Below the pieces are notes generated by a model. It made no database searches, was not told the origin of the DNA, and saw only the letters and a list, made by a program, of their open reading frames with translations. From positions 1,065,422 to 1,129,421 of the forward strand of contig CBDBJR010000002.1 in NCBI GenBank assembly GCA_965206445.1: a stretch of DNA of 64,000 nucleotides, in the 5' to 3' direction. Shown piece by piece: positions 1 to 64,000 of this stretch (positions are counted from its first letter, which is position 1; each line of letters begins with the position of its first letter). Position numbers and translations under genes: made by a program. This DNA comes from Candidatus Poriferihabitaceae bacterium. Lineage in GTDB: Bacteria > Pseudomonadota > Gammaproteobacteria > Arenicellales > Poriferihabitantaceae.

Positions 1-577
1 ACTACAAAGCCTGCAAAGAAGTGTCGGCATCACGTTTGTGCTGGTCACCCACGACCAGGAGGAGGCGCTGTCGATGAGTGATCGGGTCTGCATCATGCAG
101 GACGGCGAGATCATCCAGGTTGGCAGTCCCAGGGAGTTGTATGATCAGCCGTTGAATCGCTATGTCGCCGATTTTGTCGGCAAATCGAATTTTTTCGACG
201 GCGTGATTGTCGCCTCCGACAGCGCCGACCTGACGGTCAGACTCGGCAGCGGGGACCTGGTTTGCGCCGGCCGGCAGGCCGGCGCCGACTATGCGGTCGG
301 CCAGGCGGTGGCGCTGGGTGTCAGGCCCGAACAGATATTGCTGGCCAGATCATCGGAGCATTTGAGAACCGATGGTAGTATTGTCGTTGAGGCGACGGTC
401 AGAAACCGCATCTTTCTCGGCGAGCATACCGAGTACCTGCTGTTTAGCCGCCCGCTGGGCGAGTTTCTGGCGCTGTTGCCAAGGCAGAACGAATTCGAGC
501 AAACCCCGATCGAGGTCGGGGAAAGTATCAAAGTCGGTTGGAGCCGCGCGGCCAATCTGGTGTTTGGCGACAGCTGA
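1..577 (+). CDS. ABC transporter ATP-binding protein, C-terminal part (PotA/polyamine-type with TOBE-like C-terminal domain); 5' end lies outside the window
   Basis: Frame is open from the window edge (LQSLQRSVGITFVLVTHDQEEALSMSDRVCIMQDGEIIQVGSPRELYDQPLNRYVADFVG...), i.e. the D-loop/H-loop region of ABC ATPases. It is followed by the cognate binding protein and two permeases. Confidence 0.85.
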   Translation, partial: LQSLQRSVGITFVLVTHDQEEALSMSDRVCIMQDGEIIQVGSPRELYDQPLNRYVADFVGKSNFFDGVIVASDSADLTVRLGSGDLVCAGRQAGADYAVGQAVALGVRPEQILLARSSEHLRTDGSIVVEATVRNRIFLGEHTEYLLFSRPLGEFLALLPRQNEFEQTPIEVGESIKVGWSRAANLVFGDS

Positions 578-625
578 CAATGCGGCAATCAAGCCATCAT
601 TCACTACACAGTTAGGAGGTTAACC

Positions 626-1783
626 ATGTCACACGACAATCATCCGCTCAATCGGAAACAATTCATGCGGGAATTATGGCGCTACCGCCACGGCTCAATC
701 AGCCGGCGCCAATTCCTGGGGGTCACCGGCCTGGGCACGGCCACGGCGGTGCTGGCGGCGGCTGTGCCGGGGCTGGTGCCGCGCAAATCAGCGGCGGCGG
801 AGATTGGCGACCGGGTTGTGCTGGCAACCTGGCCGAACTATCACGACCCCGCCAATTTCGAGGCGTTCACGGAAATGACCTCGGCCCACGTACAGGTGAA
901 CGTGTTTGGCTCGAACGAAGAGATGCTGGCCAAGTTGCAGGCCGGCGGCAGCGGCTGGGATGTTTTTGTGCCGACCAATTACACCATCACGACCTATGTA
1001 GGCGAAGACCTGATCGAGCCGTTGGATTTGTCCCGGCTGCCGAACTATGTCGCCGACGCATTCGATGCCCGCTTCTCCGATGCGGGGACGGTCAATGGGC
1101 GCGTGTATGCGGTGCCGAAAAACTGGGGCACCACCGGCTATGTGGTCAATACGGCGCATACCAACGGCAGAAAAATGACCAGCTGGAAAGACTTCTGGGA
1201 CATTACCCGGGACGAGTTTTCCGGCCGTACGATGGTGCATGACTACCAGTTGACGACCATCGGCAATGCGTTGAAATATTTCGGCTATTCATTCAATTCG
1301 ATCGATGAAACCGAGCTGGCGGCGGCGGAAAAACTGCTGCTGGAGGTCAAGCCGCATTTGTTTGCCATCAACAGCGACTACCAGCCGTCGCTGCGCAGCG
1401 GCGACGCCTGGATGTCGATGTGCTGGACCGGCGACGGCAAACAGCTGAACACCGACATCCCGACCATGCGATATATCCTGGGCGTCGAAGGCGGAGAAAT
1501 CTGGAGCGATTATTACGCCGTCCCCCGTGGGGCGGAACACCGGGAGGCCGGCTATGCGCTGATAAACTACCTGCTCGACCCGGCGGTCAATGCCAAAGAG
1601 GTGCTGGCGCACGGCTATCCGGTTGCCGACCGCAATACCAACGCATTGCTGCCCAAAGCGCTACTGGAAGACCCGATCCTGTATCCGGCGCAGGAGTTGC
1701 TCGACGCCCTTGAGTTTGGCGCCGCCGCCACGCTGACCGACCCGAACCGGGCCGAGTTGCTGGCCCGCTTCAAGTCCGCTTGA
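626..1783 (+). CDS. Periplasmic substrate-binding protein, PotD/PotF (spermidine/putrescine-type) family, with twin-arginine signal
   Basis: 385-aa ORF. N-terminus SISRRQFLGVTGLGTATAVLAAA. Body resembles PotD/PotF family (WPNY..., VPKNWGTTG). Located between the ATPase and permease genes. Confidence 0.8.
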   Translation: MSHDNHPLNRKQFMRELWRYRHGSISRRQFLGVTGLGTATAVLAAAVPGLVPRKSAAAEIGDRVVLATWPNYHDPANFEAFTEMTSAHVQVNVFGSNEEMLAKLQAGGSGWDVFVPTNYTITTYVGEDLIEPLDLSRLPNYVADAFDARFSDAGTVNGRVYAVPKNWGTTGYVVNTAHTNGRKMTSWKDFWDITRDEFSGRTMVHDYQLTTIGNALKYFGYSFNSIDETELAAAEKLLLEVKPHLFAINSDYQPSLRSGDAWMSMCWTGDGKQLNTDIPTMRYILGVEGGEIWSDYYAVPRGAEHREAGYALINYLLDPAVNAKEVLAHGYPVADRNTNALLPKALLEDPILYPAQELLDALEFGAAATLTDPNRAELLARFKSA

Positions 1784-1801
1784 CCGGCTGGCCGCATCGG
1801 G

Positions 1802-2659
1802 ATGACCGCAAACAGCAGGCTGATTCACCGGCTGTTGCTGCTGCCGGCCGCTTTCTGGCTGACTGTCATGCTGGTGCTGCCGCTGGTTGTGGTGGTCGTT
1901 TTCAGCTTCGGTGAGCGCGCGCCGGCGGGCGGCTATGCGGCGGGTTTCAGCCTGCAGCAGTACGCCAATCTGCCGGCGCGTTTTACCGCATTCAAAAATA
2001 CCCTGCTGCTCGCCCCGATCGGCACGCTGGCGGCGCTGCTGATTGCGTATCCGCTGGCGTACTACCTGGCGGTCAAAACCGCTCCGGGATTGAAAACCAT
2101 TTTGCTGGTGATGATTATTGTGCCGTTTTGGACCAGCATCCTGATTCGGACCTACGCCTGGATCTTCATCCTGGGCGGCCAGGGGATTCCGCGCCTGCTG
2201 GACCTGATCGGCCTCGACGGCGTGCGGCTGATCAATACCCCGACCGCGGTGCTGATCGGCATCGTTTACGGCTATTTTCCGCTAATGGTATTCCCGATCT
2301 ATGTCAGCCTGGAGAAGCTGGACAAACGGCTGCTTGAGGCGTCCCAGGACCTGGGCGCCTCGCCGCTGCGCACGTTTCGCAACGTTACCCTGCCGCTGTC
2401 GCTGCCCGGCATGGCCGCCGGCTGCATGCTGGTGTTCATTCTATTGATGGGCGAGTTTCTGATTCCCGCGCTGCTGGGCGGCGGCAAGGTGTTTTTCGTC
2501 GGCAATGCGCTGGTCGATCTGTTTTTGCAATCTCGCAACTGGGCCTACGGCTCGGCGGTCGCATCAACGCTGGTCGTGATCATGCTGATTACCGTCACCG
2601 TATACATGAAGCTGATACAGCGCAGCGCCGGTCAGCGTCAGGACGTATCGCTGGTATAA
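1802..2659 (+). CDS. ABC transporter permease (PotB-like)
   Basis: 285-aa multi-TM ORF with the EAA-type loop (LLEASQDLGASPLRTFRNVTLPL), typical of BPD_transp_1 permeases. Confidence 0.85.
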   Translation: MTANSRLIHRLLLLPAAFWLTVMLVLPLVVVVVFSFGERAPAGGYAAGFSLQQYANLPARFTAFKNTLLLAPIGTLAALLIAYPLAYYLAVKTAPGLKTILLVMIIVPFWTSILIRTYAWIFILGGQGIPRLLDLIGLDGVRLINTPTAVLIGIVYGYFPLMVFPIYVSLEKLDKRLLEASQDLGASPLRTFRNVTLPLSLPGMAAGCMLVFILLMGEFLIPALLGGGKVFFVGNALVDLFLQSRNWAYGSAVASTLVVIMLITVTVYMKLIQRSAGQRQDVSLV

Positions 2660-2664
2660 ACACC

Positions 2665-3486
2665 ATGCGGGTGTACGCCATTGTCGTCTATCTGTTTCTG
2701 TATGCGCCGATTGCGCTGATTGTGCTGTTCAGTTTCAACTCCGGCCGCCATGCCAGCGACTTCATCGGATTTTCGGCCAAATGGTATGGCAAGGTGCTCT
2801 CCAATCCGCTGGCCATGGAAGCGCTGGCAACCAGCCTGAGCGTGGCCCTGCTGACCGCCGTCCTGGCCAGCCTGTCCGGCACGATGGCGGCACTTGGCCT
2901 GCAGCGGGCCAAACGCCGCACCCGGATCGTGTTTGATGCGGCGATCTACATCGCCATCATGATCCCGGGCATCGTAATTGGCATCGCCACGCTGATTGCG
3001 CTGGTCACCGTGTTCGGCTTTTTGAACCCGCTGCTGAGCGAATGGTGGCCGCTCTGGCTGGGCCAGGCGCCACGGCTGAAAATGGGCTATGCCTCCCTGG
3101 TCGCCGCCCATACCGTGTTCACCACGGCGCTGGTAGTGATCATCGTCCGCTCCCGGATTGACGGCATGGACCGCACCCTGATTGATGCCTCATCCGATTT
3201 ATACGCCACCCCGTGGGGCACCTTCAGGCAGGTCACGCTGCCGCAGATTTCCCCGTCAATCCTGGCCGGTTTTCTGCTCAGCTTCACCTTCAGTTTCGAT
3301 GATTTCATCATTGCTTTCTTCGTCGCCGGCGCGCAAACCACACTGCCGGTCTATGTCTTTTCCTCGATTCGACGCGGCGTGACGCCGGAGATAAATGCCA
3401 TCGGAGCGATGGTGCTGGCGATCTCGCTGACGCTACTGGTAGCCGCCCAGTTCCTGCTGCGCGCACGCAACAAGCGGCGTGTATAG
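2665..3486 (+). CDS. ABC transporter permease (PotC-like)
   Basis: 273-aa multi-TM ORF with EAA loop (LIDASSDLYATPWGTFRQVTLPQ). Second permease of the operon. Confidence 0.85.
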   Translation: MRVYAIVVYLFLYAPIALIVLFSFNSGRHASDFIGFSAKWYGKVLSNPLAMEALATSLSVALLTAVLASLSGTMAALGLQRAKRRTRIVFDAAIYIAIMIPGIVIGIATLIALVTVFGFLNPLLSEWWPLWLGQAPRLKMGYASLVAAHTVFTTALVVIIVRSRIDGMDRTLIDASSDLYATPWGTFRQVTLPQISPSILAGFLLSFTFSFDDFIIAFFVAGAQTTLPVYVFSSIRRGVTPEINAIGAMVLAISLTLLVAAQFLLRARNKRRV

Positions 3487-3842
3487 GCTCAGCAACAGAG
3501 GGCACTTCTCGCCCCGGGAGGAGAAGCCGGGCAAATCCGGCCTATCGGCTGCCGGATAAAAGGGTTTGATCGCGTCGTCCGGAACGGGCATGGCTGGCCC
3601 ATGAACGATCAGGCCCAACGACAAATGCAACCCCCGCACTTCTGGCAAACCTGCGCACCGCCGCCTGCACCGGTGGCCGAGATACGCCACCTGCGCACCG
3701 CATCCTGCTCTGGCGATGAAATCTCCTGTATAATTACGGCCCGTCAATTACCCGTAGTGCCAAAAGTACCGGCGCCTGCAATAACTGGATTTTTATCAAA
3801 ACAAATGGTTATCATCGACAATACCCCTACAGGGTCTCTACT

Positions 3843-4397
3843 ATGGCACTAACGGAAACTCCGGTGTGCGCGTTCGGCCTGAATGCCGTCGATTTTCAGC
3901 TGCAGGGCACCGACGGGAAAATCTGGTCATTGAGCGACTGCCGCGGCGAGCGGGGCACCCTGATCATGTTTATCTGCAATCATTGCCCCTATGTTCAGGC
4001 GGTTCTCGACCGCTTGCTGGATGATGTCAGGCGATTGCAGGCTATGGGCGTCGGTTGCGCCGCCATCATGCCCAACGATAGCCGGGCTTATCCCGAGGAC
4101 AGCTTCGATAACATGGCTGTGCTGGCGCGCCAAAAAAAGTTTTCGTTTCCCTATCTGCTTGATGAAACCCAGCAAACCGCGAGAGACTACGGCGCCGTGT
4201 GTACGCCCGATTTCTTCGGCTACAACAGCGATCTGAAACTGCAATTTCGCGGCAGATTGGACGCCAGCGGGATGCAGCCGGCCGCGGAAGGTTCGCGGCG
4301 GGAATTATATGCAGCGATGCAGCAAATTGCCGCAACCGGGCAGGGGCCCGAACAGCAGACCCCCAGCGTGGGCTGCTCGATCAAATGGCGCAATTGA
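3843..4397 (+). CDS. Thioredoxin-fold thiol-disulfide oxidoreductase (AhpC/TSA/redoxin-like)
   Basis: 184-aa ORF with a CxxC-type motif (FICNHCPYV) in the position typical of redoxin-family proteins. Confidence 0.7.
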   Translation: MALTETPVCAFGLNAVDFQLQGTDGKIWSLSDCRGERGTLIMFICNHCPYVQAVLDRLLDDVRRLQAMGVGCAAIMPNDSRAYPEDSFDNMAVLARQKKFSFPYLLDETQQTARDYGAVCTPDFFGYNSDLKLQFRGRLDASGMQPAAEGSRRELYAAMQQIAATGQGPEQQTPSVGCSIKWRN

Positions 4398-4464
4398 GCG
4401 CCTTGGTCAAGGAGCAGTCGGTCGTTGATTTTTTAAACTCTTTGCAAACGAGGAAAATAACGTC

Positions 4465-5154
4465 ATGAATAAATACACGCACTATATCACTACCGAATAC
4501 AACGACAGTTTTGAAAAAGTAGATGGACTTCGGTGGTTGCCATGGGTCGGCAAGCACTACGACGAAACTCGAATCTTGATTATCGGGGCAAGCACCCACA
4601 AAGACGACGGACATGATTGGACACTGGATCCGCAATGGGGGGGGCCGGAAAATGCCAGCCATATACTGGTGGCGGGGGTAGAAAACAAAGATGCCCCGGC
4701 ATTTGGCTCGGAATTTTGCAAAAAACCATTTGATGCCACAGTGAAAATGTTCCTGCCCGAAATGGACATGGAACAAGCCCGCCAACAATTTTGGCCGGCG
4801 GTTGCCTTTAACAATTTTTGTCAAGAGATAGTCGAGGAGAGTGGAGACGCTTGCCCATGTCGAGAAGAGTCCATTCAGGCATTGCAAGACACGATTGAAG
4901 TTCTCAAGCCTAGATTGGTGATTGCCTGGACGACGGAAATTGGGAATTTTGGGTTTGATGGGCATGAGGATCAGGAAAAAATCAATCGTGATATACCGAG
5001 AGTGGTCGATAAGCCGACACCGATTGTTGGAATAAAGCATCCGTCTATGGCCTTTAGTGCCGCTGATTGGCTCGAGTTTTTGCAGCGCAACCCTGTGACT
5101 AGCCGACCGATTGCGGATTTGATGGCGTATCTGAAACGGCAGCCGAGCAGTTAG
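4465..5154 (+). CDS. Hypothetical protein (weak uracil-DNA-glycosylase-superfamily-like motifs), low-GC orphan
   Basis: 229-aa ORF with natural composition. The overlapping 286-aa minus-strand ORF is R/C/F/L-rich and looks spurious. Motifs: TRILIIGASTH, AFNNFCQ, GIKHPSMAF. Visibly lower GC than its neighbours. Confidence 0.55.
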   Translation: MNKYTHYITTEYNDSFEKVDGLRWLPWVGKHYDETRILIIGASTHKDDGHDWTLDPQWGGPENASHILVAGVENKDAPAFGSEFCKKPFDATVKMFLPEMDMEQARQQFWPAVAFNNFCQEIVEESGDACPCREESIQALQDTIEVLKPRLVIAWTTEIGNFGFDGHEDQEKINRDIPRVVDKPTPIVGIKHPSMAFSAADWLEFLQRNPVTSRPIADLMAYLKRQPSS

Positions 5155-5293
5155 ATTGCCGCCAATAATCGGTTGAGTCAGTAGCATACAGAGCAAGCAT
5201 CTCCCTGTTTGCCTTCGCCATTGCCGCCGATCAACAGGCACGCAGGCTGCTCAATGGGTACCGAATTCCCTAACGCATCGAATCCACCGTAGC

Positions 5294-6442
5294 ATGGCCG
5301 ACATTCGCCCTTTTCATCTCGACGTTGCCGACGCCACCCTCGACCGCATTCGCGCCCGGGTGGCCGACTATCCGTGGCATGAGATGCCCGACGACGGCGG
5401 CTGGGCCTATGGCACCAACCTCGATTATATGCAGGCGTTCTGCGCCTACTGGCTCAACGAGTACGACTGGCGCCGGCACGAGGCGCGCATCAATCGGTTT
5501 TCGCACCATCTGGCCGCAGTCGATGGCATCGATCTGCACTTTATCCATGAAAAAGGCAGCGGCCCGGCGCCGCTGCCGCTGATCATCTCGCATGGCTGGC
5601 CCGGTTCGGTGGTCGAGTTCCTCGATCTGATTGAGCCGCTGGCCCACCCGCAGCGCTTCGGCGGCAGCATCGAGGATGCCTTCACCGTAGTCGCGCCGTC
5701 GCTGCCGGGGTTCGGCTTTTCCGGTCGCCCGCCGCGCCCGTACGGGCCGCGAAAAATGGCCGCGCTGTTCAACCAATTGATGACCGACGTGCTGGGCTAC
5801 GATAGCTATCTGGCACAGGGCGGCGATTGGGGCGGGGCGATTTCATCCTGGCTGGGGATGGCGCATGCGCCGGCCTGCCGTGCGATCCATATCAATATCA
5901 TGACGATGCGCCACCCCGACGGCCCGCAGGGGGCGGCAGAGCAGGCATGGGCGGCCGAATTCGAGCGCGAGCAGATCATGGAGGACGGCTATCGAACGCA
6001 GCAGGCGACCAAACCGCAAACCCTGAGCTACGCGATGATGGACAGCCCGGTCGGGGTGGCCGCGTGGCTGCTCGAGAAATTCAACTCGTGGTCTGATACC
6101 GACGGCGACGATATCGAGAGTGCGCATTCCAAAGACACGCTGCTGACCAACATCATGGTTTATCTGGTAACCCGCAGCTTCAATACCGCATCGTGGATTT
6201 ATTACGGCCGCCGCGAGGAGGGCGGGCGCGTGCTGTCGCCGCAAGGCAAGCGGGTGGAAGTGCCGACGGCCGCGGCCTTGTTCCCGCAGGAAATGCTGTC
6301 CTGGCCGCCGCGCTCCTACGTCGAGCGCGTGTACAACCTGACCCGCTGGAGCGAGATGCCAAGAGGCGGACACTTCGCGGCGCTGGAGGAGCCGGAGTTG
6401 TTGATTGACGACCTGCGGGCGTTTGCGCGCACGCTGCGTTAG
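5294..6442 (+). CDS. Epoxide hydrolase (alpha/beta hydrolase with N-terminal EHN domain)
   Basis: 382 aa. IRPFHLDVADATLDRIRARVADYPWHE...GIDLHFIHEKGSGPAPLPLIISHGWPGSVVEF matches the microsomal-type epoxide hydrolase N-terminal domain plus the HGWPGS oxyanion motif. Confidence 0.85.
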   Translation: MADIRPFHLDVADATLDRIRARVADYPWHEMPDDGGWAYGTNLDYMQAFCAYWLNEYDWRRHEARINRFSHHLAAVDGIDLHFIHEKGSGPAPLPLIISHGWPGSVVEFLDLIEPLAHPQRFGGSIEDAFTVVAPSLPGFGFSGRPPRPYGPRKMAALFNQLMTDVLGYDSYLAQGGDWGGAISSWLGMAHAPACRAIHINIMTMRHPDGPQGAAEQAWAAEFEREQIMEDGYRTQQATKPQTLSYAMMDSPVGVAAWLLEKFNSWSDTDGDDIESAHSKDTLLTNIMVYLVTRSFNTASWIYYGRREEGGRVLSPQGKRVEVPTAAALFPQEMLSWPPRSYVERVYNLTRWSEMPRGGHFAALEEPELLIDDLRAFARTLR

Positions 6443-6644
6443 GGCGCTCATGGCGACCGATGGCTGATTGCTGTAATTTGATTGCCGGCTTGTCGGCGTT
6501 TTTTGCGTGCCGCGATGGTTTTGTTGGCAGCCGCTTCGCATATTGCCGGTTATTGCGTGGTGTATGATGTTTTCGAGCGCGCGTTGCAATTGGAGCGCCA
6601 TGGACAATGGATCAAAAGGAAAAGCTGCGACACATTCGGGCTGG

Positions 6645-6761
6645 TCGGCTCTTATAACGGGCGATATTATTGCAGCCGGAATGCCGCAAGAGGTGGACTT
6701 GGGAAGAAACCCGCTGATGTATTTGAAGCCCGGACAAGTGGTGACGCTCGGTGTAGAATAG
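6645..6761 (+). pseudogene. Possible C-terminal remnant of a fumarylacetoacetate hydrolase (FAH)-family gene
   Basis: The end of a short ORF reads SALITGDIIAAGMPQEVDLGRNPLMYLKPGQVVTLGVE*. This resembles the FAH-family C-terminus (GD.I.TGTP.GVG....LKPGD.V...IEG). No upstream part of the domain is present. Confidence 0.3.
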
Positions 6762-6903
6762 CTGGGCGAACAACGCCAGCGTGTTGTCGTTTGAAACGGC
6801 GCGGCGACATGGCAGATTGATGACCGTCGCCGATACGGGGCAGCGATGCAATGCTGTGCAACGGCAAACCGTTTGTTGCCCCGCGCACTTGGATTAGCCT
6901 TGA

Positions 6904-7275
6904 TTATAGTCTGCAATAATGTTTGACCCTTTTCTTGTATTGTTGGAATTTGCGAGGATCATTGTGCAAAGTTCGTTTGAGCAACCAGCCAACATCTCTA
7001 CCGGCTTGTTTTTTTGCTTTGCGCGCTTTCGCTGCTGTTGTCAGAGTGGGGCTTTGTTGCTTATGGCGATTTTGATAAACCGCCTGCAACGGCGTGCCTG
7101 TCCAATTGGCATAGTTATTACCGCCGAATAAATCCCGTGCAGCGAACTGTTTCCCAGGGTATTTGTCGCACCAGTCATGGACTTCCTGCCGTATAAAATT
7201 CATCGCATTGTTTTTTTCCTGATTAGAAAGGCCGCCAATATCTTTCAGATTACCATTAGGGGTTACAATAGTCAT
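6904..7275 (-). CDS. Hypothetical protein (123 aa), low-GC orphan
   Basis: Internal ATG at 7275 is preceded by GAGGA (MTIVTPNGNLKDIGGLSNQEK...). Lys/Arg-rich C-terminus. No family recognised. AT-richer than its surroundings. Confidence 0.5.
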   Translation of the reverse strand: MTIVTPNGNLKDIGGLSNQEKNNAMNFIRQEVHDWCDKYPGKQFAARDLFGGNNYANWTGTPLQAVYQNRHKQQSPTLTTAAKARKAKKQAGRDVGWLLKRTLHNDPRKFQQYKKRVKHYCRL

Positions 7276-7473
7276 AGCAAAATCCTCGCAGTGGGGGTGG
7301 TGAAGAACTGATAGAAATATCGCAAAGGGCGGGAATGGATTCCTGTTTTTTCCTAATGCATAGCATAGCATGGCATCAATGGATGGCAATCCGCCTACAG
7401 GCTTTACACTCGGTAATTTCGATTACCGGAGATTACTCGTGATTCATCCACCCAAACCACTGGAGAAAATCAT

Positions 7474-7599
7474 ATGGCTTTCCCGCGGCCTCGATTGACT
7501 TTTTTAGGCACCGGTATTATGGGCTTGCCGATGGCGCACAATATGCTGGCCGCCGGTTATCCGCTGTCGGTTTGGAATCGTACGCCCCTATACGTATGA
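7474..7599 (+). pseudogene. 41-codon N-terminal stub of an NAD(P)-dependent 3-hydroxyisobutyrate/6-phosphogluconate dehydrogenase-family gene
   Basis: Own translation: [41 protein letters not shown]. It carries the GxGxMG Rossmann motif and the ...NRT signature of this family. It stops at TGA 7597-7599, overlapping the ATG of the next gene. Confidence 0.6.
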
Positions 7600-8456
7600 A
7601 ATTCGGGCGCGTTATGCTGTTCCTGGGGGCAGTCTGTATCGCACTGGGCGCCCGGGCGTTTTGGTTCGAGCCGGCTTCCCTGGTGAAAAACACGGTGCGC
7701 CTTCACATTCATCCCTGGCCGCAGCAGTGCGATGGTTTGACCGTCGCAGTGATAGCCGACCTGCATGTGGGATCACCGCATAACGATCTCGACAGGCTGA
7801 AGGAGATTGTCAATGAAACCAACAGACTTGAGCCGGATTTGATATTGCTCGCCGGGGACTTCGTGACCCAGGGCGTGGTTGGCGGGGCGTTTGTGGCGCC
7901 GCAAGACATCGCCATTGAGCTGGATAGACTGCAAGCCGGGCTTGGGGTATACGCGGTACTGGGTAATCACGATTGGTGGTATGGCCAGGAGGAGATCATC
8001 CATGCTTTCAGCGCTACCGACATCGTATTTCTGGAGGATGCGTCTCGGCGGCTGGTCAAGGGCGATTGCCGGTTTTGGCTGGCGGGCGTCAGTGATTATT
8101 GGGAGGGCGCGCATGATGTCGGCAAAGCGCTGGCGGATGTCCCGTCCGATGCGCCGACGCTGGTTTTCACGCATAATCCCGACGTGTTTGATGGCCTGCC
8201 GGACCGGGTGGCGCTGACTTTTGCCGGCCACACCCACGGTGGCCAGGTTAATCTGCCGCTGGTGGGCCGCCCGATTGTGCCTTCGCAGTTCGGCGAGCGT
8301 TTCGCCATCGGCCATATCAATGAAGCAGGCCGGCAGATGTTCGTGACGCCGGGCATTGGCACCAGTATCCTGCCCGTGCGTTTTCGAGTCCCGCCGGAGA
8401 TTTCCCTGGTCACCCTGAAAACCATCGGCACGGATACCGCCCCTTCCGAGCGCTGA
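7596..8456 (+). CDS. Metallophosphoesterase (calcineurin-like, YaeI-type) with N-terminal TM segment
   Basis: Motifs DLHVG, AGDF, GNHDWW, GHTHGGQ. ATG at 7596 ([13 protein letters not shown]...) is preferred over the TTG at 7572 listed in the track. Confidence 0.85.
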
Positions 8457-8494
8457 CAGACCACGGGGGCCTGTTATTCTCCGATGTCGCCGCC

Positions 8495-8622
8495 GTGCAG
8501 CCGCAAAATGGCCGCCTGGCGGGTGTTCTACAACACCGAACGACCTCATTTTCCCTTGCAGCTGCAATCTCCTGTACAATTTCGGTGCCATTCGCGCAGT
8601 CCGATATGTTATGGTTGCATAC
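8495..8622 (+). mobile_element. Right-end remnant of the IS481-like IS (diverged copy)
   Basis: Translates SRKMAAWRVFYNTERPHFPLQLQSPVQF, cf. NRKMAAWLVEYNTVIPHHSLGLQTPIQF of the intact copy. The nucleotide block CCGCAAAATGGCCGCCTGGC is identical. It ends ...GCATAC. Confidence 0.6.
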
Positions 8623-8697
8623 GGGATATTGATCAGATTGGTCGGGTCAGTTTACAATTAAAGATTTTTAACGAGATTTTAAACATGTGGATAGTAT

Positions 8698-9660
8698 ATG
8701 AACAATAATTCATCCGTTGCCGTTTTTATAGATGTGGAAAACATTCTCTATTCCACGCTTAATAATTATTCCGAAACGCCTGATTGGTCTTTCATTGTTG
8801 ATGCCTGCAAAGCGTATGGGCGAATTTCGTTTATACAGGCCTTTGGTGATTGGATTGAATTTCCAAAGGAGGTTCCTGAAATCCAAAGAAACGGCATACA
8901 ACCTGTCTTTGTACCGTTGTCGCAAGATAAAAAAAGCAGCCTGGATTGTTATTTGACGGTGTCGGCCATGAAGCTGTTCTTTCAAAACAGCTCTATTGAT
9001 ACGCTCATTCTCGCATCGGGTGACCGCGACTACATTCCGTTAATTTCCGAACTTAAGGCCTCGGGGAAGAGTGTGATTATACTGGCTGTTCCGGAAACAT
9101 TATCTAAAGACCTGACCAGCATCGTTGATGGCGTTATTTCATACGAGTCAAAAAGCGTGGGCAGAGTTGGTGACGCTTCCATCGAGTCGGCCGATAGGCA
9201 CGAATTTCAGGAAGATGTGATCGGCACGGTAAGAGAGTGCGAGGAGCGTTCGCCTAATGATCGTTGGGTAAATTTAGCCGCTATCGGTCTGGCCTTGAAA
9301 AAGAAAGATTCAAATTTTACGCATACAAAATACGGCTACAGAAAACTGGCTGATATGCTGCATGCTATCCCTCAACTTGAGCTTAAGTACGACAACTACG
9401 AGAAGACCGTCGCGCTGACGAGAACGCGGACAGGGGAGGCGGTAAAAGACGCCGGTAATTTACTTGAGGGCACTATTTGCAACATCAAGGAAGGGTATGG
9501 TTTTATTAGACCAAACGAAGGCCACGAAAACATATTTTTTCACCACAGTAAGTTATTGCAGATTGAACTGTGGGAGTTAAACACGGGAGATGAGGTTTCC
9601 TTTAGCGTTTATAACACGGACCGAGGGTTGAGCGCCGAGAATGTTCAAAAGAAAGCCTGA
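8698..9660 (+). CDS. NYN (LabA-like PIN nuclease) - OST-HTH/LOTUS - cold-shock domain protein
   Basis: NYN: VAVFIDVENI ... LILASGDRDYIPLISELKASGKSVIILAV. LOTUS: RWVNLAAIGLALKKKDSNFTHTKYGYRKLADMLHAIPQLEL. CSD: EGTICNIKEGYGFIRPNEGHENIFFHHSKL...GDEVSFSV. Lies in a low-GC islet. Confidence 0.8.
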   Translation: MNNNSSVAVFIDVENILYSTLNNYSETPDWSFIVDACKAYGRISFIQAFGDWIEFPKEVPEIQRNGIQPVFVPLSQDKKSSLDCYLTVSAMKLFFQNSSIDTLILASGDRDYIPLISELKASGKSVIILAVPETLSKDLTSIVDGVISYESKSVGRVGDASIESADRHEFQEDVIGTVRECEERSPNDRWVNLAAIGLALKKKDSNFTHTKYGYRKLADMLHAIPQLELKYDNYEKTVALTRTRTGEAVKDAGNLLEGTICNIKEGYGFIRPNEGHENIFFHHSKLLQIELWELNTGDEVSFSVYNTDRGLSAENVQKKA

Positions 9661-9779
9661 GAGCGTGGCCGCACCGGCGCAGACGACCGGCCGCCCATAG
9701 GCACTGGCCGATGCAATCCGCCACTTGCGCCGCCAATATCCTAACTTCTAATATAGGCTGTTTGGTTAGACGGGATCAG

Positions 9780-10178
9780 ATGAAAACGTGCAAGAAATGT
9801 GGAAGCCATGATTTTGGCACTTGGACATCCGCATCACGTGGCACAGTTCATTACTACTGTCGGAGTTGTCGGCGCAAACGAGCGGCTACATATACCGCAA
9901 GAAAACTTCACAATGGTGGTACTCATACTCAGTCACAATGGTTGAAGAGGCTGAAGGAATATGATCGGTGTCCTCGATGCAAACGGGTCTGGCACGAAAT
10001 ATCACCACGCCCTGATAGGCGATATCGGTATGTTTGGACAAAGGATCATATCCTCCCATTGACTCGGGGAGGAACAGACGACATCATCAACATCCAGCCT
10101 CTCTGCTATCAATGCAATTCCTCAAAGTGTGATGGAAGGCAAAAAAAACCCGAACCATATATGTCTCGCGGTGGTTAG
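9780..10178 (+). CDS. HNH endonuclease with N-terminal zinc-ribbon-like Cys pairs
   Basis: MKTCKKCGSHDF...YYCRSCRR...CPRCKRVWH...KDHILPLTRGGTDDIINIQPLCYQCNSSK (H-N-N core). ATG at 9780 is preferred over the upstream ATG at 9711. Confidence 0.8.
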   Translation: MKTCKKCGSHDFGTWTSASRGTVHYYCRSCRRKRAATYTARKLHNGGTHTQSQWLKRLKEYDRCPRCKRVWHEISPRPDRRYRYVWTKDHILPLTRGGTDDIINIQPLCYQCNSSKCDGRQKKPEPYMSRGG

Positions 10179-10598
10179 CGCGTGGTGACAACTGCCTGAG
10201 CGACTTCCTGCGATAATAGAAATATCCACCGGCACAACAGGAAATCACGCTCTTAATGCAGTCTCGGCAATAGTGACTACGCTACAGGCTGTTAGCTGTA
10301 TTTGTGTTACTGATCGGCATAAGGCAGGCGCTACTCATAACGCCATTGACCAACAATCGACGCAATATCGATTATTTAGGCATGGTTGAATTGCGATAAC
10401 AGCGACACCGCAAGCTGTTTTATTGAAAAAACGGCGAATTTGCAGAAAAAAGTCAAAATTATGATGAATATTGCTAATAATATAGGAAATGTGGAATATC
10501 TGCAGGGCGGATTCAGCCGCTAAAAAACGCATTTTGCATGGCGGCGGTTATCTGATATAGTGGACGGCAATCTTTAACACTCCGAAGAGGTGAATCCA

Positions 10599-11870
10599 AT
10601 GATACACAGAACCGTTCCCGCGAAAAGACGCGAATTTCTCCGCCAGGCGTCGGTGGCGGCCGCCACCGCGAGTTTTCTCCCCAGGCTGGCGTTTTCGGCC
10701 AACCACACCCTGACCGTCGGCATGAACATTCCGATGACCGGCGACTACGCCCCCTGGGGGCTGCCGGGTCTGTATGGTTGTGAAATCATCGTCAACAATA
10801 TCAATGCCGCCGGCGGTGTTGCCATCGGTGGCGAGACCTACAATATCCGGCTGGCGTCCTATGACCACGGCTACGACACCGAAAAGGCGCTGCAGGGCTT
10901 CAAGAAGCTGGTGCTGCAGGATGACGCCAGTATGGTGATGATGCTGGGTGGCTCGACCGTGGCGGCGGTGTTGCCCTGGGCGACGCGCAAGAAGGTGCTG
11001 ACGACGACGTTGCTGCCGAGTGATATTACGCCGGACTCGCGTTATCTGGTGGCCACCTGCGAGTCTCACCCGCTGTATAACGTCACCGGTGTGGAATGGC
11101 TGGCGCAGCAGCATCCCGAGGCGAAAACCGCGGCCATTGTGACCAATAACGATGTCGAATACGGTCAGCAGTCCGCCGCGACGTATAAGGCGGCGTTCGA
11201 GGTGGCCGGCATCGAGGTGGTGGATACGCATCTGCACGGCTTTGATGTGACCGATTTCGCGCCTGTCGTGAGCGCGTTGCTGGCGAAAAATCCGCAGATT
11301 ATCTGTATGGCCACCAGCTTCTACGTCACCCCGATCATGGAGCAGTTATACCATCAGGGGTACAAGGGCAAAATCATTTCCTGCACGCTGGATTACTACG
11401 ATGAGATCATCGCCAAAACCAGCCAGGACTTCGTCGACGGTACGATCTACCAGTTCCCGGATTTCGATGATCCGAAACTGCGCCAGGCCGGAGTGAATTT
11501 CCCCGACCCGGCCGGCTTTGACGCGGCCTTTCGCGCGGCGCACCCGAATGACTGGTCGGCGGTCGCCTGGGAGTACCCGGCCATTCTGCTGAACTGGCTG
11601 GAGGCCGCCAAAGCCGCCGGCAGTACCGACAGCGAAGACGTGCTCAGCGTCCTCAAGAGCACCCGGCAGGATTTTGTCTTCGGCGGTGGCGGCTGGTGGG
11701 GTGCCGAGTTGTGGGGGCTTGACAACGCGCTGGTCGGGCGCTGGCCGGTGGTGAAAATTGTCGATGGCAAGGCGCGCATTCAGGCCTTCGGCGACGTCTC
11801 CGCCTGGCTGGCGAAACACAAGTCGGTGCTGATCCGGCACATGAAAGAGTTCGGTCTGCGTACGGTATAA
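10599..11870 (+). CDS. ABC substrate-binding protein, LivK/branched-chain amino acid (Peripla_BP_6) family, Tat-type signal
   Basis: MIHRTVPAKRREFLRQASVAAATASFLP, then a type-I periplasmic binding fold. ATG 10599 lies 8 nt after GAGG. First gene of a 5-gene HAAT-type operon. Confidence 0.8.
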   Translation: MIHRTVPAKRREFLRQASVAAATASFLPRLAFSANHTLTVGMNIPMTGDYAPWGLPGLYGCEIIVNNINAAGGVAIGGETYNIRLASYDHGYDTEKALQGFKKLVLQDDASMVMMLGGSTVAAVLPWATRKKVLTTTLLPSDITPDSRYLVATCESHPLYNVTGVEWLAQQHPEAKTAAIVTNNDVEYGQQSAATYKAAFEVAGIEVVDTHLHGFDVTDFAPVVSALLAKNPQIICMATSFYVTPIMEQLYHQGYKGKIISCTLDYYDEIIAKTSQDFVDGTIYQFPDFDDPKLRQAGVNFPDPAGFDAAFRAAHPNDWSAVAWEYPAILLNWLEAAKAAGSTDSEDVLSVLKSTRQDFVFGGGGWWGAELWGLDNALVGRWPVVKIVDGKARIQAFGDVSAWLAKHKSVLIRHMKEFGLRTV

Positions 11871-11893
11871 CCGGGGAGCGATTCCCGCGCACC

Positions 11894-12763
11894 TTGGAAC
11901 TGCTGATCCAGTCGGTCGTTAACGGCCTGATCCAGAGCGGTTTCTTTGCCCTGGCGGCGGTCGGGCTGGTGCTGATCTTCGGCGTCATGGGCGTGGTCAA
12001 TTTCGCCCATGGCGAGTTTGTCATGGTCGGCGCCTATACCGTCTGGTTGTTGCATGCGCAATACGGCCTGCCGTTTTTGCCGACCATCGTCGTCGCCATG
12101 GCGACGGTCACCGCGATTGGCCTGCTGATGGAGTGGTGGCTGTTTCGACCGATGCGCGCGGACCCTCTGGGTGGGTTGATCTGCTCCATCGGCGCCTTGT
12201 TTATCCTGCAGGTCGTCGCCACGGTGGTGGGCGGTGGCGGCCCCTCCAAGCAGGTGCCGCCGCCGTTTGAAGGCACCCTGGTATGGTTCGAGTTCGTGCG
12301 CATTCCTTACCAGCGTCTGTTCAGCATCACGGTATCGGTGGCGGCGCTGGGGATGCTGTGGTATTTCCTCACCCGCACCCGGTTGGGCTGGGCGTTGCGC
12401 GCGGTCTCGCAGGATCGCGAGGCGGCCGCCCTGCAGGGCATCAACAGCGACCGGGTGTCTCTGCTGGCCATCGGCGTCGGCGCGGCTCTGGCGGGGTTGG
12501 CCGGGGCGCTGCTGGCGCCGCTGACCAATATCAACCCGCACATGGGGCACAACGTCATCATTACCGCTTTTATCGTCACCATCGTCGGCGGCGTCGGCAG
12601 CCTGTCCGGCGCGGTCATTGCCGCGATTCTGTACGCGCTGCTGCATACCTTCATCACCACCTACTTCAACGGCACCATCGCCACCATCTGCGGCCTGCTG
12701 ATCATGGTGCTGGTGCTGATTGTCCGGCCAAGCGGTATCACGGGCGTTCGGGTGAGCGAATAG
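11894..12763 (+). CDS. Branched-chain amino acid ABC permease (LivH-like)
   Basis: 289-aa multi-TM ORF with the N-terminus typical of LivH (LLIQSVVNGLIQSGFFALAAVGLVLIFGVMGVVNFAHGEF). TTG start. Confidence 0.85.
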   Translation: MELLIQSVVNGLIQSGFFALAAVGLVLIFGVMGVVNFAHGEFVMVGAYTVWLLHAQYGLPFLPTIVVAMATVTAIGLLMEWWLFRPMRADPLGGLICSIGALFILQVVATVVGGGGPSKQVPPPFEGTLVWFEFVRIPYQRLFSITVSVAALGMLWYFLTRTRLGWALRAVSQDREAAALQGINSDRVSLLAIGVGAALAGLAGALLAPLTNINPHMGHNVIITAFIVTIVGGVGSLSGAVIAAILYALLHTFITTYFNGTIATICGLLIMVLVLIVRPSGITGVRVSE

Positions 12764-13746
12764 TGGACCCCGGCGCGCCCGTTTCCCGCCGCGTCGGGGC
12801 GACCGCCGGCCTGCTGGTTGCATTGCTGGCCGGATTGCTGGTATTGCCGCATTATCTGGCCTACCACCATCAGGACTTCCTGATTTTCCTGACCATCAAC
12901 GTGCTCGTGGTGTCGAGCTACCGGCTGGTCACCCTGAGCGGCGAATGGTCCCTGATCCACGCCGTCATGATGGGGGTCGGCGCTTATACCAGCGCCATCC
13001 TGACGCGCTATTTCGATTTGCCTTTCTGGCTCGGCCTGCCCCTCGCCGGGCTGGTTGCCGGCCTGGTTGCGGCGCTGTTATGCGTGCCGCTGTTTCGCAT
13101 GACCCGGTTTTACTTCCTCATCGGCTCGTTCGCCGCCGGCGAAGCCATCCGGTTATGCTGGATCCATTTCATCAAACCCTTCGGCGGCACCGGTGGCATC
13201 AGCGCGGTGCCGCCGCCGGAGTGGGGGAATATCGATTTCCTCGAGCCGATTGCCTATTTTTATCTGGTACTCGGCGTCGTCAGTATCTGCCTGTGGCTGC
13301 TGTACCGCATCGAAAAATCGCGCATCGGCCTGACCCTGCACGCGATTCACTGGCAGGCTCCGCTGGCCGAATCGGTCGGCGTGAACGCCTGGCATTACCG
13401 CTCCCTGTCGTTCATCACGGGTTCGCTGTTTGTGGCGCTTGCCGGCGCGCTCAAGGTGCATTACATCGGCACCGTGACGCCCAAGCAGTTTGATATCGGC
13501 TTCATGGTTTTTATTCTCATCTGGGTCATCGTCGGTGGCTACAAGACCTTCTACGGCGCGATCCTGGGGGCGGTGATTCTGTCGGTCCTGGATGAGGTTC
13601 TGCGCCAGTTCGACCAGCTGCGACCGGCGCTTTACGGCATTATTTTGATCCTTTTTATCCGTTACCTGCCGGGCGGCCTCGAGAGCCTGCCGCAAATCCT
13701 CATGCGGTGGGTGCGGCGCGCAAGCCGACGGCCCGGGAAAGCCTGA
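12763..13746 (+). CDS. Branched-chain amino acid ABC permease (LivM-like)
   Basis: GTG at 12763 overlaps the livH-like stop (TAGTG). Multi-TM body follows (YRLVTLSGEWSLIHAVMMGVGAYTSAIL...). The track ORF 12283-13746 carries a spurious 5' extension inside the previous gene. Confidence 0.8.
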   Translation: MDPGAPVSRRVGATAGLLVALLAGLLVLPHYLAYHHQDFLIFLTINVLVVSSYRLVTLSGEWSLIHAVMMGVGAYTSAILTRYFDLPFWLGLPLAGLVAGLVAALLCVPLFRMTRFYFLIGSFAAGEAIRLCWIHFIKPFGGTGGISAVPPPEWGNIDFLEPIAYFYLVLGVVSICLWLLYRIEKSRIGLTLHAIHWQAPLAESVGVNAWHYRSLSFITGSLFVALAGALKVHYIGTVTPKQFDIGFMVFILIWVIVGGYKTFYGAILGAVILSVLDEVLRQFDQLRPALYGIILILFIRYLPGGLESLPQILMRWVRRASRRPGKA

Positions 13747-14504
13747 TGGCGTTGCTCGAGGTACGCGACCTGAGCAAGCGGTTTGGCGGCCTGACCGCTC
13801 TGGACGGGGTCAGCTTTGACGTTGCGGATGGTGAGATTCACGGCCTGATTGGTCCGAACGGCGCCGGCAAAAGCACCCTGTTCAAAAATATCGCCGGGTT
13901 CTATCGGCCGACCGGCGGCGATATCCGCTTTGACGGGCGCAGCATCAAAGGACTCAAACCGTCGCGCATCGCCGCCGCCGGTCTGGTGCGCACCTTCCAG
14001 GAAGCCACCTTGTTCGCGCCGCTCAGCGTGTTTCAAAACGTCCTGGTCGGCACCCATAACCAGGCGCGGACGAATATTTTTTCGGCGCTGTGCGGCCTTG
14101 ACCGGCGGGTGCAGCGGCGCGCCCGGGAGGCCGCTCTGGAGATGCTCGATTTTATCGGGCTGTCCGAGCGCAAGGCGCAGCCCGCGGCGGAGCTGCCGCT
14201 CGGTAGCCAGCGCGCCCTGGCGATCGCCATCGCGCTGATGTCCCGCCCGCGGCTGATACTGATGGATGAGCCGTTCGCCGGCATGAATCCGCAGGAAACG
14301 CAGCGGATGATGGGATTGACGCGCAAGATACGCGAAACCGGCGTCACCATCGTGCTGGTCGAGCACGATATGCGCGCCGTTATGGGCCTGTGCGATCAGC
14401 TTACCGTGCTCAACTTCGGCTCCCGGCTGGCCGGTGGCTCGCCGCAACAGGTGTGCGACGATCCTGCGGTCATCAGCGCCTATCTCGGCGGCGGGCGGGC
14501 ATGA
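13746..14504 (+). CDS. ABC ATP-binding protein (LivG-like)
   Basis: MALLEVRDLSKRFGG..., Walker A GPNGAGKST, signature LPLGSQRAL, Walker B LILMDEPFAG. The ATG overlaps the previous stop (TGATG). Confidence 0.9.
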   Translation: MALLEVRDLSKRFGGLTALDGVSFDVADGEIHGLIGPNGAGKSTLFKNIAGFYRPTGGDIRFDGRSIKGLKPSRIAAAGLVRTFQEATLFAPLSVFQNVLVGTHNQARTNIFSALCGLDRRVQRRAREAALEMLDFIGLSERKAQPAAELPLGSQRALAIAIALMSRPRLILMDEPFAGMNPQETQRMMGLTRKIRETGVTIVLVEHDMRAVMGLCDQLTVLNFGSRLAGGSPQQVCDDPAVISAYLGGGRA

Positions 14505-15208
14505 AACTGTCGCTGCGAAACCTGGTCGTGCAGTACCACAACGTACTCGCCCTGAAGGGGGTCAGCCTCGAGGTGCCGGACGGCGCCTTCATTACCCTGA
14601 TTGGCGCCAACGGCGCTGGTAAAAGCACCACGCTGCGGACGATTTCCGGCCTGGTGAAGCCTCGTCAGGGCGTGATTGAACTGGACGGCAGACGCATAGA
14701 CCACCTGAGCGCCGACCGCATCCTGTGCGCCGGGGTCGCGCACGTCCCTGAAGGGCGGCGGGTTTTCAAGGACCTGAGCGTGCAGGAAAACCTGCTGCTG
14801 GGTGCGTATGTCCGGCGTGACCGGGCGCAGGTGCAAACCGACCTGCAATCGGTTTTCCAGCGCTTTCCCAGGTTGCGCGAGCGCGCCGCCCAGCAGGCCC
14901 GTACCCTGAGCGGCGGCGAGCAGCAAATGCTGTCTATCGGCCGCGCCCTGATGTCCCGTCCCAGGGTGCTGTTGCTCGACGAGCCGTCGCTTGGGCTGGC
15001 GCCCATCATCGTGCAGGAGATCGGCGGCATCCTGCGCGAGATCAACACCCACGGCGTGACCGTCATACTGGTGGAACAAAACGCCGAGCTGGCACTGCAA
15101 CTGGCGGATTACGCCTACGTGCTGGAAACCGGCGCCATCGCCCTGCACGGTGAGGCCTCCCGACTGGCCGATGATGTGCATGTGAAGAAGGCCTATCTCG
15201 GCCTCTAG
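14501..15208 (+). CDS. ABC ATP-binding protein (LivF-like)
   Basis: MKLSLRNLVVQYHN..., GANGAGKST, LSGGEQQML, LLLDEPSLGLAP. ATGA overlap with the previous gene. Confidence 0.9.
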   Translation: MKLSLRNLVVQYHNVLALKGVSLEVPDGAFITLIGANGAGKSTTLRTISGLVKPRQGVIELDGRRIDHLSADRILCAGVAHVPEGRRVFKDLSVQENLLLGAYVRRDRAQVQTDLQSVFQRFPRLRERAAQQARTLSGGEQQMLSIGRALMSRPRVLLLDEPSLGLAPIIVQEIGGILREINTHGVTVILVEQNAELALQLADYAYVLETGAIALHGEASRLADDVHVKKAYLGL

Positions 15209-15627
15209 TCGGCCCGGCGTCGATCACCGCTTCCGGTGAGCCTGTCGGCGCCGTTACGCACTATATCCTCAACCGGCACCGGTCTGTCGCCGCCGTGTTT
15301 CGATGGCGGTTTTGGTGTCATCGCCATTCAACCTGACGGTGTTCAGCGCCCCGCCGATGGTCTTTCGCCGACGCCAGTAAGCCGCATACCGTGTCGGCTG
15401 GCAACCGGAGGATGGCCTTATGGACAAGGCTGGATACGTGCTACACTGGCCGCCACAGAGGGTTGCGAACGCACAACAGCAAGCCAATCCCGGGAACCCG
15501 ATGCAAACCGGTGCCCGGCAGGCTTGCCGGTGTGCATATATGAAAATCAATCGCCTCCCGAATTGCTCGTGCGCGGTTATACGCAATCTGATGTATGCTT
15601 TTCTCGAATCAAACAAGTTGAGCAATC

Positions 15628-16137
15628 ATGCCGAACATTATCAAGCGATATGTGGCGTTGATCGACAGGGTGAATTTCCTGGTCGGTCGCGCAACGATGT
15701 TTTTAATCTTTGCGATGATCGGGGTTTTATTTTATTCTTCCATTTCGAAAACCTTCTTCTTCCCTTCTTTGTGGACCCTTGAGTTTGCGCAGTTTCTGAT
15801 GGTGAGCTACTTCCTTTTGGGCGGCGCATACTCCATCCAGCTCAGGGGCCATGTGCGGATGGATTTACTGTATAGCCAGGGATCGGAGAAAACAAAATAT
15901 ACAGTGGATGCCTGTACGTCGCTGTTTATGATTGCCTATCTTGTCATGCTGCTCTACGGCAGCCTTTCCAGCTTGCAGTATGCGATCGAGTACGGCGAGC
16001 GCAGCTATTCGTCATGGCGACCGTATATGTGGCCGGTGAAATCGGTTATGTGTACGGGCATCGTTTTAATGCTGCTACAAGTGATCGCACAGTTCTTTAA
16101 GGACCTGGCGGCGACTATGGGGAGATCGTTGTCATGA
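15628..16137 (+). CDS. TRAP transporter small permease (DctQ-like)
   Basis: 169 aa with 4 predicted TM segments. Immediately followed by, and overlapping, the large permease gene. Confidence 0.8.
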   Translation: MPNIIKRYVALIDRVNFLVGRATMFLIFAMIGVLFYSSISKTFFFPSLWTLEFAQFLMVSYFLLGGAYSIQLRGHVRMDLLYSQGSEKTKYTVDACTSLFMIAYLVMLLYGSLSSLQYAIEYGERSYSSWRPYMWPVKSVMCTGIVLMLLQVIAQFFKDLAATMGRSLS

Positions 16138-17456
16138 GCTATGAGGCGATCGCCCTTGCCATGTTTCTCGGCATGATGGGCATGCTGTTGACCGGGCAGC
16201 GCGTGTTTGCTGCGATTGGCTTTGTCGCAGGCATTGCCGCACTGTTTTTATGGGGTGGCGGCGGCTCGGAGTTGCCGTTTAGTGCGGCCATGAAGTTGAT
16301 GAAATGGTATCCGTTGATGACCTTGCCGCTGTTCATCTACATGGGATACATCATGTCGGAATCGCGCATCGCCGACGATTTATACCAAATGTTTCATGTC
16401 TGGATGGGCCCCATTCACGGCGGGCTGGCAATCGGGACGATTGCGTTAATGGTCGTCATATCCGCGATGAACGGCCTTTCGGTTGCCGGCATGGCAATTG
16501 GCGCGACGATTGCACTGCCGGAATTGCTGCGCCGCGGCTATAACAAGGTGATGGTGACGGGCGTGATTCAAGCGGGCAGTTCGCTCGGCATCCTCGTGCC
16601 GCCAAGCGTCGTGCTGGTTCTCTATGGCATGATCGCGCGCCAGCCGGTTGGCCAACTTTGGCTTGCGGGCGTTTTCCCCGGCTTGATGATGGCCGGTTTA
16701 TTCATCGCCTACATTGCGATTCGCTGCCGACTGCAACCCGGGTTGGGGCCGCCGTTGTCAAAACAAGACCGCGATGTGTCATGGAGCAAAAAACTGTCAT
16801 TGTTAAGAGCGGGCATTCTTCCGCTGTGTATTTTTGCCTCCATGACCGGGTTGTTTCTTACCGGCGTAACCAGCCTGGTGGAAAGCTCGGCGGTGGGCGC
16901 GACGGTCGCCACATTCGCTGCGCTGATAAAAGGCCGGCTGACGATAAAAGTCATGGAAGTAACATTGCGCAAGACGCTGGAAGTCACCTGCATGTTTATG
17001 TGGATTATCATGGCCGCACTTTGTTTCGGTGCGGTATTCGACGGGCTTGGTGCAGTCAAAGCGATTGAATCGGTTTTTATTCATTCACTGCATCTGAGTC
17101 CGTGGGAAGTTCTCATTATGATGCAGCTCTCGTACCTTGTAATGGGCATGTTTTTGGATGATACGGCGATGCTCATTATTGTCGCGCCGCTTTATGTGCC
17201 GCTGGTCGGCGCCCTGGGCTTTGATTTAATCTGGTATGGCGTCCTGTATACCATCACGTGCCAGATTGCCTACATGACCCCGCCTTTCGGGTACAATCTG
17301 TTTTTGATGCGCGCTATGGCACCGCCGGAAATTTCACTGGGCGATATTTATAAATCGATTATTCCATTCGTGCTGGTGATGGTTCTCGCGCTTGGGGTCA
17401 CGATGATTTTCCCGGAGGTGGCGCTGTGGCTGCCGCGCTGGCACTATGCACAATAA
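16134..17456 (+). CDS. TRAP transporter large permease (DctM-like)
   Basis: 440-aa polytopic membrane protein of DctM-family appearance. ATGA overlap with the small subunit gene. Confidence 0.85.
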   Translation: MSYEAIALAMFLGMMGMLLTGQRVFAAIGFVAGIAALFLWGGGGSELPFSAAMKLMKWYPLMTLPLFIYMGYIMSESRIADDLYQMFHVWMGPIHGGLAIGTIALMVVISAMNGLSVAGMAIGATIALPELLRRGYNKVMVTGVIQAGSSLGILVPPSVVLVLYGMIARQPVGQLWLAGVFPGLMMAGLFIAYIAIRCRLQPGLGPPLSKQDRDVSWSKKLSLLRAGILPLCIFASMTGLFLTGVTSLVESSAVGATVATFAALIKGRLTIKVMEVTLRKTLEVTCMFMWIIMAALCFGAVFDGLGAVKAIESVFIHSLHLSPWEVLIMMQLSYLVMGMFLDDTAMLIIVAPLYVPLVGALGFDLIWYGVLYTITCQIAYMTPPFGYNLFLMRAMAPPEISLGDIYKSIIPFVLVMVLALGVTMIFPEVALWLPRWHYAQ

Positions 17457-17578
17457 ATTCGAGCGCGGCCGAATTGAAACCGTTTTTTTGAACGCGATAC
17501 TGTCGCAGGATTTCCAGGCAATACGCACGCAGTTAACCTGCAAATTTAATTTTCACATAACCAAGAGGTAAAAATATT

Positions 17579-18634
17579 ATGGCTATCAGTACCAATCGAC
17601 GTAAATTCCTTAAAACGGCTGGCACCGCAACCGTCGCCGGCGCGGCCACGCTGGCCGCCCCGGCAATACATGCTGCTGAGCCAATCAAATGGCGTTTCCA
17701 GACGTATGCCGGTTCCGCATTGGGGCAGTTTGTCAGCAAGCCCATCATCGATGCAATCAATGTGGCCGCAAAAGGCGAGCTGGAGATCGAGCTTTTTTAT
17801 GCCGACCAGCTGGTACCGACAGGCGAATTATTCCGTTCTCTGCAGAAGGGCACCATCGATGCCGTGCATTCGGATGATGATTCGATGGCGGCACCGGTGG
17901 AGGTCGCGGTGTTCGGCGGGTATTTTCCGCTGGCGACACGGCACGCGCTCGATGTTCCCGTGCTATTTCACCAATACGGCCTTGCCGATATTTGGTCGCA
18001 AGCCTACAAAAAGGCCGGTGGCGTCGTATGGTTATCTGCCGCCGGGCAAGACCCTTGCAATTTCAACACCAGGAAAGAGATCCGAAACCTGGATGATCTG
18101 AAAGGTCTGCGGCTGTATACCTTCCCCACGGCCGGTCGCTTCCTGTCGCAATTCGGTGTGGTACCGGTGCAGATTCCCTACGAGGATGCCGAAGTTGCAG
18201 TGCAGACAGGCGAGCTGGACGGCATGGCATGGTCGGGGATCACCGAGGATTACACCGTTGGCTGGGCGGACGTGACCGACTACTTCCTGACCAACAATAT
18301 CTCCGGGGCGTGGATCGGCTCGTTCTATGTCAATGAGAAGCGGTGGAGTGATTTGCCCGCACACTTGAAGCAGATTGTGATGTCGTGCATCGAGAGCGGT
18401 CACTTCTTCCGCAATCAGTGGTATTTCGGCGGTGAAGCGAAGCTGCGCGCCGAGGGAACGAAACTAAAAGTGCGCTCCATTCCGGCTGATCAATGGCGGG
18501 AAGTGGAAGTCGCGGCCGCAAAATTCTGGGATGAGATTGCCGAAACCGGTGAAGTTGCGCAGCGCGTTGTGCAGATATTCAAAGACTACGACGTGATTCG
18601 CCAAAAAGCCGGCGGTATTTACACCTGCGGTTAA
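17579..18634 (+). CDS. TRAP transporter substrate-binding protein (DctP-type) with Tat-type signal
   Basis: MAISTNRRKFLKTAGTATVAGAATLAAPAIHA, then a periplasmic binding body. Adjacent to the TRAP Q/M genes. Confidence 0.8.
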   Translation: MAISTNRRKFLKTAGTATVAGAATLAAPAIHAAEPIKWRFQTYAGSALGQFVSKPIIDAINVAAKGELEIELFYADQLVPTGELFRSLQKGTIDAVHSDDDSMAAPVEVAVFGGYFPLATRHALDVPVLFHQYGLADIWSQAYKKAGGVVWLSAAGQDPCNFNTRKEIRNLDDLKGLRLYTFPTAGRFLSQFGVVPVQIPYEDAEVAVQTGELDGMAWSGITEDYTVGWADVTDYFLTNNISGAWIGSFYVNEKRWSDLPAHLKQIVMSCIESGHFFRNQWYFGGEAKLRAEGTKLKVRSIPADQWREVEVAAAKFWDEIAETGEVAQRVVQIFKDYDVIRQKAGGIYTCG

Positions 18635-18650
18635 CTGCGGCAATGAAGAT

Positions 18651-18678
18651 AAAGGGCGGTCTTATGGCCGCCCTTTTT
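18651..18678 (+). terminator. Rho-independent terminator after the TRAP operon
   Basis: AAAGGGCGG-tcttatgg-CCGCCCTTTTT: GC-rich stem (GGGCGG/CCGCCC) followed by T5, 17 nt after the stop codon. Confidence 0.7.
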
Positions 18679-19018
18679 ACCTGTGCAGCGTGGAAAAACG
18701 GCCAAAGGAAGCGCAGAAATAGTTGGTTTAACCCCGGCTCTTCGGAGAAGAGGAGGACGATTACCACGGCATGGAGCATGGCCGGGATGAAGTTGCAGCA
18801 AGGCAGCCCCCTAAGGGAGCCCGAGGCCGGATCGCCGCCTGACAACAGATTCGGGGGCGGAGCGTTCACCCCATCTGCCCGGACTGTTCATCTTCATTTT
18901 TAACTATACTTCCATAGATATATTTCTATACTATAAACAGGTGCCCAATGGCTGAAAATAGAGTATTGTCTTTACTCATCCTGTCCATAATTCTGTTTTT
19001 GAACACAAGGCTAATTCA

Positions 19019-19864
19019 ATGATACATTCTGACTATGTTTATAACCGCGGCTATCGCGGAAAAATCAAAGGGGCTGTTTTAGACTGGAGCGGCACCGTCG
19101 CCGATGCGTATGTGATTGCGCCGGCGGTTGTTTTTATGGAGGTGTTTCGGCAGCACGGGGTAGACGTTTCCATGGCAGAAGCGCGCGAGCCGATGGGCCT
19201 GCGCAAGGATTTACACATCAAGGCAATGACCGAAATGCCGTCGGTGCGCGAACGCTGGAAATCGGTGCACGGATCATATCCCGAGCAGGCCGAGGTTGAC
19301 CGCATGTTCGCCGACTTCGTGCCGATGCAGTTGGCGTGTTTGCCGGAATACACCGACCTTTTGCCGGGGATAGCGCAAGTCACCCAGAAAATGCAAGGCA
19401 GCGGCGTCAAAATCGGCGTATCCACCGGTTTTATCCGTTCCATGGTTGATGTGCTGCACGCGGCGGCAAAAGAACAGGGCTTCCATCCCGATGCCACGGT
19501 CGCCGGTGATGAAGTGGAAAACGGCGCCCGCCCAAAACCGTTTATGTTATATCGCAATCTGGATTTGATGGATGTGCATCCGATCCAGGCGGTGGTCAAA
19601 GTGGACGACACGGTTTCCGGAGTGGGCGAAGGATTAGAGGGGGGCTGCTGGACAGTGGGGGTCGCTCGGTACAGCAATTACATGGACATCAGCACCATGG
19701 CCGAGGCTGACGCCATGCCCGAGACGGAAATCACACGGCGATTGAATCACACCCGCGAGCTCCTGCGTCGGTGCGGGGCGCACTATGTATTGGATAGCAT
19801 TGTAGATTTGCCGGAGGTCATTGAGGACATCAATCGACGCCTGGCACGCGGTGAGAAGCCGTAA
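19019..19864 (+). CDS. phnX: Phosphonoacetaldehyde hydrolase (phosphonatase, HAD family)
   Basis: 281 aa. [55 protein letters not shown] matches the PhnX N-terminus (DW.GT nucleophile motif and the cap-domain Lys region). Adjacent to phnW. Confidence 0.85.
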
Positions 19865-19977
19865 ATCGTGCCGCCTGTGACTGGCAGCGGCGCGGGCAAA
19901 AAATCAAATCCGGTTGGCGTATCAATGCTAAACCGATTTATACGGGTAAGGCCATCAAAATCCCATCCAATCCGTAT

Positions 19978-21060
19978 TTGTTGTTGACGCCGGGGCCGTT
20001 GTCTACCAGCGACGGCGTGCGAGCGGAAATGCTGCGTGATTGGTGCACCTGGGATGATGACTACAACATCGGCGTGGTGCAAAAAATCCGCCGGCGTCTG
20101 GTCGAACTGGCGGGCAAAGGAGACTATACCGCTGTATTGATGCAAGGCAGCGGCACCTTTGCGATGGAGTCGGTTATCGGCTCCTCGATTCCACGCGATG
20201 GAAAATTATTGTCGATTGTAAACGGAGCCTACGGACGGCGCATTGTCACGATTGCCGAGATGCTGGGTATTGCGGTTACGGTGATGGACGGCGGCGAGCG
20301 CTGGTATCCGAGCGGCGAAGAAGTTGCCGCCGTCCTTCGTGATGATAAAGCCATCAGCCATATTGCGGTCGTCCACGTGGAGACCACCACCGGCATGCTC
20401 AATCCGGTGTCCGACATTTGCGCCGCCGCCAAAGACGCAAATAAAGTTGCGATTGTCGATGCGATGAGTAGTTTTGGCGGCATCCCGATGGAGCTCGCCG
20501 CAATCGGGGCGGATTTTATGGTCAGTAGTGCAAACAAATGTTTGCAAGGAGTGCCGGGTTTTGGTTTTATCATTGCCGAGCGTGGCGCACTGTCGGCGAC
20601 CAAAGGACTGGCGCGCTCCCACAGTCTGGACCTGTATGACCAATGGAAGACCATGGAGGAGCAAAATGGCAAGTGGCGTTTTACCTCTCCGACCCACACG
20701 GTGCGCGCTTTCCTGCGCGCACTGGATGAGCTGCAAGCCGAGGGCGGTGTTGACGCGCGCTATGCACGTTATGCGCAAAACCACGACATTTTGGTGAGCG
20801 GTATGCGCGACCTGGGCTTCGCCACGCTGCTGCCTGACGCACATCAATCGCCGGTCATTACCGCTTTCCTCAATCCCGATTCCCCGGACTTTGAGTTTGT
20901 TCGGTTTTACGCCGCGTTGAAAAAAGCGAGGTTTGTTATTTACCCCGGCAAAGTGACCGATGCCGAGACGTTTCGCATCGGTAATATCGGCGACGTTCAT
21001 CCCGCCGACATGCACCGCTTGCTGGATGCCGTTGCCGCCGCCAGATATTGGGACAATTAA
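19978..21060 (+). CDS. phnW: 2-aminoethylphosphonate--pyruvate transaminase
   Basis: [28 protein letters not shown]... is the typical PhnW/class-V aminotransferase N-terminus, with [12 protein letters not shown] as the PLP-Lys region. TTG start at 19978 (no upstream in-frame ATG seen). Confidence 0.85.
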
Positions 21061-21078
21061 CTCGCCGCCGATAAGGGG

Positions 21079-22212
21079 ATGAGCAAACACAACATCGACC
21101 CGGTAGACATTCAGCTCGGCGATGCGTTGCTGACGGTCACGTGGGCGGATGGGGTGCGTAAATCGTTTCACTCGATTTGGCTGCGTGACAACTGTCGATG
21201 CGCGCAATGCCGCCACCCCAACGGGCAAAAACTAACCAACATCAGTGCGTTTTCCGCCGATATCAGAGTTGTTTCGGCAGTGCGCGAAAATGGCGGGCTG
21301 CAACTTCAATTTTCCGCCGACAGGCACAGGGCGCAATTTGATTTTGCGTGGCTGCGAAATTCCCCCGCAGAAAACGCCCTGCCGCAGCCGGTTTTGTGGG
21401 ACACCGAATCGCTTGCCGTCGCCGATGTTGCCCGCGACTACGCCGTCGTCAACGCCGGCGGTAGCGCGCTTGGCGACTGGCTGGAGTCCATCGTGCGCTA
21501 TGGATTCGCCGTTTTGCGCGGCGTGCCGACCGAACCGGAAATGGTTTGCCGCATTGTGGACTGGTTTGGCTATGTGCGCGAGACCAACTATGGGCGGTCG
21601 TTTGAAGTGAAAGCGATTGCCGAGCCGAACAATCTCGCTTACACCAACATGGCGCTTTTCGTACACACCGACAACCCATACCGCGACCCGCCGCCCGGAT
21701 TACAGCTATTGCACTGCTTGCAAAATTCCATTGTCGGCGGCGACAACGTTGTGGTTGACGGCTTTATGGCGGCGAAGATTTTAGCCGAAGAAAACGCGGC
21801 GCATCATCACGAACTCTGCCGCCACGCCGTGCCGTTTCATTTTTGCGACAGCGGGGTCGATCTGCGCAGCCGCCTGCCGGTTTTGGATCTTGCCCCCAAT
21901 GGCGCCCCCAATGGAGCGGTCCACGCCGTCAATTTCAACCACCGCGCCATTGCGGCGCTGGACATGCCGCTGGCTGAACAACCAAAATACTACTCCGCCT
22001 ACCGCCATTTTTCCGCGATTCTGCAGCGCCCCAGACTCAACCTGCGGTTTAAGATGGCAAACGGCGACCTGTTTATCGTCGATAACCGTCGCGTGCTGCA
22101 CGGGCGCACCGAATTTGAGAGCGGTGGCGGTCGCCATTTGCAAGGTTGCTATGCCGACCGCGATGCGCTACTGTCCACTTGGAGAATGGTCCGCGACGAG
22201 GGCAGGCAATGA
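21079..22212 (+). CDS. Fe(II)/2-oxoglutarate dioxygenase, gamma-butyrobetaine-hydroxylase-like (TmpA-like / PhnY*-like phosphonate hydroxylase)
   Basis: 377 aa. N-terminal DUF971/GBBH-type Cys-cluster domain (LTVTWADGVRKSFHSIWLRDNCRCAQCRH). HxD...H triad (FVHTDNPY ... VLHGR). Translationally coupled to an HD-domain gene inside a phosphonate locus. Confidence 0.7.
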   Translation: MSKHNIDPVDIQLGDALLTVTWADGVRKSFHSIWLRDNCRCAQCRHPNGQKLTNISAFSADIRVVSAVRENGGLQLQFSADRHRAQFDFAWLRNSPAENALPQPVLWDTESLAVADVARDYAVVNAGGSALGDWLESIVRYGFAVLRGVPTEPEMVCRIVDWFGYVRETNYGRSFEVKAIAEPNNLAYTNMALFVHTDNPYRDPPPGLQLLHCLQNSIVGGDNVVVDGFMAAKILAEENAAHHHELCRHAVPFHFCDSGVDLRSRLPVLDLAPNGAPNGAVHAVNFNHRAIAALDMPLAEQPKYYSAYRHFSAILQRPRLNLRFKMANGDLFIVDNRRVLHGRTEFESGGGRHLQGCYADRDALLSTWRMVRDEGRQ

Positions 22213-22772
22213 GACCGACACACGATACCGCTTTGGAGTACATCCATGCGCTATTTGATGCGCGGGGCGCGGACGCCTATTTTGGCGAAGACGTAACCAT
22301 AGCCGAGCACATGCTGCAAACCGCCCACTTCGCCGAACAGGGCGGCGCCGAGGAAACGCTGGTTGTCGCCGCGCTGCTGCACGATGTCGGGCACCTCAAC
22401 AGCGAGTTTGGCGATGACTATATTGAGCAGGGCGTGGATAACCGGCACGAGAATGCGGGCAGCATCGCGCTGTCGCCGTTCTTTCCGCAGGCGGTTACCG
22501 AGCCGATTCGCCTGCATGTCGCTGCTAAAAAATACTTGTGCGCGACGGCCCCGGTGTATTATAAAAACCTGTCCGACGCATCCAAACGCACGCTGGAACT
22601 GCAGGGCGGCGTGATGAACGAGGCGCAGCAGCGCGAGTTTGAAAGCAATGCGTATTCCGAGGCGGCGGTAAAACTGCGTTATTGGGACGATGCCGGCAAA
22701 ATCCCGGGGCTGCGAGCAGCAGAGTTAGAGCATTACCACGCAATGATCGAGCGAGTGCAAACAACACGATGA
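22209..22772 (+). CDS. HD-domain mixed-valent diiron oxygenase-like protein (PhnZ/TmpB-like C-P bond-cleaving enzyme)
   Basis: 187 aa. HMLQTAHFAEQ...VVAALLHDVGH (HD motif). Size and context match PhnZ/TmpB. ATGA overlap with the dioxygenase gene. Confidence 0.7.
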   Translation: MRPTHDTALEYIHALFDARGADAYFGEDVTIAEHMLQTAHFAEQGGAEETLVVAALLHDVGHLNSEFGDDYIEQGVDNRHENAGSIALSPFFPQAVTEPIRLHVAAKKYLCATAPVYYKNLSDASKRTLELQGGVMNEAQQREFESNAYSEAAVKLRYWDDAGKIPGLRAAELEHYHAMIERVQTTR

Positions 22773-22923
22773 ATGCCGCCTGTTTCCGGAAATTCGACTA
22801 TACATTCGTCATGATTGCCATTGGCATGATCACTGCAATCTGGGTCACCCGGAACAGGGCGGCGCCGATTACAGACCGTTTTACACTTTTTTTTTTTCAA
22901 CACACTACTATGAGGACAAAGCC

Positions 22924-23961
22924 ATGAGAAATTTCTTCACTTCAATTCGCCGAGCAGGATTTGCCTGCGCGTTGCTGGTCTCCGCCCTGGCGGTCGCCCC
23001 GCTGGCATTAGCGGAAGAGCTGCTGGTGTATACGGCAATAGAGGCCGATACGTTGGAGGAGTACAAAAACACCTTCAACCAGGCGCACCCTGATATTGAT
23101 ATCACTTTTGTGCGCGATTCCACCGGCATTATTACCGCCAGACTGCTTGCGGAAAAAGACAATCCGCACGCCGATGTTGTCTGGGGACTGGCGGCGACCA
23201 GTTTGCTGGTGCTGGGAAACGAAGGCATGCTGCATCCTTACGCCCCCCAGGGCGTGGATAAGCTGGATGCCAAGTTTGTTGACAAAAGCGATCCGCCGGT
23301 GTGGACCGGTATGGATGCGTGGGTGGCATCCATCTGTTACAACACCATCGAGGCGAAAAAGCACAATCTGCCCAAACCGACTTCGTGGAAGGATTTGCTT
23401 CAGCCCGTATATAAAGGGCATTTGATTATGCCCAATCCGGCGTCTTCCGGCACGGGGTTTCTCGATGTATCGAGCTGGCTGCAACTGTTCGGTGAAAGCG
23501 GCGGCTGGGAATATATGGACGGCTTGCACGCAAACATCGCCCGCTACACGCACTCCGGTTCCAAGCCATGCAAACTGGCGGCATCCGGTGAAATTCCGAT
23601 CGGCATCTCGTTTGCGTATCGTGCGGCGAAATCCAAAAATGCAGGGGCGCCGCTGGACATCGTCATTCCGTCCGAAGGCATTGGCTGGGACCTGGAAGCC
23701 AGCGCAATCATCAAGGGCACCGGAAAACTGGCGGCCGCAAAAAAACTGGTTGACTGGTCCATTTCCGAAGAAGCCAACCGCATGTATAACAAGTATTATG
23801 CGGTGGTCGGGTATCCCGGGGTTGCGGCAGAGGTCAAAAACTATCCGCCCAACGTCGCCGCGAAAATGATCGAAAATGATTTTGCCTGGGCCGCCAACAA
23901 CAGGAAAAAAATCCTGGCGGAATGGAGCAAACGGTATGATGGTAAGTCGGATCCCAAGTGA
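22924..23961 (+). CDS. phnS: 2-aminoethylphosphonate-type ABC transporter substrate-binding protein (iron/AfuA-like fold)
   Basis: 345 aa with Sec signal (ACALLVSALAVAPLALA). Body resembles the AfuA/PhnS family. First gene of the SBP-ATPase-fused-permease trio next to phnWX. Confidence 0.7.
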   Translation: MRNFFTSIRRAGFACALLVSALAVAPLALAEELLVYTAIEADTLEEYKNTFNQAHPDIDITFVRDSTGIITARLLAEKDNPHADVVWGLAATSLLVLGNEGMLHPYAPQGVDKLDAKFVDKSDPPVWTGMDAWVASICYNTIEAKKHNLPKPTSWKDLLQPVYKGHLIMPNPASSGTGFLDVSSWLQLFGESGGWEYMDGLHANIARYTHSGSKPCKLAASGEIPIGISFAYRAAKSKNAGAPLDIVIPSEGIGWDLEASAIIKGTGKLAAAKKLVDWSISEEANRMYNKYYAVVGYPGVAAEVKNYPPNVAAKMIENDFAWAANNRKKILAEWSKRYDGKSDPK

Positions 23962-25052
23962 CTGCATCGCCCTCGTCATTGGACAGTGAAGATAGTTTCC
24001 TGATCCTTGACAGCCTGGTTAAAAAATTCGGTCCGGAGATTGCCGCGTTAAGCGGCGTCTCCTTATCGATTCGCCGGGGTGAGTTTGTTTGTTTTTTAGG
24101 CCCATCGGGATGCGGTAAGACGACATTGCTGCGTCTTATCGCGGGCCTGGATTATCAGACCTCGGGGCGCATCTGGCAGGGTGGGCGCGATATTTCCTGG
24201 CTGCCGCCGCAGCATCGTGACTTTGGAATTGTTTTTCAATCCTATGCGTTGTTTCCCAATCTGACCGTAGCGGACAACATCAGCTACGGACTGGTTAACC
24301 AAAAAGCGAAAAAAGAAACGATTGCCGGGCGGGTTGACGAACTGCTGCAACTCGTTAATTTGTCTGCGCACCGGCATAAATATCCCTGGCAATTATCCGG
24401 TGGCGAACAACAGCGGGTTGCCCTGGTTCGGGCGCTTGCGATTTCACCGTCATTACTGCTGCTGGACGAGCCGTTATCGGCGCTGGATACGCAGGTGCGC
24501 GCCTATCTGCGCACCGAAATCCGGGCGCTGCAAAAACACCTGGGGGTCACGACCATCATGGTCACGCACGACCAGGAGGAGGCGATGACCATGGCCGACC
24601 GCGTGGTGGTGATTGACCGTGGCAGCATAAAACAAATCGGCACACCGGAAGAAATTTATCGAAATCCCGCTGATGTTTTTGTTGCCGGTTTTATCGGGGT
24701 CATCAACCTGCTGCCTTGTCGCGTGGTTGAGGACGGGGCAGTCGAAATTTGCGGCATCAAATTGCATTGTCCGGGTGCCTCGGGGGCAGGCAAGGAAGCA
24801 CAAATCGCCATCCGGCCGGAGGACATAATCGTGCACGCCAAAGCGCCCGCCAACAACGGCCTTGCCGTTTGCGTGGAAAAAATCGAGTTTCTCGGCGCAT
24901 TTTCCCGAGTGCATCTGGCGCACCGGGACGGGCCGGTTTTTATTGCCGATTGCGCACGGAGTATGATGCACGATTTTCCCGCCGCCCAAGGGCAAACCGT
25001 GCACATAAGCATTCTGCCCGAGCACCTTCGTTTATACCCTGCCGCATCATAA
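23958..25052 (+). CDS. phnT: 2-aminoethylphosphonate-type ABC transporter ATP-binding protein
   Basis: GPSGCGKTT, LSGGEQQRVALVRAL, LLLLDEPLSALD, MVTHDQEEA, plus a C-terminal TOBE-like domain. GTG start overlaps the previous stop. Confidence 0.8.
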   Translation: MTASPSSLDSEDSFLILDSLVKKFGPEIAALSGVSLSIRRGEFVCFLGPSGCGKTTLLRLIAGLDYQTSGRIWQGGRDISWLPPQHRDFGIVFQSYALFPNLTVADNISYGLVNQKAKKETIAGRVDELLQLVNLSAHRHKYPWQLSGGEQQRVALVRALAISPSLLLLDEPLSALDTQVRAYLRTEIRALQKHLGVTTIMVTHDQEEAMTMADRVVVIDRGSIKQIGTPEEIYRNPADVFVAGFIGVINLLPCRVVEDGAVEICGIKLHCPGASGAGKEAQIAIRPEDIIVHAKAPANNGLAVCVEKIEFLGAFSRVHLAHRDGPVFIADCARSMMHDFPAAQGQTVHISILPEHLRLYPAAS

Positions 25053-25107
25053 AGCGGCCAATACCGGGTATTTCTCTCGTGTTGACTCTCTTGTCGTTGA
25101 TCCTCTT

Positions 25108-26802
25108 GTGTTAGGCCGGCACTATTGGCGCGGCGTGTTGCGGGCATACGGCAATCAGCCGTGGTCGTGGGTCGCGCTGGTGGTTGTCGCGGTGGGCATG
25201 TTTGTGACGATTGTCATGCCGCTCTACAGCATGCTGATCAAGAGCGTGCAAGACCGTACCGGCGCATTTATCGGGATGGGTAATTTTGCCGAGTACCTGC
25301 AAAACCCGGCGCTGTTTAACTCGATTTTCAATTCGCTGTTCGTTGCGGTGTCGGCTACCGTGATCGCCGTCGTGCTGGCGTTTCTGTATGCGTATGCTCT
25401 GACCAGAACCCGCATCCCGGGGAAAAATGTATTTGGCGCGATTGCAATTATCCCGTTGTTATCGCCGTCGCTGTTGCAGGCCATCAGTCTGATTTACCTG
25501 TTTGGCAATCAAGGCATCATAAACGAAGTGCTGCAGGGGCGCAGCATATACGGGCCGATTGGAATTATTGCCGGGCTGTCAATGTGGTCGTTTCCGATGG
25601 CGTTGATCATTATCAAAGCATCGATGTCGGCCAGCGATGGGCGGCTGTATGAATCCGCCATCTCGATGCGGACCGGCGCGGTGCGGGTGTTTTTTACTAT
25701 CACGCTGCCCGGCGTCAAATACGGGCTGATTAGCTCTTTGTTTGTCATCTTTACGCTCACCTTTACCGACTTTGGTGTGGCAAAAGTAATCGGCGGCAAT
25801 TATCAGGTGCTGTCAACCGATTTGTTCAAACAAGTCATCGGCCAGCAAAATTTTCAAATGGGTGCGGTAGTCGGCTTGATGTTGTTGCTGCCGGCGGTGT
25901 TGTCTTTTTTAGTCGACCGGCATGCGCAACGAAAACAAATATCCATGTTCAGCTCCCGCTCGGTTCCTTATGTGCCGCGTCAGAATAAGCTGCGGGACGG
26001 CGTGTATTTTGTATATTGCTCGCTAATCGCTTTTGTGCTTGTCGGCGTGCTGGCTATATCGGCATTTGCGTCGCTGGTGGCATTCTGGCCCTACAACATG
26101 AGCATTTCACTCGCCAACTACAACTTCGACATTATGGACGGCGGCGGTTGGGGCGCCTACTACAATTCCATCGTCATGTCGTTTGGGGTTGCTATATTTG
26201 GCACCGTTTTTATTTTTATTACCGCCTATCTGGTCGAAAAGATTCGCAGTTTTCCCGTATTGCGCGCATCGATACAATTGCTGGCACTGCTGCCGATGGC
26301 TGTGCCCGGTTTGGTTTTAGGGCTGTCTTACATTTTCTTTTTTAACGCCCCCGGCAATCCGCTGCATTTTTTATACGGCGGCATGGCAATTCTTGTTATC
26401 AGCAGCATCGTCCATTACTACAGTGTCGGCTATCTAACCTCGATTGCTGCTTTGAAACAAATCGACCCCGAATATGAATCTGTCGGCGCCTCGCTAAAAG
26501 TGCCGATGTACAAAACATTTTTTCGAGTCAGTATGCCATTGTGCCTGCCGGCGATTTTCGATGTCTCCACCTATCTGTTCATGACCGCAATGACCACGGT
26601 ATCCGCCGTTATATTTCTGTATTCTCCCCGTACCCAACTGGCCTCTATTGCGGTGATTAATATGGAAGGCGCGGGCGACGTTGCGCCGGCCGCCGCGATG
26701 GCGATGATTATTGTGCTGACCACCGCATCGATTCGTATTTTGCACTGGGGCTTGACGCGAAAAATCAGCGCCCGCCTGCTGGCGTGGAGCGGGCAAAAAT
26801 AA
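25108..26802 (+). CDS. 2-aminoethylphosphonate-type ABC transporter permease (fused double-domain, PhnU/PhnV-like, FbpB-type)
   Basis: 564-aa, ~12-TM protein with two permease halves. GTG start. Confidence 0.8.
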   Translation: MLGRHYWRGVLRAYGNQPWSWVALVVVAVGMFVTIVMPLYSMLIKSVQDRTGAFIGMGNFAEYLQNPALFNSIFNSLFVAVSATVIAVVLAFLYAYALTRTRIPGKNVFGAIAIIPLLSPSLLQAISLIYLFGNQGIINEVLQGRSIYGPIGIIAGLSMWSFPMALIIIKASMSASDGRLYESAISMRTGAVRVFFTITLPGVKYGLISSLFVIFTLTFTDFGVAKVIGGNYQVLSTDLFKQVIGQQNFQMGAVVGLMLLLPAVLSFLVDRHAQRKQISMFSSRSVPYVPRQNKLRDGVYFVYCSLIAFVLVGVLAISAFASLVAFWPYNMSISLANYNFDIMDGGGWGAYYNSIVMSFGVAIFGTVFIFITAYLVEKIRSFPVLRASIQLLALLPMAVPGLVLGLSYIFFFNAPGNPLHFLYGGMAILVISSIVHYYSVGYLTSIAALKQIDPEYESVGASLKVPMYKTFFRVSMPLCLPAIFDVSTYLFMTAMTTVSAVIFLYSPRTQLASIAVINMEGAGDVAPAAAMAMIIVLTTASIRILHWGLTRKISARLLAWSGQK

Positions 26803-26849
26803 ACCGAATAGTGCTATCAAATCGCTATTCACCATCGGCCAAATAGAGT

Positions 26850-27737
26850 ATGCCGCTTTCACACGCACATCTGCGCTCCTTTCACGCGGTCGCTACCCAG
26901 GGCAGTTTCACCAAAGCGGCGGAGATACTGCACATCACCCAGCCGACGCTGTCGGGGCAGGTCAAGGAGCTGGAAAAAAGATACGGCGTAAAGCTGTTCA
27001 GCCGCCACGGCCGCCGGGTTGAGTTGACCGAGCTGGGGCGCGCTGCTCTGGCGATAACCAGCCAGCTGTTTCACTACCAGGAAGAAGTCGAACAATTGCT
27101 GCTGTCGGCGCGCGGGCTGACGACCGGCGGGCTCAGGGTAGGGGCCGATTCACCCTATATTATTACCCCGCTGCTGGCGCGGTTTCAGCGGCGCTATCCC
27201 GGCATTCAGATTTCCATACAGTATGGCAATTCCGAGCAGGTGATGAAATGGCTTGAACTCGGACGCTGCGATATCGCCATCGTGCCGAACGCACCGATGG
27301 AGGACGATCGGCTGGACGCCCTGCCGCTGGCATCGGATCAACTGGTGTTGTTCGTCTCCGGCGAACACCCGTGGGCGGCGCGCCGCACGGTGGCCATCGA
27401 AGACCTGGTCGGGCAGCGAATCATCCTGCGGGAGCCGGGCTCGCGCACCCGCGCAATTTTTGAGACAGCCTTGTCCGAGTGCGGCGTGCAGCTGACCGAG
27501 CGCATGGAAATCGGCAGTCGAGAAGGCGTACGCGAAGCGGTGGCGGCCGGATTTGGCGTCGGTGTGGTCTCGGAAAAAGAATTGGGCGGCGACCTCCGGT
27601 TCCGCACCCTCAAAATAACCAACGTCGACCTGACCCACTCGGAATTCGCCATTTGCCGCAAGCAGGGCCGCGCGGTGCGGGTAACCGGTGCGTTTTTTGA
27701 ATTGGTCGCAGAGAGTGTCGGTCGGGACGTAAAATAA
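26850..27737 (+). CDS. LysR-family transcriptional regulator (probable phosphonate-locus regulator)
   Basis: MPLSHAHLRSFHAVATQGSFTKAAEILHITQPTLSGQVKELEKRYGVKLFSRHGRRVELTELG is an HTH_1 domain, followed by a LysR substrate-binding domain. Confidence 0.9.
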   Translation: MPLSHAHLRSFHAVATQGSFTKAAEILHITQPTLSGQVKELEKRYGVKLFSRHGRRVELTELGRAALAITSQLFHYQEEVEQLLLSARGLTTGGLRVGADSPYIITPLLARFQRRYPGIQISIQYGNSEQVMKWLELGRCDIAIVPNAPMEDDRLDALPLASDQLVLFVSGEHPWAARRTVAIEDLVGQRIILREPGSRTRAIFETALSECGVQLTERMEIGSREGVREAVAAGFGVGVVSEKELGGDLRFRTLKITNVDLTHSEFAICRKQGRAVRVTGAFFELVAESVGRDVK

Positions 27738-27826
27738 GCCCCCTTGTGTCGAGTAGTCCTTGCCTCGGCCTGCAAACCCCACTGCAATGCGGCTTTCAGC
27801 AACTGGTTGATTGCCAAAGGTGCCGG
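27651..27826 (+). repeat. Direct repeat copy A (last ~87 bp of the LysR gene + IS right-end fragment)
   Basis: Aligns by eye with 31901-32075 (offset ~4250 bp, ~90% identity, one 3-nt and one 2-nt indel). Confidence 0.85.
27750..27826 (+). mobile_element. IS right-end fragment (truncated a few bp before the terminus)
   Basis: GCCTCGGCCTGCAAACCCCACTGCAATGCGGCTTTCAGCAACTGGTTGATTGCCAAAGGTGCCGG, cf. intact IS ...GCCTCGGTCTGCAAACTCCGATACAATTCGGCTTCCAACAACTGCCACAGTGCCAAAGGTATTGG. Confidence 0.6.
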
Positions 27827-27891
27827 TTCAATGTGTTCGAATTCGCTGCGGGGGTTAGCCCGCCGCTTTCTTATTGCATTTTATTTATGCC

Positions 27892-28875
27892 TCATTTGCT
27901 ATGCCTTCGGGCGATGAATTGGGCATGCGCCGCTTCGCCGCCGTTGTGCCAGGTGCCGAATAATTGATCCAACGGTGCGCGTGGATTGCCATAGTTGACC
28001 ATGAAGTAACGGTGGTGCAACTGATGGTGGTGGGTGCCGGCGGGAAACACACAACGCTTGCCGATTTTCACTTTCGCAAACCCGCAGTGTGAGAATGCCG
28101 GACCCAGCCCCGTAAAAAATCCGGTGGCAATGATGAGAATGGGGTCGACGGGTATCACCCACCACAACATCACCGGGCTGAAATACAGTACATGCTCAAG
28201 CGGGTGCATGGAAATCCCCGACCATGGACCCACATTCACATTGCGGTGATGCAACGCATGAGCGATGCGATACAGAGGCGGCCAGTGCAGGCAACGATGA
28301 ATCCAGTAGAAATGAAATGAGCCCCAGAAAAACATCACCAGAGTCATGCCCAGCAGATATCCGCTATGCGAATTCCAAGCGGGGGCGTGAATGCCGCCGC
28401 TGGCAACCCACCACAGCGTCATCGCTTCGTATAGCGACCAGATCAAACTACCGCTTACCAGGCTCCAGAACATATTATCCTTTACTTGATTGCCCCACAA
28501 AAAGGCGGGATTTTTCTTATGCAACCAGCGATCGTTAAATTTGAATTGCTTAGCCTGTCCGCGGCGGATATACAGATACCAATGTAATCCGCCCGCCACC
28601 AAACCGAGCAAGATCGCATTGCGCAGCCAAATCATGAGCATCCAACCCGGTTGCAAGCTGCTCATTACGGATAAGTCCGGCGTCAGAAATTTCCAACTCA
28701 ACGCCGCCAGTCCGAGAAAAAAGAGGCCATACGGGAAGACCAAATCTCTCCAGATCCACAGCAAACAGGCTTTGCACCGTAGCGGTAAGGAATAAATGGG
28801 TGGTAGCGATTCGGGCGACGGACGATATTCACCACCGAGGATAGAGGTATTTTCAAGTGTTTTGATGGTCAACAT
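27892..28875 (-). CDS. Fatty acid hydroxylase / sterol desaturase family membrane protein
   Basis: 327 aa, multi-TM, with His boxes HRCLHWPPLYRIAHALHHRNV and HHQLHHRYF. Confidence 0.8.
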   Translation of the reverse strand: MLTIKTLENTSILGGEYRPSPESLPPIYSLPLRCKACLLWIWRDLVFPYGLFFLGLAALSWKFLTPDLSVMSSLQPGWMLMIWLRNAILLGLVAGGLHWYLYIRRGQAKQFKFNDRWLHKKNPAFLWGNQVKDNMFWSLVSGSLIWSLYEAMTLWWVASGGIHAPAWNSHSGYLLGMTLVMFFWGSFHFYWIHRCLHWPPLYRIAHALHHRNVNVGPWSGISMHPLEHVLYFSPVMLWWVIPVDPILIIATGFFTGLGPAFSHCGFAKVKIGKRCVFPAGTHHHQLHHRYFMVNYGNPRAPLDQLFGTWHNGGEAAHAQFIARRHSK

Positions 28876-28931
28876 AATTCACCCCCGTTGGTGAGTTGGT
28901 TGATAAAAATGGTTTATTAAAAAATAACCTA

Positions 28932-28970
28932 TAAAAGCGGCGGCGATTATGCCAACCCACCGCCGCTTTT
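28932..28970 (-). terminator. Hairpin terminator between the GMC oxidoreductase and desaturase genes (symmetrical, could act in both directions)
   Basis: AAAAGCGGCGG-cgattatgccaaccca-CCGCCGCTTTTT: 11-bp stem flanked by A and T runs, 20 nt downstream of the GMC stop. Confidence 0.6.
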
Positions 28971-28989
28971 TAGTAACGCTAACTCGCGA

Positions 28990-30561
28990 TTATATGTTGC
29001 CGCGTGACACTTGTTTAGCAATGTAATCCGCTTGCCGCAACGCCAACGCCATGATTGTGAGAGTTGGATTTTCCGCGCCGCCGGTCGTAAATACACTGCC
29101 ATCCGAGACGAACAGATTGGATATATCGTGCGCCTGCCCCCACTGGTTTACTACGCCATCACCAGACTTTTTGCTCATGCGATTAGTGCCGAGATTGTGC
29201 GTGGATGGATACGGCGGGGTTGGCAAAGTTCGCGTTGCACCAACGGCATCATACACCGCTGAACCTTGCCGATATGCATGATTGCGCATTGCAATGTCGT
29301 TTGCGTGATCATCAAAATTAACATTCGGCACCGGCAAACCATACTGATCTTTCTCGGTTTTATGCAAACTGATGCGGTTGCGCTCTTGTGGCATGTCTTC
29401 ACCAACCAGCCACATACCGGCCATGTTCTCGTATGAATCCATAGCCGAAGCGAACTCACGACCCCAGGCCCCAGGATCGAGAAACGCAGCCATAAATGGA
29501 ATCCCCAATGACAAAGTTTCCATTTCATAACCGCCAACAAAACCGCGCGACGGATCATGCCTGGCTTCGTCTTGAATGATGCCGGCCATGGTGGTGCCAC
29601 GATACATGTTAACCGGCTGGTCGAAAACCCCATAGACCGAACCGGTCATGTGTCGCATGTAGTTTTTGCCGACCATGCCGGATGAGTTTGCCAATCCATC
29701 CGGGAACATGTTGGAAGCGGAATTTAGTAACAAACGCGGACTTTCGATTGAGTTGCCAGCAACGCAAACTGCGCGCGCTTTCTGCATGTGCATGTTGCCG
29801 TCTTCGTCGGCATATAAAACGCCGGTTGCTTTTCCCTTGCTGTCATGCTCGATTTTCAGAACTTGCGAATTTGGGCGCACTTCAAGGTTGCCCGTTTTTT
29901 CACCTTTGGGAATTTCGGCAACCAAGGTACTCCACTTTGCGCCGGTTTTGCATCCTTGAAAACAAAAACCAAGTTGTTGACAAGGGGCTCGACCGTCGCG
30001 CGTTTCTGAATTAATCGCCATGCGCCCGGTGTGACACTGCTTGTAGCCAAGCAAGTCAGCACCTTTCTTCATGACCTTGAAATTGTTGTTGCCGGGCAAG
30101 CCGGGAATCCCATTCGTGCGGGTTACACCCATACGGTCTTCCGCTTTGTCGTACCACGGTTCCAATTCTTTTAGCGTGACTGGCCAATCCAGTAAATTCG
30201 CCCCGGCAATTTCGCCGTAGTGGGTTTTGGATCTGAATTCGTGGTCTTGCAATCGCAGGCTGGCACCCGCCCAATGCACTGTAGAACCGCCGACTGCTTT
30301 TACAATCCACGCCGGTAATCCGGAAAAATCGCGTGATACGCGCCACCTTCCGGAAGTTGTGCGTTTGTCCAGCCAGGATATTTGTGAGAAACTTCCCCAC
30401 TCATCATTCTGGAAGTCCGCTGTTTCATGGCGCCCGCCCGCTTCTAAAATCACGGCCTTGACACCTTGCATAGCCAGTTCAGCACCCACCGTTCCACCAC
30501 CTGCGCCGGAACCGACCACTACCACGACCTTATCGTCGTTCAAATTGAATTTTGTGTTCAT
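28990..30561 (-). CDS. GMC-family FAD-dependent oxidoreductase (large subunit of a gluconate-2-dehydrogenase-like flavoprotein)
   Basis: 523 aa. VVVVGSGAGGGTVGAELA is the ADP-binding motif. GMC-like C-terminal domain. Preceded by a Tat-signal small subunit gene. Confidence 0.85.
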   Translation of the reverse strand: MNTKFNLNDDKVVVVVGSGAGGGTVGAELAMQGVKAVILEAGGRHETADFQNDEWGSFSQISWLDKRTTSGRWRVSRDFSGLPAWIVKAVGGSTVHWAGASLRLQDHEFRSKTHYGEIAGANLLDWPVTLKELEPWYDKAEDRMGVTRTNGIPGLPGNNNFKVMKKGADLLGYKQCHTGRMAINSETRDGRAPCQQLGFCFQGCKTGAKWSTLVAEIPKGEKTGNLEVRPNSQVLKIEHDSKGKATGVLYADEDGNMHMQKARAVCVAGNSIESPRLLLNSASNMFPDGLANSSGMVGKNYMRHMTGSVYGVFDQPVNMYRGTTMAGIIQDEARHDPSRGFVGGYEMETLSLGIPFMAAFLDPGAWGREFASAMDSYENMAGMWLVGEDMPQERNRISLHKTEKDQYGLPVPNVNFDDHANDIAMRNHAYRQGSAVYDAVGATRTLPTPPYPSTHNLGTNRMSKKSGDGVVNQWGQAHDISNLFVSDGSVFTTGGAENPTLTIMALALRQADYIAKQVSRGNI

Positions 30562-30575
30562 TGTGTTGTCCTCGC

Positions 30576-31127
30576 TTATAACCAGTCGATGTCATTAAAA
30601 CCGCGGCGAATGTATCCGCCTTTGGATGCGGATTCGCCCTCGTAGCCAAAAATCGGCCATGCGTCCTGGTTGTTGTAGATTCCTGTTACCAGAGTGGATC
30701 GCAATTTCTGGAAAAATGCATCACTTTGCATGGCGCGCAGAATGTCTACGCGCTGTATTTCCCAACCCACATCAAGATAATCCACATCGTGCGATTTTTG
30801 CGCCGCTTGATTAAGGGCGGATACGCCGCCTTCCAGCAAACTTTTTACACCATCATCATTCACAGCATCGGCATCAAAACCTTCTACGACTTTCGCATAA
30901 AAGGAATCGGCAAGTTGGTCATGCGGATATATATCACGACACGCTTGCACGAGAGTTGCGAACGATTCTGGCTTAAGCGATTTGGCGGTGGCTGACCACG
31001 CGCTTTGTGCGCCGATAATCATGCCGGAGGGCAGCACCGACATTGCTATTAATGCACCTCCATCAGTCAGCACCTTGCGGCGCCCGCTATCGAAATTGTG
31101 ACTACCATTAAGTCGTGTTGGTTTCAT
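30576..31127 (-). CDS. Gluconate 2-dehydrogenase subunit 3-family protein (Tat-signal small subunit)
   Basis: MKPTRLNGSHNFDSGRRKVLTDGGALIAMSVLP... ATG at 31127 is preceded by GGAG. Paired with the GMC flavoprotein. Confidence 0.7.
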   Translation of the reverse strand: MKPTRLNGSHNFDSGRRKVLTDGGALIAMSVLPSGMIIGAQSAWSATAKSLKPESFATLVQACRDIYPHDQLADSFYAKVVEGFDADAVNDDGVKSLLEGGVSALNQAAQKSHDVDYLDVGWEIQRVDILRAMQSDAFFQKLRSTLVTGIYNNQDAWPIFGYEGESASKGGYIRRGFNDIDWL

Positions 31128-31189
31128 GTTGTACTCCGTTAAGAAAGTGGATTTTACATAAGATATTTGCATTGCAAGTAAACGACCGT

Positions 31190-31585
31190 TTAGACATAAC
31201 GACCGTGACTCTGCAACACCTCAATTTTATAGCCGTCAGGATCTTGTATAAAGAAAAATCTGGCCATTAATTCCCCGTCACGATGGAATTCCTTTACATC
31301 CGTTGGATGCATACCCTCACCAACAAGGCGCGCATGCTCGCTATCAACATCGGCAACGCAGACCGCCAGGTGGCCGTACCCACTGCCGTGCGTATAGGGT
31401 TCTTGCTGGTTGTGATTAATAGTCAGTTCAATTTCAAAATCGTTCTCTTCGTTTTTCAGATACACCAAAGTGAACCCGTCAAACTCAAACCGACTTTTCA
31501 CCCCAAGATTGAATGCCTTAAGGTAAAAGTCCACTGACTTATTTTCGTCAAAGACGCGGATCATCGAATGAATTGCTTTTGCCAT
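31190..31585 (-). CDS. Glyoxalase I / VOC-family lyase (lactoylglutathione lyase-like)
   Basis: 131 aa. HSMIRVFDENKSVDFYLKAFNLG...GYGHLAVCVADVD...FIQDPDGYKIEVLQ is the typical GloA pattern. Confidence 0.8.
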   Translation of the reverse strand: MAKAIHSMIRVFDENKSVDFYLKAFNLGVKSRFEFDGFTLVYLKNEENDFEIELTINHNQQEPYTHGSGYGHLAVCVADVDSEHARLVGEGMHPTDVKEFHRDGELMARFFFIQDPDGYKIEVLQSHGRYV

Positions 31586-31900
31586 GGTTTTCTCGCGGTT
31601 GGTCGTTATAAATTGCTATCTTGTTAATGCAGCCGAATAATCGGGTTGTATGCATATAAAAAAATCTGCACGCGCACATTGAATGTCAAAAAATCCGCTT
31701 TTTGCAAGCGATTTGCAAGGTTTTTTGCAGCAGTATTGAATAATAATTGGCAAATTTACGCTTTTTTGCCAAATACCCCAAAAACCACCCCCAACCCCAC
31801 CATCAAAAACACAAAAAAGCGGCGGAGACTTTCGCCCTCGCCGCCATTTTATAACCCGTGATGTAGATAATCTCAAACCGAAACGGGTTGCTGGTGGGAA

Positions 31901-32075
31901 ATTTGCCGCAAGCAGGGCCGCGCGGTGCGGGTAATCGGTGCGTTTGAATTGGTCGCGGAGCGTATCGGCCGGGACGTAAAATAAGCCCCCACTGGTGTCG
32001 AGTAGCCCCTGCCTCGGCCTGTAAACCCCGCTATAACGCGGCTTCCGGCAACTGGTTGATTGCCAAAGGTGCCGG
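31901..32075 (+). repeat. Direct repeat copy B (5'-truncated LysR tail + IS right-end fragment)
   Basis: See copy A. The LysR part here is only the last ~85 bp of the gene (…ICRKQGRAVRVIGAFELVAERIGRDVK*). Confidence 0.85.
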
Positions 32076-32084
32076 AGCTATACA
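31998..32084 (+). mobile_element. IS right-end fragment retaining the terminus (...GCCAAAGGTGCCGGAGCTATACA)
   Basis: Same alignment as 27750-27826, but it continues to a ...CTATACA end like the ...CCATACA / ...TTATACA ends of the other copies. Confidence 0.6.
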
Positions 32085-32168
32085 ACGCTTCTTAAAAGCG
32101 AGTTTTGTCATCCACAACCTGCCTCCGCAGTCTGTAAGCGGGGGCGGGTTAGTACCGCGTTTTACTGG

Positions 32169-32188
32169 ATTCCCGCTTGCGCGGGAAT
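32169..32188. repeat. REP-like palindromic element ATTCCCGC-TTGC-GCGGGAAT (followed by GACGG)
   Basis: Perfect 8-bp stem with a 4-nt loop. The GCGGGAATGACG-type motif is a common intergenic palindrome in proteobacteria. Confidence 0.5.
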
Positions 32189-32477
32189 GACGGTTCTATT
32201 TCATACCCATCCCACCACCGTTTCCGCGCGGCACGCTGCTGCTTGACGAATACAACAGCAATACCGGCAAGCGCATCACTTATCCGTACCCTGCGTGGAG
32301 TGATACCGATTATCGGCATCGATAATCGGCATTGCCGGGCGTAAAGTGCAGGCAGGCGGATTGACAGGGCAGGGCAGAATTGCCCCCGGCAAATGCGGTA
32401 TATTCAGGGTGCCCGGCTTGCAACCCGGGCGGGGTACGGGCTGTCCGGGGCGGAGCGCAACCGCCATCGATAACGCG

Positions 32478-33322
32478 CACAGCGGGGAGAACAGGCAGTG
32501 ACACAACCGGCACAACAGGCACCGCAAACGCGGGCATCGCGCCCCGCGTGCGCCGCCTCGCCGGCCGCCGGCAGTTATGACGTGGTGCTCGTGGGCGGGG
32601 CGATCATGGGCGCATCGACGGCGTGGTTCCTTACCGACAACCCCGATTTCGACGGCTCGGTGCTGGTGATAGAGCGCGACCCGAGTTACGAGAAGTGTTC
32701 GACGGCGCACACCAACAGCTGCATGCGACAACAGTTTTCGACCGAACTGAATGTGCGCATCTCGCAGTTCGCCGCCGACTTCGTCAACCACCTGCGGCGT
32801 TACATGGGCGGCGACCGCCGCGTGCCCGAGCTGGCGATTCGCAGTTTTGGGTATATGTACCTCGCGGATTCGCCGGACTTCGCCGCGGTGCTGCGCGCGA
32901 ATCAGCAAGTGCAGCGGGCGGCCGGCGCGGCCACGCAATTAATGACGCCGGACGAGATCAAGCGCAACTACCCGTTCTACAACGTCGACGACATTGTGCT
33001 GGGCTCGATCAACCTGGTGAACGAAGGCCTCTGGGACGGTACCGCGGTATTCGATTGGTGGCGCCGCTCGTCAAGCGAGCGCGGGGTGGAATACATCGCC
33101 AACGAAGTGGTGGCGATGACGAAAAATGCCGCCGGCACGCGGGTCGAAAGCGTCACGCTGGCCACGGGTGAGGTGATCGCGTGTGGGCAGGTGGTCAACA
33201 CCTCCGGGCCGCGCGCCGCGCGCACCGTAGGCATGGCCGGCATCACCGTGCCGGTGGAGCCGCGCAAACGTTTTTCCTGGGTGTTTTCCGCCGAGCGGCC
33301 GCTGGACCGCGACTTGCCGCTG
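32478..33322 (+). repeat. 845-bp duplication, copy 1
   Basis: Collinear with 41690-42534 (offset 9212, no indels, about 7 mismatches by eye). Confidence 0.9.
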
Positions 33323-33361
33323 TCATTGCGAAAATTCCAATCGCTGGAATTCGCATTATAA
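32498..33361 (+). pseudogene. 3'-truncated duplicate of the FAD-dependent oxidoreductase gene (first 275 codons + 12 foreign codons)
   Basis: Same N-terminus as 41710-42969 (VTQPAQQ...SYDVVLVGGAIMGASTAWFL). Homology stops after ...DRDLPL, and the tail SLRKFQSLEFAL* is unrelated. Confidence 0.8.
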
Positions 33362-33421
33362 CGCAGGGCGGGGCAAGCGACTCGCCCCGCCAAATTCGTC
33401 CGTCCTTTTATTTTGCCGACG

Positions 33422-35083
33422 CTATGCGGCTTGCGCCGCCTCTTTCATTGGAGGCGGAATAGCGGCGACAGCGGAAGAATCCTCCCGCAGCGATTTAATC
33501 ACGCCCCAAGTTATCAGCAGCAGAATAATGCTGACCGGAAAAGCGGCGGCAATGGATGCCGTCTGCAACGCTCCGAGTCCGCCGGCAACCAGCAGCACGG
33601 CGGCGACGAGTCCTTCGCCCAATCCCCACATGATGCGGAATTTCTGCGGCGGGTTGTCGTTGCCCATGCTGAGCATCGTGGTTATCACCAGCGTGCCGGA
33701 GTCGGACGAAGTGATGAACCATGTGGATATGAGGAATGTCGCCAATGCCGCAATCGCCCAAGTCGCCCAGCCGAAATTCATCGCTCCTATCGTTGTGTAG
33801 AGGGCGGTGGATATATCCTCGTTGACCGCGCCGATGATGTCAGTGTCGGTCTGGAACAGCGAGAGCAGGGCGGATTGTCCGGCGCCGGCCACGACGGTCG
33901 GCCCCTCGCTGAATAATTCCAAATGCAATGCGCTGCCGCCGAAAATCGCCAGCCAGAAAAAAGCGATGGAAGTCGGCACGAACATCACCCCGACCATAAA
34001 TTCCCGAATCGTCCGGCCACGTGAAATTCGGGCGATGAACATTCCGACGAAAGGCGCCCACGAAATCCACCAGCCCCAATAAAAGATTGTCCATGCGCCC
34101 TGCCACGCCGACGATTTTTCGCCGCCCGCCGTCCAGAATCCCATCGGCACGACATTCCACAGATAGTCGCCGACAGTGGTGATGAAAAACCCAAGCAGCC
34201 ATTTTGTCGGTCCGATCAGCAAAAACGCCCCGACCAAAATTATGCTGAGATAAATGTTCCATTCGCTGATGATGCGGATTCCCTTGCCGACGCCGGAAAC
34301 CGCCGACAGAGTCGCCACCGCCGAAATGACAGCAATAAGAATAACCTGCGTCATCACCGTATTGTCGATATCAAACAGATATTTCAGCCCGGCTCCCATC
34401 TGGCTCACGCCGAGCCCCAGCGAGGTGGCGACGCCGAACACCGTGCCGAAAACAGCCAGCAAATCGACGGCGTTACCGATTGGCCCGTAGATTTTGTCGC
34501 CGATAATCGGATGCAGGGCGCTGCGCAAAGTCAGCGGCAATTTTTTCCGAAAGCCGAAATACGCCAAGCACAGCCCGACCATCACATAAACCGCCCAGCC
34601 GTGGAATCCCCAATGGAAATAAGTCACGCGCATGGCGATGATGGCGGCGGATTCCGACTGCGGAGCAACGCCCGCTTGGTCTTGAAACGGATTCCCTTGA
34701 AAATGGTAAATCGGCTCGGCGATGGACCAGAACAGCAAACCGATTCCAACGCCGGCCGAAAACAGCATCGAAAACCACGAAAAATTTGAAAATTCGGGGC
34801 GCGAGTCGTCGTCGCCGAGACGAATGCTGCCGAAGCGGCTGAACATCAAGTACAGCGTGGCGAAAAACACCACCGACACGGTGGAAATGTAATACCAGTT
34901 GAGCGTCGATTCCAGCCAGCCGCGCACGGCGCCGTAAATGGAATTGGCGAACTCCACATTGAGTATCGTGAAAATCACGAACGCCGCCACAATGCCTTTG
35001 GCGGCGAGTGCCATGCCGGGATGCAGGCCGTTCCAAAATCCGGCGGTTGCCACGCCGATGCGCGGCTGAGGGGTGCTATTCAT
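33422..35083 (-). CDS. BCCT-family (betaine/carnitine/choline) transporter
   Basis: 553 aa from the ATG at 35083, which is preceded by GGAGG (MNSTPQPRIGVATAGFWNGLHPGMALAAKG...). Contains the Trp-rich BCCT-type block WTIFYWGWWISWAPFVGMFIARISRGRTIREF. Confidence 0.9.
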   Translation of the reverse strand: MNSTPQPRIGVATAGFWNGLHPGMALAAKGIVAAFVIFTILNVEFANSIYGAVRGWLESTLNWYYISTVSVVFFATLYLMFSRFGSIRLGDDDSRPEFSNFSWFSMLFSAGVGIGLLFWSIAEPIYHFQGNPFQDQAGVAPQSESAAIIAMRVTYFHWGFHGWAVYVMVGLCLAYFGFRKKLPLTLRSALHPIIGDKIYGPIGNAVDLLAVFGTVFGVATSLGLGVSQMGAGLKYLFDIDNTVMTQVILIAVISAVATLSAVSGVGKGIRIISEWNIYLSIILVGAFLLIGPTKWLLGFFITTVGDYLWNVVPMGFWTAGGEKSSAWQGAWTIFYWGWWISWAPFVGMFIARISRGRTIREFMVGVMFVPTSIAFFWLAIFGGSALHLELFSEGPTVVAGAGQSALLSLFQTDTDIIGAVNEDISTALYTTIGAMNFGWATWAIAALATFLISTWFITSSDSGTLVITTMLSMGNDNPPQKFRIMWGLGEGLVAAVLLVAGGLGALQTASIAAAFPVSIILLLITWGVIKSLREDSSAVAAIPPPMKEAAQAA

Positions 35084-35175
35084 GGTTGTGCCTCCGTTTT
35101 TTATTAGCGAAGTTGAATTATTACCATAATTCTCCCCGCTGTCAAATAACCGGACGGGGAAATTTGAGGGAGAAA

Positions 35176-35673
35176 TTAAATGTTGAGGATGATTTTTACA
35201 TCGTCCGGAAAGTATCGCTTTTCTAAATTGTCGCCCGGGCCAATGCGGTCGGCGACTAAAAAGTCGCCTCCCGAATCCAATGCAATCAGCGGATAATGCC
35301 ATATACCACGACGAAAATTTATTCCGCGCCCCGGCTCAACAATAAACGCCCGCAGCGATTCCGCCAAAATTTCATCGCCAAGCGGCGCGACCACAACCGC
35401 GAATCTTCCCGCCGTCATCGGCACAAACGCCTGCGAACCCAAGGGATGGCGCTCCAGCATTTCAATTCGCAGCGGCAATTTTCGGGCGGCGGCGCGAAAA
35501 ATGCTTAGTGCGGCAACGCCGTCTTTCGCCGCTTCCACGCGGGCGAGGTCGTTGAATCGCCATGCAGTGCCGTCATTAACGGAAAAATGCGGGCGTCCGT
35601 CGGCTTCTATGACATCGCCGAAAGGCGCGAAAGATTCGCTCGTGAGAGGCAGCGGCGACAGCGAAATTTTCAT
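35176..35673 (-). CDS. allA: Ureidoglycolate lyase-family protein
   Basis: 165 aa. LTSESFAPFGDVIE...LERHPLGSQAFVPM...RGIWHYPLIAL matches the AllA/ureidoglycolate hydrolase family. Confidence 0.75.
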   Translation of the reverse strand: MKISLSPLPLTSESFAPFGDVIEADGRPHFSVNDGTAWRFNDLARVEAAKDGVAALSIFRAAARKLPLRIEMLERHPLGSQAFVPMTAGRFAVVVAPLGDEILAESLRAFIVEPGRGINFRRGIWHYPLIALDSGGDFLVADRIGPGDNLEKRYFPDDVKIILNI

Positions 35674-35699
35674 TTTTCACGCCGACCCGGCCCCGCTAC

Positions 35700-35942
35700 G
35701 CCCCGCCCCGGCCCGTACCGCCCCATTGGTCGCCGCGCCCCGGTGCCGCACGCGCAAAATCCGCAGACTCAAACACCACCGCCCGCCACCGCTGTTCCCC
35801 AGCCTGGCCCTGTTCAACCGGAAAATGGCCGCGTGGCTGGTGCCTGTAACACGCCATTCTCCACCATAGCCTCGGTCTGCAACCCCCGCCACAATGCCGC
35901 TTTCAGCAACTGCCTGATTGCCAAAGTCGCCGGGCCTGCATA
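35700..35942 (+). mobile_element. 5'-truncated, internally deleted derivative of the IS (no DDE core), right terminus retained
   Basis: Reads ...PAPARTAPLVAAPRCRTRKIRRLKHHRPPPL|FPSLALFNRKMAAWLV.. and then, frameshifted, HSLGLQPPPQCRFQQLPDCQ. Compare the intact ...HAPARISPTGRLKPLLRTRKTRKPKHYRSPPL[~117 codons]LFTDLALFNRKMAAWLVEYNTVIPHHSLGLQTPIQFGFQQLPQCQ. Confidence 0.75.
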
Positions 35943-35948
35943 TTTTGC

Positions 35949-35978
35949 TTGACTTTGTCTGCAACCAAACGATAGTAT
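35949..35978 (+). promoter_or_regulatory. Candidate sigma70 promoter for the adhesin gene (TTGACT-N18-TAGTAT), starting 6 nt after the IS remnant terminus
   Basis: Hexamers read directly from the sequence. It lies 128 nt upstream of ATG 36106. The same TGCTTGAC...TAGTATG arrangement recurs at 50147-50178. Confidence 0.35.
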
Positions 35979-36105
35979 GCGAGCGCCTGAGCTTCCCACG
36001 CAATCATGCTATGCAGGGCTAACCGCCTTCCAGTCAGGCAATACACTGAGTGGAAAACAGCATGGCGGGAAGAAATTTAAATCGCAATCACACATTAATT
36101 GAGGA

Positions 36106-39100
36106 ATGAAAGACATGCAAAAAAGTAACTCAGTAACCGGGATTTCATCATTGATCAGGTTGACCGATAAAGGTCGGCATTACACACGACTCCTGCTGTG
36201 TACGGCGGCTCTCCTTGCAATATTTTGTGGGGGGGGGGGGGGGGGGGTAACTTCCGCCTGGGGGCTTGCGATAGGAGAAGGTGCCGATGATGTCGTCGCT
36301 TCTATCCCGAGCTATGCCAATGTGGCAGAGTTTTTGGCCAATGCGGATCGGTATGAGGACCGAAATGCCGAAATAAACGGGCGTCTCTATCCTATTTATC
36401 TTCTTCGCGAATTTGAAGATGCTCCCGGCAATACCCTGACCGATGCTAACCTGGTTGCAACCTATACCGATTTAGTAGCATTCAGGGACGCCGCTGGGCG
36501 CACCGGAACGGTGTTTGCCGTGGTTGGAGGCGAGCTCTATAGGTCGAACACTTTAGATGTGTTGGGAGAAGACGCCTCGCCGGAATCTCTCGGGTTTCGC
36601 ACTACTGCGGTGGGTGACAGAGCCAGGGCTACTGGCTATGATGCCACAGCCGTGGGACAGGGTGCGAGAGCCTCCGGCGATTCATCCACTGCCCTGGGTC
36701 AAAGTTCTGGGGCACAGGGTGGTAATTCTATAGCGATCGGTGACCATGCCCGATCCTATGGTGGCAGGTCCATTGCTCTCGGGGCTTTTGCTCATAGTGG
36801 TGGCGACAGATCTACCGCAGTAGGGCGGATCTCCGTCACTTACGGAGAGCGTAGCAGCGCGTTTGGTAATTACGCCCACGCGCTGGGACGGCACTCCACT
36901 GCGCTGGGCCAGAGCGCCTACGCGGCCAATCTGGCACCCGGTGAAGACTTTGAGGATGTCATCGCTGCCGACAATAATCTGGGATATCCCCCCGAATTAA
37001 TTGAATGTGCTCTCGACCAGAGAGCCTACGTACCGGATTGCCTGAAATACTACACCGATCAGGAAAAGGCCAATTCGCTGTTAACCGCCGAGAACGCCGA
37101 AGGTGAAGCGTTCCGTGCCGGCATTCAGACGCGGTTGCAAGGCGTTTTGGATGGCCTTACTGTAGAGCGCGCCACCGCCGTAGGTGACAGCGCCAGAGCG
37201 ACAAACGATGATGCTACCGCCGTGGGACAGAGTGCAGAAGCCTCCGGCGATGAATCCACTGCTCTGGGTCAAAATTCCGGGGCACAGGGTAGTAAGTCTA
37301 TAGCGCTCGGTTACAATGCCCGTGCCTATGGCCTTAGGTCCGCTGCCCTTGGGGATTTTGCCCATAGTGGCAGCGATAGATCTACCGCAATAGGGGGTGT
37401 CTCCAGTGCTTATGGCCAGCGTAGCAGCGCGTTTGGCCACTACGCCAACGCGCTGGGACTGCGCACCACTGCGTTGGGCAATGGTGCCTATGCGGCCAAC
37501 CTGGCACCCGGTCAAGAATTTGAAGATGCCATCGTTGCCGACAGCCCGGGATTCCCGCCCGAATTAATTGAATGTGCTGCGGATAACAAGCCCTATATAC
37601 CGGATTGCCTGAAATTTTACACCGCTGAGGAACAGGCCGATCCGCTGTTAGAGGTCGATTCCCCCGCAGGCGATGCGTTCCGTGCCGGCATTCAGACGCG
37701 GTTGCGGGAAGACATTTTGGATGCCCTTACTGTAGAGCGCGCCACCGCCGTAGGCGACAGCGCCAGAGCCATAAATGATGATACTACCGCCGTGGGGCAG
37801 GGGGCGGAAGCCTCCGGCGATCAATCCACCGCTTTGGGACAGGAGGCGAGAGCCGCCGGCGATGATGCCACCGCCCTGGGGCAGAGGGCGAGAGCCACCG
37901 GTGAAGATGCCACCGCCGTGGGGCAAGGCGCGAGAGCTACCGACCGGCAATCCACCGCCCTGGGTCAGCTTTCCGGCGCGCAGGGTGAGAATTCTGTAGC
38001 GCTCGGCGACCATACCCGTGCCTATGGTGACAGGTCTACTGCTCTCGGACAATTTGCCCATAGTGGTGGCGAAAGATCTACCGCAGTAGGGCAGATTTCC
38101 AGCACTTACGGGGATCGTAGCAGCGCGTTTGGTCGCTACGCCAACGCACTGGGACTGCGCTCCACTGCGTTGGGTCACGGTGCCTACGCGGCCAATCTGG
38201 CACCCGGTGAAGACTTTGAAGATGTCATCGCTGCCGACGATAATATGGGAACTCCCGACGAATTAATTGAATGTGCTCTCGACGCTGAAGTCTATATACC
38301 GGATTGCCTGAAATTTTACACCGCTGAGGAACAGGCCGATCCGCTGTTAGAGGTCGATTCCCCCGCAGGCGATGCGTTCCGTGCCGGCATTCAGACGCGG
38401 TTGCGGGAAGACATTTTGGATGCCCTTACTGTAGAGCGCGCCACCGCCGTAGGCGCCGATGCCCGTGCCATAAACTCTTTTACCACCGCTATAGGCGTCA
38501 GCGCGGAAGCATCCGGCGAAGGATCCACCGCTGTGGGTGCAGGCGCAGAAGCCGCCGGCAGACTATCCACCGCCCTGGGCGCAGGTGCAGTCGCCCGTCG
38601 AGACAATCAGATTGTGCTGGGCGTCAGGTCAGTCGAGGATGACCCCGCCACTACCGGTGTGGACGAAACGCGCGCTGCCAGCACGTATACTCTGCCGGGC
38701 TTGCCCGATGATTCGGCGTCCGGTCCCCAGTTGGTAACCACCGATGCCGATGGCAACCTTGCCACCGACGGTGGCAGCGTGCGGCGCGAGATTGCAGCCG
38801 GTGATGCCGCCCTGCGCAACGATTTGGGTACGGCTGCGGATGTGGCGGCTGCGGACGGCAGCGTCTATGCGCGCATAGGCGCTGAGATTGCCGCCCGTGA
38901 AACTGCCGTGAGTGGCATTGAAAGCGCGTTATCCAGCCTGAGCAGCGGTGGCGTCGGGGAACTGGGAGCGGAAAGGGCCGCTCGAATGTTGGGTGATGCC
39001 GCCCTGCGCACCGATTTGGGCACGGCTATGGATCCGGAGTCTGCGACCGGCAGCGCCTATGCGCGCATCAGAGCTGTGCAAAGTGGTTTGGGCGCGGTTG

Positions 39101-40407
39101 GCGATCCGGCGTCTACGGGCGGCAGCGCCCATGCGCGCATCAACGCTGTGCAAAGTGTTTTGGGCACGGTTGACGAGCTGATGGATGCGGAAGGCAGCGC
39201 CCATGCGCGCATCAGCGCTGTGCAAAGTGGTTTGGGCACGGCTACGGATGCGGAGTCTGCGACCGGCAGCGCCTATGCGCGCATCAGCGCTGTGCAAAGT
39301 GGTTTGGGCACGGCTGACGATACGGCGGCTGTGGACGGCAGTGCCTATGCGCGCATCAGCGCTGTGCAAAGTGGTTTGGGCACGGCTACGGATGCGGAGT
39401 CTGCGACCGGCAGCGCCTATGCGCGCATCAGCGCTGTGCAAAGTGGTTTGGGCACGGATGGGGATGGGGCGGATATGGACGGCAGCGTCTATGCGCGCAT
39501 CAGCGCTGTGCAAAATGTTTTGCGTACTGGCGATGCGATTAGCGCGGCGAATGCCGCCCGAGTTGTTGAAGAAGAGGTCGGGTCTGCGGTTGAAACCGTC
39601 GACGAGGTGAGCGATTTGATCGAAGGCGAAACGGTGACACTGGACGAGGAACGGACAGCAACGAGCCAGGCCGTGGTCCTGAGAGGCGGTAGCGTTAACC
39701 AGAAAGTGGCGTATCTGGCCACCCGAATTGGTACAGCAGTTGATCTGGACGCCCCAATCGTGATTTTGGATGATGACGGAGTTGAGATTCCACTGAATAC
39801 GAAGGAAGAACAGTTCATACAACTCGGCGTGGACCGGGGCGTGGTCCAGCAAAACCAGTTAATGTTCCGTCACCTGTTCGGCACCCCGACCGGTTCTGCC
39901 GAGGGCGCCAATAGCGTTGACCCGGACCCCGGCAGTATCGCAGGGAGAGTCGGTCAAATGGAAGAGGGTGTCGGTGAAATGAAAGCGGGTGGCGGTTTTG
40001 ATCTTGAGCGGGCTACTGATATGCCCGCCGCAGGCGTGACGCGCCGTGTGGTGGTAGAAGAGACCGAGGGGCCCCCGGGGGGCCGCACCACACGGTTGAG
40101 AACGCTGGATTTGGGCGCTCTGGGCGGCTTGGATCAGCGTGTAGACGGCTTAAACCGGCGGGTGGAAAGCTTATCCACGCAGCTGGACGAGGGCATCGCC
40201 ATGTCTGCGGCGCTGTCCGCTTTGCCTAACGCTGTTCCCGGCAAAGGCCGCTATACCCTCGGTCTGGGGCTGGGCAATCACGGGGGCTCGTCGGCGGTCG
40301 CAATGGGCTTCGCCGGTCGTTTAAAGAAGTCCACCCACATCAATATCGGTATTTCGACAGCGGGCGACACGATTACCAGCCGTGCCGGGGTGAGTTGGTC
40401 CTGGTAG
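36106..40407 (+). CDS. Trimeric autotransporter adhesin (YadA/Hia family), 1433 aa
   Basis: N-terminal signal-like segment. Many YadA-head (Hep_Hag-like) repeats (ATAVGxxAxAxGxxSTALGQ...). Repetitive stalk. C-terminal YadA-type anchor (GIAMSAALSALPNAVPGKGRYTLGLGLGNHGGSSAVAMGFAGRL...GVSWSW*). Confidence 0.9.
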   Translation: MKDMQKSNSVTGISSLIRLTDKGRHYTRLLLCTAALLAIFCGGGGGGVTSAWGLAIGEGADDVVASIPSYANVAEFLANADRYEDRNAEINGRLYPIYLLREFEDAPGNTLTDANLVATYTDLVAFRDAAGRTGTVFAVVGGELYRSNTLDVLGEDASPESLGFRTTAVGDRARATGYDATAVGQGARASGDSSTALGQSSGAQGGNSIAIGDHARSYGGRSIALGAFAHSGGDRSTAVGRISVTYGERSSAFGNYAHALGRHSTALGQSAYAANLAPGEDFEDVIAADNNLGYPPELIECALDQRAYVPDCLKYYTDQEKANSLLTAENAEGEAFRAGIQTRLQGVLDGLTVERATAVGDSARATNDDATAVGQSAEASGDESTALGQNSGAQGSKSIALGYNARAYGLRSAALGDFAHSGSDRSTAIGGVSSAYGQRSSAFGHYANALGLRTTALGNGAYAANLAPGQEFEDAIVADSPGFPPELIECAADNKPYIPDCLKFYTAEEQADPLLEVDSPAGDAFRAGIQTRLREDILDALTVERATAVGDSARAINDDTTAVGQGAEASGDQSTALGQEARAAGDDATALGQRARATGEDATAVGQGARATDRQSTALGQLSGAQGENSVALGDHTRAYGDRSTALGQFAHSGGERSTAVGQISSTYGDRSSAFGRYANALGLRSTALGHGAYAANLAPGEDFEDVIAADDNMGTPDELIECALDAEVYIPDCLKFYTAEEQADPLLEVDSPAGDAFRAGIQTRLREDILDALTVERATAVGADARAINSFTTAIGVSAEASGEGSTAVGAGAEAAGRLSTALGAGAVARRDNQIVLGVRSVEDDPATTGVDETRAASTYTLPGLPDDSASGPQLVTTDADGNLATDGGSVRREIAAGDAALRNDLGTAADVAAADGSVYARIGAEIAARETAVSGIESALSSLSSGGVGELGAERAARMLGDAALRTDLGTAMDPESATGSAYARIRAVQSGLGAVGDPASTGGSAHARINAVQSVLGTVDELMDAEGSAHARISAVQSGLGTATDAESATGSAYARISAVQSGLGTADDTAAVDGSAYARISAVQSGLGTATDAESATGSAYARISAVQSGLGTDGDGADMDGSVYARISAVQNVLRTGDAISAANAARVVEEEVGSAVETVDEVSDLIEGETVTLDEERTATSQAVVLRGGSVNQKVAYLATRIGTAVDLDAPIVILDDDGVEIPLNTKEEQFIQLGVDRGVVQQNQLMFRHLFGTPTGSAEGANSVDPDPGSIAGRVGQMEEGVGEMKAGGGFDLERATDMPAAGVTRRVVVEETEGPPGGRTTRLRTLDLGALGGLDQRVDGLNRRVESLSTQLDEGIAMSAALSALPNAVPGKGRYTLGLGLGNHGGSSAVAMGFAGRLKKSTHINIGISTAGDTITSRAGVSWSW
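36229..36247 (+). repeat. Homopolymeric G19 tract within the adhesin coding sequence (codons 42-47, GGGGGG)
   Basis: Counted directly: ...ttttgt + 19 g + taacttcc. Confidence 0.95.
36600..38470 (+). repeat. Three long tandem passenger-domain modules (570, 570 and 699 bp periods)
   Basis: TGTAGAGCGCGCCACCGCCGTAGG recurs at 37161, 37731 and 38430. The blocks 37593-37756 and 38292-38455 (164 bp) look identical. Confidence 0.85.
39049..39552 (+). repeat. 7 x 72-bp (24-aa) in-frame tandem repeats in the adhesin stalk
   Basis: GGCAGCGCCTATGCGCGCATCAGCGCTGTGCAAAGTGGTTTGGGCACGG... starts at 39049, 39121, 39193, 39265, 39337, 39409 and 39481. Peptide unit: GSAYARISAVQSGLGTxxDxxxxx. Confidence 0.9.
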
Positions 40408-40428
40408 CCTGTCAATACAACCTGAGAA

Positions 40429-40460
40429 CCCCTGCGGCTGAGCGGTCGCAGGGGTTTTTT
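40429..40460 (+). terminator. Rho-independent terminator of the adhesin gene
   Basis: CCCCTGCG-gctgagcggt-CGCAGGGG followed by TTTTTT, 22 nt after the stop. Confidence 0.8.
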
Positions 40461-40605
40461 AATTGCCATTGCCGTACTCGGCTGGTTTTGACAACCCCCC
40501 CTACGCCGAGACCCTGGAAGGACTAGAGGCCATCCGCCCATACGACGCACCTTGTAGTATAAGCAGTCACTCCGCCGTGGGGCTTTCGCAGAGTGGGTGT
40601 GGGCT

Positions 40606-41689
40606 TGTATAAGCTCAGAAACCTTTGGCACTCTGCCCCAAGAGGAGAGCCATGCAAATTCACCATGCCGGATACCGCATCCGGGGGTTTTACCGAGTAG
40701 CTCATTCAGGGCATGTTTGGGGGATGACTTCCAAACATGCCCAACACCGCCTTGCGATCGGGGAATTTTCCGACCGGCACGGCAAAATCGCTGCCAGCGA
40801 GGCCTTTAAGGTCAGCATTCGTACGCTCTATCGCTGGCGTCAGACCCTCAAACACAACGCCGGCAACGCCGCCGCGCTCACGCCTGAATCCTGTGTACCG
40901 CACCGGCGCAGGCGACCAGTCACGCCACCGCTCCTGAGCGAGCAAATCCGGCAATTGCGCCGACAATACCCCAACCTCGGCAAGGCCAAACTCCATGTAT
41001 TATTACGCGACTGGTGCGCGCAGCGGCGACTGGCGCTGCCGAGCGTCTCCACCATCGGGCGCATCATTGCCAAAGACCCGCATAAAATGCGCCACGCTCC
41101 CGCGCGTATCTCACCCACCGGGCGCCTCAAACCGCTGCTGCGTACCCGTAAAACACGCAAACCCAAACACTACCGGTCGCCGCCACTGGCCCTGTTTGCC
41201 TGCGATACCGTGATGCGCCTGCGCGACGGCATCCGCCGCTACCTGTTCACCTTCATCGACCCCAACAGCCGCTTTGCCATTGCCTTTGCGGCCAATTCTG
41301 CTACCAGCCGCAACACCTCCATCGCCCTGGAGGCGCTCACCGACCTGCTGCCCGTGCAACCGCAATTCCTGCTCTCCGATAACGGTTCTGAGTTCATGGG
41401 TGATTTCCAGCAACGCCTTAATCAGCTCGGTATTGTCCACTGGTGGACTTACCCCAGGTCACCCAAAATGAATGCCCATTGTGAGCGCTTCAACCGCACC
41501 ATACAGGAGCAGTTCGTGGATTATCACGCCGACTTGCTGTTCACTGACCTGGCCTTGTTTAACCGCAAAATGGCCGCCTGGCTGGTCGAATATAACACCG
41601 TCATTCCCCACCATAGCCTCGGTCTGCAAACTCCGATACAATTCGGCTTCCAACAACTGCCACAGTGCCAAAGGTATTGGACCCATACA
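40606..41689 (+). mobile_element. Intact IS element, IS481-like family (1084 bp), imperfect ~26-bp terminal inverted repeats
   Basis: IRL is TGTATAAGCTCAGAAACCTTTGGCACT. The reverse complement of IRR is TGTATGGGTCCAATACCTTTGGCACT (shared TGTAT end and an 11-bp core CCTTTGGCACT). Single DDE/rve transposase ORF. No flanking target duplication seen. Confidence 0.75.
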
Positions 41690-41713
41690 CACAGCGGGGA
41701 GAACAGGCAGTGA
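40724..41713 (+). CDS. DDE (integrase-core, rve) transposase, IS481-like
   Basis: MTSKHAQHRLAIGEFSDRHGKIAASEAFKVSIRTLYRWRQ (HTH), then ...ACDTV...LLSDNGSEF...AHCERFNRTIQEQF...YNTVIPHHSLGLQTP. The ORF runs through the IRR and stops at a TGA in flanking DNA. ATG 40724 is preferred; the upstream ATG 40625 is possible. Confidence 0.85.
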   Translation: MTSKHAQHRLAIGEFSDRHGKIAASEAFKVSIRTLYRWRQTLKHNAGNAAALTPESCVPHRRRRPVTPPLLSEQIRQLRRQYPNLGKAKLHVLLRDWCAQRRLALPSVSTIGRIIAKDPHKMRHAPARISPTGRLKPLLRTRKTRKPKHYRSPPLALFACDTVMRLRDGIRRYLFTFIDPNSRFAIAFAANSATSRNTSIALEALTDLLPVQPQFLLSDNGSEFMGDFQQRLNQLGIVHWWTYPRSPKMNAHCERFNRTIQEQFVDYHADLLFTDLALFNRKMAAWLVEYNTVIPHHSLGLQTPIQFGFQQLPQCQRYWTHTHSGENRQ

Positions 41714-42534
41714 CACAACCGGCACAACAGGCACCGCAAACGCGGGCATCGCGCCCCGCGTGCGCCGCCTCGCCGGCCGCCGGCAGTTATGACGTGGTGC
41801 TCGTGGGCGGGGCGATTATGGGCGCATCAACGGCGTGGTTCCTTACCGACAACCCCGATTTCGACGGCTCGGTGCTGGTGATAGAGCGCGACCCGAGTTA
41901 CGAGAAGTGCTCGACGGCGCACACCAACAGCTGCATGCGACAACAGTTTTCGACCGAACTGAATGTGCGCATCTCGCAGTTCGCCGCCGACTTCGTCAAC
42001 CACCTGCGGCGTTACATGGGCGGCGACCGCCGCGTGCCCAAGCTGGCGATTCGCAGTTTTGGGTATATGTACCTCGCGGATTCGCCGGACTTCGCCGCGG
42101 TGCTGCGCGCGAATCAGCAAGTGCAGCGGGCGGCCGGCGCGGCCACGCAATTAATGACGCCGGACGAGATCAAGCGCAACTACCCGTTCTACAACGTCGA
42201 CGACATTGTGCTGGGCTCGATCAATCTGGTGAACGAAGGCCTCTGGGACGGTACTGCGGTATTCGATTGGTGGCGCCGCTCGTCAAGCGAGCGCGGGGTG
42301 GAATACATCGCCAACGAAGTGGTGGCGATGACGAAAAATGCCGCCGGCACGCGGGTCGAAAGCGTCACGCTGGCCACGGGTGAGGTGATCGCGTGTGGGC
42401 AGGTGGTCAACACCTCCGGGCCGCGCGCCGCGCGCACCGCAGGCATGGCCGGCATCACCGTGCCGGTGGAGCCGCGCAAACGTTTTTCCTGGGTGTTTTC
42501 CGCCGAGCGGCCGCTGGACCGCGACTTGCCGCTG
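41690..42534 (+). repeat. 845-bp duplication, copy 2
   Basis: See 32478-33322. It starts at the first nucleotide after the IS right terminus. Confidence 0.9.
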
Positions 42535-42969
42535 ACCATCGACCCGGCCGGTGTGCACGTGCGCGAAAACGGGGGCGGCACCTATCTGTGCGGCGGTCAC
42601 GCTGCGGTAGACCCGGCCGTGGAATACGATGATTTTCAGCTGGATCAGAGCCTCTGGGAGCAGCATATCTGGCCGGTACTGGCCGCGCGCATCCCGCAAT
42701 TCGACGCGATCAAGGTGACCCATGAATGGGCCGGGCACTATGCCTGGAACAGCTTCGATCACAACGCGATCATGGGGCCGCATACCGCGGTAGAGAACTT
42801 TATTTTTCTCAACGGCTTCTCGGGGCACGGCTTGCAGCAATCCCCCGCAATGGGGCGCGGCACCGCGGAATGGCTGACCTACGGCGAATATCGCACGCTC
42901 GACCTCCGCGCTTTCCATTATAATCGCATCGTGCGAAATGATCCGATTATAGAGCGGGCGGTGATATGA
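41710..42969 (+). CDS. FAD-dependent oxidoreductase (DAO / D-amino-acid or sarcosine-oxidase-like family), full-length copy
   Basis: 419 aa from GTG 41710. YDVVLVGGAIMGASTAWFL is the dinucleotide-binding motif, and the C-terminal part (GFSGHGLQQSPAMGRGTAEW) is typical of the DAO family. The GTG overlaps the transposase stop (GTGA). Confidence 0.8.
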   Translation: MTQPAQQAPQTRASRPACAASPAAGSYDVVLVGGAIMGASTAWFLTDNPDFDGSVLVIERDPSYEKCSTAHTNSCMRQQFSTELNVRISQFAADFVNHLRRYMGGDRRVPKLAIRSFGYMYLADSPDFAAVLRANQQVQRAAGAATQLMTPDEIKRNYPFYNVDDIVLGSINLVNEGLWDGTAVFDWWRRSSSERGVEYIANEVVAMTKNAAGTRVESVTLATGEVIACGQVVNTSGPRAARTAGMAGITVPVEPRKRFSWVFSAERPLDRDLPLTIDPAGVHVRENGGGTYLCGGHAAVDPAVEYDDFQLDQSLWEQHIWPVLAARIPQFDAIKVTHEWAGHYAWNSFDHNAIMGPHTAVENFIFLNGFSGHGLQQSPAMGRGTAEWLTYGEYRTLDLRAFHYNRIVRNDPIIERAVI

Positions 42970-43730
42970 AATTGCCCACCAATGCATTCCTGCAAGCGCT
43001 GCGGGCGGGTAAGCCGCAGCTCGGCATCTGGGTGAGTCTGTGCAGTTCGCTCTGTGCCGAGGTGGTGGCCGGCGCCGGTTTCGACTGGGCGGTGATCGAC
43101 ATGGAGCATTCCCCCAATGAGGTGGATTCGGTGATGCAGCAGTTGCAGGCGTTTGCCGGCTATCAAACCACCCCGATTGTGCGCCCGGACTGGAACGACC
43201 CGGTGAAGGTCAAACGGCTGCTGGATGTGGGGGCGCCGGGGCTGTTGTTCCCGATGGTGCAATCCCCGCAGGAAGCCGCTCGGGCGGTTGCCGCCGTGCG
43301 CTATCCACCGCGCGGCATCCGCGGCGTATCCGGCTTTACCCGGGCCAACCGGTTTGGCCGGGTGGATGATTATTTCGCCCGCGTGGAGGACGAAACGGCG
43401 GTCATCGTACAGCTCGAAACCCGCGCCGGCGTGGCGCAGGCGGCGGCGATTGGCAGCACCGACGGCATCGACGGCGTGTTCTTCGGCCCCGCCGACATCG
43501 CCGCCGACCTGGGCTATCTCGGCGAGCCGATGCACGCCGATGTGTGGCATCTGATTCGACCTGTGGCGCACAAGCTGATCGAGGCCGGGGTACCGGTGGG
43601 CACCCTCGTGCTCGACCCGGCGTTCGCCCGGCGGCTGCTTGATGAGGGATTTTCCTTTGTGATCTGCGGCGCCGACAGCACCTTGCTTGCACGCGGCGCC
43701 GAGCAGTTGCTCAGCAGCGTGCGCGGCTGA
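42966..43730 (+). CDS. HpcH/HpaI-family aldolase (2-keto-3-deoxy-acid aldolase)
   Basis: 254 aa. FLQALRAGKPQLGIWVSLCSSLCAEVVAGAGFDWAVIDMEHSPNEV...RYPPRGIRGVS is the family signature. ATGA coupling to the oxidoreductase gene. Confidence 0.85.
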   Translation: MKLPTNAFLQALRAGKPQLGIWVSLCSSLCAEVVAGAGFDWAVIDMEHSPNEVDSVMQQLQAFAGYQTTPIVRPDWNDPVKVKRLLDVGAPGLLFPMVQSPQEAARAVAAVRYPPRGIRGVSGFTRANRFGRVDDYFARVEDETAVIVQLETRAGVAQAAAIGSTDGIDGVFFGPADIAADLGYLGEPMHADVWHLIRPVAHKLIEAGVPVGTLVLDPAFARRLLDEGFSFVICGADSTLLARGAEQLLSSVRG

Positions 43731-43772
43731 GTGGTATCGGCCTCCTGTCAGTATCCGGGATGACGAAATAAG

Positions 43773-52292: not shown

Positions 52293-53888
52293 ATGAACAT
52301 GAAAAAATTTCACTGGTTTAAGGTAGCCGGGCGACCTGTTGGTCGCCGCAAATTTGTCAAAGGCATGTCACTGTTGGGCGCGGCCACCGCGTTTCCATTG
52401 CCGCTGTCAATTGCACGGGCGGACAGCGGCACGTTGCGTGTGCGCACCTACGCTGATATAACAACGCTGGACCCGGCGTTCAGTATCGGCGTGGTCGATG
52501 AGGAGATTCACTCGGCTATTTACAACAAACTTATACAATACAAGCCGGGGCGGGAATGGGACTGGCAGTTAGATGCCGCCACCATGATCGAACAGGTGAG
52601 CGACACGCGTATTAATTTCGCGTTGCGCGATGATATTGGTTTCACCAACGGTTTCGGTGCAATGACCGCGGAAGACGTTAAGTTTTCTTTTGAACGCATC
52701 GTTGACCCGAACTTACAGTCCACCAACAAGCCCGACATGGGGCCGCTCAAGCAAGTAGAAGTAACCGGCGAGCGCACCGGGGTTATCGTGCTGGACAAGC
52801 CGTTTGCTCCGCTGTGGTCGATCGCATTGCCGTATATTACCGGCAATATCGTCAGCAAAAAGGCGTTTGAAAAAGCCGAAGGCGGACGCATCGGCACTGA
52901 CCCGGTTGCCGAATCCGGTCCTTACTTGCGTCATTCATGGCGATCGAAAGAAAAAACGGTGCTGAAGCGCAACCCCGACTGGCGTGGCGCGCCAGCGGCG
53001 TTTGACACGATTGAGATATATCCAATCGATGACGAAAAAACCGCCGAAATCGCTTTTGAAGCCGGTGAAATCGACTACACCAGAGTTGGGCTCGATTCGG
53101 TGGCACGCTACCGTGACAACCCGCCGGCCGATTCCATATTGGCAGAATATCCGTCACTGTTTTATGTTTGGATTGGGATGAACGTTGACAATGCGCTCTT
53201 GAAAAACAAAAAACTGCGTCAGGCAATTCAATACGCAGTCGATGTTCCCTCCATTATGGACGCCGCTTATTACGGCGCCGCGGAACCTGCGACCGGCATT
53301 ATCGCCCCCGGGCTGGTTGGGCACCGTCCGCAAGGAATCGTGCCGCCGGCGGCAAACTTCGACAAGGCACGGCAATTCCTTGCCGAGTCAGGCGAAACCG
53401 ATGTTAGCCTGACCCTGGATGTCATCAATAAAACTGCCTATACAACCGCCGCTCAGGTTATCCAGGCCAACTTGCAGCAAATTGGCATCAACCTTGATAT
53501 CAACGTCCATGAGGCGGCGACTTTTTGGTCGCTGGGCGATGAAAGCAAGGGCGAACAGTGGAAAAACATACAATTAATTATGAATCGTTTCTCCATGACG
53601 CCGGACCCCTACTATGCCACCGCATGGTTTACGCAGAAGCAGGTCGGGGTATGGAATTGGGAGCGTTTCCGTTCGCCTGAGTTTGATACACTTCACGAAC
53701 AAGCGGCGCAGGAAACCGACCTCGCCCGGCGCGATGAACTGTATCGCCAGGCACAGGATTTGATGGAAGAGTCGGGTGCCTACCGCTTCCTTACGCACGA
53801 AGCGACGCCAGTCATCTATCGAAGATCGATTCGCCCGGCGTTCCGCCCGGACGGACTGCCGTTGTTTCGCTATTTCGCGCATACATAA
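52293..53888 (+). CDS. ABC substrate-binding protein, family 5 (peptide/nickel/opine, DppA/OppA-like)
   Basis: 531 aa with signal sequence GRRKFVKGMSLLGAATAFPLPLSIARA and an SBP_bac_5-like body. The start may be ATG 52299. Confidence 0.85.
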   Translation: MNMKKFHWFKVAGRPVGRRKFVKGMSLLGAATAFPLPLSIARADSGTLRVRTYADITTLDPAFSIGVVDEEIHSAIYNKLIQYKPGREWDWQLDAATMIEQVSDTRINFALRDDIGFTNGFGAMTAEDVKFSFERIVDPNLQSTNKPDMGPLKQVEVTGERTGVIVLDKPFAPLWSIALPYITGNIVSKKAFEKAEGGRIGTDPVAESGPYLRHSWRSKEKTVLKRNPDWRGAPAAFDTIEIYPIDDEKTAEIAFEAGEIDYTRVGLDSVARYRDNPPADSILAEYPSLFYVWIGMNVDNALLKNKKLRQAIQYAVDVPSIMDAAYYGAAEPATGIIAPGLVGHRPQGIVPPAANFDKARQFLAESGETDVSLTLDVINKTAYTTAAQVIQANLQQIGINLDINVHEAATFWSLGDESKGEQWKNIQLIMNRFSMTPDPYYATAWFTQKQVGVWNWERFRSPEFDTLHEQAAQETDLARRDELYRQAQDLMEESGAYRFLTHEATPVIYRRSIRPAFRPDGLPLFRYFAHT

Positions 53889-53930
53889 AAATATGAGCAA
53901 AGCATGAACAACGAGTAAGTCGGGCAGCAG

Positions 53931-54872
53931 ATGCTCAAATACACGATACAGCGATTGTTTCTGTCGGCGTTGATTGTTGTTATCGCCGTAACGTTGATGT
54001 TCATCATGATACGCTCGGTGCCGGGCGATCCAGTCAGTGTCATGCTGGGCCCGCGCGCGACGCCGGACTTAAAAGCCCAGCTCATTGAGCAGATGGGGTT
54101 GAACGATCCTTTGCCGTTGCAGATTTCCTATTTCTTTGGCAACTTGCTTGCCGGCGATATGGGCGTGGATGTTTTTTCAAACCGGCAAGTATCGGACATC
54201 GTTTTTGAGCAACTGCCTTATACGCTGGAGTTGATTTTTTGCTCGATTATCTGGTCGGCGACGCTGGGCGTGTTTCTCGGTGTCTATGCCGCAGCGCGGC
54301 GCGATTCGCTAGTCGATCGAATTACCGCTTTCTTGTCAGTGGCGTGTGTTGCCGCGCCCGCTTTTGTTGTCGCATTGCTCGGGTTGTTGCTTTTTGCAGT
54401 GCGATGGCAGTGGTTCCCCGCCATCGGCGCTGGCGACCCGGAGCATTTCAGCGGCAGGCTGTCGCATTTGGTCCTGCCGTCTTTTGCCATCGGGTTGTCC
54501 TGGGTCGGGTATGTGGCGCGTCTTGTGCGCGCTTCCATGTTAGAGGTCATGGTCGAGCCGCACATTCGCACGGCGCGGGCGTTTGGCTTGCCCGAGTGGC
54601 GGATTGTTTTGGTGTATGCGTTGCGTGTTGCGATTTTGCCGGTGGTTACCGTGATCGGGGTCGGCATGGGATTTTTGCTCTCGCAAGCGGTCTTCACCGA
54701 GATTATTTTCGCCCGTCCCGGGATTGGCAAACTGGTAATCGATTCCATCACCACGCGTAACTATCCGGTGGTGATGGGAGGGGTCTTGATCTCGACCGTG
54801 GTTTTCGTTTGCGCTACCGCGGCCGCCGACATTATCAACGCCGTGCTTGACCCGCGCGCGCGCACCGCATGA
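53931..54872 (+). CDS. ABC permease (DppB-like)
   Basis: MLKYTIQRLFLSALIVVIAVTLMFIMIRSVPGDPV is the typical DppB/OppB N-terminus. Confidence 0.9.
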   Translation: MLKYTIQRLFLSALIVVIAVTLMFIMIRSVPGDPVSVMLGPRATPDLKAQLIEQMGLNDPLPLQISYFFGNLLAGDMGVDVFSNRQVSDIVFEQLPYTLELIFCSIIWSATLGVFLGVYAAARRDSLVDRITAFLSVACVAAPAFVVALLGLLLFAVRWQWFPAIGAGDPEHFSGRLSHLVLPSFAIGLSWVGYVARLVRASMLEVMVEPHIRTARAFGLPEWRIVLVYALRVAILPVVTVIGVGMGFLLSQAVFTEIIFARPGIGKLVIDSITTRNYPVVMGGVLISTVVFVCATAAADIINAVLDPRARTA

Positions 54873-55732
54873 CACCCGCCAACACAGCTGGAGCAATCAC
54901 CGCAGCCATGCGCCTGATGTTGCGCGAGCCGACGGGAATGGTGGGTGTTACCATTGTCATCGTCATTGTATTGTCGGCGCTGTTTGCCGATCAGATCGTT
55001 CCTTATAGCCCAACGGCACTGGACGTGCCGGCGCGTTTGCAGGGCCCTTCCGCCGCGCACTGGCTCGGTACCGACCAGTTGGGGCGCGACTTGTTTTCGC
55101 GTGCTGTTATGGGTGGACGGGTGGCGTTGCAAGTCGCGTTACCCGCGGTCTTTGCGGCAATGTTGCTGGGCCTCGCGCTCGGCATGGTCGCCGGTTTCGG
55201 CCCGCGCTGGCTGGATAGCGCAATCATGATTTTCCTGGACACCATTCGCTCATTCCCCACGGTCATGTTTGCGCTGGCGGTGGTTGCGCTGACCGGCCCC
55301 AGTCTGGAGACCGTGGTGTTTGTGGTCATGGTCACTTCCATCCCTACTTACGGACGAGTGGCACGCACGCAAACCTTGAGTTTGCGGTACAGCGAATTCA
55401 TTCTCGCCGAACATTCGCTCGGCGCATCGCTGCCGCGCATTTTATGCGTGCATATGCTACCCAACATCATCGGCGTGCTGCTGGTATTGGCGGCGATGGA
55501 CATTCCGGCAATCATTGCGCTGGAAGCGGGGTTGTCTTTTCTCGGAATGGGAGTCAAACCGCCGACACCATCGTGGGGCTCGTTGCTCAAAGACGGTTAT
55601 GCGCTGATTCGCAACACACCATGGCCGATAGTCGCCGGCGGCCTGCCGATAATTCTGGCGACGTTGGGGTTCACTTTTTTTGGTGAGGCGCTGCGCGATC
55701 TTGCCGATCCACGAATGCGCAAGACGCGATAA
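54869..55732 (+). CDS. ABC permease (DppC-like)
   Basis: 287 aa. ...PSAAHWLGTDQLGRDLFSRAVMGGRVAL is the typical DppC/OppC motif. ATGA overlap. Confidence 0.9.
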   Translation: MTPANTAGAITAAMRLMLREPTGMVGVTIVIVIVLSALFADQIVPYSPTALDVPARLQGPSAAHWLGTDQLGRDLFSRAVMGGRVALQVALPAVFAAMLLGLALGMVAGFGPRWLDSAIMIFLDTIRSFPTVMFALAVVALTGPSLETVVFVVMVTSIPTYGRVARTQTLSLRYSEFILAEHSLGASLPRILCVHMLPNIIGVLLVLAAMDIPAIIALEAGLSFLGMGVKPPTPSWGSLLKDGYALIRNTPWPIVAGGLPIILATLGFTFFGEALRDLADPRMRKTR

Positions 55733-55734
55733 TC

Positions 55735-56703
55735 GTGACCGAAGACGCATTACTGGATATTCGCGACTTTTCGCTCAACTACGGAGACGTGGAGGCGTTG
55801 CGCAACGTTTCGTTTTCCATTGGCAAAGGTGAAATTGTCGGCGTAGTAGGCGAATCGGGTTGCGGTAAATCTTCGCTGATGAATGCTATCTTGCGATTGC
55901 TCCCGGTCAGTGCGAAAACGCGCGGCGGGATATTTTTTAAACAGCGCAATGTATACGATTTGGACGAAGCGGAAATGCAGGCTTTGCGCGGCATGGACAT
56001 CTCCGTTATTTTTCAGGACCCGATGCGTACGCACAACCCGGTCATCAACATCGGCGCGCAAATGACGGATATTCAATACCGCGAAAAAATTTCGCGCGGC
56101 GCAAAATTAAAGCGCAGCGTGAATATGCTAAAACAAGTCGAGATTCCAGATCCAGAATTGCGATTGCAACAGTATCCGTTCCAGTTTTCCGGTGGGATGT
56201 TGCAACGTATTGCTATCTCCATGGCGCTGATATCGCGCCCCGACCTGCTCATCGCCGACGAACCGACAACCGCGCTGGACGCCACTTTGGAAGTGCGGAT
56301 TATCGACACATTGCGGCAGTTACAGCAGGATTACGGTTGCTCCATTTTATTTATTTCACACCATCTGGGTGTGGTCGCCGAACTGTGTCAGAAAGTTGCG
56401 GTGATGTATGCCGGTGAGGTGGTGGAATCGGGTGCGTTGCGCGATGTCTTTGCCAACCCCGGCCATCCGTACACCCGCCGCCTGCTGGAATGCGACCCCG
56501 GTCACGCCAAACAAACCATGCGCCGTTTGCCGACCATTCCCGGCGACGTCCCCGATTTGAGCAATTTGCCGGACGGTTGCGCGTTTGCATCGCGTTGCGA
56601 TTCGGCACTGCCCAAATGCGCTTCGCAACGCCCGCCAATATTCAGTTGCGGCACAGGGCATCGAGCCTGTTGCTGGCTGCAAGAAACTGCGGATCCGGCA
56701 TGA
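55735..56703 (+). CDS. ABC ATP-binding protein (DppD-like)
   Basis: GESGCGKSS, FSGGMLQRIAISMAL, LLIADEPTTALD and a C-terminal oligopeptide-type extension. GTG start. Confidence 0.9.
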   Translation: MTEDALLDIRDFSLNYGDVEALRNVSFSIGKGEIVGVVGESGCGKSSLMNAILRLLPVSAKTRGGIFFKQRNVYDLDEAEMQALRGMDISVIFQDPMRTHNPVINIGAQMTDIQYREKISRGAKLKRSVNMLKQVEIPDPELRLQQYPFQFSGGMLQRIAISMALISRPDLLIADEPTTALDATLEVRIIDTLRQLQQDYGCSILFISHHLGVVAELCQKVAVMYAGEVVESGALRDVFANPGHPYTRRLLECDPGHAKQTMRRLPTIPGDVPDLSNLPDGCAFASRCDSALPKCASQRPPIFSCGTGHRACCWLQETADPA

Positions 56704-57662
56704 CGGCATTGCTCGAAGTCGAAAATCTCCGCGTCAGCTTTCCCTCGGGCGGTGTCCTCGGATGGCACCGGAAAACCATAGACGGTGTTGCCGATGTCTC
56801 ATTTACTATCGCACCCGGAGAGACTTACGCGGTAGTCGGCGAAAGCGGTTCCGGTAAAACTACTTTGTTGCGTGCCATCGCCGGTTTGCTGCCTGCTGCC
56901 GGCGGCTCGGTCAGGTTCGGCGGACAAGAAATTACCGGCCTGTCCGCTGCCGAATATCGCCCGCTGCGAAAAGATATTGCCGTGATGTTTCAGGACCCGG
57001 TCGGCAGTTTGAGTCCGCGCCGCACAGTGTACGCGCTGCTCGCCGAGCCGTATGTCATCAACGGAATGAAAGATCGGGATTTGCGCGCCGAGGTGGCACG
57101 GCTGTTGAATATGGTTGGGTTGCCGGCCGATTTTGCCGAGCGTTATCCGCACCAGTTGTCCGGCGGGCAGGCACGGCGCATCGGCGTGGCGCGGGCGTTG
57201 GCGTTATCTCCGAAATTGATTCTCGCCGACGAACCGACAGCCGGTCTGGATGTTTCGGTGCAAGGTGAACTGCTCAATTTATTAAACGACCTGCGAGAAA
57301 ATCTCGGCCTGGCGATGATGATGATTACGCATAACCTGAATGTGATTCGTCATGTCGCTGACCGCATGGGAATCATGTATCTGGGGCGGCTGGTGGAGGA
57401 GGGCGACACCCAGGCGATTTTTGCCCGCCCCCGCCATCCCTATACCCTGTGCTTGCTGTCGGCAAACTCGTCGCTCAACCCCACCGCCGGTGAACAGCGA
57501 ATCACGCTGCAAGGAGAACCGCCCAGCATTGCCATGCGCCCGCAAGGCTGCGAGTTCAGACAACGTTGCCCGTTCGCCGAGGAACCGCTATGCACACAAA
57601 CCCCGGCGTGGACGACGCTCGATGAACGCCGTGGCTTGCGCTGCCTGAAACCGCTGGCGTGA
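56700..57662 (+). CDS. ABC ATP-binding protein (DppF-like)
   Basis: MTALLEVENLRVSF..., GESGSGKTT, LSGGQARRIGVARAL, ILADEPTAGLD. ATGA overlap. The track ORF 56490 has a spurious 5' extension. Confidence 0.9.
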   Translation: MTALLEVENLRVSFPSGGVLGWHRKTIDGVADVSFTIAPGETYAVVGESGSGKTTLLRAIAGLLPAAGGSVRFGGQEITGLSAAEYRPLRKDIAVMFQDPVGSLSPRRTVYALLAEPYVINGMKDRDLRAEVARLLNMVGLPADFAERYPHQLSGGQARRIGVARALALSPKLILADEPTAGLDVSVQGELLNLLNDLRENLGLAMMMITHNLNVIRHVADRMGIMYLGRLVEEGDTQAIFARPRHPYTLCLLSANSSLNPTAGEQRITLQGEPPSIAMRPQGCEFRQRCPFAEEPLCTQTPAWTTLDERRGLRCLKPLA

Positions 57663-58043
57663 CCGGTCGGTGAAATCCGAAGCGTTTCTGCCTTTGGCGC
57701 ACGAATTCGAACTGGACACCCACATCCTTTCGCCCGGCGGCATCACCGAAGTGCAGCCGGGTCTCCGCCCCGGTCGTGATTGCCTCGGAGCGATGTCCAC
57801 CTCCACCGATGGTTATGCCGAACCAATGCTCATTGCCCCCGCCTTTGCTCACGCAGCCATGCGCCAGGTCATTCTATGTTTGCGATACGTTTGAAACCGA
57901 GCAAGCAAAACCCGGGCTCTCAAACTACCCAACCCCAGGGCCATTCTACTTTGGGGGGATTGACAGCTCGTGGAGTATATGCAAGAGTTATGGATAGTCG
58001 TTTCAAAAAACTCACATTCCCAGCACCTTTTCCGGAGGATACA

Positions 58044-58859
58044 ATGAAATATCGCACTCTAAAATTTGTGGCACTTTCAGTGCTCTCGATGACATTACTG
58101 GCAAATATCGCGCAGGCCGAGACTTTGCGCGTCGGCATGGAATGCACTTATGATCCGTTTAACTACCGAACCTCGGACGGTGAGTTGGCCGGTTACGATG
58201 TTGATGTCGCCAAAGGCGTCAGTGAAAACATCGGCGCGGAAGTGGAATTCGTTTGCCAGAAATGGGATGGCATGATACCGGCCTTGCTGGCGAATAAATT
58301 CGATTTGATTGTCGCCTCGATGTCGATCACCGACAAACGCAGCGAGAAGATCGATTTCTCCAGCCCTTACCGTATTTCCGTTGGGCGTCTGGTTGGCAGA
58401 AAAAGCGACAACTTTAATCTGTTCAACGCCGACGATTCGGTAAACGCGGATGGCTTCAACGGTATCAAGGTTGGGCTCGAACGATCATCAACCTATGAAA
58501 ACTGGATGATAGCCAAAGTGCCCAACGCGAATATTCTGAGATACGACAACAACGAGGCGATGTATCTGGATTTGCAAAACGGGCGCACCGATATGATTAT
58601 GACAAACCCGATGAAAGCCTACCTCAAGTTCCTCAGCAAGGAAGACGGTGCCGGTTACGAGTTTGTCAGCCCGGCGCTCAATGAAACCGAGTACTTCGGA
58701 GTCGGTGTTGGTATCGGTTTGCGCAAGGGCAATGATAAACTTCGCACGCGGATTAACACCGCGCTGAAACAACTCACCGAAGATGGGTCGCTGGAAGAAT
58801 ACGCGCTCAAGATTTTTCCGTTTCCGATTCACCCGGCTAAATGGATTAGCCTCGATTAG
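58044..58859 (+). CDS. Polar amino-acid ABC substrate-binding protein (family 3, His/Lys/Arg/opine-type)
   Basis: ATG 58044 follows GGAGGA. MKYRTLKFVALSVLSMTLLANIAQAETLRVGMECTYDPFNY...DLIVASMSITDKR. Confidence 0.85.
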   Translation: MKYRTLKFVALSVLSMTLLANIAQAETLRVGMECTYDPFNYRTSDGELAGYDVDVAKGVSENIGAEVEFVCQKWDGMIPALLANKFDLIVASMSITDKRSEKIDFSSPYRISVGRLVGRKSDNFNLFNADDSVNADGFNGIKVGLERSSTYENWMIAKVPNANILRYDNNEAMYLDLQNGRTDMIMTNPMKAYLKFLSKEDGAGYEFVSPALNETEYFGVGVGIGLRKGNDKLRTRINTALKQLTEDGSLEEYALKIFPFPIHPAKWISLD

Positions 58860-58897
58860 ATTAGCAGGCGTGGTGCACGGCTACGCAGCAATATATC

Positions 58898-59593
58898 GTG
58901 TCGGAAATCGTCGGCTGGATAGACGACTTTCTCCGTGGAGGCGTGGTCGTCCTCCAGATATTCGCCGTCTCGCTGGGGCTTTCGGTCATCATCGGATTGA
59001 TCGGGTCGGCGATCAAACTGTCCGGCAACCGAGCGGCCCGGGCCGCCGCCAATGCCTACACGGTCGTCTTTCGGGGAACACCTGAACTGCTGGTTTTGTT
59101 GATCATCTATTTCGGCGCAGCACTCACGCTGACCGCGATTTTCCAACTCTTCGATCCCGGCATAAAGTTCATCGAAATACCGCCGTTTTGGGCGGGTGCA
59201 TTCGCCATCGCCCTGATCGTAGGTGCTTACATGACCGAAACGTTCCGAGGCGCTTTTCTCGGCGTCGACCCCGGACAAGTCGAGGCGGCCCTCGCCCTCG
59301 GGCTTGGCCGGTTTCACACCTTTGTCTATGTGCGAGTTCCGCAGATGTGGCGTCTCGCGCTGCCGAATTTTGGCAATCACATGTTGTCGCTGATGAAAGA
59401 CACGGCACTTATCTCGATCATCGGTGTGGAAGAGATCGTATTCGTGGCCGAGATGGCGACCTCCGTGACCAGCAAGCCATTCACCATGTATATGATTGTG
59501 GCAGTCATTTATCTGTGCATCACCACGGTGATAACGCTGGTGGTAATGCTGCTGGAGAAATACGCTAACAGACACCTGGTGGGCGGCCTGTGA
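58898..59593 (+). CDS. Amino-acid ABC permease (HisQ-like)
   Basis: 231 aa, His/Glu/Gln/Arg/opine permease family (FRGTPELLVLLIIYFG, ...ETFRGAFLGVDPGQVEAALALG). Confidence 0.85.
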   Translation: MSEIVGWIDDFLRGGVVVLQIFAVSLGLSVIIGLIGSAIKLSGNRAARAAANAYTVVFRGTPELLVLLIIYFGAALTLTAIFQLFDPGIKFIEIPPFWAGAFAIALIVGAYMTETFRGAFLGVDPGQVEAALALGLGRFHTFVYVRVPQMWRLALPNFGNHMLSLMKDTALISIIGVEEIVFVAEMATSVTSKPFTMYMIVAVIYLCITTVITLVVMLLEKYANRHLVGGL

Positions 59594-60288
59594 TATTCGA
59601 CGTCGCTTTGGTTTTCGACAGCATTCCGAAATTACTCACCGGGGTTGGCCTGACTCTCGAACTTCTGGTATTGTCTTCCTTTATTGGCTTGCTGCTGGCC
59701 CTGATCACATTGCTGATGCGCCTCAGTGGTCGCTGGTTTCTGGTGGCGCCGGCGTTGGCTTACATCTACCTGTTTCGCGGCACCCCTATCCTGGTGCAAA
59801 TTTTCATCATTTACTATGGTCTCCCGCAGTTCGATGCGATTCGCACCGGCTTGTTTTGGCCGATTCTGCGCGAACCTTTCTGGTGTTGTATTATCGCCCT
59901 CAGCCTGAATGCCGGCGCCTATGTCTCTGAAATATTGCGCGGCGGCGTGCTTGGTGTAGACCAGGGATCGTTGGAAGCGGCGTCGGCACTCGGCATTTCC
60001 AGGCCGCAAAGATTCATCTACATCACCACACCGATCGCCATCCGGCTGTCGCTACCGGCCTACTGCAACGATATGATCAGCATGACCAAGGCAACCGCTC
60101 TGGCGAGCACGGTCACTTTGCTCGAAACGACCGGTGTGGCACGGACCATCGTCGCGCAAACTTTTGCGCCCTATGAGGTTTTTATTTCTGCGGCGATTAT
60201 CTATTTGGTGATTGCGTCGATATTGCAGAGAGGATTTGGCTTGTTGGAAAAGCGAATGAGCCGGTATCTCCCAGTGGTCACGGGATGA
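59590..60288 (+). CDS. Amino-acid ABC permease (HisM-like)
   Basis: 232 aa (FRGTPILVQIFIIYYG, ...EILRGGVLGVDQGSLEAASALG). Overlaps the previous gene. Confidence 0.85.
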   Translation: MIFDVALVFDSIPKLLTGVGLTLELLVLSSFIGLLLALITLLMRLSGRWFLVAPALAYIYLFRGTPILVQIFIIYYGLPQFDAIRTGLFWPILREPFWCCIIALSLNAGAYVSEILRGGVLGVDQGSLEAASALGISRPQRFIYITTPIAIRLSLPAYCNDMISMTKATALASTVTLLETTGVARTIVAQTFAPYEVFISAAIIYLVIASILQRGFGLLEKRMSRYLPVVTG

Positions 60289-61055
60289 TGAGTAAATCAG
60301 AAGTTGACATGAGTGAGCGCGATCCAATCGTTGTCCTCGATCAGGTTTGCAAAAACTTCGGTGAATTCAATGCCCTTATCGATGTCAATCTCACCGTACA
60401 CAAAGGGGAAAAAGTCGTTATCTGTGGGCCATCCGGGTCCGGCAAGTCAACCCTGATTCGATGCATCAACCGTCTGGAAAAGCACGACAGTGGTCGAATT
60501 GTCGTCGCCGGCAGGGAGCTAACCGGTGGACTGAAAGATATCAACATGGTGCGTAGAGATGTAGGCATGGTCTTTCAGGGCTTTAATTTATTTCCTCATT
60601 TGAAGGTAATTGGAAATCTGACCCTGGCACTGAAACTGGTACTCAAAGCGTCTGAATCCGAGGCGCGCGAAACCGCGATGCACTACCTCGAGCGGGTACA
60701 CATTCCGGAACAGGCCGACAAGTATCCGAGTCAACTATCCGGCGGCCAACAACAGCGTGTGGCCATCGCGCGCGCGTTGTGCATGAATCCAAAAATCATG
60801 CTGTTCGACGAACCGACTTCTGCGCTCGACCCGGAAATGATCAGCGAGGTGCTGGATGTTATGATCGAGTTAGCGCACGGCGGCATGACCATGATTTGCG
60901 TCTCGCATGAGATGGGGTTCGCTCGCTCAGTCGCCGACAATATCGTTTTTATGAACGAGGGCAAGATCGTTGATATGAATCCCCCCGCAAAATTCTTTGA
61001 CAATCCCAGGAGTGAGCGCGCCAAACTTTTTCTCAAACGCATTCTCTCCCATTAG
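60285..61055 (+). CDS. Amino-acid ABC ATP-binding protein (HisP/GlnQ-like)
   Basis: GPSGSGKST, LSGGQQQRVAIARAL, MLFDEPTSALDPE, SHEMGFA. Confidence 0.9.
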   Translation: MMSKSEVDMSERDPIVVLDQVCKNFGEFNALIDVNLTVHKGEKVVICGPSGSGKSTLIRCINRLEKHDSGRIVVAGRELTGGLKDINMVRRDVGMVFQGFNLFPHLKVIGNLTLALKLVLKASESEARETAMHYLERVHIPEQADKYPSQLSGGQQQRVAIARALCMNPKIMLFDEPTSALDPEMISEVLDVMIELAHGGMTMICVSHEMGFARSVADNIVFMNEGKIVDMNPPAKFFDNPRSERAKLFLKRILSH

Positions 61056-61070
61056 CATGGATACGAAAAA

Positions 61071-61844
61071 ATGAAAGATATTCACAAGCTGGCTGCGTTC
61101 GGCACCGAGCTCGCCGAGTTGAGCCGCAGCATCATACGCTCGCAACCGATACGCGAAGTTGACTATGAGATCAAACCCGATGGTTCGCCCGTGACGGCGA
61201 TTGATAAAGAAGTCGAACGACGGCTGAGGGAACGCATCGATGATCGCTACCCCAATCATGGCGTTTTCGGCGAAGAATTCCCGAACCGGGATACGGGTGC
61301 GGAACGGGTATGGCTGATAGACCCGATTGACGGCACCAAACAATACGCCACCGGCATCCCGCTTTACGGCACCTTGATCGCACTGGCTGAAGCGGGCCGG
61401 TTTGTCTTCGGCGTGATGGATTTCCCCGCGACCGGCGACCGCTGGATGGGTGGGCACGGTTACCCGACTTGCTGGAACGGTCAACCGGTGACTGCCGCGC
61501 AATGCGCCGATTTGCGCGATGCGACCATAGTATGCGGCTGCCCCGGCCGGAGCAATACCGCGGAGACCGCCGGGGCTTTGACGCTTTCCGGCGCCGGATT
61601 ATTCAGCGTTTGTGGTGCCGGCAGCTATGGTTTTGCCTTGGTTGCATCCGGCCGGCTGAATGTTGCGATAGACACCGGGTTGGACCCGTTCGATGTCGCC
61701 GCGCCAGTGGCGATCATTGAAGCAGCGGGGGGCTCGGCGAGTGATTGGTCAGGTCAGCCACTCACGCTCGAATCTCACGGCAACGCGTTATTCGTGAGCG
61801 ATTCCGCTTTGCTCAACCCGGTAATTGCTCTGCTACAAAGCTAA
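61071..61844 (+). CDS. Inositol monophosphatase-family phosphatase (possibly histidinol-phosphatase HisN-like)
   Basis: DGSPVTAIDKEVERRLRERI...GEEF...WLIDPIDGTKQY are the IMPase motifs. Confidence 0.8.
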   Translation: MKDIHKLAAFGTELAELSRSIIRSQPIREVDYEIKPDGSPVTAIDKEVERRLRERIDDRYPNHGVFGEEFPNRDTGAERVWLIDPIDGTKQYATGIPLYGTLIALAEAGRFVFGVMDFPATGDRWMGGHGYPTCWNGQPVTAAQCADLRDATIVCGCPGRSNTAETAGALTLSGAGLFSVCGAGSYGFALVASGRLNVAIDTGLDPFDVAAPVAIIEAAGGSASDWSGQPLTLESHGNALFVSDSALLNPVIALLQS

Positions 61845-62178
61845 GCCGCCCATACGGCAGCCCTCGCTCTTCATGCCGGTCTCAGGGAATCCAACGACCG
61901 AATGCTACCGTGTATTGCCGTTTCAACCCCGGCGATCGGCTAAAATGAGCGTGTCGGTCGTGGAATTGACCGGAATTATAAGGCACATGCCGTCTGATGG
62001 CTGGGTCACCTCCTGGCTCTATAAAGAGATTCGGGGCCGGAGCGCCCATATAATTTGCTTGCAATGCATCCATTGAAGTTGGATAATACATGATTCGGAG
62101 CGCCTGCTGGTTGGGCGGATTATGGATTTTTCGACCGGTTATGGGTTTTTTGACCGGCATTTGACAGGAATAGTGACC

Positions 62179-63210
62179 ATGGATGGGCACAATGCTACCC
62201 CCCTTTTCCCCCTCGTACGCCCTCTCTTAAAGCACGTCAGGACTAGTATTGTCGCGCTGCTGGCGTCGGTGACGGGCGTTTTTCCGGCTGCCGTCGTAAC
62301 CGCCCACGCCCAGGAAAAAGTGACCATTGCCGAACTGGACTGGAACGGCGGAATCGTGATCGCGCATGTGATCAAGGCGATCATCGAAGGTCCGCTCGGT
62401 TCCGAGGCGCAAATCATTGATGGTTTGTCGGACCAGAGCATCATCCTGGAAGAGATGGACAAAGGCGGCGGCGCCATTGACGTGTATCCCGACCTGTGGC
62501 TGCCCAACCTGCAGAGTCTTTGGGACAAATACGTTGATGGCAACAAGACCATCGCAACCAACCGGCCCTATACCGGCACCGAGCGGATTTTTGTGCCGCG
62601 CTACATGGCGAAAACGGTGAAATCGTTGCAAGACCTCGCCGCTCCCAGGGTCGCCGCGTTGTTTGATACCAACGGCGACGGCAAGGGTGAATACTGGGCC
62701 GGAGACCCCGACTGGAATGCCACCAAAGTAACCCAGATCAAGTTCAAGAATCACGGTCTTAGCGAATTGTGGGAGCCGTCCGTCGTTTCCTTTCCCGCTT
62801 TCAAGACCCAGTTCAAAGCCGCGTATAGTGCGCAGCAGCCAATCCTGTTCTACTACTGGACGCCCGAGTGGATTCACAGCGCCTATGATCTCGTGGCGTT
62901 GCAGGAGCCGGAGCCGTTTGAAGGCTGCGCGGACCTGAAACTGGAACAGGCCGATTGGCTTGCGGCTTCCTCGCTGAAGTGCAAGATCGCCGATTCAAAG
63001 GCTTATGTCGCGTATTCCCGGTCGCTGGAGCAGCGCAACCCGCCGGTTGCCCGACTGCTGTCCAATATCCGCCTGGATTCGGCCATGGTCAGTGACTGGA
63101 TACTAAAAGTCGGCCACGAAAAACAGGACCCGCAGGCCGTCGCCGAGGCTTGGATTAAAGCCAACTATGACACGGTGCGCGCGTGGATTAAAAATGAGCC
63201 TCAACAATGA
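62179..63210 (+). CDS. Glycine betaine/quaternary-amine-type substrate-binding protein (OpuAC/ProX family)
   Basis: ...AHAQEKVTIAELDWNGGIVIAHVIKAIIEGPLGSEAQIIDG...DVYPDLWLPN... is typical of the OpuAC family. The start is uncertain (62179 or 62122). Confidence 0.75.
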   Translation: MDGHNATPLFPLVRPLLKHVRTSIVALLASVTGVFPAAVVTAHAQEKVTIAELDWNGGIVIAHVIKAIIEGPLGSEAQIIDGLSDQSIILEEMDKGGGAIDVYPDLWLPNLQSLWDKYVDGNKTIATNRPYTGTERIFVPRYMAKTVKSLQDLAAPRVAALFDTNGDGKGEYWAGDPDWNATKVTQIKFKNHGLSELWEPSVVSFPAFKTQFKAAYSAQQPILFYYWTPEWIHSAYDLVALQEPEPFEGCADLKLEQADWLAASSLKCKIADSKAYVAYSRSLEQRNPPVARLLSNIRLDSAMVSDWILKVGHEKQDPQAVAEAWIKANYDTVRAWIKNEPQQ

Positions 63211-63221
63211 GGCGCAAGTGC

Positions 63222-64000
63222 ATGAACCCATTCTCTAATCTGCGCGGCGGCGGGCGTATCGTCCTCGGTTTGGCCCTCGGTTTGGTCGTCGTCGCCGGCA
63301 ACCCGGCGCACGCCGCCGACAAAATCGTGCTGCAACTCAACTGGAAGCATCAAGCGGAGTATGCCGGCTACTATGTCGCGCAGGAAAAAGGCTGGTATGC
63401 CGATGAGGGATTGGAGGTGGAAATTCGCCCGGCCATGCCAACCGACGACATGGTCGCGTTGCTCGTTGCCGGCGAAGCCGATGTTATCGTGGAATTTATG
63501 GCGAGCGCTTTATACGAGCGCGAACAAGGTGCCCCCATCGTGAATATCGCGCAGCCATTCAAGCATACGGGCCTGGATTTAATCTGCCGGCGCGATTCCG
63601 GCCTCCGCCTCCTGGACGATTTGCGCGGCAAAAAAATCGGTCACGCGCCCGGCCATGGAGAAACCGTGGAGCTCGGAGCATTGCTGGCAAAGCTGGATAT
63701 TAACGCCAAATCTTCAATCGATGCCACCAGCTGGAATCCGAAAACGGATGTCCGTCTGGTTGAATTTGAAAATGCCCAGTATGGAATAACGAGCGGCATC
63801 GTCGATTGCATCCTGTGGTATTCCTCCAAAGGTCTGGGGGTGTTCGAATCGGCAGGATTGCGCGCCGATCAATTGATCGTGTTTCCGTTCGACGGCCTCG
63901 GTTTGGGAATATTGGGAGGCGGCTTGTGGGTGCTGGAGAAACGGCTGGAAGACGCCGTTTTCGTTGATACAATGGCGCGCTTTGTGCACGTTTCCATGAA
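63222..64000 (+). CDS. NMT1/THI5-like (SsuA/TauA-type) substrate-binding protein, 3' end outside the window
   Basis: Own translation is open to the window edge: MNPFSNLRGGGRIVLGLALGLVVVAGNPAHAADKIVLQLNWKHQAEYAGYYVAQEKGWYADEGLEVEIRP... This is not in the ORF track because there is no stop codon. Confidence 0.7.
   Translation, partial: MNPFSNLRGGGRIVLGLALGLVVVAGNPAHAADKIVLQLNWKHQAEYAGYYVAQEKGWYADEGLEVEIRPAMPTDDMVALLVAGEADVIVEFMASALYEREQGAPIVNIAQPFKHTGLDLICRRDSGLRLLDDLRGKKIGHAPGHGETVELGALLAKLDINAKSSIDATSWNPKTDVRLVEFENAQYGITSGIVDCILWYSSKGLGVFESAGLRADQLIVFPFDGLGLGILGGGLWVLEKRLEDAVFVDTMARFVHVSM

Follow-up and report, generated by a model that had tools for sequence, protein, structure and literature searches.

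Long direct repeats around a chromosomal insert recall several described outcomes of recombination and transposition. Campbell-type (single-crossover) integrants include integrated suicide plasmids and episomes for which a cloned or captured piece of the chromosome supplies the homology. Homology-facilitated illegitimate recombination is known from the transformable bacteria Acinetobacter and Streptococcus pneumoniae, and its products are usually deletions or very short duplications. In IS26-type translocatable units and pseudo-compound transposons, segments are interleaved with IS copies of the same orientation, and a unit joins next to an existing IS copy. Here we describe a 4,074-bp insert (27827-31900) between two direct repeats, A and B, in a 64-kb window (the whole stretch of 64,000 nucleotides that was analysed) of the genome of a Poriferihabitaceae sponge symbiont. 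We conclude that the locus is a real but ordinary old recombination scar and not a new kind of mobile element.

Results

The left repeat begins inside a LysR-family regulator gene (26850-27737, plus strand; Pfam HTH_1 and LysR_substrate) of the aminoethylphosphonate-catabolism type, which scored 315 bits against TIGR03339 phn_lysR (cut-off 341) and is the last gene of a phnW-tmpA-tmpB-phnS2-T-UV cluster. Self-BLAST aligned 27651-27826 with 31901-32075 at 88.8% identity over 178 columns with one 3-nt and one 2-nt indel (E 2e-55), in agreement with the preliminary description, which had given about 90% and the same indels. The repeat of most strains begins at 27650, one base further left. Copy A (27651-27826, plus strand) consists of 87 nt of LysR tail including the stop codon (27651-27737), a 24-nt spacer that is not IS-derived (27738-27761), and a 65-nt remnant of an IS481-family right end without the terminal 9 nt (27762-27826). 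Copy B (31901-32084, plus strand) consists of a 5′-truncated LysR stub, the spacer and the IS481 right-end remnant with its tip complete. The translated LysR tails read ...ICRKQGRAVRVTGAFFELVAESVGRDVK in copy A and ...ICRKQGRAVRVIGAF-ELVAERIGRDVK in copy B. Both junctions confirmed the earlier observation that the last 9 nt or so of the IS, AGCTATACA (32076-32084), are retained in copy B and missing from copy A; the left junction thus lies inside the IS inverted repeat, 9 nt short of that tip. The earlier anatomy of LysR tail, stop codon and IS right end was correct, except that the IS share is 65-74 nt plus a spacer, slightly less than the 75 nt claimed. The 65-nt remnant matches fragment C at 84.6% (E 7e-11) and the corresponding end of an intact IS481-family copy, at 40606-41689, at 78%; this intact copy served as the reference for the IS ends. 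The repeats have no function beyond permitting loop-out loss of the insert.

The earlier estimate of about 10% divergence holds for the repeat as a whole but not uniformly along it. Fixed differences between A and B numbered 0 in the 87-nt LysR tail versus 8 in the 89 nt of spacer and IS sequence, of which 5 were in the 65-nt IS part and 3 columns, including a CA indel, were in the spacer. Even divergence would give about 3.5 fixed differences in the LysR tail (P roughly 0.03 for the 0 observed), although these counts are small numbers. A and B copies from different strains also have sequence variants in common.

Domain matches and translations agreed with the earlier reading of four minus-strand genes in the insert. 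Every one of the products is an enzyme; domain and family profiles revealed no integrase or transposase among them, and neither a tRNA nor an Rfam match was found at the insert. From repeat A to the hydroxylase stop codon (27827-27891) the left edge contains a weak hairpin on the plus strand with a T-run after it (27848-27880; folding z-score only −1.3). The gene nearest repeat A (27892-28875) forms its own transcription unit and encodes a 327-aa membrane protein of the fatty-acid hydroxylase/sterol desaturase family (PF04116, E 1e-22). Its best non-self homologues are 63-68% identical, and two of the close ones (63-66%; L015 and L016, on large metagenome contigs) adjoin an aldehyde dehydrogenase gene, which precedes them. 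The other three genes are those of a VOC/glyoxalase-I-like protein of 131 aa (31190-31585, PF00903; 121 bits against NF050074 GloA-like, cut-off 165), which comes first, a 183-aa small subunit with the twin-arginine signal SGRRKVL (30576-31127), and a 523-aa GMC-family large FAD subunit (28990-30561, GMC_oxred_N and GMC_oxred_C) of a dehydrogenase of the Tat-exported type with a small and a large subunit. The small subunit matched PF13618 (Gluconate_2-dh3) weakly, at 17.9 bits, but all six of its orthologues examined matched this family (best E 7e-7), and in Azospirillum the orthologue bears the annotation Tat pathway signal protein. The AT-rich region previously described as a control region (31586-31900, minus strand) lies upstream of the VOC gene and has 42% GC; a hairpin with T-runs occupies 31818-31845, and there is a promoter-like site at 31772-31743.

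A strong Rho-independent terminator on the minus strand (28929-28973), with a 17-bp stem followed by a U-run, lies 3′ of the GMC gene and separates it from the hydroxylase gene. Its fold energy was −28.4 kcal/mol (z −3.7), and 0 of 200 shuffled sequences folded as well. In all seven other genomic contexts that we read (L010-L014, L017 and L018), the VOC, small-subunit and GMC genes occurred without an adjoining hydroxylase gene; an RHH_4 gene was nearby in four of them (L010, L014, L017 and L018), and tblastn found no remnant of such a gene in the AT-rich region. As claimed earlier, the insert is low in GC: its 49.6% is the minimum among all 4-kb windows of the 64-kb window (mean 56.6%, sd 2.7). 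Codon usage was less distinctive. The GC3 z-scores of the GMC, small-subunit and VOC genes (−1.1, −1.8 and −1.6; GC3 0.48-0.54) fall within the range of the window, in which 5 other genes among 58 have equally low GC3, whereas that of the hydroxylase gene (−0.2; GC3 0.63) is host-like. The insert is therefore a mosaic of two transcription units. Because of the terminator, the lack of linkage elsewhere and the host-like GC3 of the hydroxylase gene, it is not the self-contained foreign module that had been proposed. Nor can a foreign origin be read from protein identity, since the GMC subunit is 80-86% identical across many taxa of several phyla; for the three-gene set as a whole, members from several phyla share 75-86% identity.

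All six conspecific genomes sampled, which are about 98.5% identical, have the insert with its two repeats, and the insert is fixed in the species as represented by these six. Beyond the contig described here, the structure recurs in the five other conspecific long-read contigs, which are independent (98.4-98.9% identical), ruling out an assembly artefact. Strain diversity within the insert was 1.3-2.2% in genes and 3% in non-coding sequence, equal to or higher than that of the flanks. Among strains, pN/pS was 0.10 for the hydroxylase and GMC genes and about 0.10 for the VOC gene; with values of about 0.1 in both transcription units, the insert genes are maintained by purifying selection.

In three other Poriferihabitaceae species, whose LysR proteins are 83-88% identical in amino-acid sequence to this one (from MAGs), neither the IS end nor the insert was found beside LysR. 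Homology to these relatives begins only 35 nt before the LysR start codon and stops at its stop codon. Upstream, phnW is the gene divergent from LysR in all three, and the ABC transporter near LysR is convergent and only 53-69% identical. Since gene order around LysR differs there, the absence of the insert beside LysR in these nearest species is weak evidence for acquisition. This absence stands on the side of the preliminary claim of acquisition at this site. No sampled genome had the predicted empty site (LysR, IS end, 32085 onward), as all six conspecifics have the insert and the next relatives differ in gene order; acquisition at LysR is for this reason something that we infer.

The preliminary description had also called the insert an older event of the same kind as a neighbouring 9.2-kb unit. 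Both are inserts flanked by a long duplication of target sequence, and the relative age was borne out. The 845-bp repeats of the 9.2-kb unit (left copy 32478-33322, plus strand; right copy 41690-42534) are 99.2% identical. In strain L009, 31707-33206 is present twice at 97.1% identity. This shows that the second of the two target duplications, that of the 9.2-kb unit, originally comprised at least 31707-33322, including a third copy of the LysR stub and IS end.

Discussion

Our preferred explanation, in which our confidence is about evenly balanced, is an old recombinational insertion that duplicated its target and left a scar now fixed in the species. The pre-existing target would have been a dead IS481 right end just 3′ of the stop codon of the phosphonate LysR gene. 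The 4,074-bp segment would have entered the chromosome 9 nt inside this right end, such that the insert came to be flanked on both sides by the LysR tail, spacer and IS remnant, the 177 nt that lie left of the entry point. Most likely this occurred by a single homologous (Campbell-type) crossover between the chromosome and a circular DNA carrying the 177-nt segment, because this one-step mechanism gives exactly the observed topology; almost equally probable is a homology-anchored insertion with an illegitimate second join, which would end in an identical product. The IS remnant would have served only as part of the homology and not as a transposase substrate. Copy B, a mere stub, would have drifted afterwards, while the LysR-tail halves of A and B were probably held alike by gene conversion, which must be added because simple duplication or crossover predicts an even divergence that is not seen. 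Later, at least 31707-33322, in the region of the BCCT transporter, was duplicated in a second event of the same topology. Against this reading, it postulates a circular donor with the LysR tail and IS remnant, the origin of which needs two illegitimate joins; the host-like GC3 of the hydroxylase gene and the unexceptional GC3 of the other three genes also count against it. As no genome has the empty site, the direction of the event is likewise inferred.

An unlikely alternative, the next in our ranking, is that nothing was acquired and that the block once adjoined LysR. Tandem duplication of the block, its control region, LysR, the spacer and most of the IS remnant would have created the 27826|27827 junction, loss of the first 800 bp or so of the redundant second LysR gene would have created 31900|31901, and the first copy of the block would have been lost when the phosphonate cluster came to adjoin LysR. 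Duplicated segments are indeed found here, namely the 845-bp repeat (99%) and, in L009, the 1.5-kb repeat (97%). The region is rearranged on both sides of LysR relative to other species, LysR genes are often transcribed divergently from an operon, and the GC3 of the hydroxylase gene is host-like. However, three separate events are needed instead of one, it is phnW and not the block that lies upstream of and divergent from LysR in three relatives, no 4-kb stretch of the window is lower in GC than the block, and none of the other genomes read has the two halves linked. The uneven divergence is explained no better.

In a further alternative the repeat is only a by-product of break repair at a pre-existing junction, in which a block already lying between two old IS remnants suffered a break next to the solo remnant B that was mended from the LysR-linked remnant A, copying the LysR tail. 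The tail indeed looks young and the IS part old, and IS remnants are dense in the region, but the counts are small and the non-IS spacer is common to both copies and as diverged as the IS part, which implies that the old homology already reached beyond the IS. We regard this as rather improbable.

The IS481 family itself is active in the species. The intact element (40606-41689, plus strand; transposase ORF 40625-41713, with rve and rve_3 domains) scored 179 bits against NF033577 transpos_IS481, below the 224-bit cut-off yet best among families, and a 96% identical copy is present in other strains at 35145-35150 with a 6-bp target duplication. The IS had no visible catalytic role in the insertion. 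The insert has neither a left IS end (IRL, TGTATAAGCTCAGAAACCTTTGGCAC in the intact element) nor a short target duplication at its borders, and 8.5 kb separate it from the nearest transposase gene. IS481-mediated mobilisation, whether as a one-ended transposition unit with its end at the 32084 tip or as an IS26-like translocatable unit targeting a resident IS, would account for the complete right inverted repeat and tip in copy B, for the activity of the family and for the many right-end fragments in the window, all on the plus strand, but it is very improbable and already disfavoured by the border sequences, as nothing at 27827 resembles a left end (TTCAATGTGTTCG is unlike TGTATAAGCTCAG), only right-end matches lie near the insert, 111 nt of the repeat are non-IS sequence (LysR tail and spacer) that transposition would not duplicate, and the common orientation of the fragments is unspecific, being that of about 85% of the window genes.

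Among known enzymes, the GMC subunit aligned over its full length with the large subunit of Gluconobacter fructose dehydrogenase (7w2j) and the alpha subunit of Burkholderia cepacia FAD-glucose dehydrogenase (6a2u; E 4e-47), and has a Cys-rich motif (PCQQLGFCFQGC) in the corresponding region. The small subunit resembles that of gluconate 2-dehydrogenase and like complexes in its RR signal and its relation to Gluconate_2-dh3. The three genes are a conserved operon predicted to encode a periplasmic FAD dehydrogenase related to the fructose, glucose and gluconate 2-dehydrogenases. They differ from such complexes in that the block has no cytochrome c subunit, the VOC gene is always attached, and the set makes up a separate, highly conserved subfamily, with 75-86% identity across classes.

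As a structure, the locus shares with IS26-type units gene segments interleaved with IS sequences of one orientation, but the IS copies here are dead IS481-family right ends of 65-74 nt, non-IS DNA is part of what was duplicated and no transposase is adjacent. Homology-facilitated illegitimate recombination likewise uses short one-sided homology as an anchor and joins the other end illegitimately, with clean breaks like 31900|31901, although the duplication here is 177 nt. Campbell-type integrants differ in carrying vector or replicon genes, whereas this insert has none, no circular form or empty site was seen, and its repeats are old (the copies have diverged by 4-12%) with a homology of only 177 nt. 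The locus nevertheless has the form of such integrants: a single chromosomal segment stands in direct orientation on either side of the insert, the arrangement calls for no integrase, inverted repeats or short target duplication, and recombination between the repeats can remove the insert again.

Imperfect direct repeats flank the 4-kb block

The block at 27827-31900 lies between two direct repeats, copy A (27651-27826) and copy B (31901-32084). A preliminary description of this DNA had put the repeats at about 90% identity with a 3-nt and a 2-nt indel, and self-comparison of the window bore this out: 27651-27826 and 31901-32075 align at 88.8% identity over 178 columns, with gaps of 3 and 2 nt (E 2e-55). 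Each copy opens with the last 87 nt, including the stop codon, of the LysR gene (26850-27737, plus strand), and the LysR C-terminus is still recognisable in the translation of copy B. A 24-nt spacer follows in each copy. The last 65 nt of the repeat match right-end sequence of three further IS481-family copies, all in the window: fragment C (35791-35933), an intact element (40606-41689) and fragment E (49681-50132). The composition described earlier (LysR tail, stop codon and IS right end) stands, except that the IS part measures 65-74 nt rather than about 75 bp and is preceded by the spacer. Copy B extends via AGCTATACA to the IS tip at 32084 and copy A stops 9 nt short; inspection of the junctions confirmed the claim that copy A lacks the last ~9 IS nucleotides and that copy B has the full terminus. 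The repeat is one contiguous chromosomal segment of 176-177 nt, continuous with the intact LysR gene in copy A.

Among family models, NF033577 (IS481) scored best for the IS, although its 179 bits fall short of the model's 224-bit cut-off. The intact element encodes rve and rve_3 domains and its inverted repeats start TGTAT; the transposase ORF crosses the right inverted repeat and meets a stop codon only in flanking DNA. A 1,084-bp copy of this family, inverted and 96% identical to the window's intact IS, was found in four other strains of the species (contigs L005-L007, and L009 at ~18292-19388), with a 6-bp target duplication in L005-L007, and is absent from the window (35145-35150). This IS is active now or was so recently. 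Degraded fragments were detected by tblastn at 3508-3772, 8499-8582, 9695-9748 and 35672-35815, all in the plus-strand orientation that most of the window's genes share; in the first, an N-terminal piece is joined to a C-terminal one, so that it looks like an internal-deletion derivative. At the 41689-41710 site the right tip lies 20 nt upstream of the GTG start of a DAO oxidoreductase gene, and at the 50132-50146 site 13 nt upstream of the ATG of an S15 peptidase gene. It is possible that the IS end drives outward transcription into these two genes.

Downstream of copy B, a 393-nt non-coding stretch contains ATTCCCGCTTGCGCGGGAAT (32169-32188), a perfect 20-nt palindrome with no second exact copy in the window. 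At first it suggested a Neisseria-type dRS3 repeat at 32169, and thereby Neisseriaceae. We dropped this reading because the nearest relatives are Poriferihabitaceae and the only other match, with 3 mismatches, is at chance level.

The block comprises two gene units

Four minus-strand genes lie between the repeats, as had been described: a VOC/glyoxalase gene (31190-31585), a gene for a 183-aa protein with an RR signal (the small subunit; 30576-31127), a GMC oxidoreductase gene (28990-30561) and an FA_hydroxylase gene (27892-28875). Between the stop codon of the GMC gene and the start of the hydroxylase gene lies a strong terminator (-28.4 kcal/mol, z -3.7). No Rfam element was matched in 27500-32600.

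The GMC large subunit aligns full-length (residues 13-520) with 7w2j_A and 6a2u_B (E 4e-47), and is homologous over its full length to the fructose dehydrogenase (FDH) large subunit and the alpha subunit of FAD-glucose dehydrogenase (FAD-GDH). It has a cysteine motif, PCQQLGFCFQGC (C-x5-C-x3-C), which may correspond to the 3Fe-4S cluster ligands of FAD-GDH. The small subunit has a twin-arginine motif. PF13618 (Gluconate_2-dh3) scored 17.9 bits in the window protein, below the 23.4 cut-off, but was matched in all six sequences when five orthologues were included (best E 7e-7); TAT_signal was matched in two of the six. Neither the single sequence nor a six-sequence profile gave a significant match among solved structures. 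A Tat signal and membership of the PF13618 family are shared with complexes of the FAD-GDH, FDH and gluconate 2-dehydrogenase type, and by analogy the small subunit probably takes the flavoprotein to the periplasm via the Tat pathway. Unlike these complexes, the block encodes no cytochrome c subunit. A literature search with the terms tried returned no paper linking Gluconate_2-dh3 with GMC.

The block had also been described as low in GC. No other 4-kb window has a GC content as low as its 49.6% (mean over windows 56.6%, sd 2.7; z ~-2.6), and the region upstream of the VOC gene has 42% GC. The claim held for this sliding-window measure and less well for GC3, whose z-scores are only -1.1 for GMC, -1.8 for the small subunit, -1.6 for VOC and -0.2 for the hydroxylase; five others of the 58 genes in the window have GC3 as low as the block's.

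The GMC protein has thousands of homologues. Those 80-86% identical are labelled by their sources as Gammaproteobacteria, Acidiferrobacterales, Hyphomicrobiales, Rhodospirillales and Phycisphaerae; because this identity spans several orders and Phycisphaerae, the protein is too conserved to be placed phylogenetically. For the hydroxylase, the best non-self homologues are only 63-68% identical; further down the list, the best matches with a name are labelled Gammaproteobacteria, including one Arenicellales.

In all seven other contexts examined (L010-L014, L018 and L017, which is an Azospirillum chromid) the VOC, small-subunit and GMC genes form a conserved unit, hereafter the trio, and in none of the seven is the hydroxylase beside it. 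L014 alone has a small cytochrome-c-like gene, recognised by a faint Pfam match, ahead of the trio. L010 and L014, which carry the closest trios, share no informative genes with the Poriferihabitaceae loci, and L014 is only ~45% identical in one dehydrogenase that is shared. An RHH_4 (ribbon-helix-helix) gene lies near the trio in four of the seven (L010, L014, L017 and L018), including the Azospirillum chromid; this small gene may encode a dedicated trio regulator. No remnant of an RHH_4 or cytochrome gene was found by tblastn upstream of VOC in the window, whose species lacks this RHH_4 gene. The closest hydroxylase homologues lie directly 3′ of an aldehyde dehydrogenase gene in both contexts recovered (L015 8456-10981 and L016 8494-11017), a pairing that would be consistent with enzymes that cleave an ether or alkyl compound and so release an aldehyde. 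On these large metagenome contigs, genes for an acyl-CoA synthetase and a branched-chain-type ABC transporter are also nearby.

The block is thus a mosaic of two gene units and not one module. The earlier proposal of a single self-contained module fails on the terminator that splits it and on the seven trios without the hydroxylase. The homology searches that had been proposed to settle origin and synteny showed conserved synteny of the trio, whereas taxonomic origin could not be read from GMC identity.

The LysR neighbourhood differs in other species

Upstream of the block lies a phosphonate catabolism cluster (19978-27737) with PhnW (534 bits), TmpA-like and TmpB-like oxygenases that narrowly miss their cut-offs, a PhnS2-type ABC transporter and LysR, which scored 315 bits on the phn_lysR model (cut-off 341). 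This LysR is 83-88% identical in amino acids to the LysR of three Candidatus Poriferihabitaceae MAGs (Gammaproteobacteria, Arenicellales); Poriferihabitaceae MAGs were recovered from a sponge metagenome, according to a data note. In these three other species neither the IS end nor the block is present at LysR and synteny differs: transporter genes, only 53-69% identical, are convergent after LysR. DNA homology runs from 35 nt before the LysR start to ~20 nt before the stop, and the protein alignment reaches the C-terminus in one species (L001). Homology is thus confined to LysR, with no convincing alignment downstream, and both flanks of the gene have therefore been rearranged. Genes beside LysR are only 43-69% identical to those of the three species and differently arranged. 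The comparison suggests that the phosphonate cluster around LysR has been replaced or reshuffled.

All sampled conspecific strains carry the block

A LysR protein search gave five conspecific sequences that cluster at 90% identity; four of them were traced to five contigs, all from one long-read sponge metagenome (ERZ25069326). The contigs are 98.4-98.9% identical to window 16850-35150, and all five carry the block and both repeats. The search for an empty site that had been proposed found none: all six conspecific genomes are occupied, a genome scan with LysR returned only the three other species, with their different synteny, and a metagenome scan with LysR returned nothing. An exact look-up of the window LysR sequence gave no match. 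One contig in a metagenome scan matched the 19-nt LysR-stop/spacer junction and has nothing else in common with the window; we regard it as a chance match.

Strain diversity is 1.3-2.2% in the genes of the block and ~3% in its non-coding DNA, against 0.5-1.2% in the flanks. Since diversity in the block at least equals that of the flanks, the block predates diversification of the species. Synonymous diversity is 4.6-5.7% in the block and DAO fragment (27892-33322) versus 2.0-3.6% in the phosphonate genes and LysR (19978-27737), and the shift to about twofold higher values falls near the LysR 3′ end.

Among the conspecific strains, pN/pS is ~0.10 for the hydroxylase, GMC and VOC genes, indicating that they are functional. 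Split block genes in L007 and L008 raised the possibility of pseudogenisation, which we rejected; long-read coverage of these contigs is only 5x and 8x, and the frameshifts, seen in no other contig, are best read as sequencing errors.

The two halves of the repeat differ in divergence

Fixed differences were scored in an alignment of copies A and B from every strain. The LysR tail (87 nt) has none; A-to-B divergence there is 3.9%, no greater than among B copies (3.4%), and some variants occur both in B copies and in the A copies from particular strains. In contrast, the spacer and IS remnant (89 nt) have 8 fixed columns and an A-to-B divergence of 10-12%. The divergence of about 10% first ascribed to the repeat is thus unevenly spread along it. 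If both halves were of equal age, the tail should show ~3.5 fixed differences, and a count of 0 has a probability of roughly 0.03. Compared with the three outgroup LysR tails, both A and B carry derived changes. The simplest account of this pattern would be that all 177 nt were duplicated once, long ago, and that gene conversion later acted on the tail.

The neighbouring 9.2-kb unit is younger

The neighbouring BCCT/adhesin unit of 9.2 kb is flanked in the window by an 845-bp repeat of 99.2% identity, whose start coincides exactly with the right tip of the intact IS. In L009, 31707-33206 is instead present twice at 97.1% identity (L009 18305-20888). The second copy abuts the inverted IS and includes part of the VOC control region, a third LysR-stub/IS-end copy and the DAO 5′ region. 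This longer copy with its third LysR-stub/IS-end implies that the second duplication was originally longer and came after the 4-kb block was in place, in agreement with the claim that the block is the older event. The second duplication was trimmed differently beside IS copies in different strains. The two events had been called the same in kind; they share the topology of an insert with a long target duplication, but only the older has an IS end within its repeat. The L009 locus is without the adhesin segment. In the window the adhesin gene (36106-40407) encodes a YadA-type trimeric autotransporter of 1,433 aa and has 72-nt tandem repeats and three repeats of ~570-700 nt; its length varies among strains, with 1,650 and 1,669 aa called elsewhere.

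Discussion

The feature is real but ordinary: an old recombination scar, now fixed, that encloses two gene units under selection. It exemplifies how the IS-rich genome of a sponge symbiont reshuffles and keeps small metabolic gene blocks, and it shows that long imperfect direct repeats joining a gene tail to an IS remnant are scars of recombination rather than the ends of mobile elements. The locus reveals no new mechanism. What merits biochemistry, independently of the repeat, is the very conserved, uncharacterised trio of VOC, Tat small subunit and GMC/FeS-type large subunit, usually with RHH_4 nearby, and the hydroxylase/aldehyde-dehydrogenase pair.

The insert lies between direct copies of what stands to the left of its entry point. 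This topology would result from one homologous crossover with a circular DNA, and equally from a homology-anchored insertion with one illegitimate join. We consider these the best explanation, with about an even chance of being correct. The same repeats could have arisen by tandem duplication followed by deletions instead of insertion, which we think unlikely. More doubtful still is a broader proposal, in which dead IS481 right ends fused to host sequence would act as portable homology patches for serial single-crossover capture of circularised segments. The 4-kb block, with its 177-nt duplication, would have come first, followed by the BCCT/adhesin unit, whose duplication measures at least 1.6 kb; if true, an array of unrelated gene blocks would be growing downstream of the phosphonate LysR.

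Transposition, composite or one-ended, from IS481 ends is disfavoured because there is no left end, no short target duplication and no adjacent transposase, and because the repeat holds 111 nt of non-IS DNA. The IS remnants on either side of the block are both right ends, and the sole left inverted repeat in the window is at 40606. The borders (GGTGCCGG/TTCAATG, GGTGGGA/ATTTGCC and, after 32084, ACGCTT) share no short repeat such as the 6-bp target duplication made by this IS. All four products of the block are enzymes, and the nearest transposase gene starts at 40625. Site-specific integration of an integrase-type island is likewise disfavoured, since the block encodes no recombinase domain and the window has no tRNA or tmRNA gene.

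Among known systems, the arrangement that we prefer to explain by a single crossover or a homology-anchored insertion is like that of a Campbell-type integrant, in that direct repeats of a single contiguous piece of the chromosome lie on both sides of the block. Serial capture at homology patches, in turn, would parallel IS26 translocatable units, though with no need of a transposase.

Follow-up and report, generated by a model that had tools for sequence, protein, structure and literature searches.

A DAO-family FAD oxidoreductase gene is present twice, once truncated and once complete, in the 64,000-nucleotide stretch of Candidatus Poriferihabitaceae bacterium DNA analysed here (the window). 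Our results favour, by a modest preponderance of the evidence, the view that the 845-bp repeat shared by the two copies is what remains of a direct duplication that measured at least 1.6 kb. This duplication comprised the DNA upstream of the DAO gene together with its first 275 codons, it flanked a mosaic insert, and it was later trimmed at an insertion sequence (IS). Our best guess for the first event, an unproven one taken from the layout alone, is a Campbell-type single crossover.

The two repeat copies lie in the same orientation on the plus strand, copy 1 at positions 32478 to 33322 and copy 2 at 41690 to 42534, with an offset of 9212 bp. They were predicted to be about 99% identical, with no indels and some 7 mismatches counted by eye; recomputation gave exactly 7 mismatches (32605, 32617, 32698, 32828, 33013, 33043, and 33228 in copy-1 coordinates) and 0 indels. 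Both of the expected amino acid differences (E/K and V/A) were found. A repeat search and a self-BLAST of the window returned the same pair at 99.17% identity, and outside both ends of the repeat the identity drops to random at once. The predicted order of native flank, 5' part of the gene, insert, and complete gene is also correct, and the earlier gene map matches the open reading frames and the Pfam results. The spacing between the copies is 8367 bp and includes DNA from another locus. A simple tandem duplication was rejected, as copies so far apart, with foreign-locus DNA between them, are not head-to-tail.

Copy 1 consists of a 20-bp leader and DAO codons 1 to 275. As the original prediction had it, the truncated gene forms an open reading frame of 287 codons (32498 to 33361), with a tail of 12 foreign codons (SLRKFQSLEFAL), that ends 60 bp from the stop codon of the converging BCCT gene (33422). 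It covers Pfam DAO profile positions 1 to 236 of 353. Private nonsynonymous changes in copy 1 of other haplotypes (P0125) are consistent with pseudogene decay, and copy 1 is a decaying, 3'-truncated pseudogene that retains its native upstream DNA. Such retention had been proposed before, and it is borne out by two other haplotypes, L086 and L090, which have matching DNA in front of the complete gene. The native upstream region (31707 to 32477, plus strand) is single-copy in the window and is duplicated before the complete gene in L090. The 10-bp inverted repeat expected upstream of copy 1 was found at 32411 to 32430. An old relic of an IS right end lies inside the same region (31901 to 32084). 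Scans for sigma-70 promoters in the DNA before copy 1 and within the IS gave no sites, so that the idea of a promoter kept by copy 1 derives only from the retention of native DNA.

Copy 2 is the 5' part of a complete DAO gene (41710 to 42969, plus strand, 419 codons; Pfam and NCBIfam) and is parted from the native upstream DNA. The gene was described as full length and coupled to an HpcH aldolase gene, and indeed its stop codon overlaps, at 42966, the start of an HpcH/HpaI-type aldolase gene (42966 to 43730, plus strand; Pfam HpcH_HpaI and NCBIfam). Copy 2 belongs to the working gene, and we take the stretch from 41710 to 43730, with the complete DAO gene and the aldolase gene, as the functional operon. 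The DAO-HpcH adjacency is found in many distant relatives, at 73 to 82% amino acid identity. When the GTDB species representatives were scanned with the DAO protein, the best relatives among the matches listed reached at most 82% identity; the listed relatives are marine Alphaproteobacteria and Granulosicoccaceae. Synteny with these distant relatives is uninformative beyond the DAO-HpcH linkage.

The inner edge of copy 1, junction J1 (33322/33323), is a single illegitimate join that does not lie at an IS end. Here DAO codon 275 is joined to the 3' flank of a BCCT transporter gene, at a point that in the native purine locus lies 45 bp upstream of dctQ. Aligning the window with copy 2 and one native locus (L083) left a microhomology of 1 bp (G), and folding placed a hairpin at approximately 33327 to 33355, beginning 4 nucleotides downstream of J1. 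An IS-mediated segmental duplication, once offered as an alternative primary event, finds no support, given the position of J1 away from any IS end. Beyond the junction, a segment on the minus strand (33323 to 35684) contains a terminator hairpin, the BCCT transporter gene (33422 to 35083, minus strand), the ureidoglycolate lyase gene allA (35176 to 35673, minus strand; both genes by Pfam and NCBIfam), and the last 11 bp of an allantoicase gene. It is 97.4 to 98.1% identical to four native allantoicase-allA-BCCT-dctQ loci (L083, L087, L088, and L089), and its homology limits, 33318 and 35684, are the same against all four. There are 12 fixed differences from the native copies, and the island copies differ among themselves at 3 to 10 positions per 1818 bp. 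An intact native purine locus is found on a different contig, a circle of 1,985,076 bp, where it is next to alaS. The BCCT-allA fragment is a copy made from this purine catabolism locus, which itself is kept intact on the 1.985-Mb circle. A tetranucleotide comparison of the circle with the 3.4- to 4.0-Mb contigs did not discriminate as to whether they belong to one organism. Matching coverage tiers (134x/92x, 17x/12x/11x/10x, and 7x/5x) hint at two replicons.

At the other end of this segment the homology with the native locus stops at 35684, and J1 and the second junction, J2, are both nonhomologous joins. J2 leads into the deleted IS that the prediction had placed in the insert, which proved to be a degenerate relic on the plus strand (approximately 35685 to 35945). 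It has an internal deletion, lacks the left end, and shares 81 to 86% identity with the 3' part of the intact IS and with a partial copy at 49979 to 50116. The relic is followed by a gene for a YadA-type trimeric autotransporter adhesin (36106 to 40407, plus strand, 1433 amino acids; Pfam YadA_head and YadA_anchor) with internal repeats of 72 bp and of 570 to 700 bp. The adhesin is hypervariable between haplotypes: the form in L082 has 1669 amino acids at 85 to 94% identity, and the gene is absent in L090. A search of the adhesin flanks against the backbone and the native chromosome for the lost left boundary gave no homology. With the adhesin lying between the relic and the intact IS, which have the same orientation, this part of the insert resembles a composite transposon. 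However, the relic is from a different IS lineage, about 81 to 86% related, and has no left end, the outer edges show no target-site duplication, and neither the 845-bp duplication nor the BCCT-allA segment falls between the two IS. An adhesin composite transposon was rejected on the degenerate left element without a left end and the missing outer duplication.

The intact IS (40606 to 41689, plus strand, 1084 bp) lies directly before copy 2; its right end reads ...CCCATACA, and the next base is 41690. The terminal inverted repeats (TGTATAAGCTCAGAAACCTTTGGCACT and TGTATGGGTCCAATACCTTTGGCACT) are 27 bp long, imperfect, and of the TGT...ACA type. The transposase is encoded by one open reading frame of 353 amino acids (40652 to 41713), with HTH_32, rve, and rve_3 domains and no frameshift, which runs past the end of the IS so that its TGA stop overlaps the GTG start of the DAO gene. 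The best NCBIfam match is IS481 (NF033577), with 179.2 bits against a cutoff of 224; IS3 scores 93.5 bits. A DDE transposase with an N-terminal helix-turn-helix domain, TGT...ACA ends, and a short target duplication are features shared with the IS481 family, but with the score below the curated threshold we call the element only IS481-family-like. The short duplication is seen at an extra sister copy in L082 and L085, which is a simple insertion flanked by 5 duplicated bp (ATAAC) and whose empty site in the window is at 35146 to 35150. No target-site duplication is present at the intact IS of the window or at the left end of the L090 copy, which is expected after an adjacent deletion or recombination between IS copies. 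Both processes are well documented for many IS families. The copy-2 boundaries resemble IS-associated deletions in that they start at an IS terminus, vary in reach (with ends at 31707, 32370, and 32478), and lack a target-site duplication; from sequence alone, a transposase-mediated deletion looks the same as the outcome of homologous recombination after another IS copy has inserted.

The comparison of haplotypes decides how the boundary of copy 2 should be read. All of the haplotypes with which the window was compared come from one multistrain metagenome assembly, their contexts being retrieved via allA, HpcH, a glyoxalase gene, and the cluster members, and inferences at the level of single nucleotides are soft, as the 2x and 5x contigs may hold errors or strain chimerism. 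A database look-up of the exact proteins (window DAO, truncated DAO, BCCT, P0121, and P0130) found none on record. The continuity of the upstream DNA with copy 1, together with J1, is common to five haplotypes from independent contigs, and J1 is identical in the window, L082, L084/L085, and L090. The left boundary of copy 2 always falls at an IS terminus, but at three different positions: 32478 in the window, L082, and L001; 32370 in L086; and 31707 in L090. In L086, where the same IS meets the sequence at a point 108 bp farther upstream, 32370 to 32477 are kept and the repeat is 953 bp long. In L090, the adjoining IS is inverted and the point of contact lies 771 bp farther upstream, which makes the repeat 1616 bp long; directly after this IS, positions 13737 to 15353 of L090 match 31707 to 33322 of the window at 97.3%. 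There is no allA, adhesin gene, or second IS between the copies of L090, and the DNA between the repeats ranges from about 2.9 kb in L090 to about 10 kb in L082. As repeats of 1616, 953, or 845 bp go with a constant J1, the boundary at the IS right end is secondary, set by later trimming. The longer repeats of L086 and L090 therefore mean that at least 1.6 kb was duplicated originally and that the 9.2-kb unit is not fixed. Copy 2 of the window has lost at least 771 bp of native upstream DNA in an IS-associated manner. The earlier observation that the homology of copy 2 starts right after the IS end is true in the window, but as the footprint of a unit it fails in view of the later trimming seen with L086 and L090. 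Among the haplotypes, the distribution of the extra IS copy against that of the 32478 junction fails the four-gamete test, so that recombination between haplotypes or parallel events are needed.

Diversity is not uniform along the region. At 4-fold sites, the divergence between the window and other haplotypes is 0.3 to 0.6% in the BCCT gene and 0/90 in allA, whereas it is 1.2 to 6.7% in backbone genes, 1.2 to 4.3% in copy 1, and 1.8 to 4.9% in copy 2. The step lies at J1, and neutral-site diversity in the BCCT-allA piece is about 10 times lower than in its flanks. The youth ascribed to the insert therefore holds for its inner part, which is younger than the surroundings (0 to 0.6% against 1.2 to 6.7% at 4-fold sites). 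Purifying selection on the BCCT gene was rejected as the whole cause, as the 4-fold sites drop about 10-fold too. Orthologous IS copies differ by 1.3 to 4%, the adjacent BCCT gene by just 0.2 to 0.5%. The 99% identity of the repeat had been taken to suggest a recent event. This does not stand: the copies of a pair differ at 15/845 positions in L082 and at 47/1621 in L090, and across haplotypes copy 1 and copy 2 have no fixed differences and share polymorphisms in a mosaic. With mosaic copies of this kind, 99% identity is no clock. Copy 1 near J1 is not less diverse, contrary to a once-only integration without later recombination. Repeated Campbell reintegration as the source of the diversity step was rejected as well, as it predicts a nearly invariant copy 1 beside J1.

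In the sequence of events that we prefer, a DNA circle closed by illegitimate joining at J1 would have carried the upstream and 5' DNA of the DAO gene, the BCCT-allA fragment, the IS relic, the adhesin gene, and the IS, and would have entered the DAO locus by one crossover. The structure probably arose once. IS-associated deletions have recut the other edge of the insert three or more times, and here it now coincides with the right terminus of the IS. Ectopic or interstrain recombination may later have overwritten patches of the repeat and IS copies. With such patchwise overwriting, the identity of the repeat would say little about its age. There is a precedent in Escherichia coli lacZ, where illegitimately reclosed plasmid circles gave, by one crossover, partial-gene duplications of 109 to 950 bp (PMC3240628). 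As in Campbell integration, partial-gene direct repeats, one truncated and one complete, surround the insert, and each is bounded on the inside by insert DNA, copy 1 at J1 with the BCCT flank and copy 2 at the IS. The illegitimate inner edge of the truncated copy and repeats of a few hundred bp to 1 to 2 kb are further common features (PMC3240628). The differences are that no circle, empty site, or excision product was observed at the DAO locus, that the insert is without replication or integrase functions, and that one boundary has been rewritten by the IS, with the original homology segment lost. The Campbell-type insertion of the original prediction is thus formally consistent with the layout and has a precedent (PMC3240628), but the 9.2-kb circle with the IS end and 845 bp that it called for is not upheld.

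As the left boundary that copy 2 had at first has not survived, the duplication could also have arisen in situ, as a tandem duplication by illegitimate recombination, with J1 as its join, that ran from the BCCT 3' flank via allA, the relic, the adhesin gene, the IS, and more than 30 kb of backbone to DAO codon 275, most of the second copy being lost later to IS-associated deletions. We consider this unlikely. Bacteria commonly form large tandem duplications that are cut back afterwards, and the remodelling of their join points by deletion is known from amplification studies in Salmonella and E. coli. J1 is built like such a join point, being nonhomologous with a microhomology of 1 bp, the repeat unit was later shortened, and deletions of differing length from IS termini are seen directly in the region. 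In contrast to the known join points, the copies here are parted by DNA from another locus, and no second upstream copy is seen. On this view, a BCCT-allA-relic-adhesin-IS block is needed on the same replicon, over 31 kb away on the upstream side of copy 1, but none is found in positions 1 to 31700 of the window. An allA look-up gave one place only on the 3.96-Mb contig, and each of the four native BCCT-allA loci sampled lies on another contig and has dctQ beside it. Moreover, the BCCT-allA block is about 10-fold less diverse than the backbone that would have been part of the same duplication.

One-ended integration of linear DNA, or template-switching repair, could have duplicated the anchor and brought in foreign or ectopic DNA without any circle, with homologous recombination or restart of replication at one end, in the DAO region, and illegitimate joining at the other; this we regard as rather more doubtful again. 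It would fit with one homologous and one illegitimate side, with the hairpin directly beside J1, and with an insert that includes DNA copied from another locus. Homology-facilitated illegitimate recombination, however, usually deletes recipient DNA and uses a microhomology of 3 to 10 bp (PMC3240628). J1 has just 1 bp, and the same work ascribed its duplications to single crossovers of circles (PMC3240628).

The original prediction, a discrete circle of about 9.2 kb that carried the IS right end and exactly 845 bp, integrated recently, and is poised to excise, now seems highly improbable. The layout of the window fits it, and the inner block is young when compared with the backbone. However, the 845-bp boundary is derived, as repeats of 953 and 1616 bp with an unchanged J1 occur elsewhere. 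The size of the unit differs from one haplotype to another. The structure is common to haplotypes that differ by 1 to 3% in their flanks. L086 and L090 thus contradict such a circle, unless those contigs are misassembled. Relatives lacking the unit were anticipated, but neither an empty site nor a collapsed single-copy allele was found among the 10 members of the DAO cluster (at least 90% identity) in database contigs, all of which bear the island; with few close relatives sampled, this absence is weak evidence. All three Mb-scale contigs with the gene hold both the 287- and the 419-amino-acid forms, and the next DAO relatives after the cluster are only 82% identical. A donor arrangement without copy 1 was not found among the haplotypes compared, and pattern scans of JGI metagenomes for J1 and for the junction of the upstream DNA with copy 1 gave 0 matches. 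An integrative genomic island, with an integrase and att sites and often a tRNA gene, differs from this locus: the window contains no tRNA gene, and there is no tyrosine or serine recombinase between the repeats, where the only recombinase-like gene is that of the DDE transposase. An assembly artefact or a pair of old paralogous genes is hardly credible, as nothing speaks for it beyond the general assembly risk of repeats, identical junctions recur in independently assembled contigs (134x, 17x, 5x, 2x, and the window's own 3.36-Mb contig), which excludes a misjoin, the homology ends are sharp on both sides, and both copies of L090 have native upstream DNA; such features do not agree with independent paralogues.

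None of the mechanisms involved is new; they are part of ordinary bacterial genome remodelling. The locus shows several stages of this remodelling together: an illegitimate join, the capture of a transporter gene and a ureidoglycolate lyase gene that came from a different locus, IS insertion, three different deletions anchored at IS termini, and, in one strain, the disappearance of the adhesin gene. The tidy picture from a single genome is misleading, as a repeat at an IS end resembles a discrete mobile unit and only the comparison of strains reveals the later trimming. Under active ectopic recombination, the identity between repeats is also a poor clock. There is a slim chance that the BCCT-allA block, with or without the adhesin gene, is an integrase-less island that forms a circle via the DAO repeats and reenters, by a Campbell-type event, the intact DAO genes of naive coexisting strains. 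If this is true, the duplicated gene fragment would serve as a portable homology arm, and the approximately 10-fold lower diversity of the interior and the mosaic repeats would both be accounted for.

The DAO-family FAD oxidoreductase gene lies at a direct repeat of 845 bp (copy 1, 32478-33322; copy 2, 41690-42534), the two halves of which are separated by an offset of 9212 bp, differ at 7 positions without any indel, and fall at once to random identity beyond either end. Recomputation thus agreed with the original prediction of a ~99% duplication, and the gene map that came with it was correct by ORF and domain annotation of the window. The copy 1 ORF (32498-33361) has 287 codons, of which 275 are DAO and 12 are foreign, and ends 60 bp from the converging stop of a BCCT transporter gene (33422-35083, minus strand), the first of the elements between the copies. 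This is followed by allA, the ureidoglycolate lyase gene (35176-35673, minus strand), a degenerate insertion sequence (IS) relic (~35685-35945), a YadA-type adhesin gene (36106-40407), and an intact IS481-like IS of 1084 bp (40606-41689), whose right end, ...CCCATACA, touches copy 2. The copy 2 gene (41710-42969) is a full-length DAO-family gene of 419 codons that overlaps an HpcH/HpaI aldolase gene.

By exact-protein look-ups in one long-read metagenome assembly (ENA ERZ25069326), we reached several strain variants of the repeat locus: L082 (3.96-Mb contig, 134x), L090 (3.97-Mb contig, 17x), L084/L085 (25.8-kb contig, 5x), L086 (52-kb contig, 11x), and L001 (19-kb contig, 2x). The two DAO proteins of the window are identical to cluster members P0121 and P0127, which lie on a 3,360,156-bp contig (NCBI and ENA), so the window is an additional haplotype, assembled independently. 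The join between copy 1 and the BCCT 3' flank (J1, 33322/33323) is identical to the base in the window, L082, L084/L085, and L090, and so is the unbroken run from the native flank, the DNA upstream of DAO, into copy 1. This recurrence in separately assembled haplotypes excludes an assembly misjoin, which the original prediction had left as a possibility. The adhesin gene is hypervariable among the haplotypes (85-94% DNA identity; 1433 amino acids in the window versus 1669 in L082; gene absent from L090) and contains 72-bp tandem repeats (38928-39599) and three modules of ~570-700 bp (36598-38585).

The BCCT-allA piece (33318-35684) matches four native purine-catabolism loci (L083, L087, L088, and L089) at 97.4-98.1% identity, with identical end points in all four. 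The native gene order runs from xanthine dehydrogenase to alaS, with allantoicase, allA, BCCT, dctQ, and dctM in succession between them. J1 joins DAO codon 275 to a site 45 bp upstream of dctQ, with 1 shared base and an adjoining hairpin, and at J2 (35684/35685) the allantoicase gene, of which only the final 11 bp are left, runs into the interior of the IS relic; both are illegitimate joins. Twelve fixed differences set the island copies of the segment apart from the four native ones, so the segment's source was a related allele outside those sampled. L088 is located on a circular contig (ctg78811_92x_c, 1,985,076 bp, 92x), which holds both the native purine locus and alaS. Coverage tiers of the circle's strain variants parallel those of the 3.36-3.97-Mb contigs, a match suggesting that one organism may carry both the 1.985-Mb circle and the 3.4-4.0-Mb contigs as separate replicons. 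The closest named relatives of the alaS of the circle (Burkholderiaceae, Nitrosomonas) show ~50% identity and many ~2-Mb contigs show 55-58%, which indicates that the host belongs to an uncultured, deep-branching proteobacterial lineage.

The left boundary of copy 2 occurs in three versions among the haplotypes. In the window, L082, and L001, position 32478 directly follows the IS right end. The L086 copy of this IS shares its left flank and meets the equivalent of 32370, with 108 bp of native flank before the complete gene and a repeat of 953 bp. Between J1 and the complete gene, L090 has only BCCT and one inverted IS, without allA, the relic, the adhesin gene, or a second IS; the left end of this IS meets the equivalent of 31707, 771 bp of native flank precede the complete gene, and the repeat is 1616 bp. 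Because each boundary lies at an IS terminus, the start of copy 2 against the IS is a secondary, trimmed state and not, as had been proposed, the footprint of the founding event. The three boundaries also mark 31707-32477, including 32370-32477, as native upstream DNA of DAO and show that 1.6 kb or more was duplicated originally. Nor is there a fixed ~9.2-kb unit, as the repeats lie at different distances from each other in different haplotypes. The inverted IS in L082 and L085 is a simple insertion with a 5-bp target duplication (ATAAC), for which the window has the empty site; in L090 the duplication is gone on the deleted side. The IS adjacent to copy 2 lacks a target duplication in every haplotype compared. 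Deletions that vary in length but all begin precisely at an IS terminus are typical of IS-associated adjacent deletion, and a second IS insertion followed by IS-IS recombination is an equivalent route. Two intergenic IS right-end relics of ~180 bp each (27651-27826 and 31901-32084; 88.8% mutual identity, both ending in ...CTATACA) belong to an IS lineage ~74-78% related to the intact IS; the relic at 31901-32084 is present in both copies in L090 and is therefore older than the duplication.

Within a genome, copy 1 and copy 2 differ at 7/845 positions in the window, 15/845 in L082, and 21/845 plus 26/775 in L090, and one copy compared between haplotypes shows 8-22 differences per 845 bp. Among the haplotypes compared, no site splits all copy-1 from all copy-2 sequences, and at several polymorphisms both copies of one genome agree against both copies of another. 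The repeats are thus mosaic, and their 99% identity in the window is no clock for the recent event that had been read from it. At 4-fold degenerate sites, divergence between the window and the other haplotypes is 1.2-6.7% for backbone genes, 1.2-4.3% for copy 1, and 1.8-4.9% for copy 2, falling at J1 to 0.3-0.6% for BCCT and 0/90 sites for allA. As the drop is measured at such sites, purifying selection alone was rejected as the cause of the low island diversity. The simplest reading is that the insert arose once, later than the backbone diversity of a recombining population, and that DNA with homologues elsewhere (flanks, both DAO copies, and IS copies) was repeatedly overwritten up to the homology edge. 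Orthologous IS copies are 1.3-4% different. One IS insertion (L082 10529-11612, L085 3112-4195, and L090 12654-13737; same site and 5-bp duplication) is ~3% apart, with the adjoining BCCT only 0.2-0.5% apart. It appears that IS copies are overwritten with sequence from others in the same genome. The expected instability of the region is real in that IS activity remodels its structure, but the predicted collapse by recombination between the copies was not seen, with the 287-aa and 419-aa forms both present on all three Mb-scale contigs.

It is established that the duplication covered 1.6 kb or more, that one illegitimate junction is unique, that the BCCT-allA DNA was imported, and that trimming at IS termini happened repeatedly. 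The founding event may well have been a single crossover at DAO, by which a circle closed by illegitimate joining would have integrated. We favor this reading because one step would give the truncated copy with native upstream DNA, the complete copy, and the foreign-derived insert. Re-closed circles integrated experimentally at lacZ gave partial-gene duplications of 109-950 bp (PMC3240628), the same product as proposed here. The layout fits the integration originally suggested, with the IS-end boundary and the unit length being secondary or variable. The main rival, in which a tandem duplication in situ was later cut back by deletion, is unlikely, as the block would have to occur again more than 31 kb upstream and no sign of this was seen in window 1-31700 or in the allA look-up. 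One-ended linear integration or template switching is slightly less likely again. IS-mediated segmental duplication, the other mechanism put forward, was not the primary event, as neither J1 nor J2 lies at an IS end.

Copy 1 is a pseudogene, and in other haplotypes private and non-synonymous changes are piling up in it. L090 copy 1 has four private G>A changes (equivalent to 32996, 33017, 33231, and 33259), three of them non-synonymous, which could be pseudogene decay or a localized mutational cluster. Of its native upstream DNA, the working DAO-HpcH pair of the window keeps only a 20-bp leader; L090-type strains retain 771 bp before the working DAO. The transposase ORF (40652-41713) extends 24 bp beyond the IS end (41689), and its TGA (41711-41713) overlaps the DAO GTG start at 41710 (GTGA). 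Together with the upstream loss, this overlap makes expression of DAO from the IS plausible, possibly by read-through or coupling. In L086, a different flank lengthens the same ORF to 415 aa. The 5' leaders of DAO (32479-32491 and 41691-41703, plus strand) and BCCT (35130-35142, minus strand) share an exact 13-mer, ACAGCGGGGAGAA, which has no further exact copy in the 64-kb window. It could be a regulatory or ribosome-binding element common to these genes, which are now neighbors, or a coincidence.

A further strain-specific breakpoint lies at 46621 (region 46621-50132). Past it, the window has a truncated glutamine-synthetase-like fragment (46570-47361), an FMO-like gene (47439-49229), and a partial IS (49681-50132); L001, L086, and L090 have tctABC, a LigB-family gene, and an aldehyde dehydrogenase gene.

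The locus adds a fresh case of processes already known, in which DNA is integrated or duplicated with an illegitimate join and then remodeled by IS; its strain series makes it neat rather than surprising. To the left of copy 1, the backbone (21000-31600) encodes a GBBH/TauD-like dioxygenase, an HD-domain protein, an ABC transporter, a LysR regulator, a fatty-acid-hydroxylase-like protein, a GMC oxidoreductase, and a glyoxalase-family protein. By annotation, these genes look like a quaternary-amine catabolic cluster, and if they are, the captured BCCT transporter would suit it functionally.

Follow-up and report, generated by a model that had tools for sequence, protein, structure and literature searches.

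The adhesin gene at 36106-40407 on the forward strand of the 64-kb stretch of DNA analysed here (the window) carries an uninterrupted run of 19 G in the part encoding its signal peptide. With a probability of about three in four, this run is a slipped-strand contingency switch that controls whether a trimeric autotransporter adhesin is translated. Such an ON/OFF switch had been put forward in the original prediction, and we infer switching with the support of the tract lengths of related alleles, the intact open reading frames (ORFs) of OFF alleles, the tracts found in homologues, and one pair of homologue contigs (L089 and L090).

Direct reading of the window sequence places the 19 G at 36229-36247 (+), where they form codons 42-47 (six GGG codons) and the first base of codon 48. 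No other homopolymer in the window is longer than 11 nt; the next longest are T11 at 22887-22897, G8 at 4637-4644, and A8 at 10141-10148. Apart from G19 and G8, no G run exceeds 6. Both the position of the tract and the absence of a comparable homopolymer, with T11 as the next longest, agree with what had been predicted. At 29% G, simple arithmetic gives about 5e-6 expected G19 runs in 64 kb, and a control set of 1.43 Mb of unrelated marine MAG loci contained five G/C runs of at least 8. The tract is a pure repeat far longer than chance would give, as is expected of a contingency locus. A C19 run in contig L025 was set aside, as it is found in GC-rich low-complexity sequence at the end of the contig and has no relation to any adhesin. 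An Rfam scan of the whole window gave no match, and therefore no known RNA element is seen near the tract.

With 19 G, the ORF encodes 1433 aa. The region of the mature trimeric autotransporter adhesin (36265-40407, +) contains YadA_head repeats (PF05658, E 8.1e-70, 12 stretches), as is typical of a type Vc passenger made of head (Hep_Hag) repeats and a stalk, a tandem array of 24-aa repeats at 39015-39522, and a YadA_anchor domain (PF03895, E 4.4e-08, 33.5 bits where the cut-off is 22.7) at residues 1379-1433, or about 40240-40404. Judged by these domains, the gene product is a trimeric autotransporter adhesin (type Vc), for which trimerisation and surface display are predicted. Its divergence is about 20-fold above that of the neighbouring BCCT transporter gene. 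Behind the stop codon, a terminator-like hairpin can be read from the sequence (CCCCTGCG..CGCAGGGG, then T6; 40429-40460, +). Farther downstream lies an insertion sequence (IS) with an rve-family transposase (Pfam rve/rve_3/HTH_32) and imperfect terminal inverted repeats (40605-41689, +). The gene had been described as bracketed by IS copies; self-BLAST of the window gives this one copy, so that part of the description has to be withdrawn. Further IS copies are found at another site in two related contigs (L082 and L084). An inverted repeat was sought at the left boundary of the adhesin and IS module and was not found; therefore, the module is not a simple transposon.

Upstream of the gene, a sigma-70-like promoter candidate (TTGACT, a spacer of 16-18 nt, and GATAGT/TAGTAT) is located at 35949-35978 (+) by a consensus scan, which returned three sites against 0.5 expected; it recurs without a difference in the related alleles L001 and L086. 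The Shine-Dalgarno sequence GAGGA at 36101-36105 (+) abuts ATG 36106 and lies 9 nt 5' of ATG 36115, which is in the same frame. By the usual spacing between a Shine-Dalgarno sequence and its start codon, ATG 36115 is likely to be the better fit. The predicted open frame from ATG 36106 to 40407 with 19 G stands, while the likely start within it moves to ATG 36115. The leader (36106-36228, +) has the start codon or codons, an n-region with positive charges at K22, R24, H25, and R28, and a 13-residue hydrophobic core, LLLCTAALLAIFC, and is followed beyond the tract by an A-W-G motif; the whole aligns with the family signal peptides (...AWA/YKAGEGADD, with the slash marking cleavage). An N-terminal Sec signal peptide, as expected of a type Vc protein, is thus recognised by alignment, which also suggests the cleavage site. 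The c-region, (V)TSAWG, is encoded at 36248-36264 (+), cleavage is predicted between G53 and L54 (VTSAWG/LAIGEGADD), and the predicted mature N-terminus is LAIGEGADDVVASIPSYANVAEFLANADR.

Compared with nine homologues, the tract is a six-column insertion between the h- and c-regions. On this alignment it belongs to the signal peptide that is cleaved off, with the hydrophobic core before it and the conserved AWG/LAIGEGADD after it, and does not lie just behind the signal peptide as had first been thought. A lipoprotein reading, with a lipobox before Cys41 (AIFC/G), was rejected, since Phe at -1 misfits the lipobox rule [LVI][ASTVI][GAS]C.

When tract lengths of 14-29 were simulated, leader and adhesin were in frame only at n = 1 mod 3. 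Read from the leader, a TAA stop at 36248-36250 (+) follows the tract directly (0 codons) at n = 0 mod 3, and a TGA stop at 36288-36290 (+) is reached 13 codons past the tract at n = 2 mod 3. This bears out the expectation that any change by one G puts the gene out of frame. The first alternative starts in the adhesin frame 3' of the tract are GTG 36322 and TTG 36334; both are without a Shine-Dalgarno sequence, and there is, as supposed, no nearby ATG to rescue the frame. Products from the nearest starts would be without signal peptide. A GTG or TTG start at the tract edge, which is the gene caller's choice for P0001 and for the L082 protein, was rejected as the functional start because the signal peptide of the product would then lack its n- and h-regions.

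The switch can be potentially described as follows. Of the Sec signal peptide, the charged n-region and hydrophobic core would be encoded by the leader, together with the start codon, and the signal-peptidase motif by the sequence 3' of the tract, ahead of passenger and YadA anchor. G would be gained or lost by slippage of the homopolymer during replication. At 16, 19, 22, or 25 G the leader would be fused to the adhesin (ON); in the other two frames translation would end at the TAA or at the TGA (OFF), and the product of either would be about 50-60 aa long. The poly-Gly stretch would be cut away together with the signal peptide. Therefore, in-frame changes of length would leave the mature adhesin unaltered, and the tract would be free to drift in length. 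We infer that slippage is the mutational cause, how fast and how reversibly it acts, where the signal peptide is cleaved, and what follows at the protein level. RNA polymerase or ribosome slippage at these lengths could blur the distinction between ON and OFF.

A comparison of tract length in related genomes, which had been suggested with the original prediction, revealed four related contigs in one metagenome that have the leader in common and tracts of G20, G21, G26, and G26. Including the window, the lengths of the five alleles (window, L001, L082, L084, and L086) are 19, 20, 21, 26, and 26, by which all three frames are represented; one of the five (G19) is in frame and four are not. The leader is identical over the last 210 nt in L082, L084, and L086, and two SNPs are present farther upstream, in the 5' UTR, in L001/L084. 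Flank identity among the five alleles is 97-98.5%, indicating distinct strains rather than one clone. The tract is polymorphic between conserved flanks, with three of the contigs at low coverage (L001 at 2x, L084 at 5x, and L086 at 3x). The L082 allele (G26, 134x coverage) and the L086 allele (G21) are out of frame; each has an ORF uninterrupted to the anchor (1669 and 1289 aa, respectively) with nothing else broken over 5.0 and 3.9 kb, so that OFF alleles are otherwise intact, as expected at a contingency locus. In the 4.9-kb flank, window and L082 agree in the length of all but 1 of 29 homopolymers of at least 5 nt, and there is a single gap event. No single allele can be assigned its frame with certainty, since homopolymers of 19-26 nt are error-prone and three contigs are covered at 2-5x.

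Homologues from other samples have C31, C31, C12, C10, and C8/C9 in the part that codes for the signal peptide. The short tracts (C8/C9, C10, and C12) vary between frames, and in L089 and L090, two homologue contigs of one sample, C8 versus C9 is the sole difference in 9238 bp. The encoded residues are poly-Gly at the h/c boundary in the lineage of the window and poly-Pro in the n-region in others, and in the alignment most homologues have no insertion at the position of the tract. Judged from these sequences, the poly-C tracts in homologous adhesins of other organisms are placed independently in the same gene region. No relative of the adhesin N-terminus was found among the GTDB species representatives. 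All matches of the neighbouring BCCT transporter are at or below 71% identity, and the neighbouring genes resemble those of marine MAGs, several of which are named for sponge-associated lineages. JGI metagenomes gave no match to the 5' flank pattern or to the family N-terminal profile, the plasmid collection gave no match, and exact look-ups of the adhesin and BCCT proteins of the window returned no record.

It is conceivable, though unlikely, that the tract acts not as a heritable switch but as a leaky attenuator, in which RNA polymerase or ribosome slippage on 19-31 G or C gives mixed products from every genotype; the tract would then set the expression level and the cell-to-cell noise, and its DNA length would matter little. 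Since the run reads GGG in every frame, re-pairing of the tRNA would be fully cognate. Tracts of 19-31 are far above the 6-12 typical of characterised switches, and the dominant 134x strain is nominally OFF and yet keeps its 5-kb ORF. P.II expression in E. coli has been attributed in part to ribosomal frameshifting (Belland 1989, cited in PMC3960869), and transcriptional slippage is established for long A/T runs (PMC1088944; PMC5084427). However, G/C runs reportedly slip less in transcription than A/T runs (PMC5084427), and the frame variation of the short homologue tracts fits switching at the DNA level. A programmed transcriptional slippage or recoding site, for which a conserved slippery run in one fixed out-of-frame arrangement is expected, was rejected since the alleles differ (19 in frame; 20, 21, and 26 out of frame); slippage may contribute all the same. 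An improbable explanation is that all strains have one true in-frame length and express the adhesin constitutively, with 19, 20, 21, and 26 being consensus errors of long reads. The low coverage of L001, L084, and L086, the frameshifted neighbouring genes in L001, and the known unreliability of annotated G-tract lengths (PMC9187656) would agree with such an artefact. Against it, the window differs from the 134x contig by a gap of 7 nt in the tract, compared with the one gap event in the 4.9-kb flanks; homologue tracts as short as C8 and C9 are read accurately, and this one base is all that separates the two contigs over 9.2 kb; and the pure tract is kept across strains that are 1.5-3% apart.

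It is very improbable that the adhesin gene is decaying, with the frameshifts in the tract as ordinary inactivating mutations. The out-of-frame state of four of the five alleles, the complete absence of the adhesin gene in L083 (a related strain), and the IS adjoining the gene point in that direction, but L082 and L086 are otherwise undisrupted, the leader is fully conserved, and the same design is found again in distant homologues. There is scarcely a chance that a flexible poly-glycine linker was selected in the signal peptide and that the homopolymer is its by-product. Poly-Gly or poly-Pro could be tolerated here since it is removed with the signal peptide; however, all six Gly codons are GGG although GGC is dominant here, most homologues have no insertion at this position, and related alleles are out of frame. 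GGG accounts for 15-21% of Gly codons here and is a minority codon; therefore, six consecutive GGG would have p ~1e-4 if the protein alone had chosen them.

A contingency switch of this kind is a known type, as in Hag/MID, Opa, and the Bifidobacterium pilins, and the tracts here are unusually long. In Hag/MID of Moraxella catarrhalis, a poly-G tract within the ORF (G6-G10) differs in length between strains and sets translation ON or OFF (PMC7302503). Both proteins are trimeric autotransporter adhesins with a poly-G tract in the coding region; however, the tract is longer in the present gene (19-26 nt, against 6-10) and can be assigned exactly to the boundary of h- and c-region in the signal peptide, the two proteins have no more in common than the generic YadA head and anchor domains, and the host here is uncultured. 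In Neisseria Opa, CTCTT repeats lie in the coding region of the leader peptide and in-frame changes spare the mature protein (PMC3960869). As here, the repeat is in the signal-peptide coding part and a frame change uncouples the export signal from the body, whereas the Opa repeat is a pentanucleotide rather than a homopolymer and the Opa proteins are outer-membrane beta-barrels and do not belong to the trimeric autotransporter adhesins.

The pilins Bbr_0113 and Bbr_1889 of Bifidobacterium breve have their Sec signal and body in two frames, which are joined only at certain G10-12 lengths, and tract heterogeneity was measured there by maximum-depth sequencing (PMC9187656). The likeness is in the G-tract between Sec signal and body; B. 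breve, a non-pathogenic, host-associated bacterium, differs in being Gram-positive, in having a sortase-dependent pilin instead of a trimeric autotransporter adhesin, in its shorter tracts, and in its experimental support. The trimeric autotransporter adhesins TabA/TahA of Haemophilus influenzae biogroup aegyptius and UspA1/UspA2H of M. catarrhalis mostly have simple-sequence repeats in the coding sequence or promoter, and some alleles of these families are out of frame (PMC3309571; PMC7302503). In contrast to the homopolymer here, most of these are di- or tetranucleotide repeats or tracts in the promoter, and the G tract of UspA1 is upstream of the ORF and acts on transcription.

It is possible, if rather doubtful, that ultra-long G/C tracts (19-31 nt) were inserted repeatedly and independently in the signal-peptide coding part of one adhesin family, in uncultured bacteria with marine MAGs as their nearest relatives here, and act as a randomiser per transcript or per cell. 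DNA, RNA polymerase, and ribosome slippage would all contribute, and the tract would perhaps be no heritable switch; if true, phase variation would work here in a way for which the pathogen models offer no description.

Gene callers start such genes at or past the tract and so predict a protein without its signal peptide; therefore, adhesin inventories of metagenomes misannotate such genes. Contingency loci have been worked out almost wholly in cultured, host-adapted bacteria, mostly pathogens. The bacterium in which the same design is seen here is uncultured and missing from the GTDB species representatives, and the design recurs across the whole adhesin family with tracts of up to 31 nt. Stochastic control of surface adhesins thus seems to extend beyond the classical pathogens.

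The tract is an uninterrupted run of 19 G at 36229-36247, read directly from the window sequence, and lies in an ORF (36106-40407) that is open at this length and encodes a product of 1433 aa. Pfam finds YadA_head in 12 stretches of the product (E 8.1e-70) and a YadA anchor at its C-terminus (E 4.4e-08); therefore, the gene product is a trimeric autotransporter adhesin (TAA), and translation and Pfam together bear out the original prediction of a frame running from ATG 36106 to the anchor at 40407. A candidate sigma-70-like promoter was located at 35949-35978 by a consensus scan. Translation depends on the spacing between the Shine-Dalgarno sequence and the start codon, and since GAGGA (36101-36105) directly touches ATG 36106 and stands 9 nt ahead of the in-frame ATG 36115, the latter is more likely to be the true start. 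The predicted frame is thus retained, but not its exact start.

As had been predicted, the tract has no rival of similar length. It is the only homopolymer longer than 11 nt in the 64-kb window, followed by T11 (22887-22897), G8, and A8, and the remaining G runs do not exceed 6. The chance expectation of G19 in 64 kb at 29% G is about 5e-6, and only five G/C runs of at least 8 were found in a control of 1.43 Mb of unrelated loci. A poly-Gly linker needed at the protein level would be one explanation for the run. However, GGG makes up only 15-21% of the Gly codons in the window genome, so that six consecutive GGG codons would have p ~1e-4 if chosen for the protein alone; this explanation is less likely, and selection on the tract looks to act at the DNA level. 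Separately, another ORF (22924-23961) has its ATG 27 nt downstream of T11, which could belong to its promoter or 5' UTR.

The N-terminus of the adhesin reads MKDMQKSNSVTGISSLIRLTDKGRHYTR-LLLCTAALLAIFC-GGGGGG-VTSAWG-LAIGEGADD. With the complete protein as query, an adhesin family was retrieved at 33-71% identity, in which the signal peptides finish with ...AWA and the conserved mature N-terminus opens with YKAGEGADD..IPEYANVAAYLAD. When ten N-termini were aligned, CGGGGG of the window protein occupied six columns that are gapped in all nine homologues, behind the hydrophobic core and ahead of the c-region. Therefore, the tract lies within the cleavable signal peptide and not behind it, where it had been placed originally. 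Cleavage is predicted from this alignment at G53/L54, and the tract-encoded poly-Gly should be removed together with the signal peptide.

The tract was replaced in silico by 14-29 G and every version was translated. Lengths of 1 mod 3 gave the full protein, whereas those of 0 mod 3 stopped at TAA 36248-36250, immediately 3' of the tract, and those of 2 mod 3 at TGA 36288-36290, 13 codons past it. The nearest downstream in-frame alternative starts, GTG 36322 and TTG 36334, have no ribosome-binding site, and their products would be without an export signal; the claim that any change of one nucleotide breaks the frame with no rescuing start close by therefore holds. The OFF states also bring GTG or TTG codons at the tract edge into frame, which gene callers adopt (P0001, P0002, and the protein of the related-strain contig L082), and proteins begun there would have a signal peptide without its n- and h-regions.

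Tract length in related genomes, a comparison proposed with the original prediction, could be read from one metagenome sample. The adjacent ureidoglycolate lyase protein is identical on three contigs of ENA assembly ERZ25069326, and searches with the adhesin N-terminus and full length added two further contigs. The leader upstream of the tract is common to the window and all four adhesin-bearing contigs; its final 210 nt are identical, with two variable positions farther upstream. The window allele has G19, L084 (ctg72832, 5x) G20, L086 (ctg68935, 3x) G21, and both L082 (ctg78841, 134x, 3.96 Mb) and L001 (ctg71113, 2x) G26. These five alleles cover all three reading frames, and in the window allele alone do leader and adhesin share a frame. 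The alleles come from distinct strains, with a flank identity of 97-98.5%, so the comparison is one between strains and not within a clone.

Two explanations other than a switch bear on these lengths, and both appear less likely. If the gene were decaying, the out-of-frame alleles should not be intact, but in those of L082 and L086 the ORF stays open up to the anchor, over 1669 and 1289 aa. A pure artefact of tract length could account for the differences of 19, 20, and 21 among low-coverage contigs, which could be noise. Over 4.9 kb of flank, however, the window and L082 differ by one gap event and in the length of one of 29 homopolymers of at least 5 nt, so the 7-nt tract difference from this 134x contig is unlikely to be noise. 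Apart from the tract, the sole homopolymer length difference in this flank is at an intergenic A7 (31658-31664), which is A4 in L082 and A6 in L084.

Overall, a slipped-strand contingency switch is the best-supported reading of the sequences, as originally predicted, given the length polymorphism between strains, the intact OFF alleles, and the recurrence of tracts in homologues. Replication slippage would change the tract length, and the leader would be joined to the adhesin at lengths of 1 mod 3 only; the rate and reversibility of slippage, and its effect on protein level, we infer. The main rival is that RNA polymerase and ribosomes slip on such a long run, which would make ON and OFF leaky and the tract an attenuator or noise generator. 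The basis for such slippage is that GGG is present in every frame of the run, but G/C runs are reported to be less prone than A/T runs to transcriptional slippage (PMC5084427). For the contingency switch, the tract, its frame logic, the adhesin identity, the signal-peptide position, the polymorphism, the intact OFF alleles, and the recurrence are all observed, and every defining feature of a simple-sequence repeat contingency locus that can be examined in sequence appears to be present.

The locus is also variable beyond the tract. Divergence between alleles rises sharply exactly at the tract: the adhesin head (36248-37300) has dN 0.08-0.14 and dS 0.10-0.19, with dN/dS of 0.55-1.13, against dN 0.004 and dS 0.007 for the neighbouring BCCT gene (33422-35083). 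An approximately 20-fold excess at synonymous and non-synonymous sites alike points to recombinational allele replacement and not to point-mutation drift alone. The alleles differ in length (1433, 1669, and 1289 aa), mostly through the repeat arrays, in agreement with the prediction of an internally repetitive, variable surface locus. In the related strain of L083 the adhesin is missing; window homology stops at 35684, and at L083:5990 allantoicase directly meets the lyase gene. At L086:1052-1068 the left boundary, 35683, is fused to a different neighbour, the HpcH end (window 43734). The adhesin gene together with its promoter region and the IS behind it (35683-41689) appears to behave as a movable module with a shared left boundary (35683/35684), at which an inverted repeat was looked for and not found. 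The gene had been described as flanked by IS copies on both sides, but the window holds one copy (40605-41689), and the other candidate ORFs encode aminotransferase and solute-binding proteins. A second copy, 96-97% identical, occurs beyond the lyase gene in L082 (6528-7612) and L084 (3111-4195), between the lyase and BCCT genes at a junction corresponding to window 35145-35150, where the window has no IS. Finally, an 845-bp fragment of a DAO (FAD oxidoreductase) gene is directly duplicated (32478-33322 and 41690-42534). Since the second copy immediately follows the right end of the IS, and both copies enclose BCCT-lyase-adhesin-IS, the duplication suggests an IS-mediated rearrangement.

Homopolymers in the signal-peptide coding part recur across the adhesin family. 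DNA of seven further members from other samples (L087-L093) was obtained, and those bearing poly-C share 33-45% identity with the window adhesin. L087, a circular 3.94-Mb contig, has C31 (2035-2065) encoding poly-Pro in the n-region, and L088 has C31 (1954-1984) close to the 5' end, both in frame. In L092 (56x; C12, 1953-1964), L093 (C10, 1875-1884), L089 (C8, 1901-1908), and L090 (C9, 1900-1908), the signal-peptide body is recognisable but lies in another frame than the leader, which has a good Shine-Dalgarno sequence. L089 and L090, two contigs of one sample, match over 9238 bp with zero mismatch and differ internally only in tract length. The differing tract positions and coding strands (poly-Gly versus poly-Pro) point to independent origins and to selection for the tract itself. 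The seventh member, L091, has an adhesin homologue without a homopolymer tract; about 240 nt upstream of it, beside a scaffold gap, a 13-nt unit (TCTTCACTGGGCC) is repeated five times in tandem (1069-1137). A C19 at L025:53-71, at the extremity of a short-read MAG contig from a sponge-associated Rhodospirillaceae and followed by GC-rich low-complexity sequence, has no relation to an adhesin and is probably an assembly-end artefact.

The switch mechanism is textbook. In Moraxella catarrhalis, the ORF of the TAA Hag/MID contains a poly-G tract (G6-10) and that of UspA2H a poly-A tract, and the G tract of UspA1 precedes the ORF (PMC7302503). Neisseria Opa carries CTCTT repeats within the leader-peptide coding region (PMC3960869), and in Bifidobacterium breve pilins the Sec signal and the body are in two frames linked by a G10-12 tract (PMC9187656). 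The window adhesin is predicted from its sequence to work in the same way as Hag/MID, Opa, and the pilins; it differs from them in tract length (19-31 nt), in the exact position of the tract within the signal peptide, and in belonging to an uncultured organism without a GTDB species representative. The transporter gene next to the adhesin resembles those of marine MAGs, several of which bear the names of sponge-associated lineages. Gene callers begin P0001, P0002, P0003, P0008, P0009, P0030, and the 1669-aa L082 protein at or after the tract, and therefore these database proteins lack a signal peptide (e.g. MGGGGGGGGVTSAWG...), a systematic annotation artefact of tract-bearing genes. For specialists, the interest lies in very long tracts that recur across a whole adhesin family and in metagenome contigs distinguished by the tract alone.
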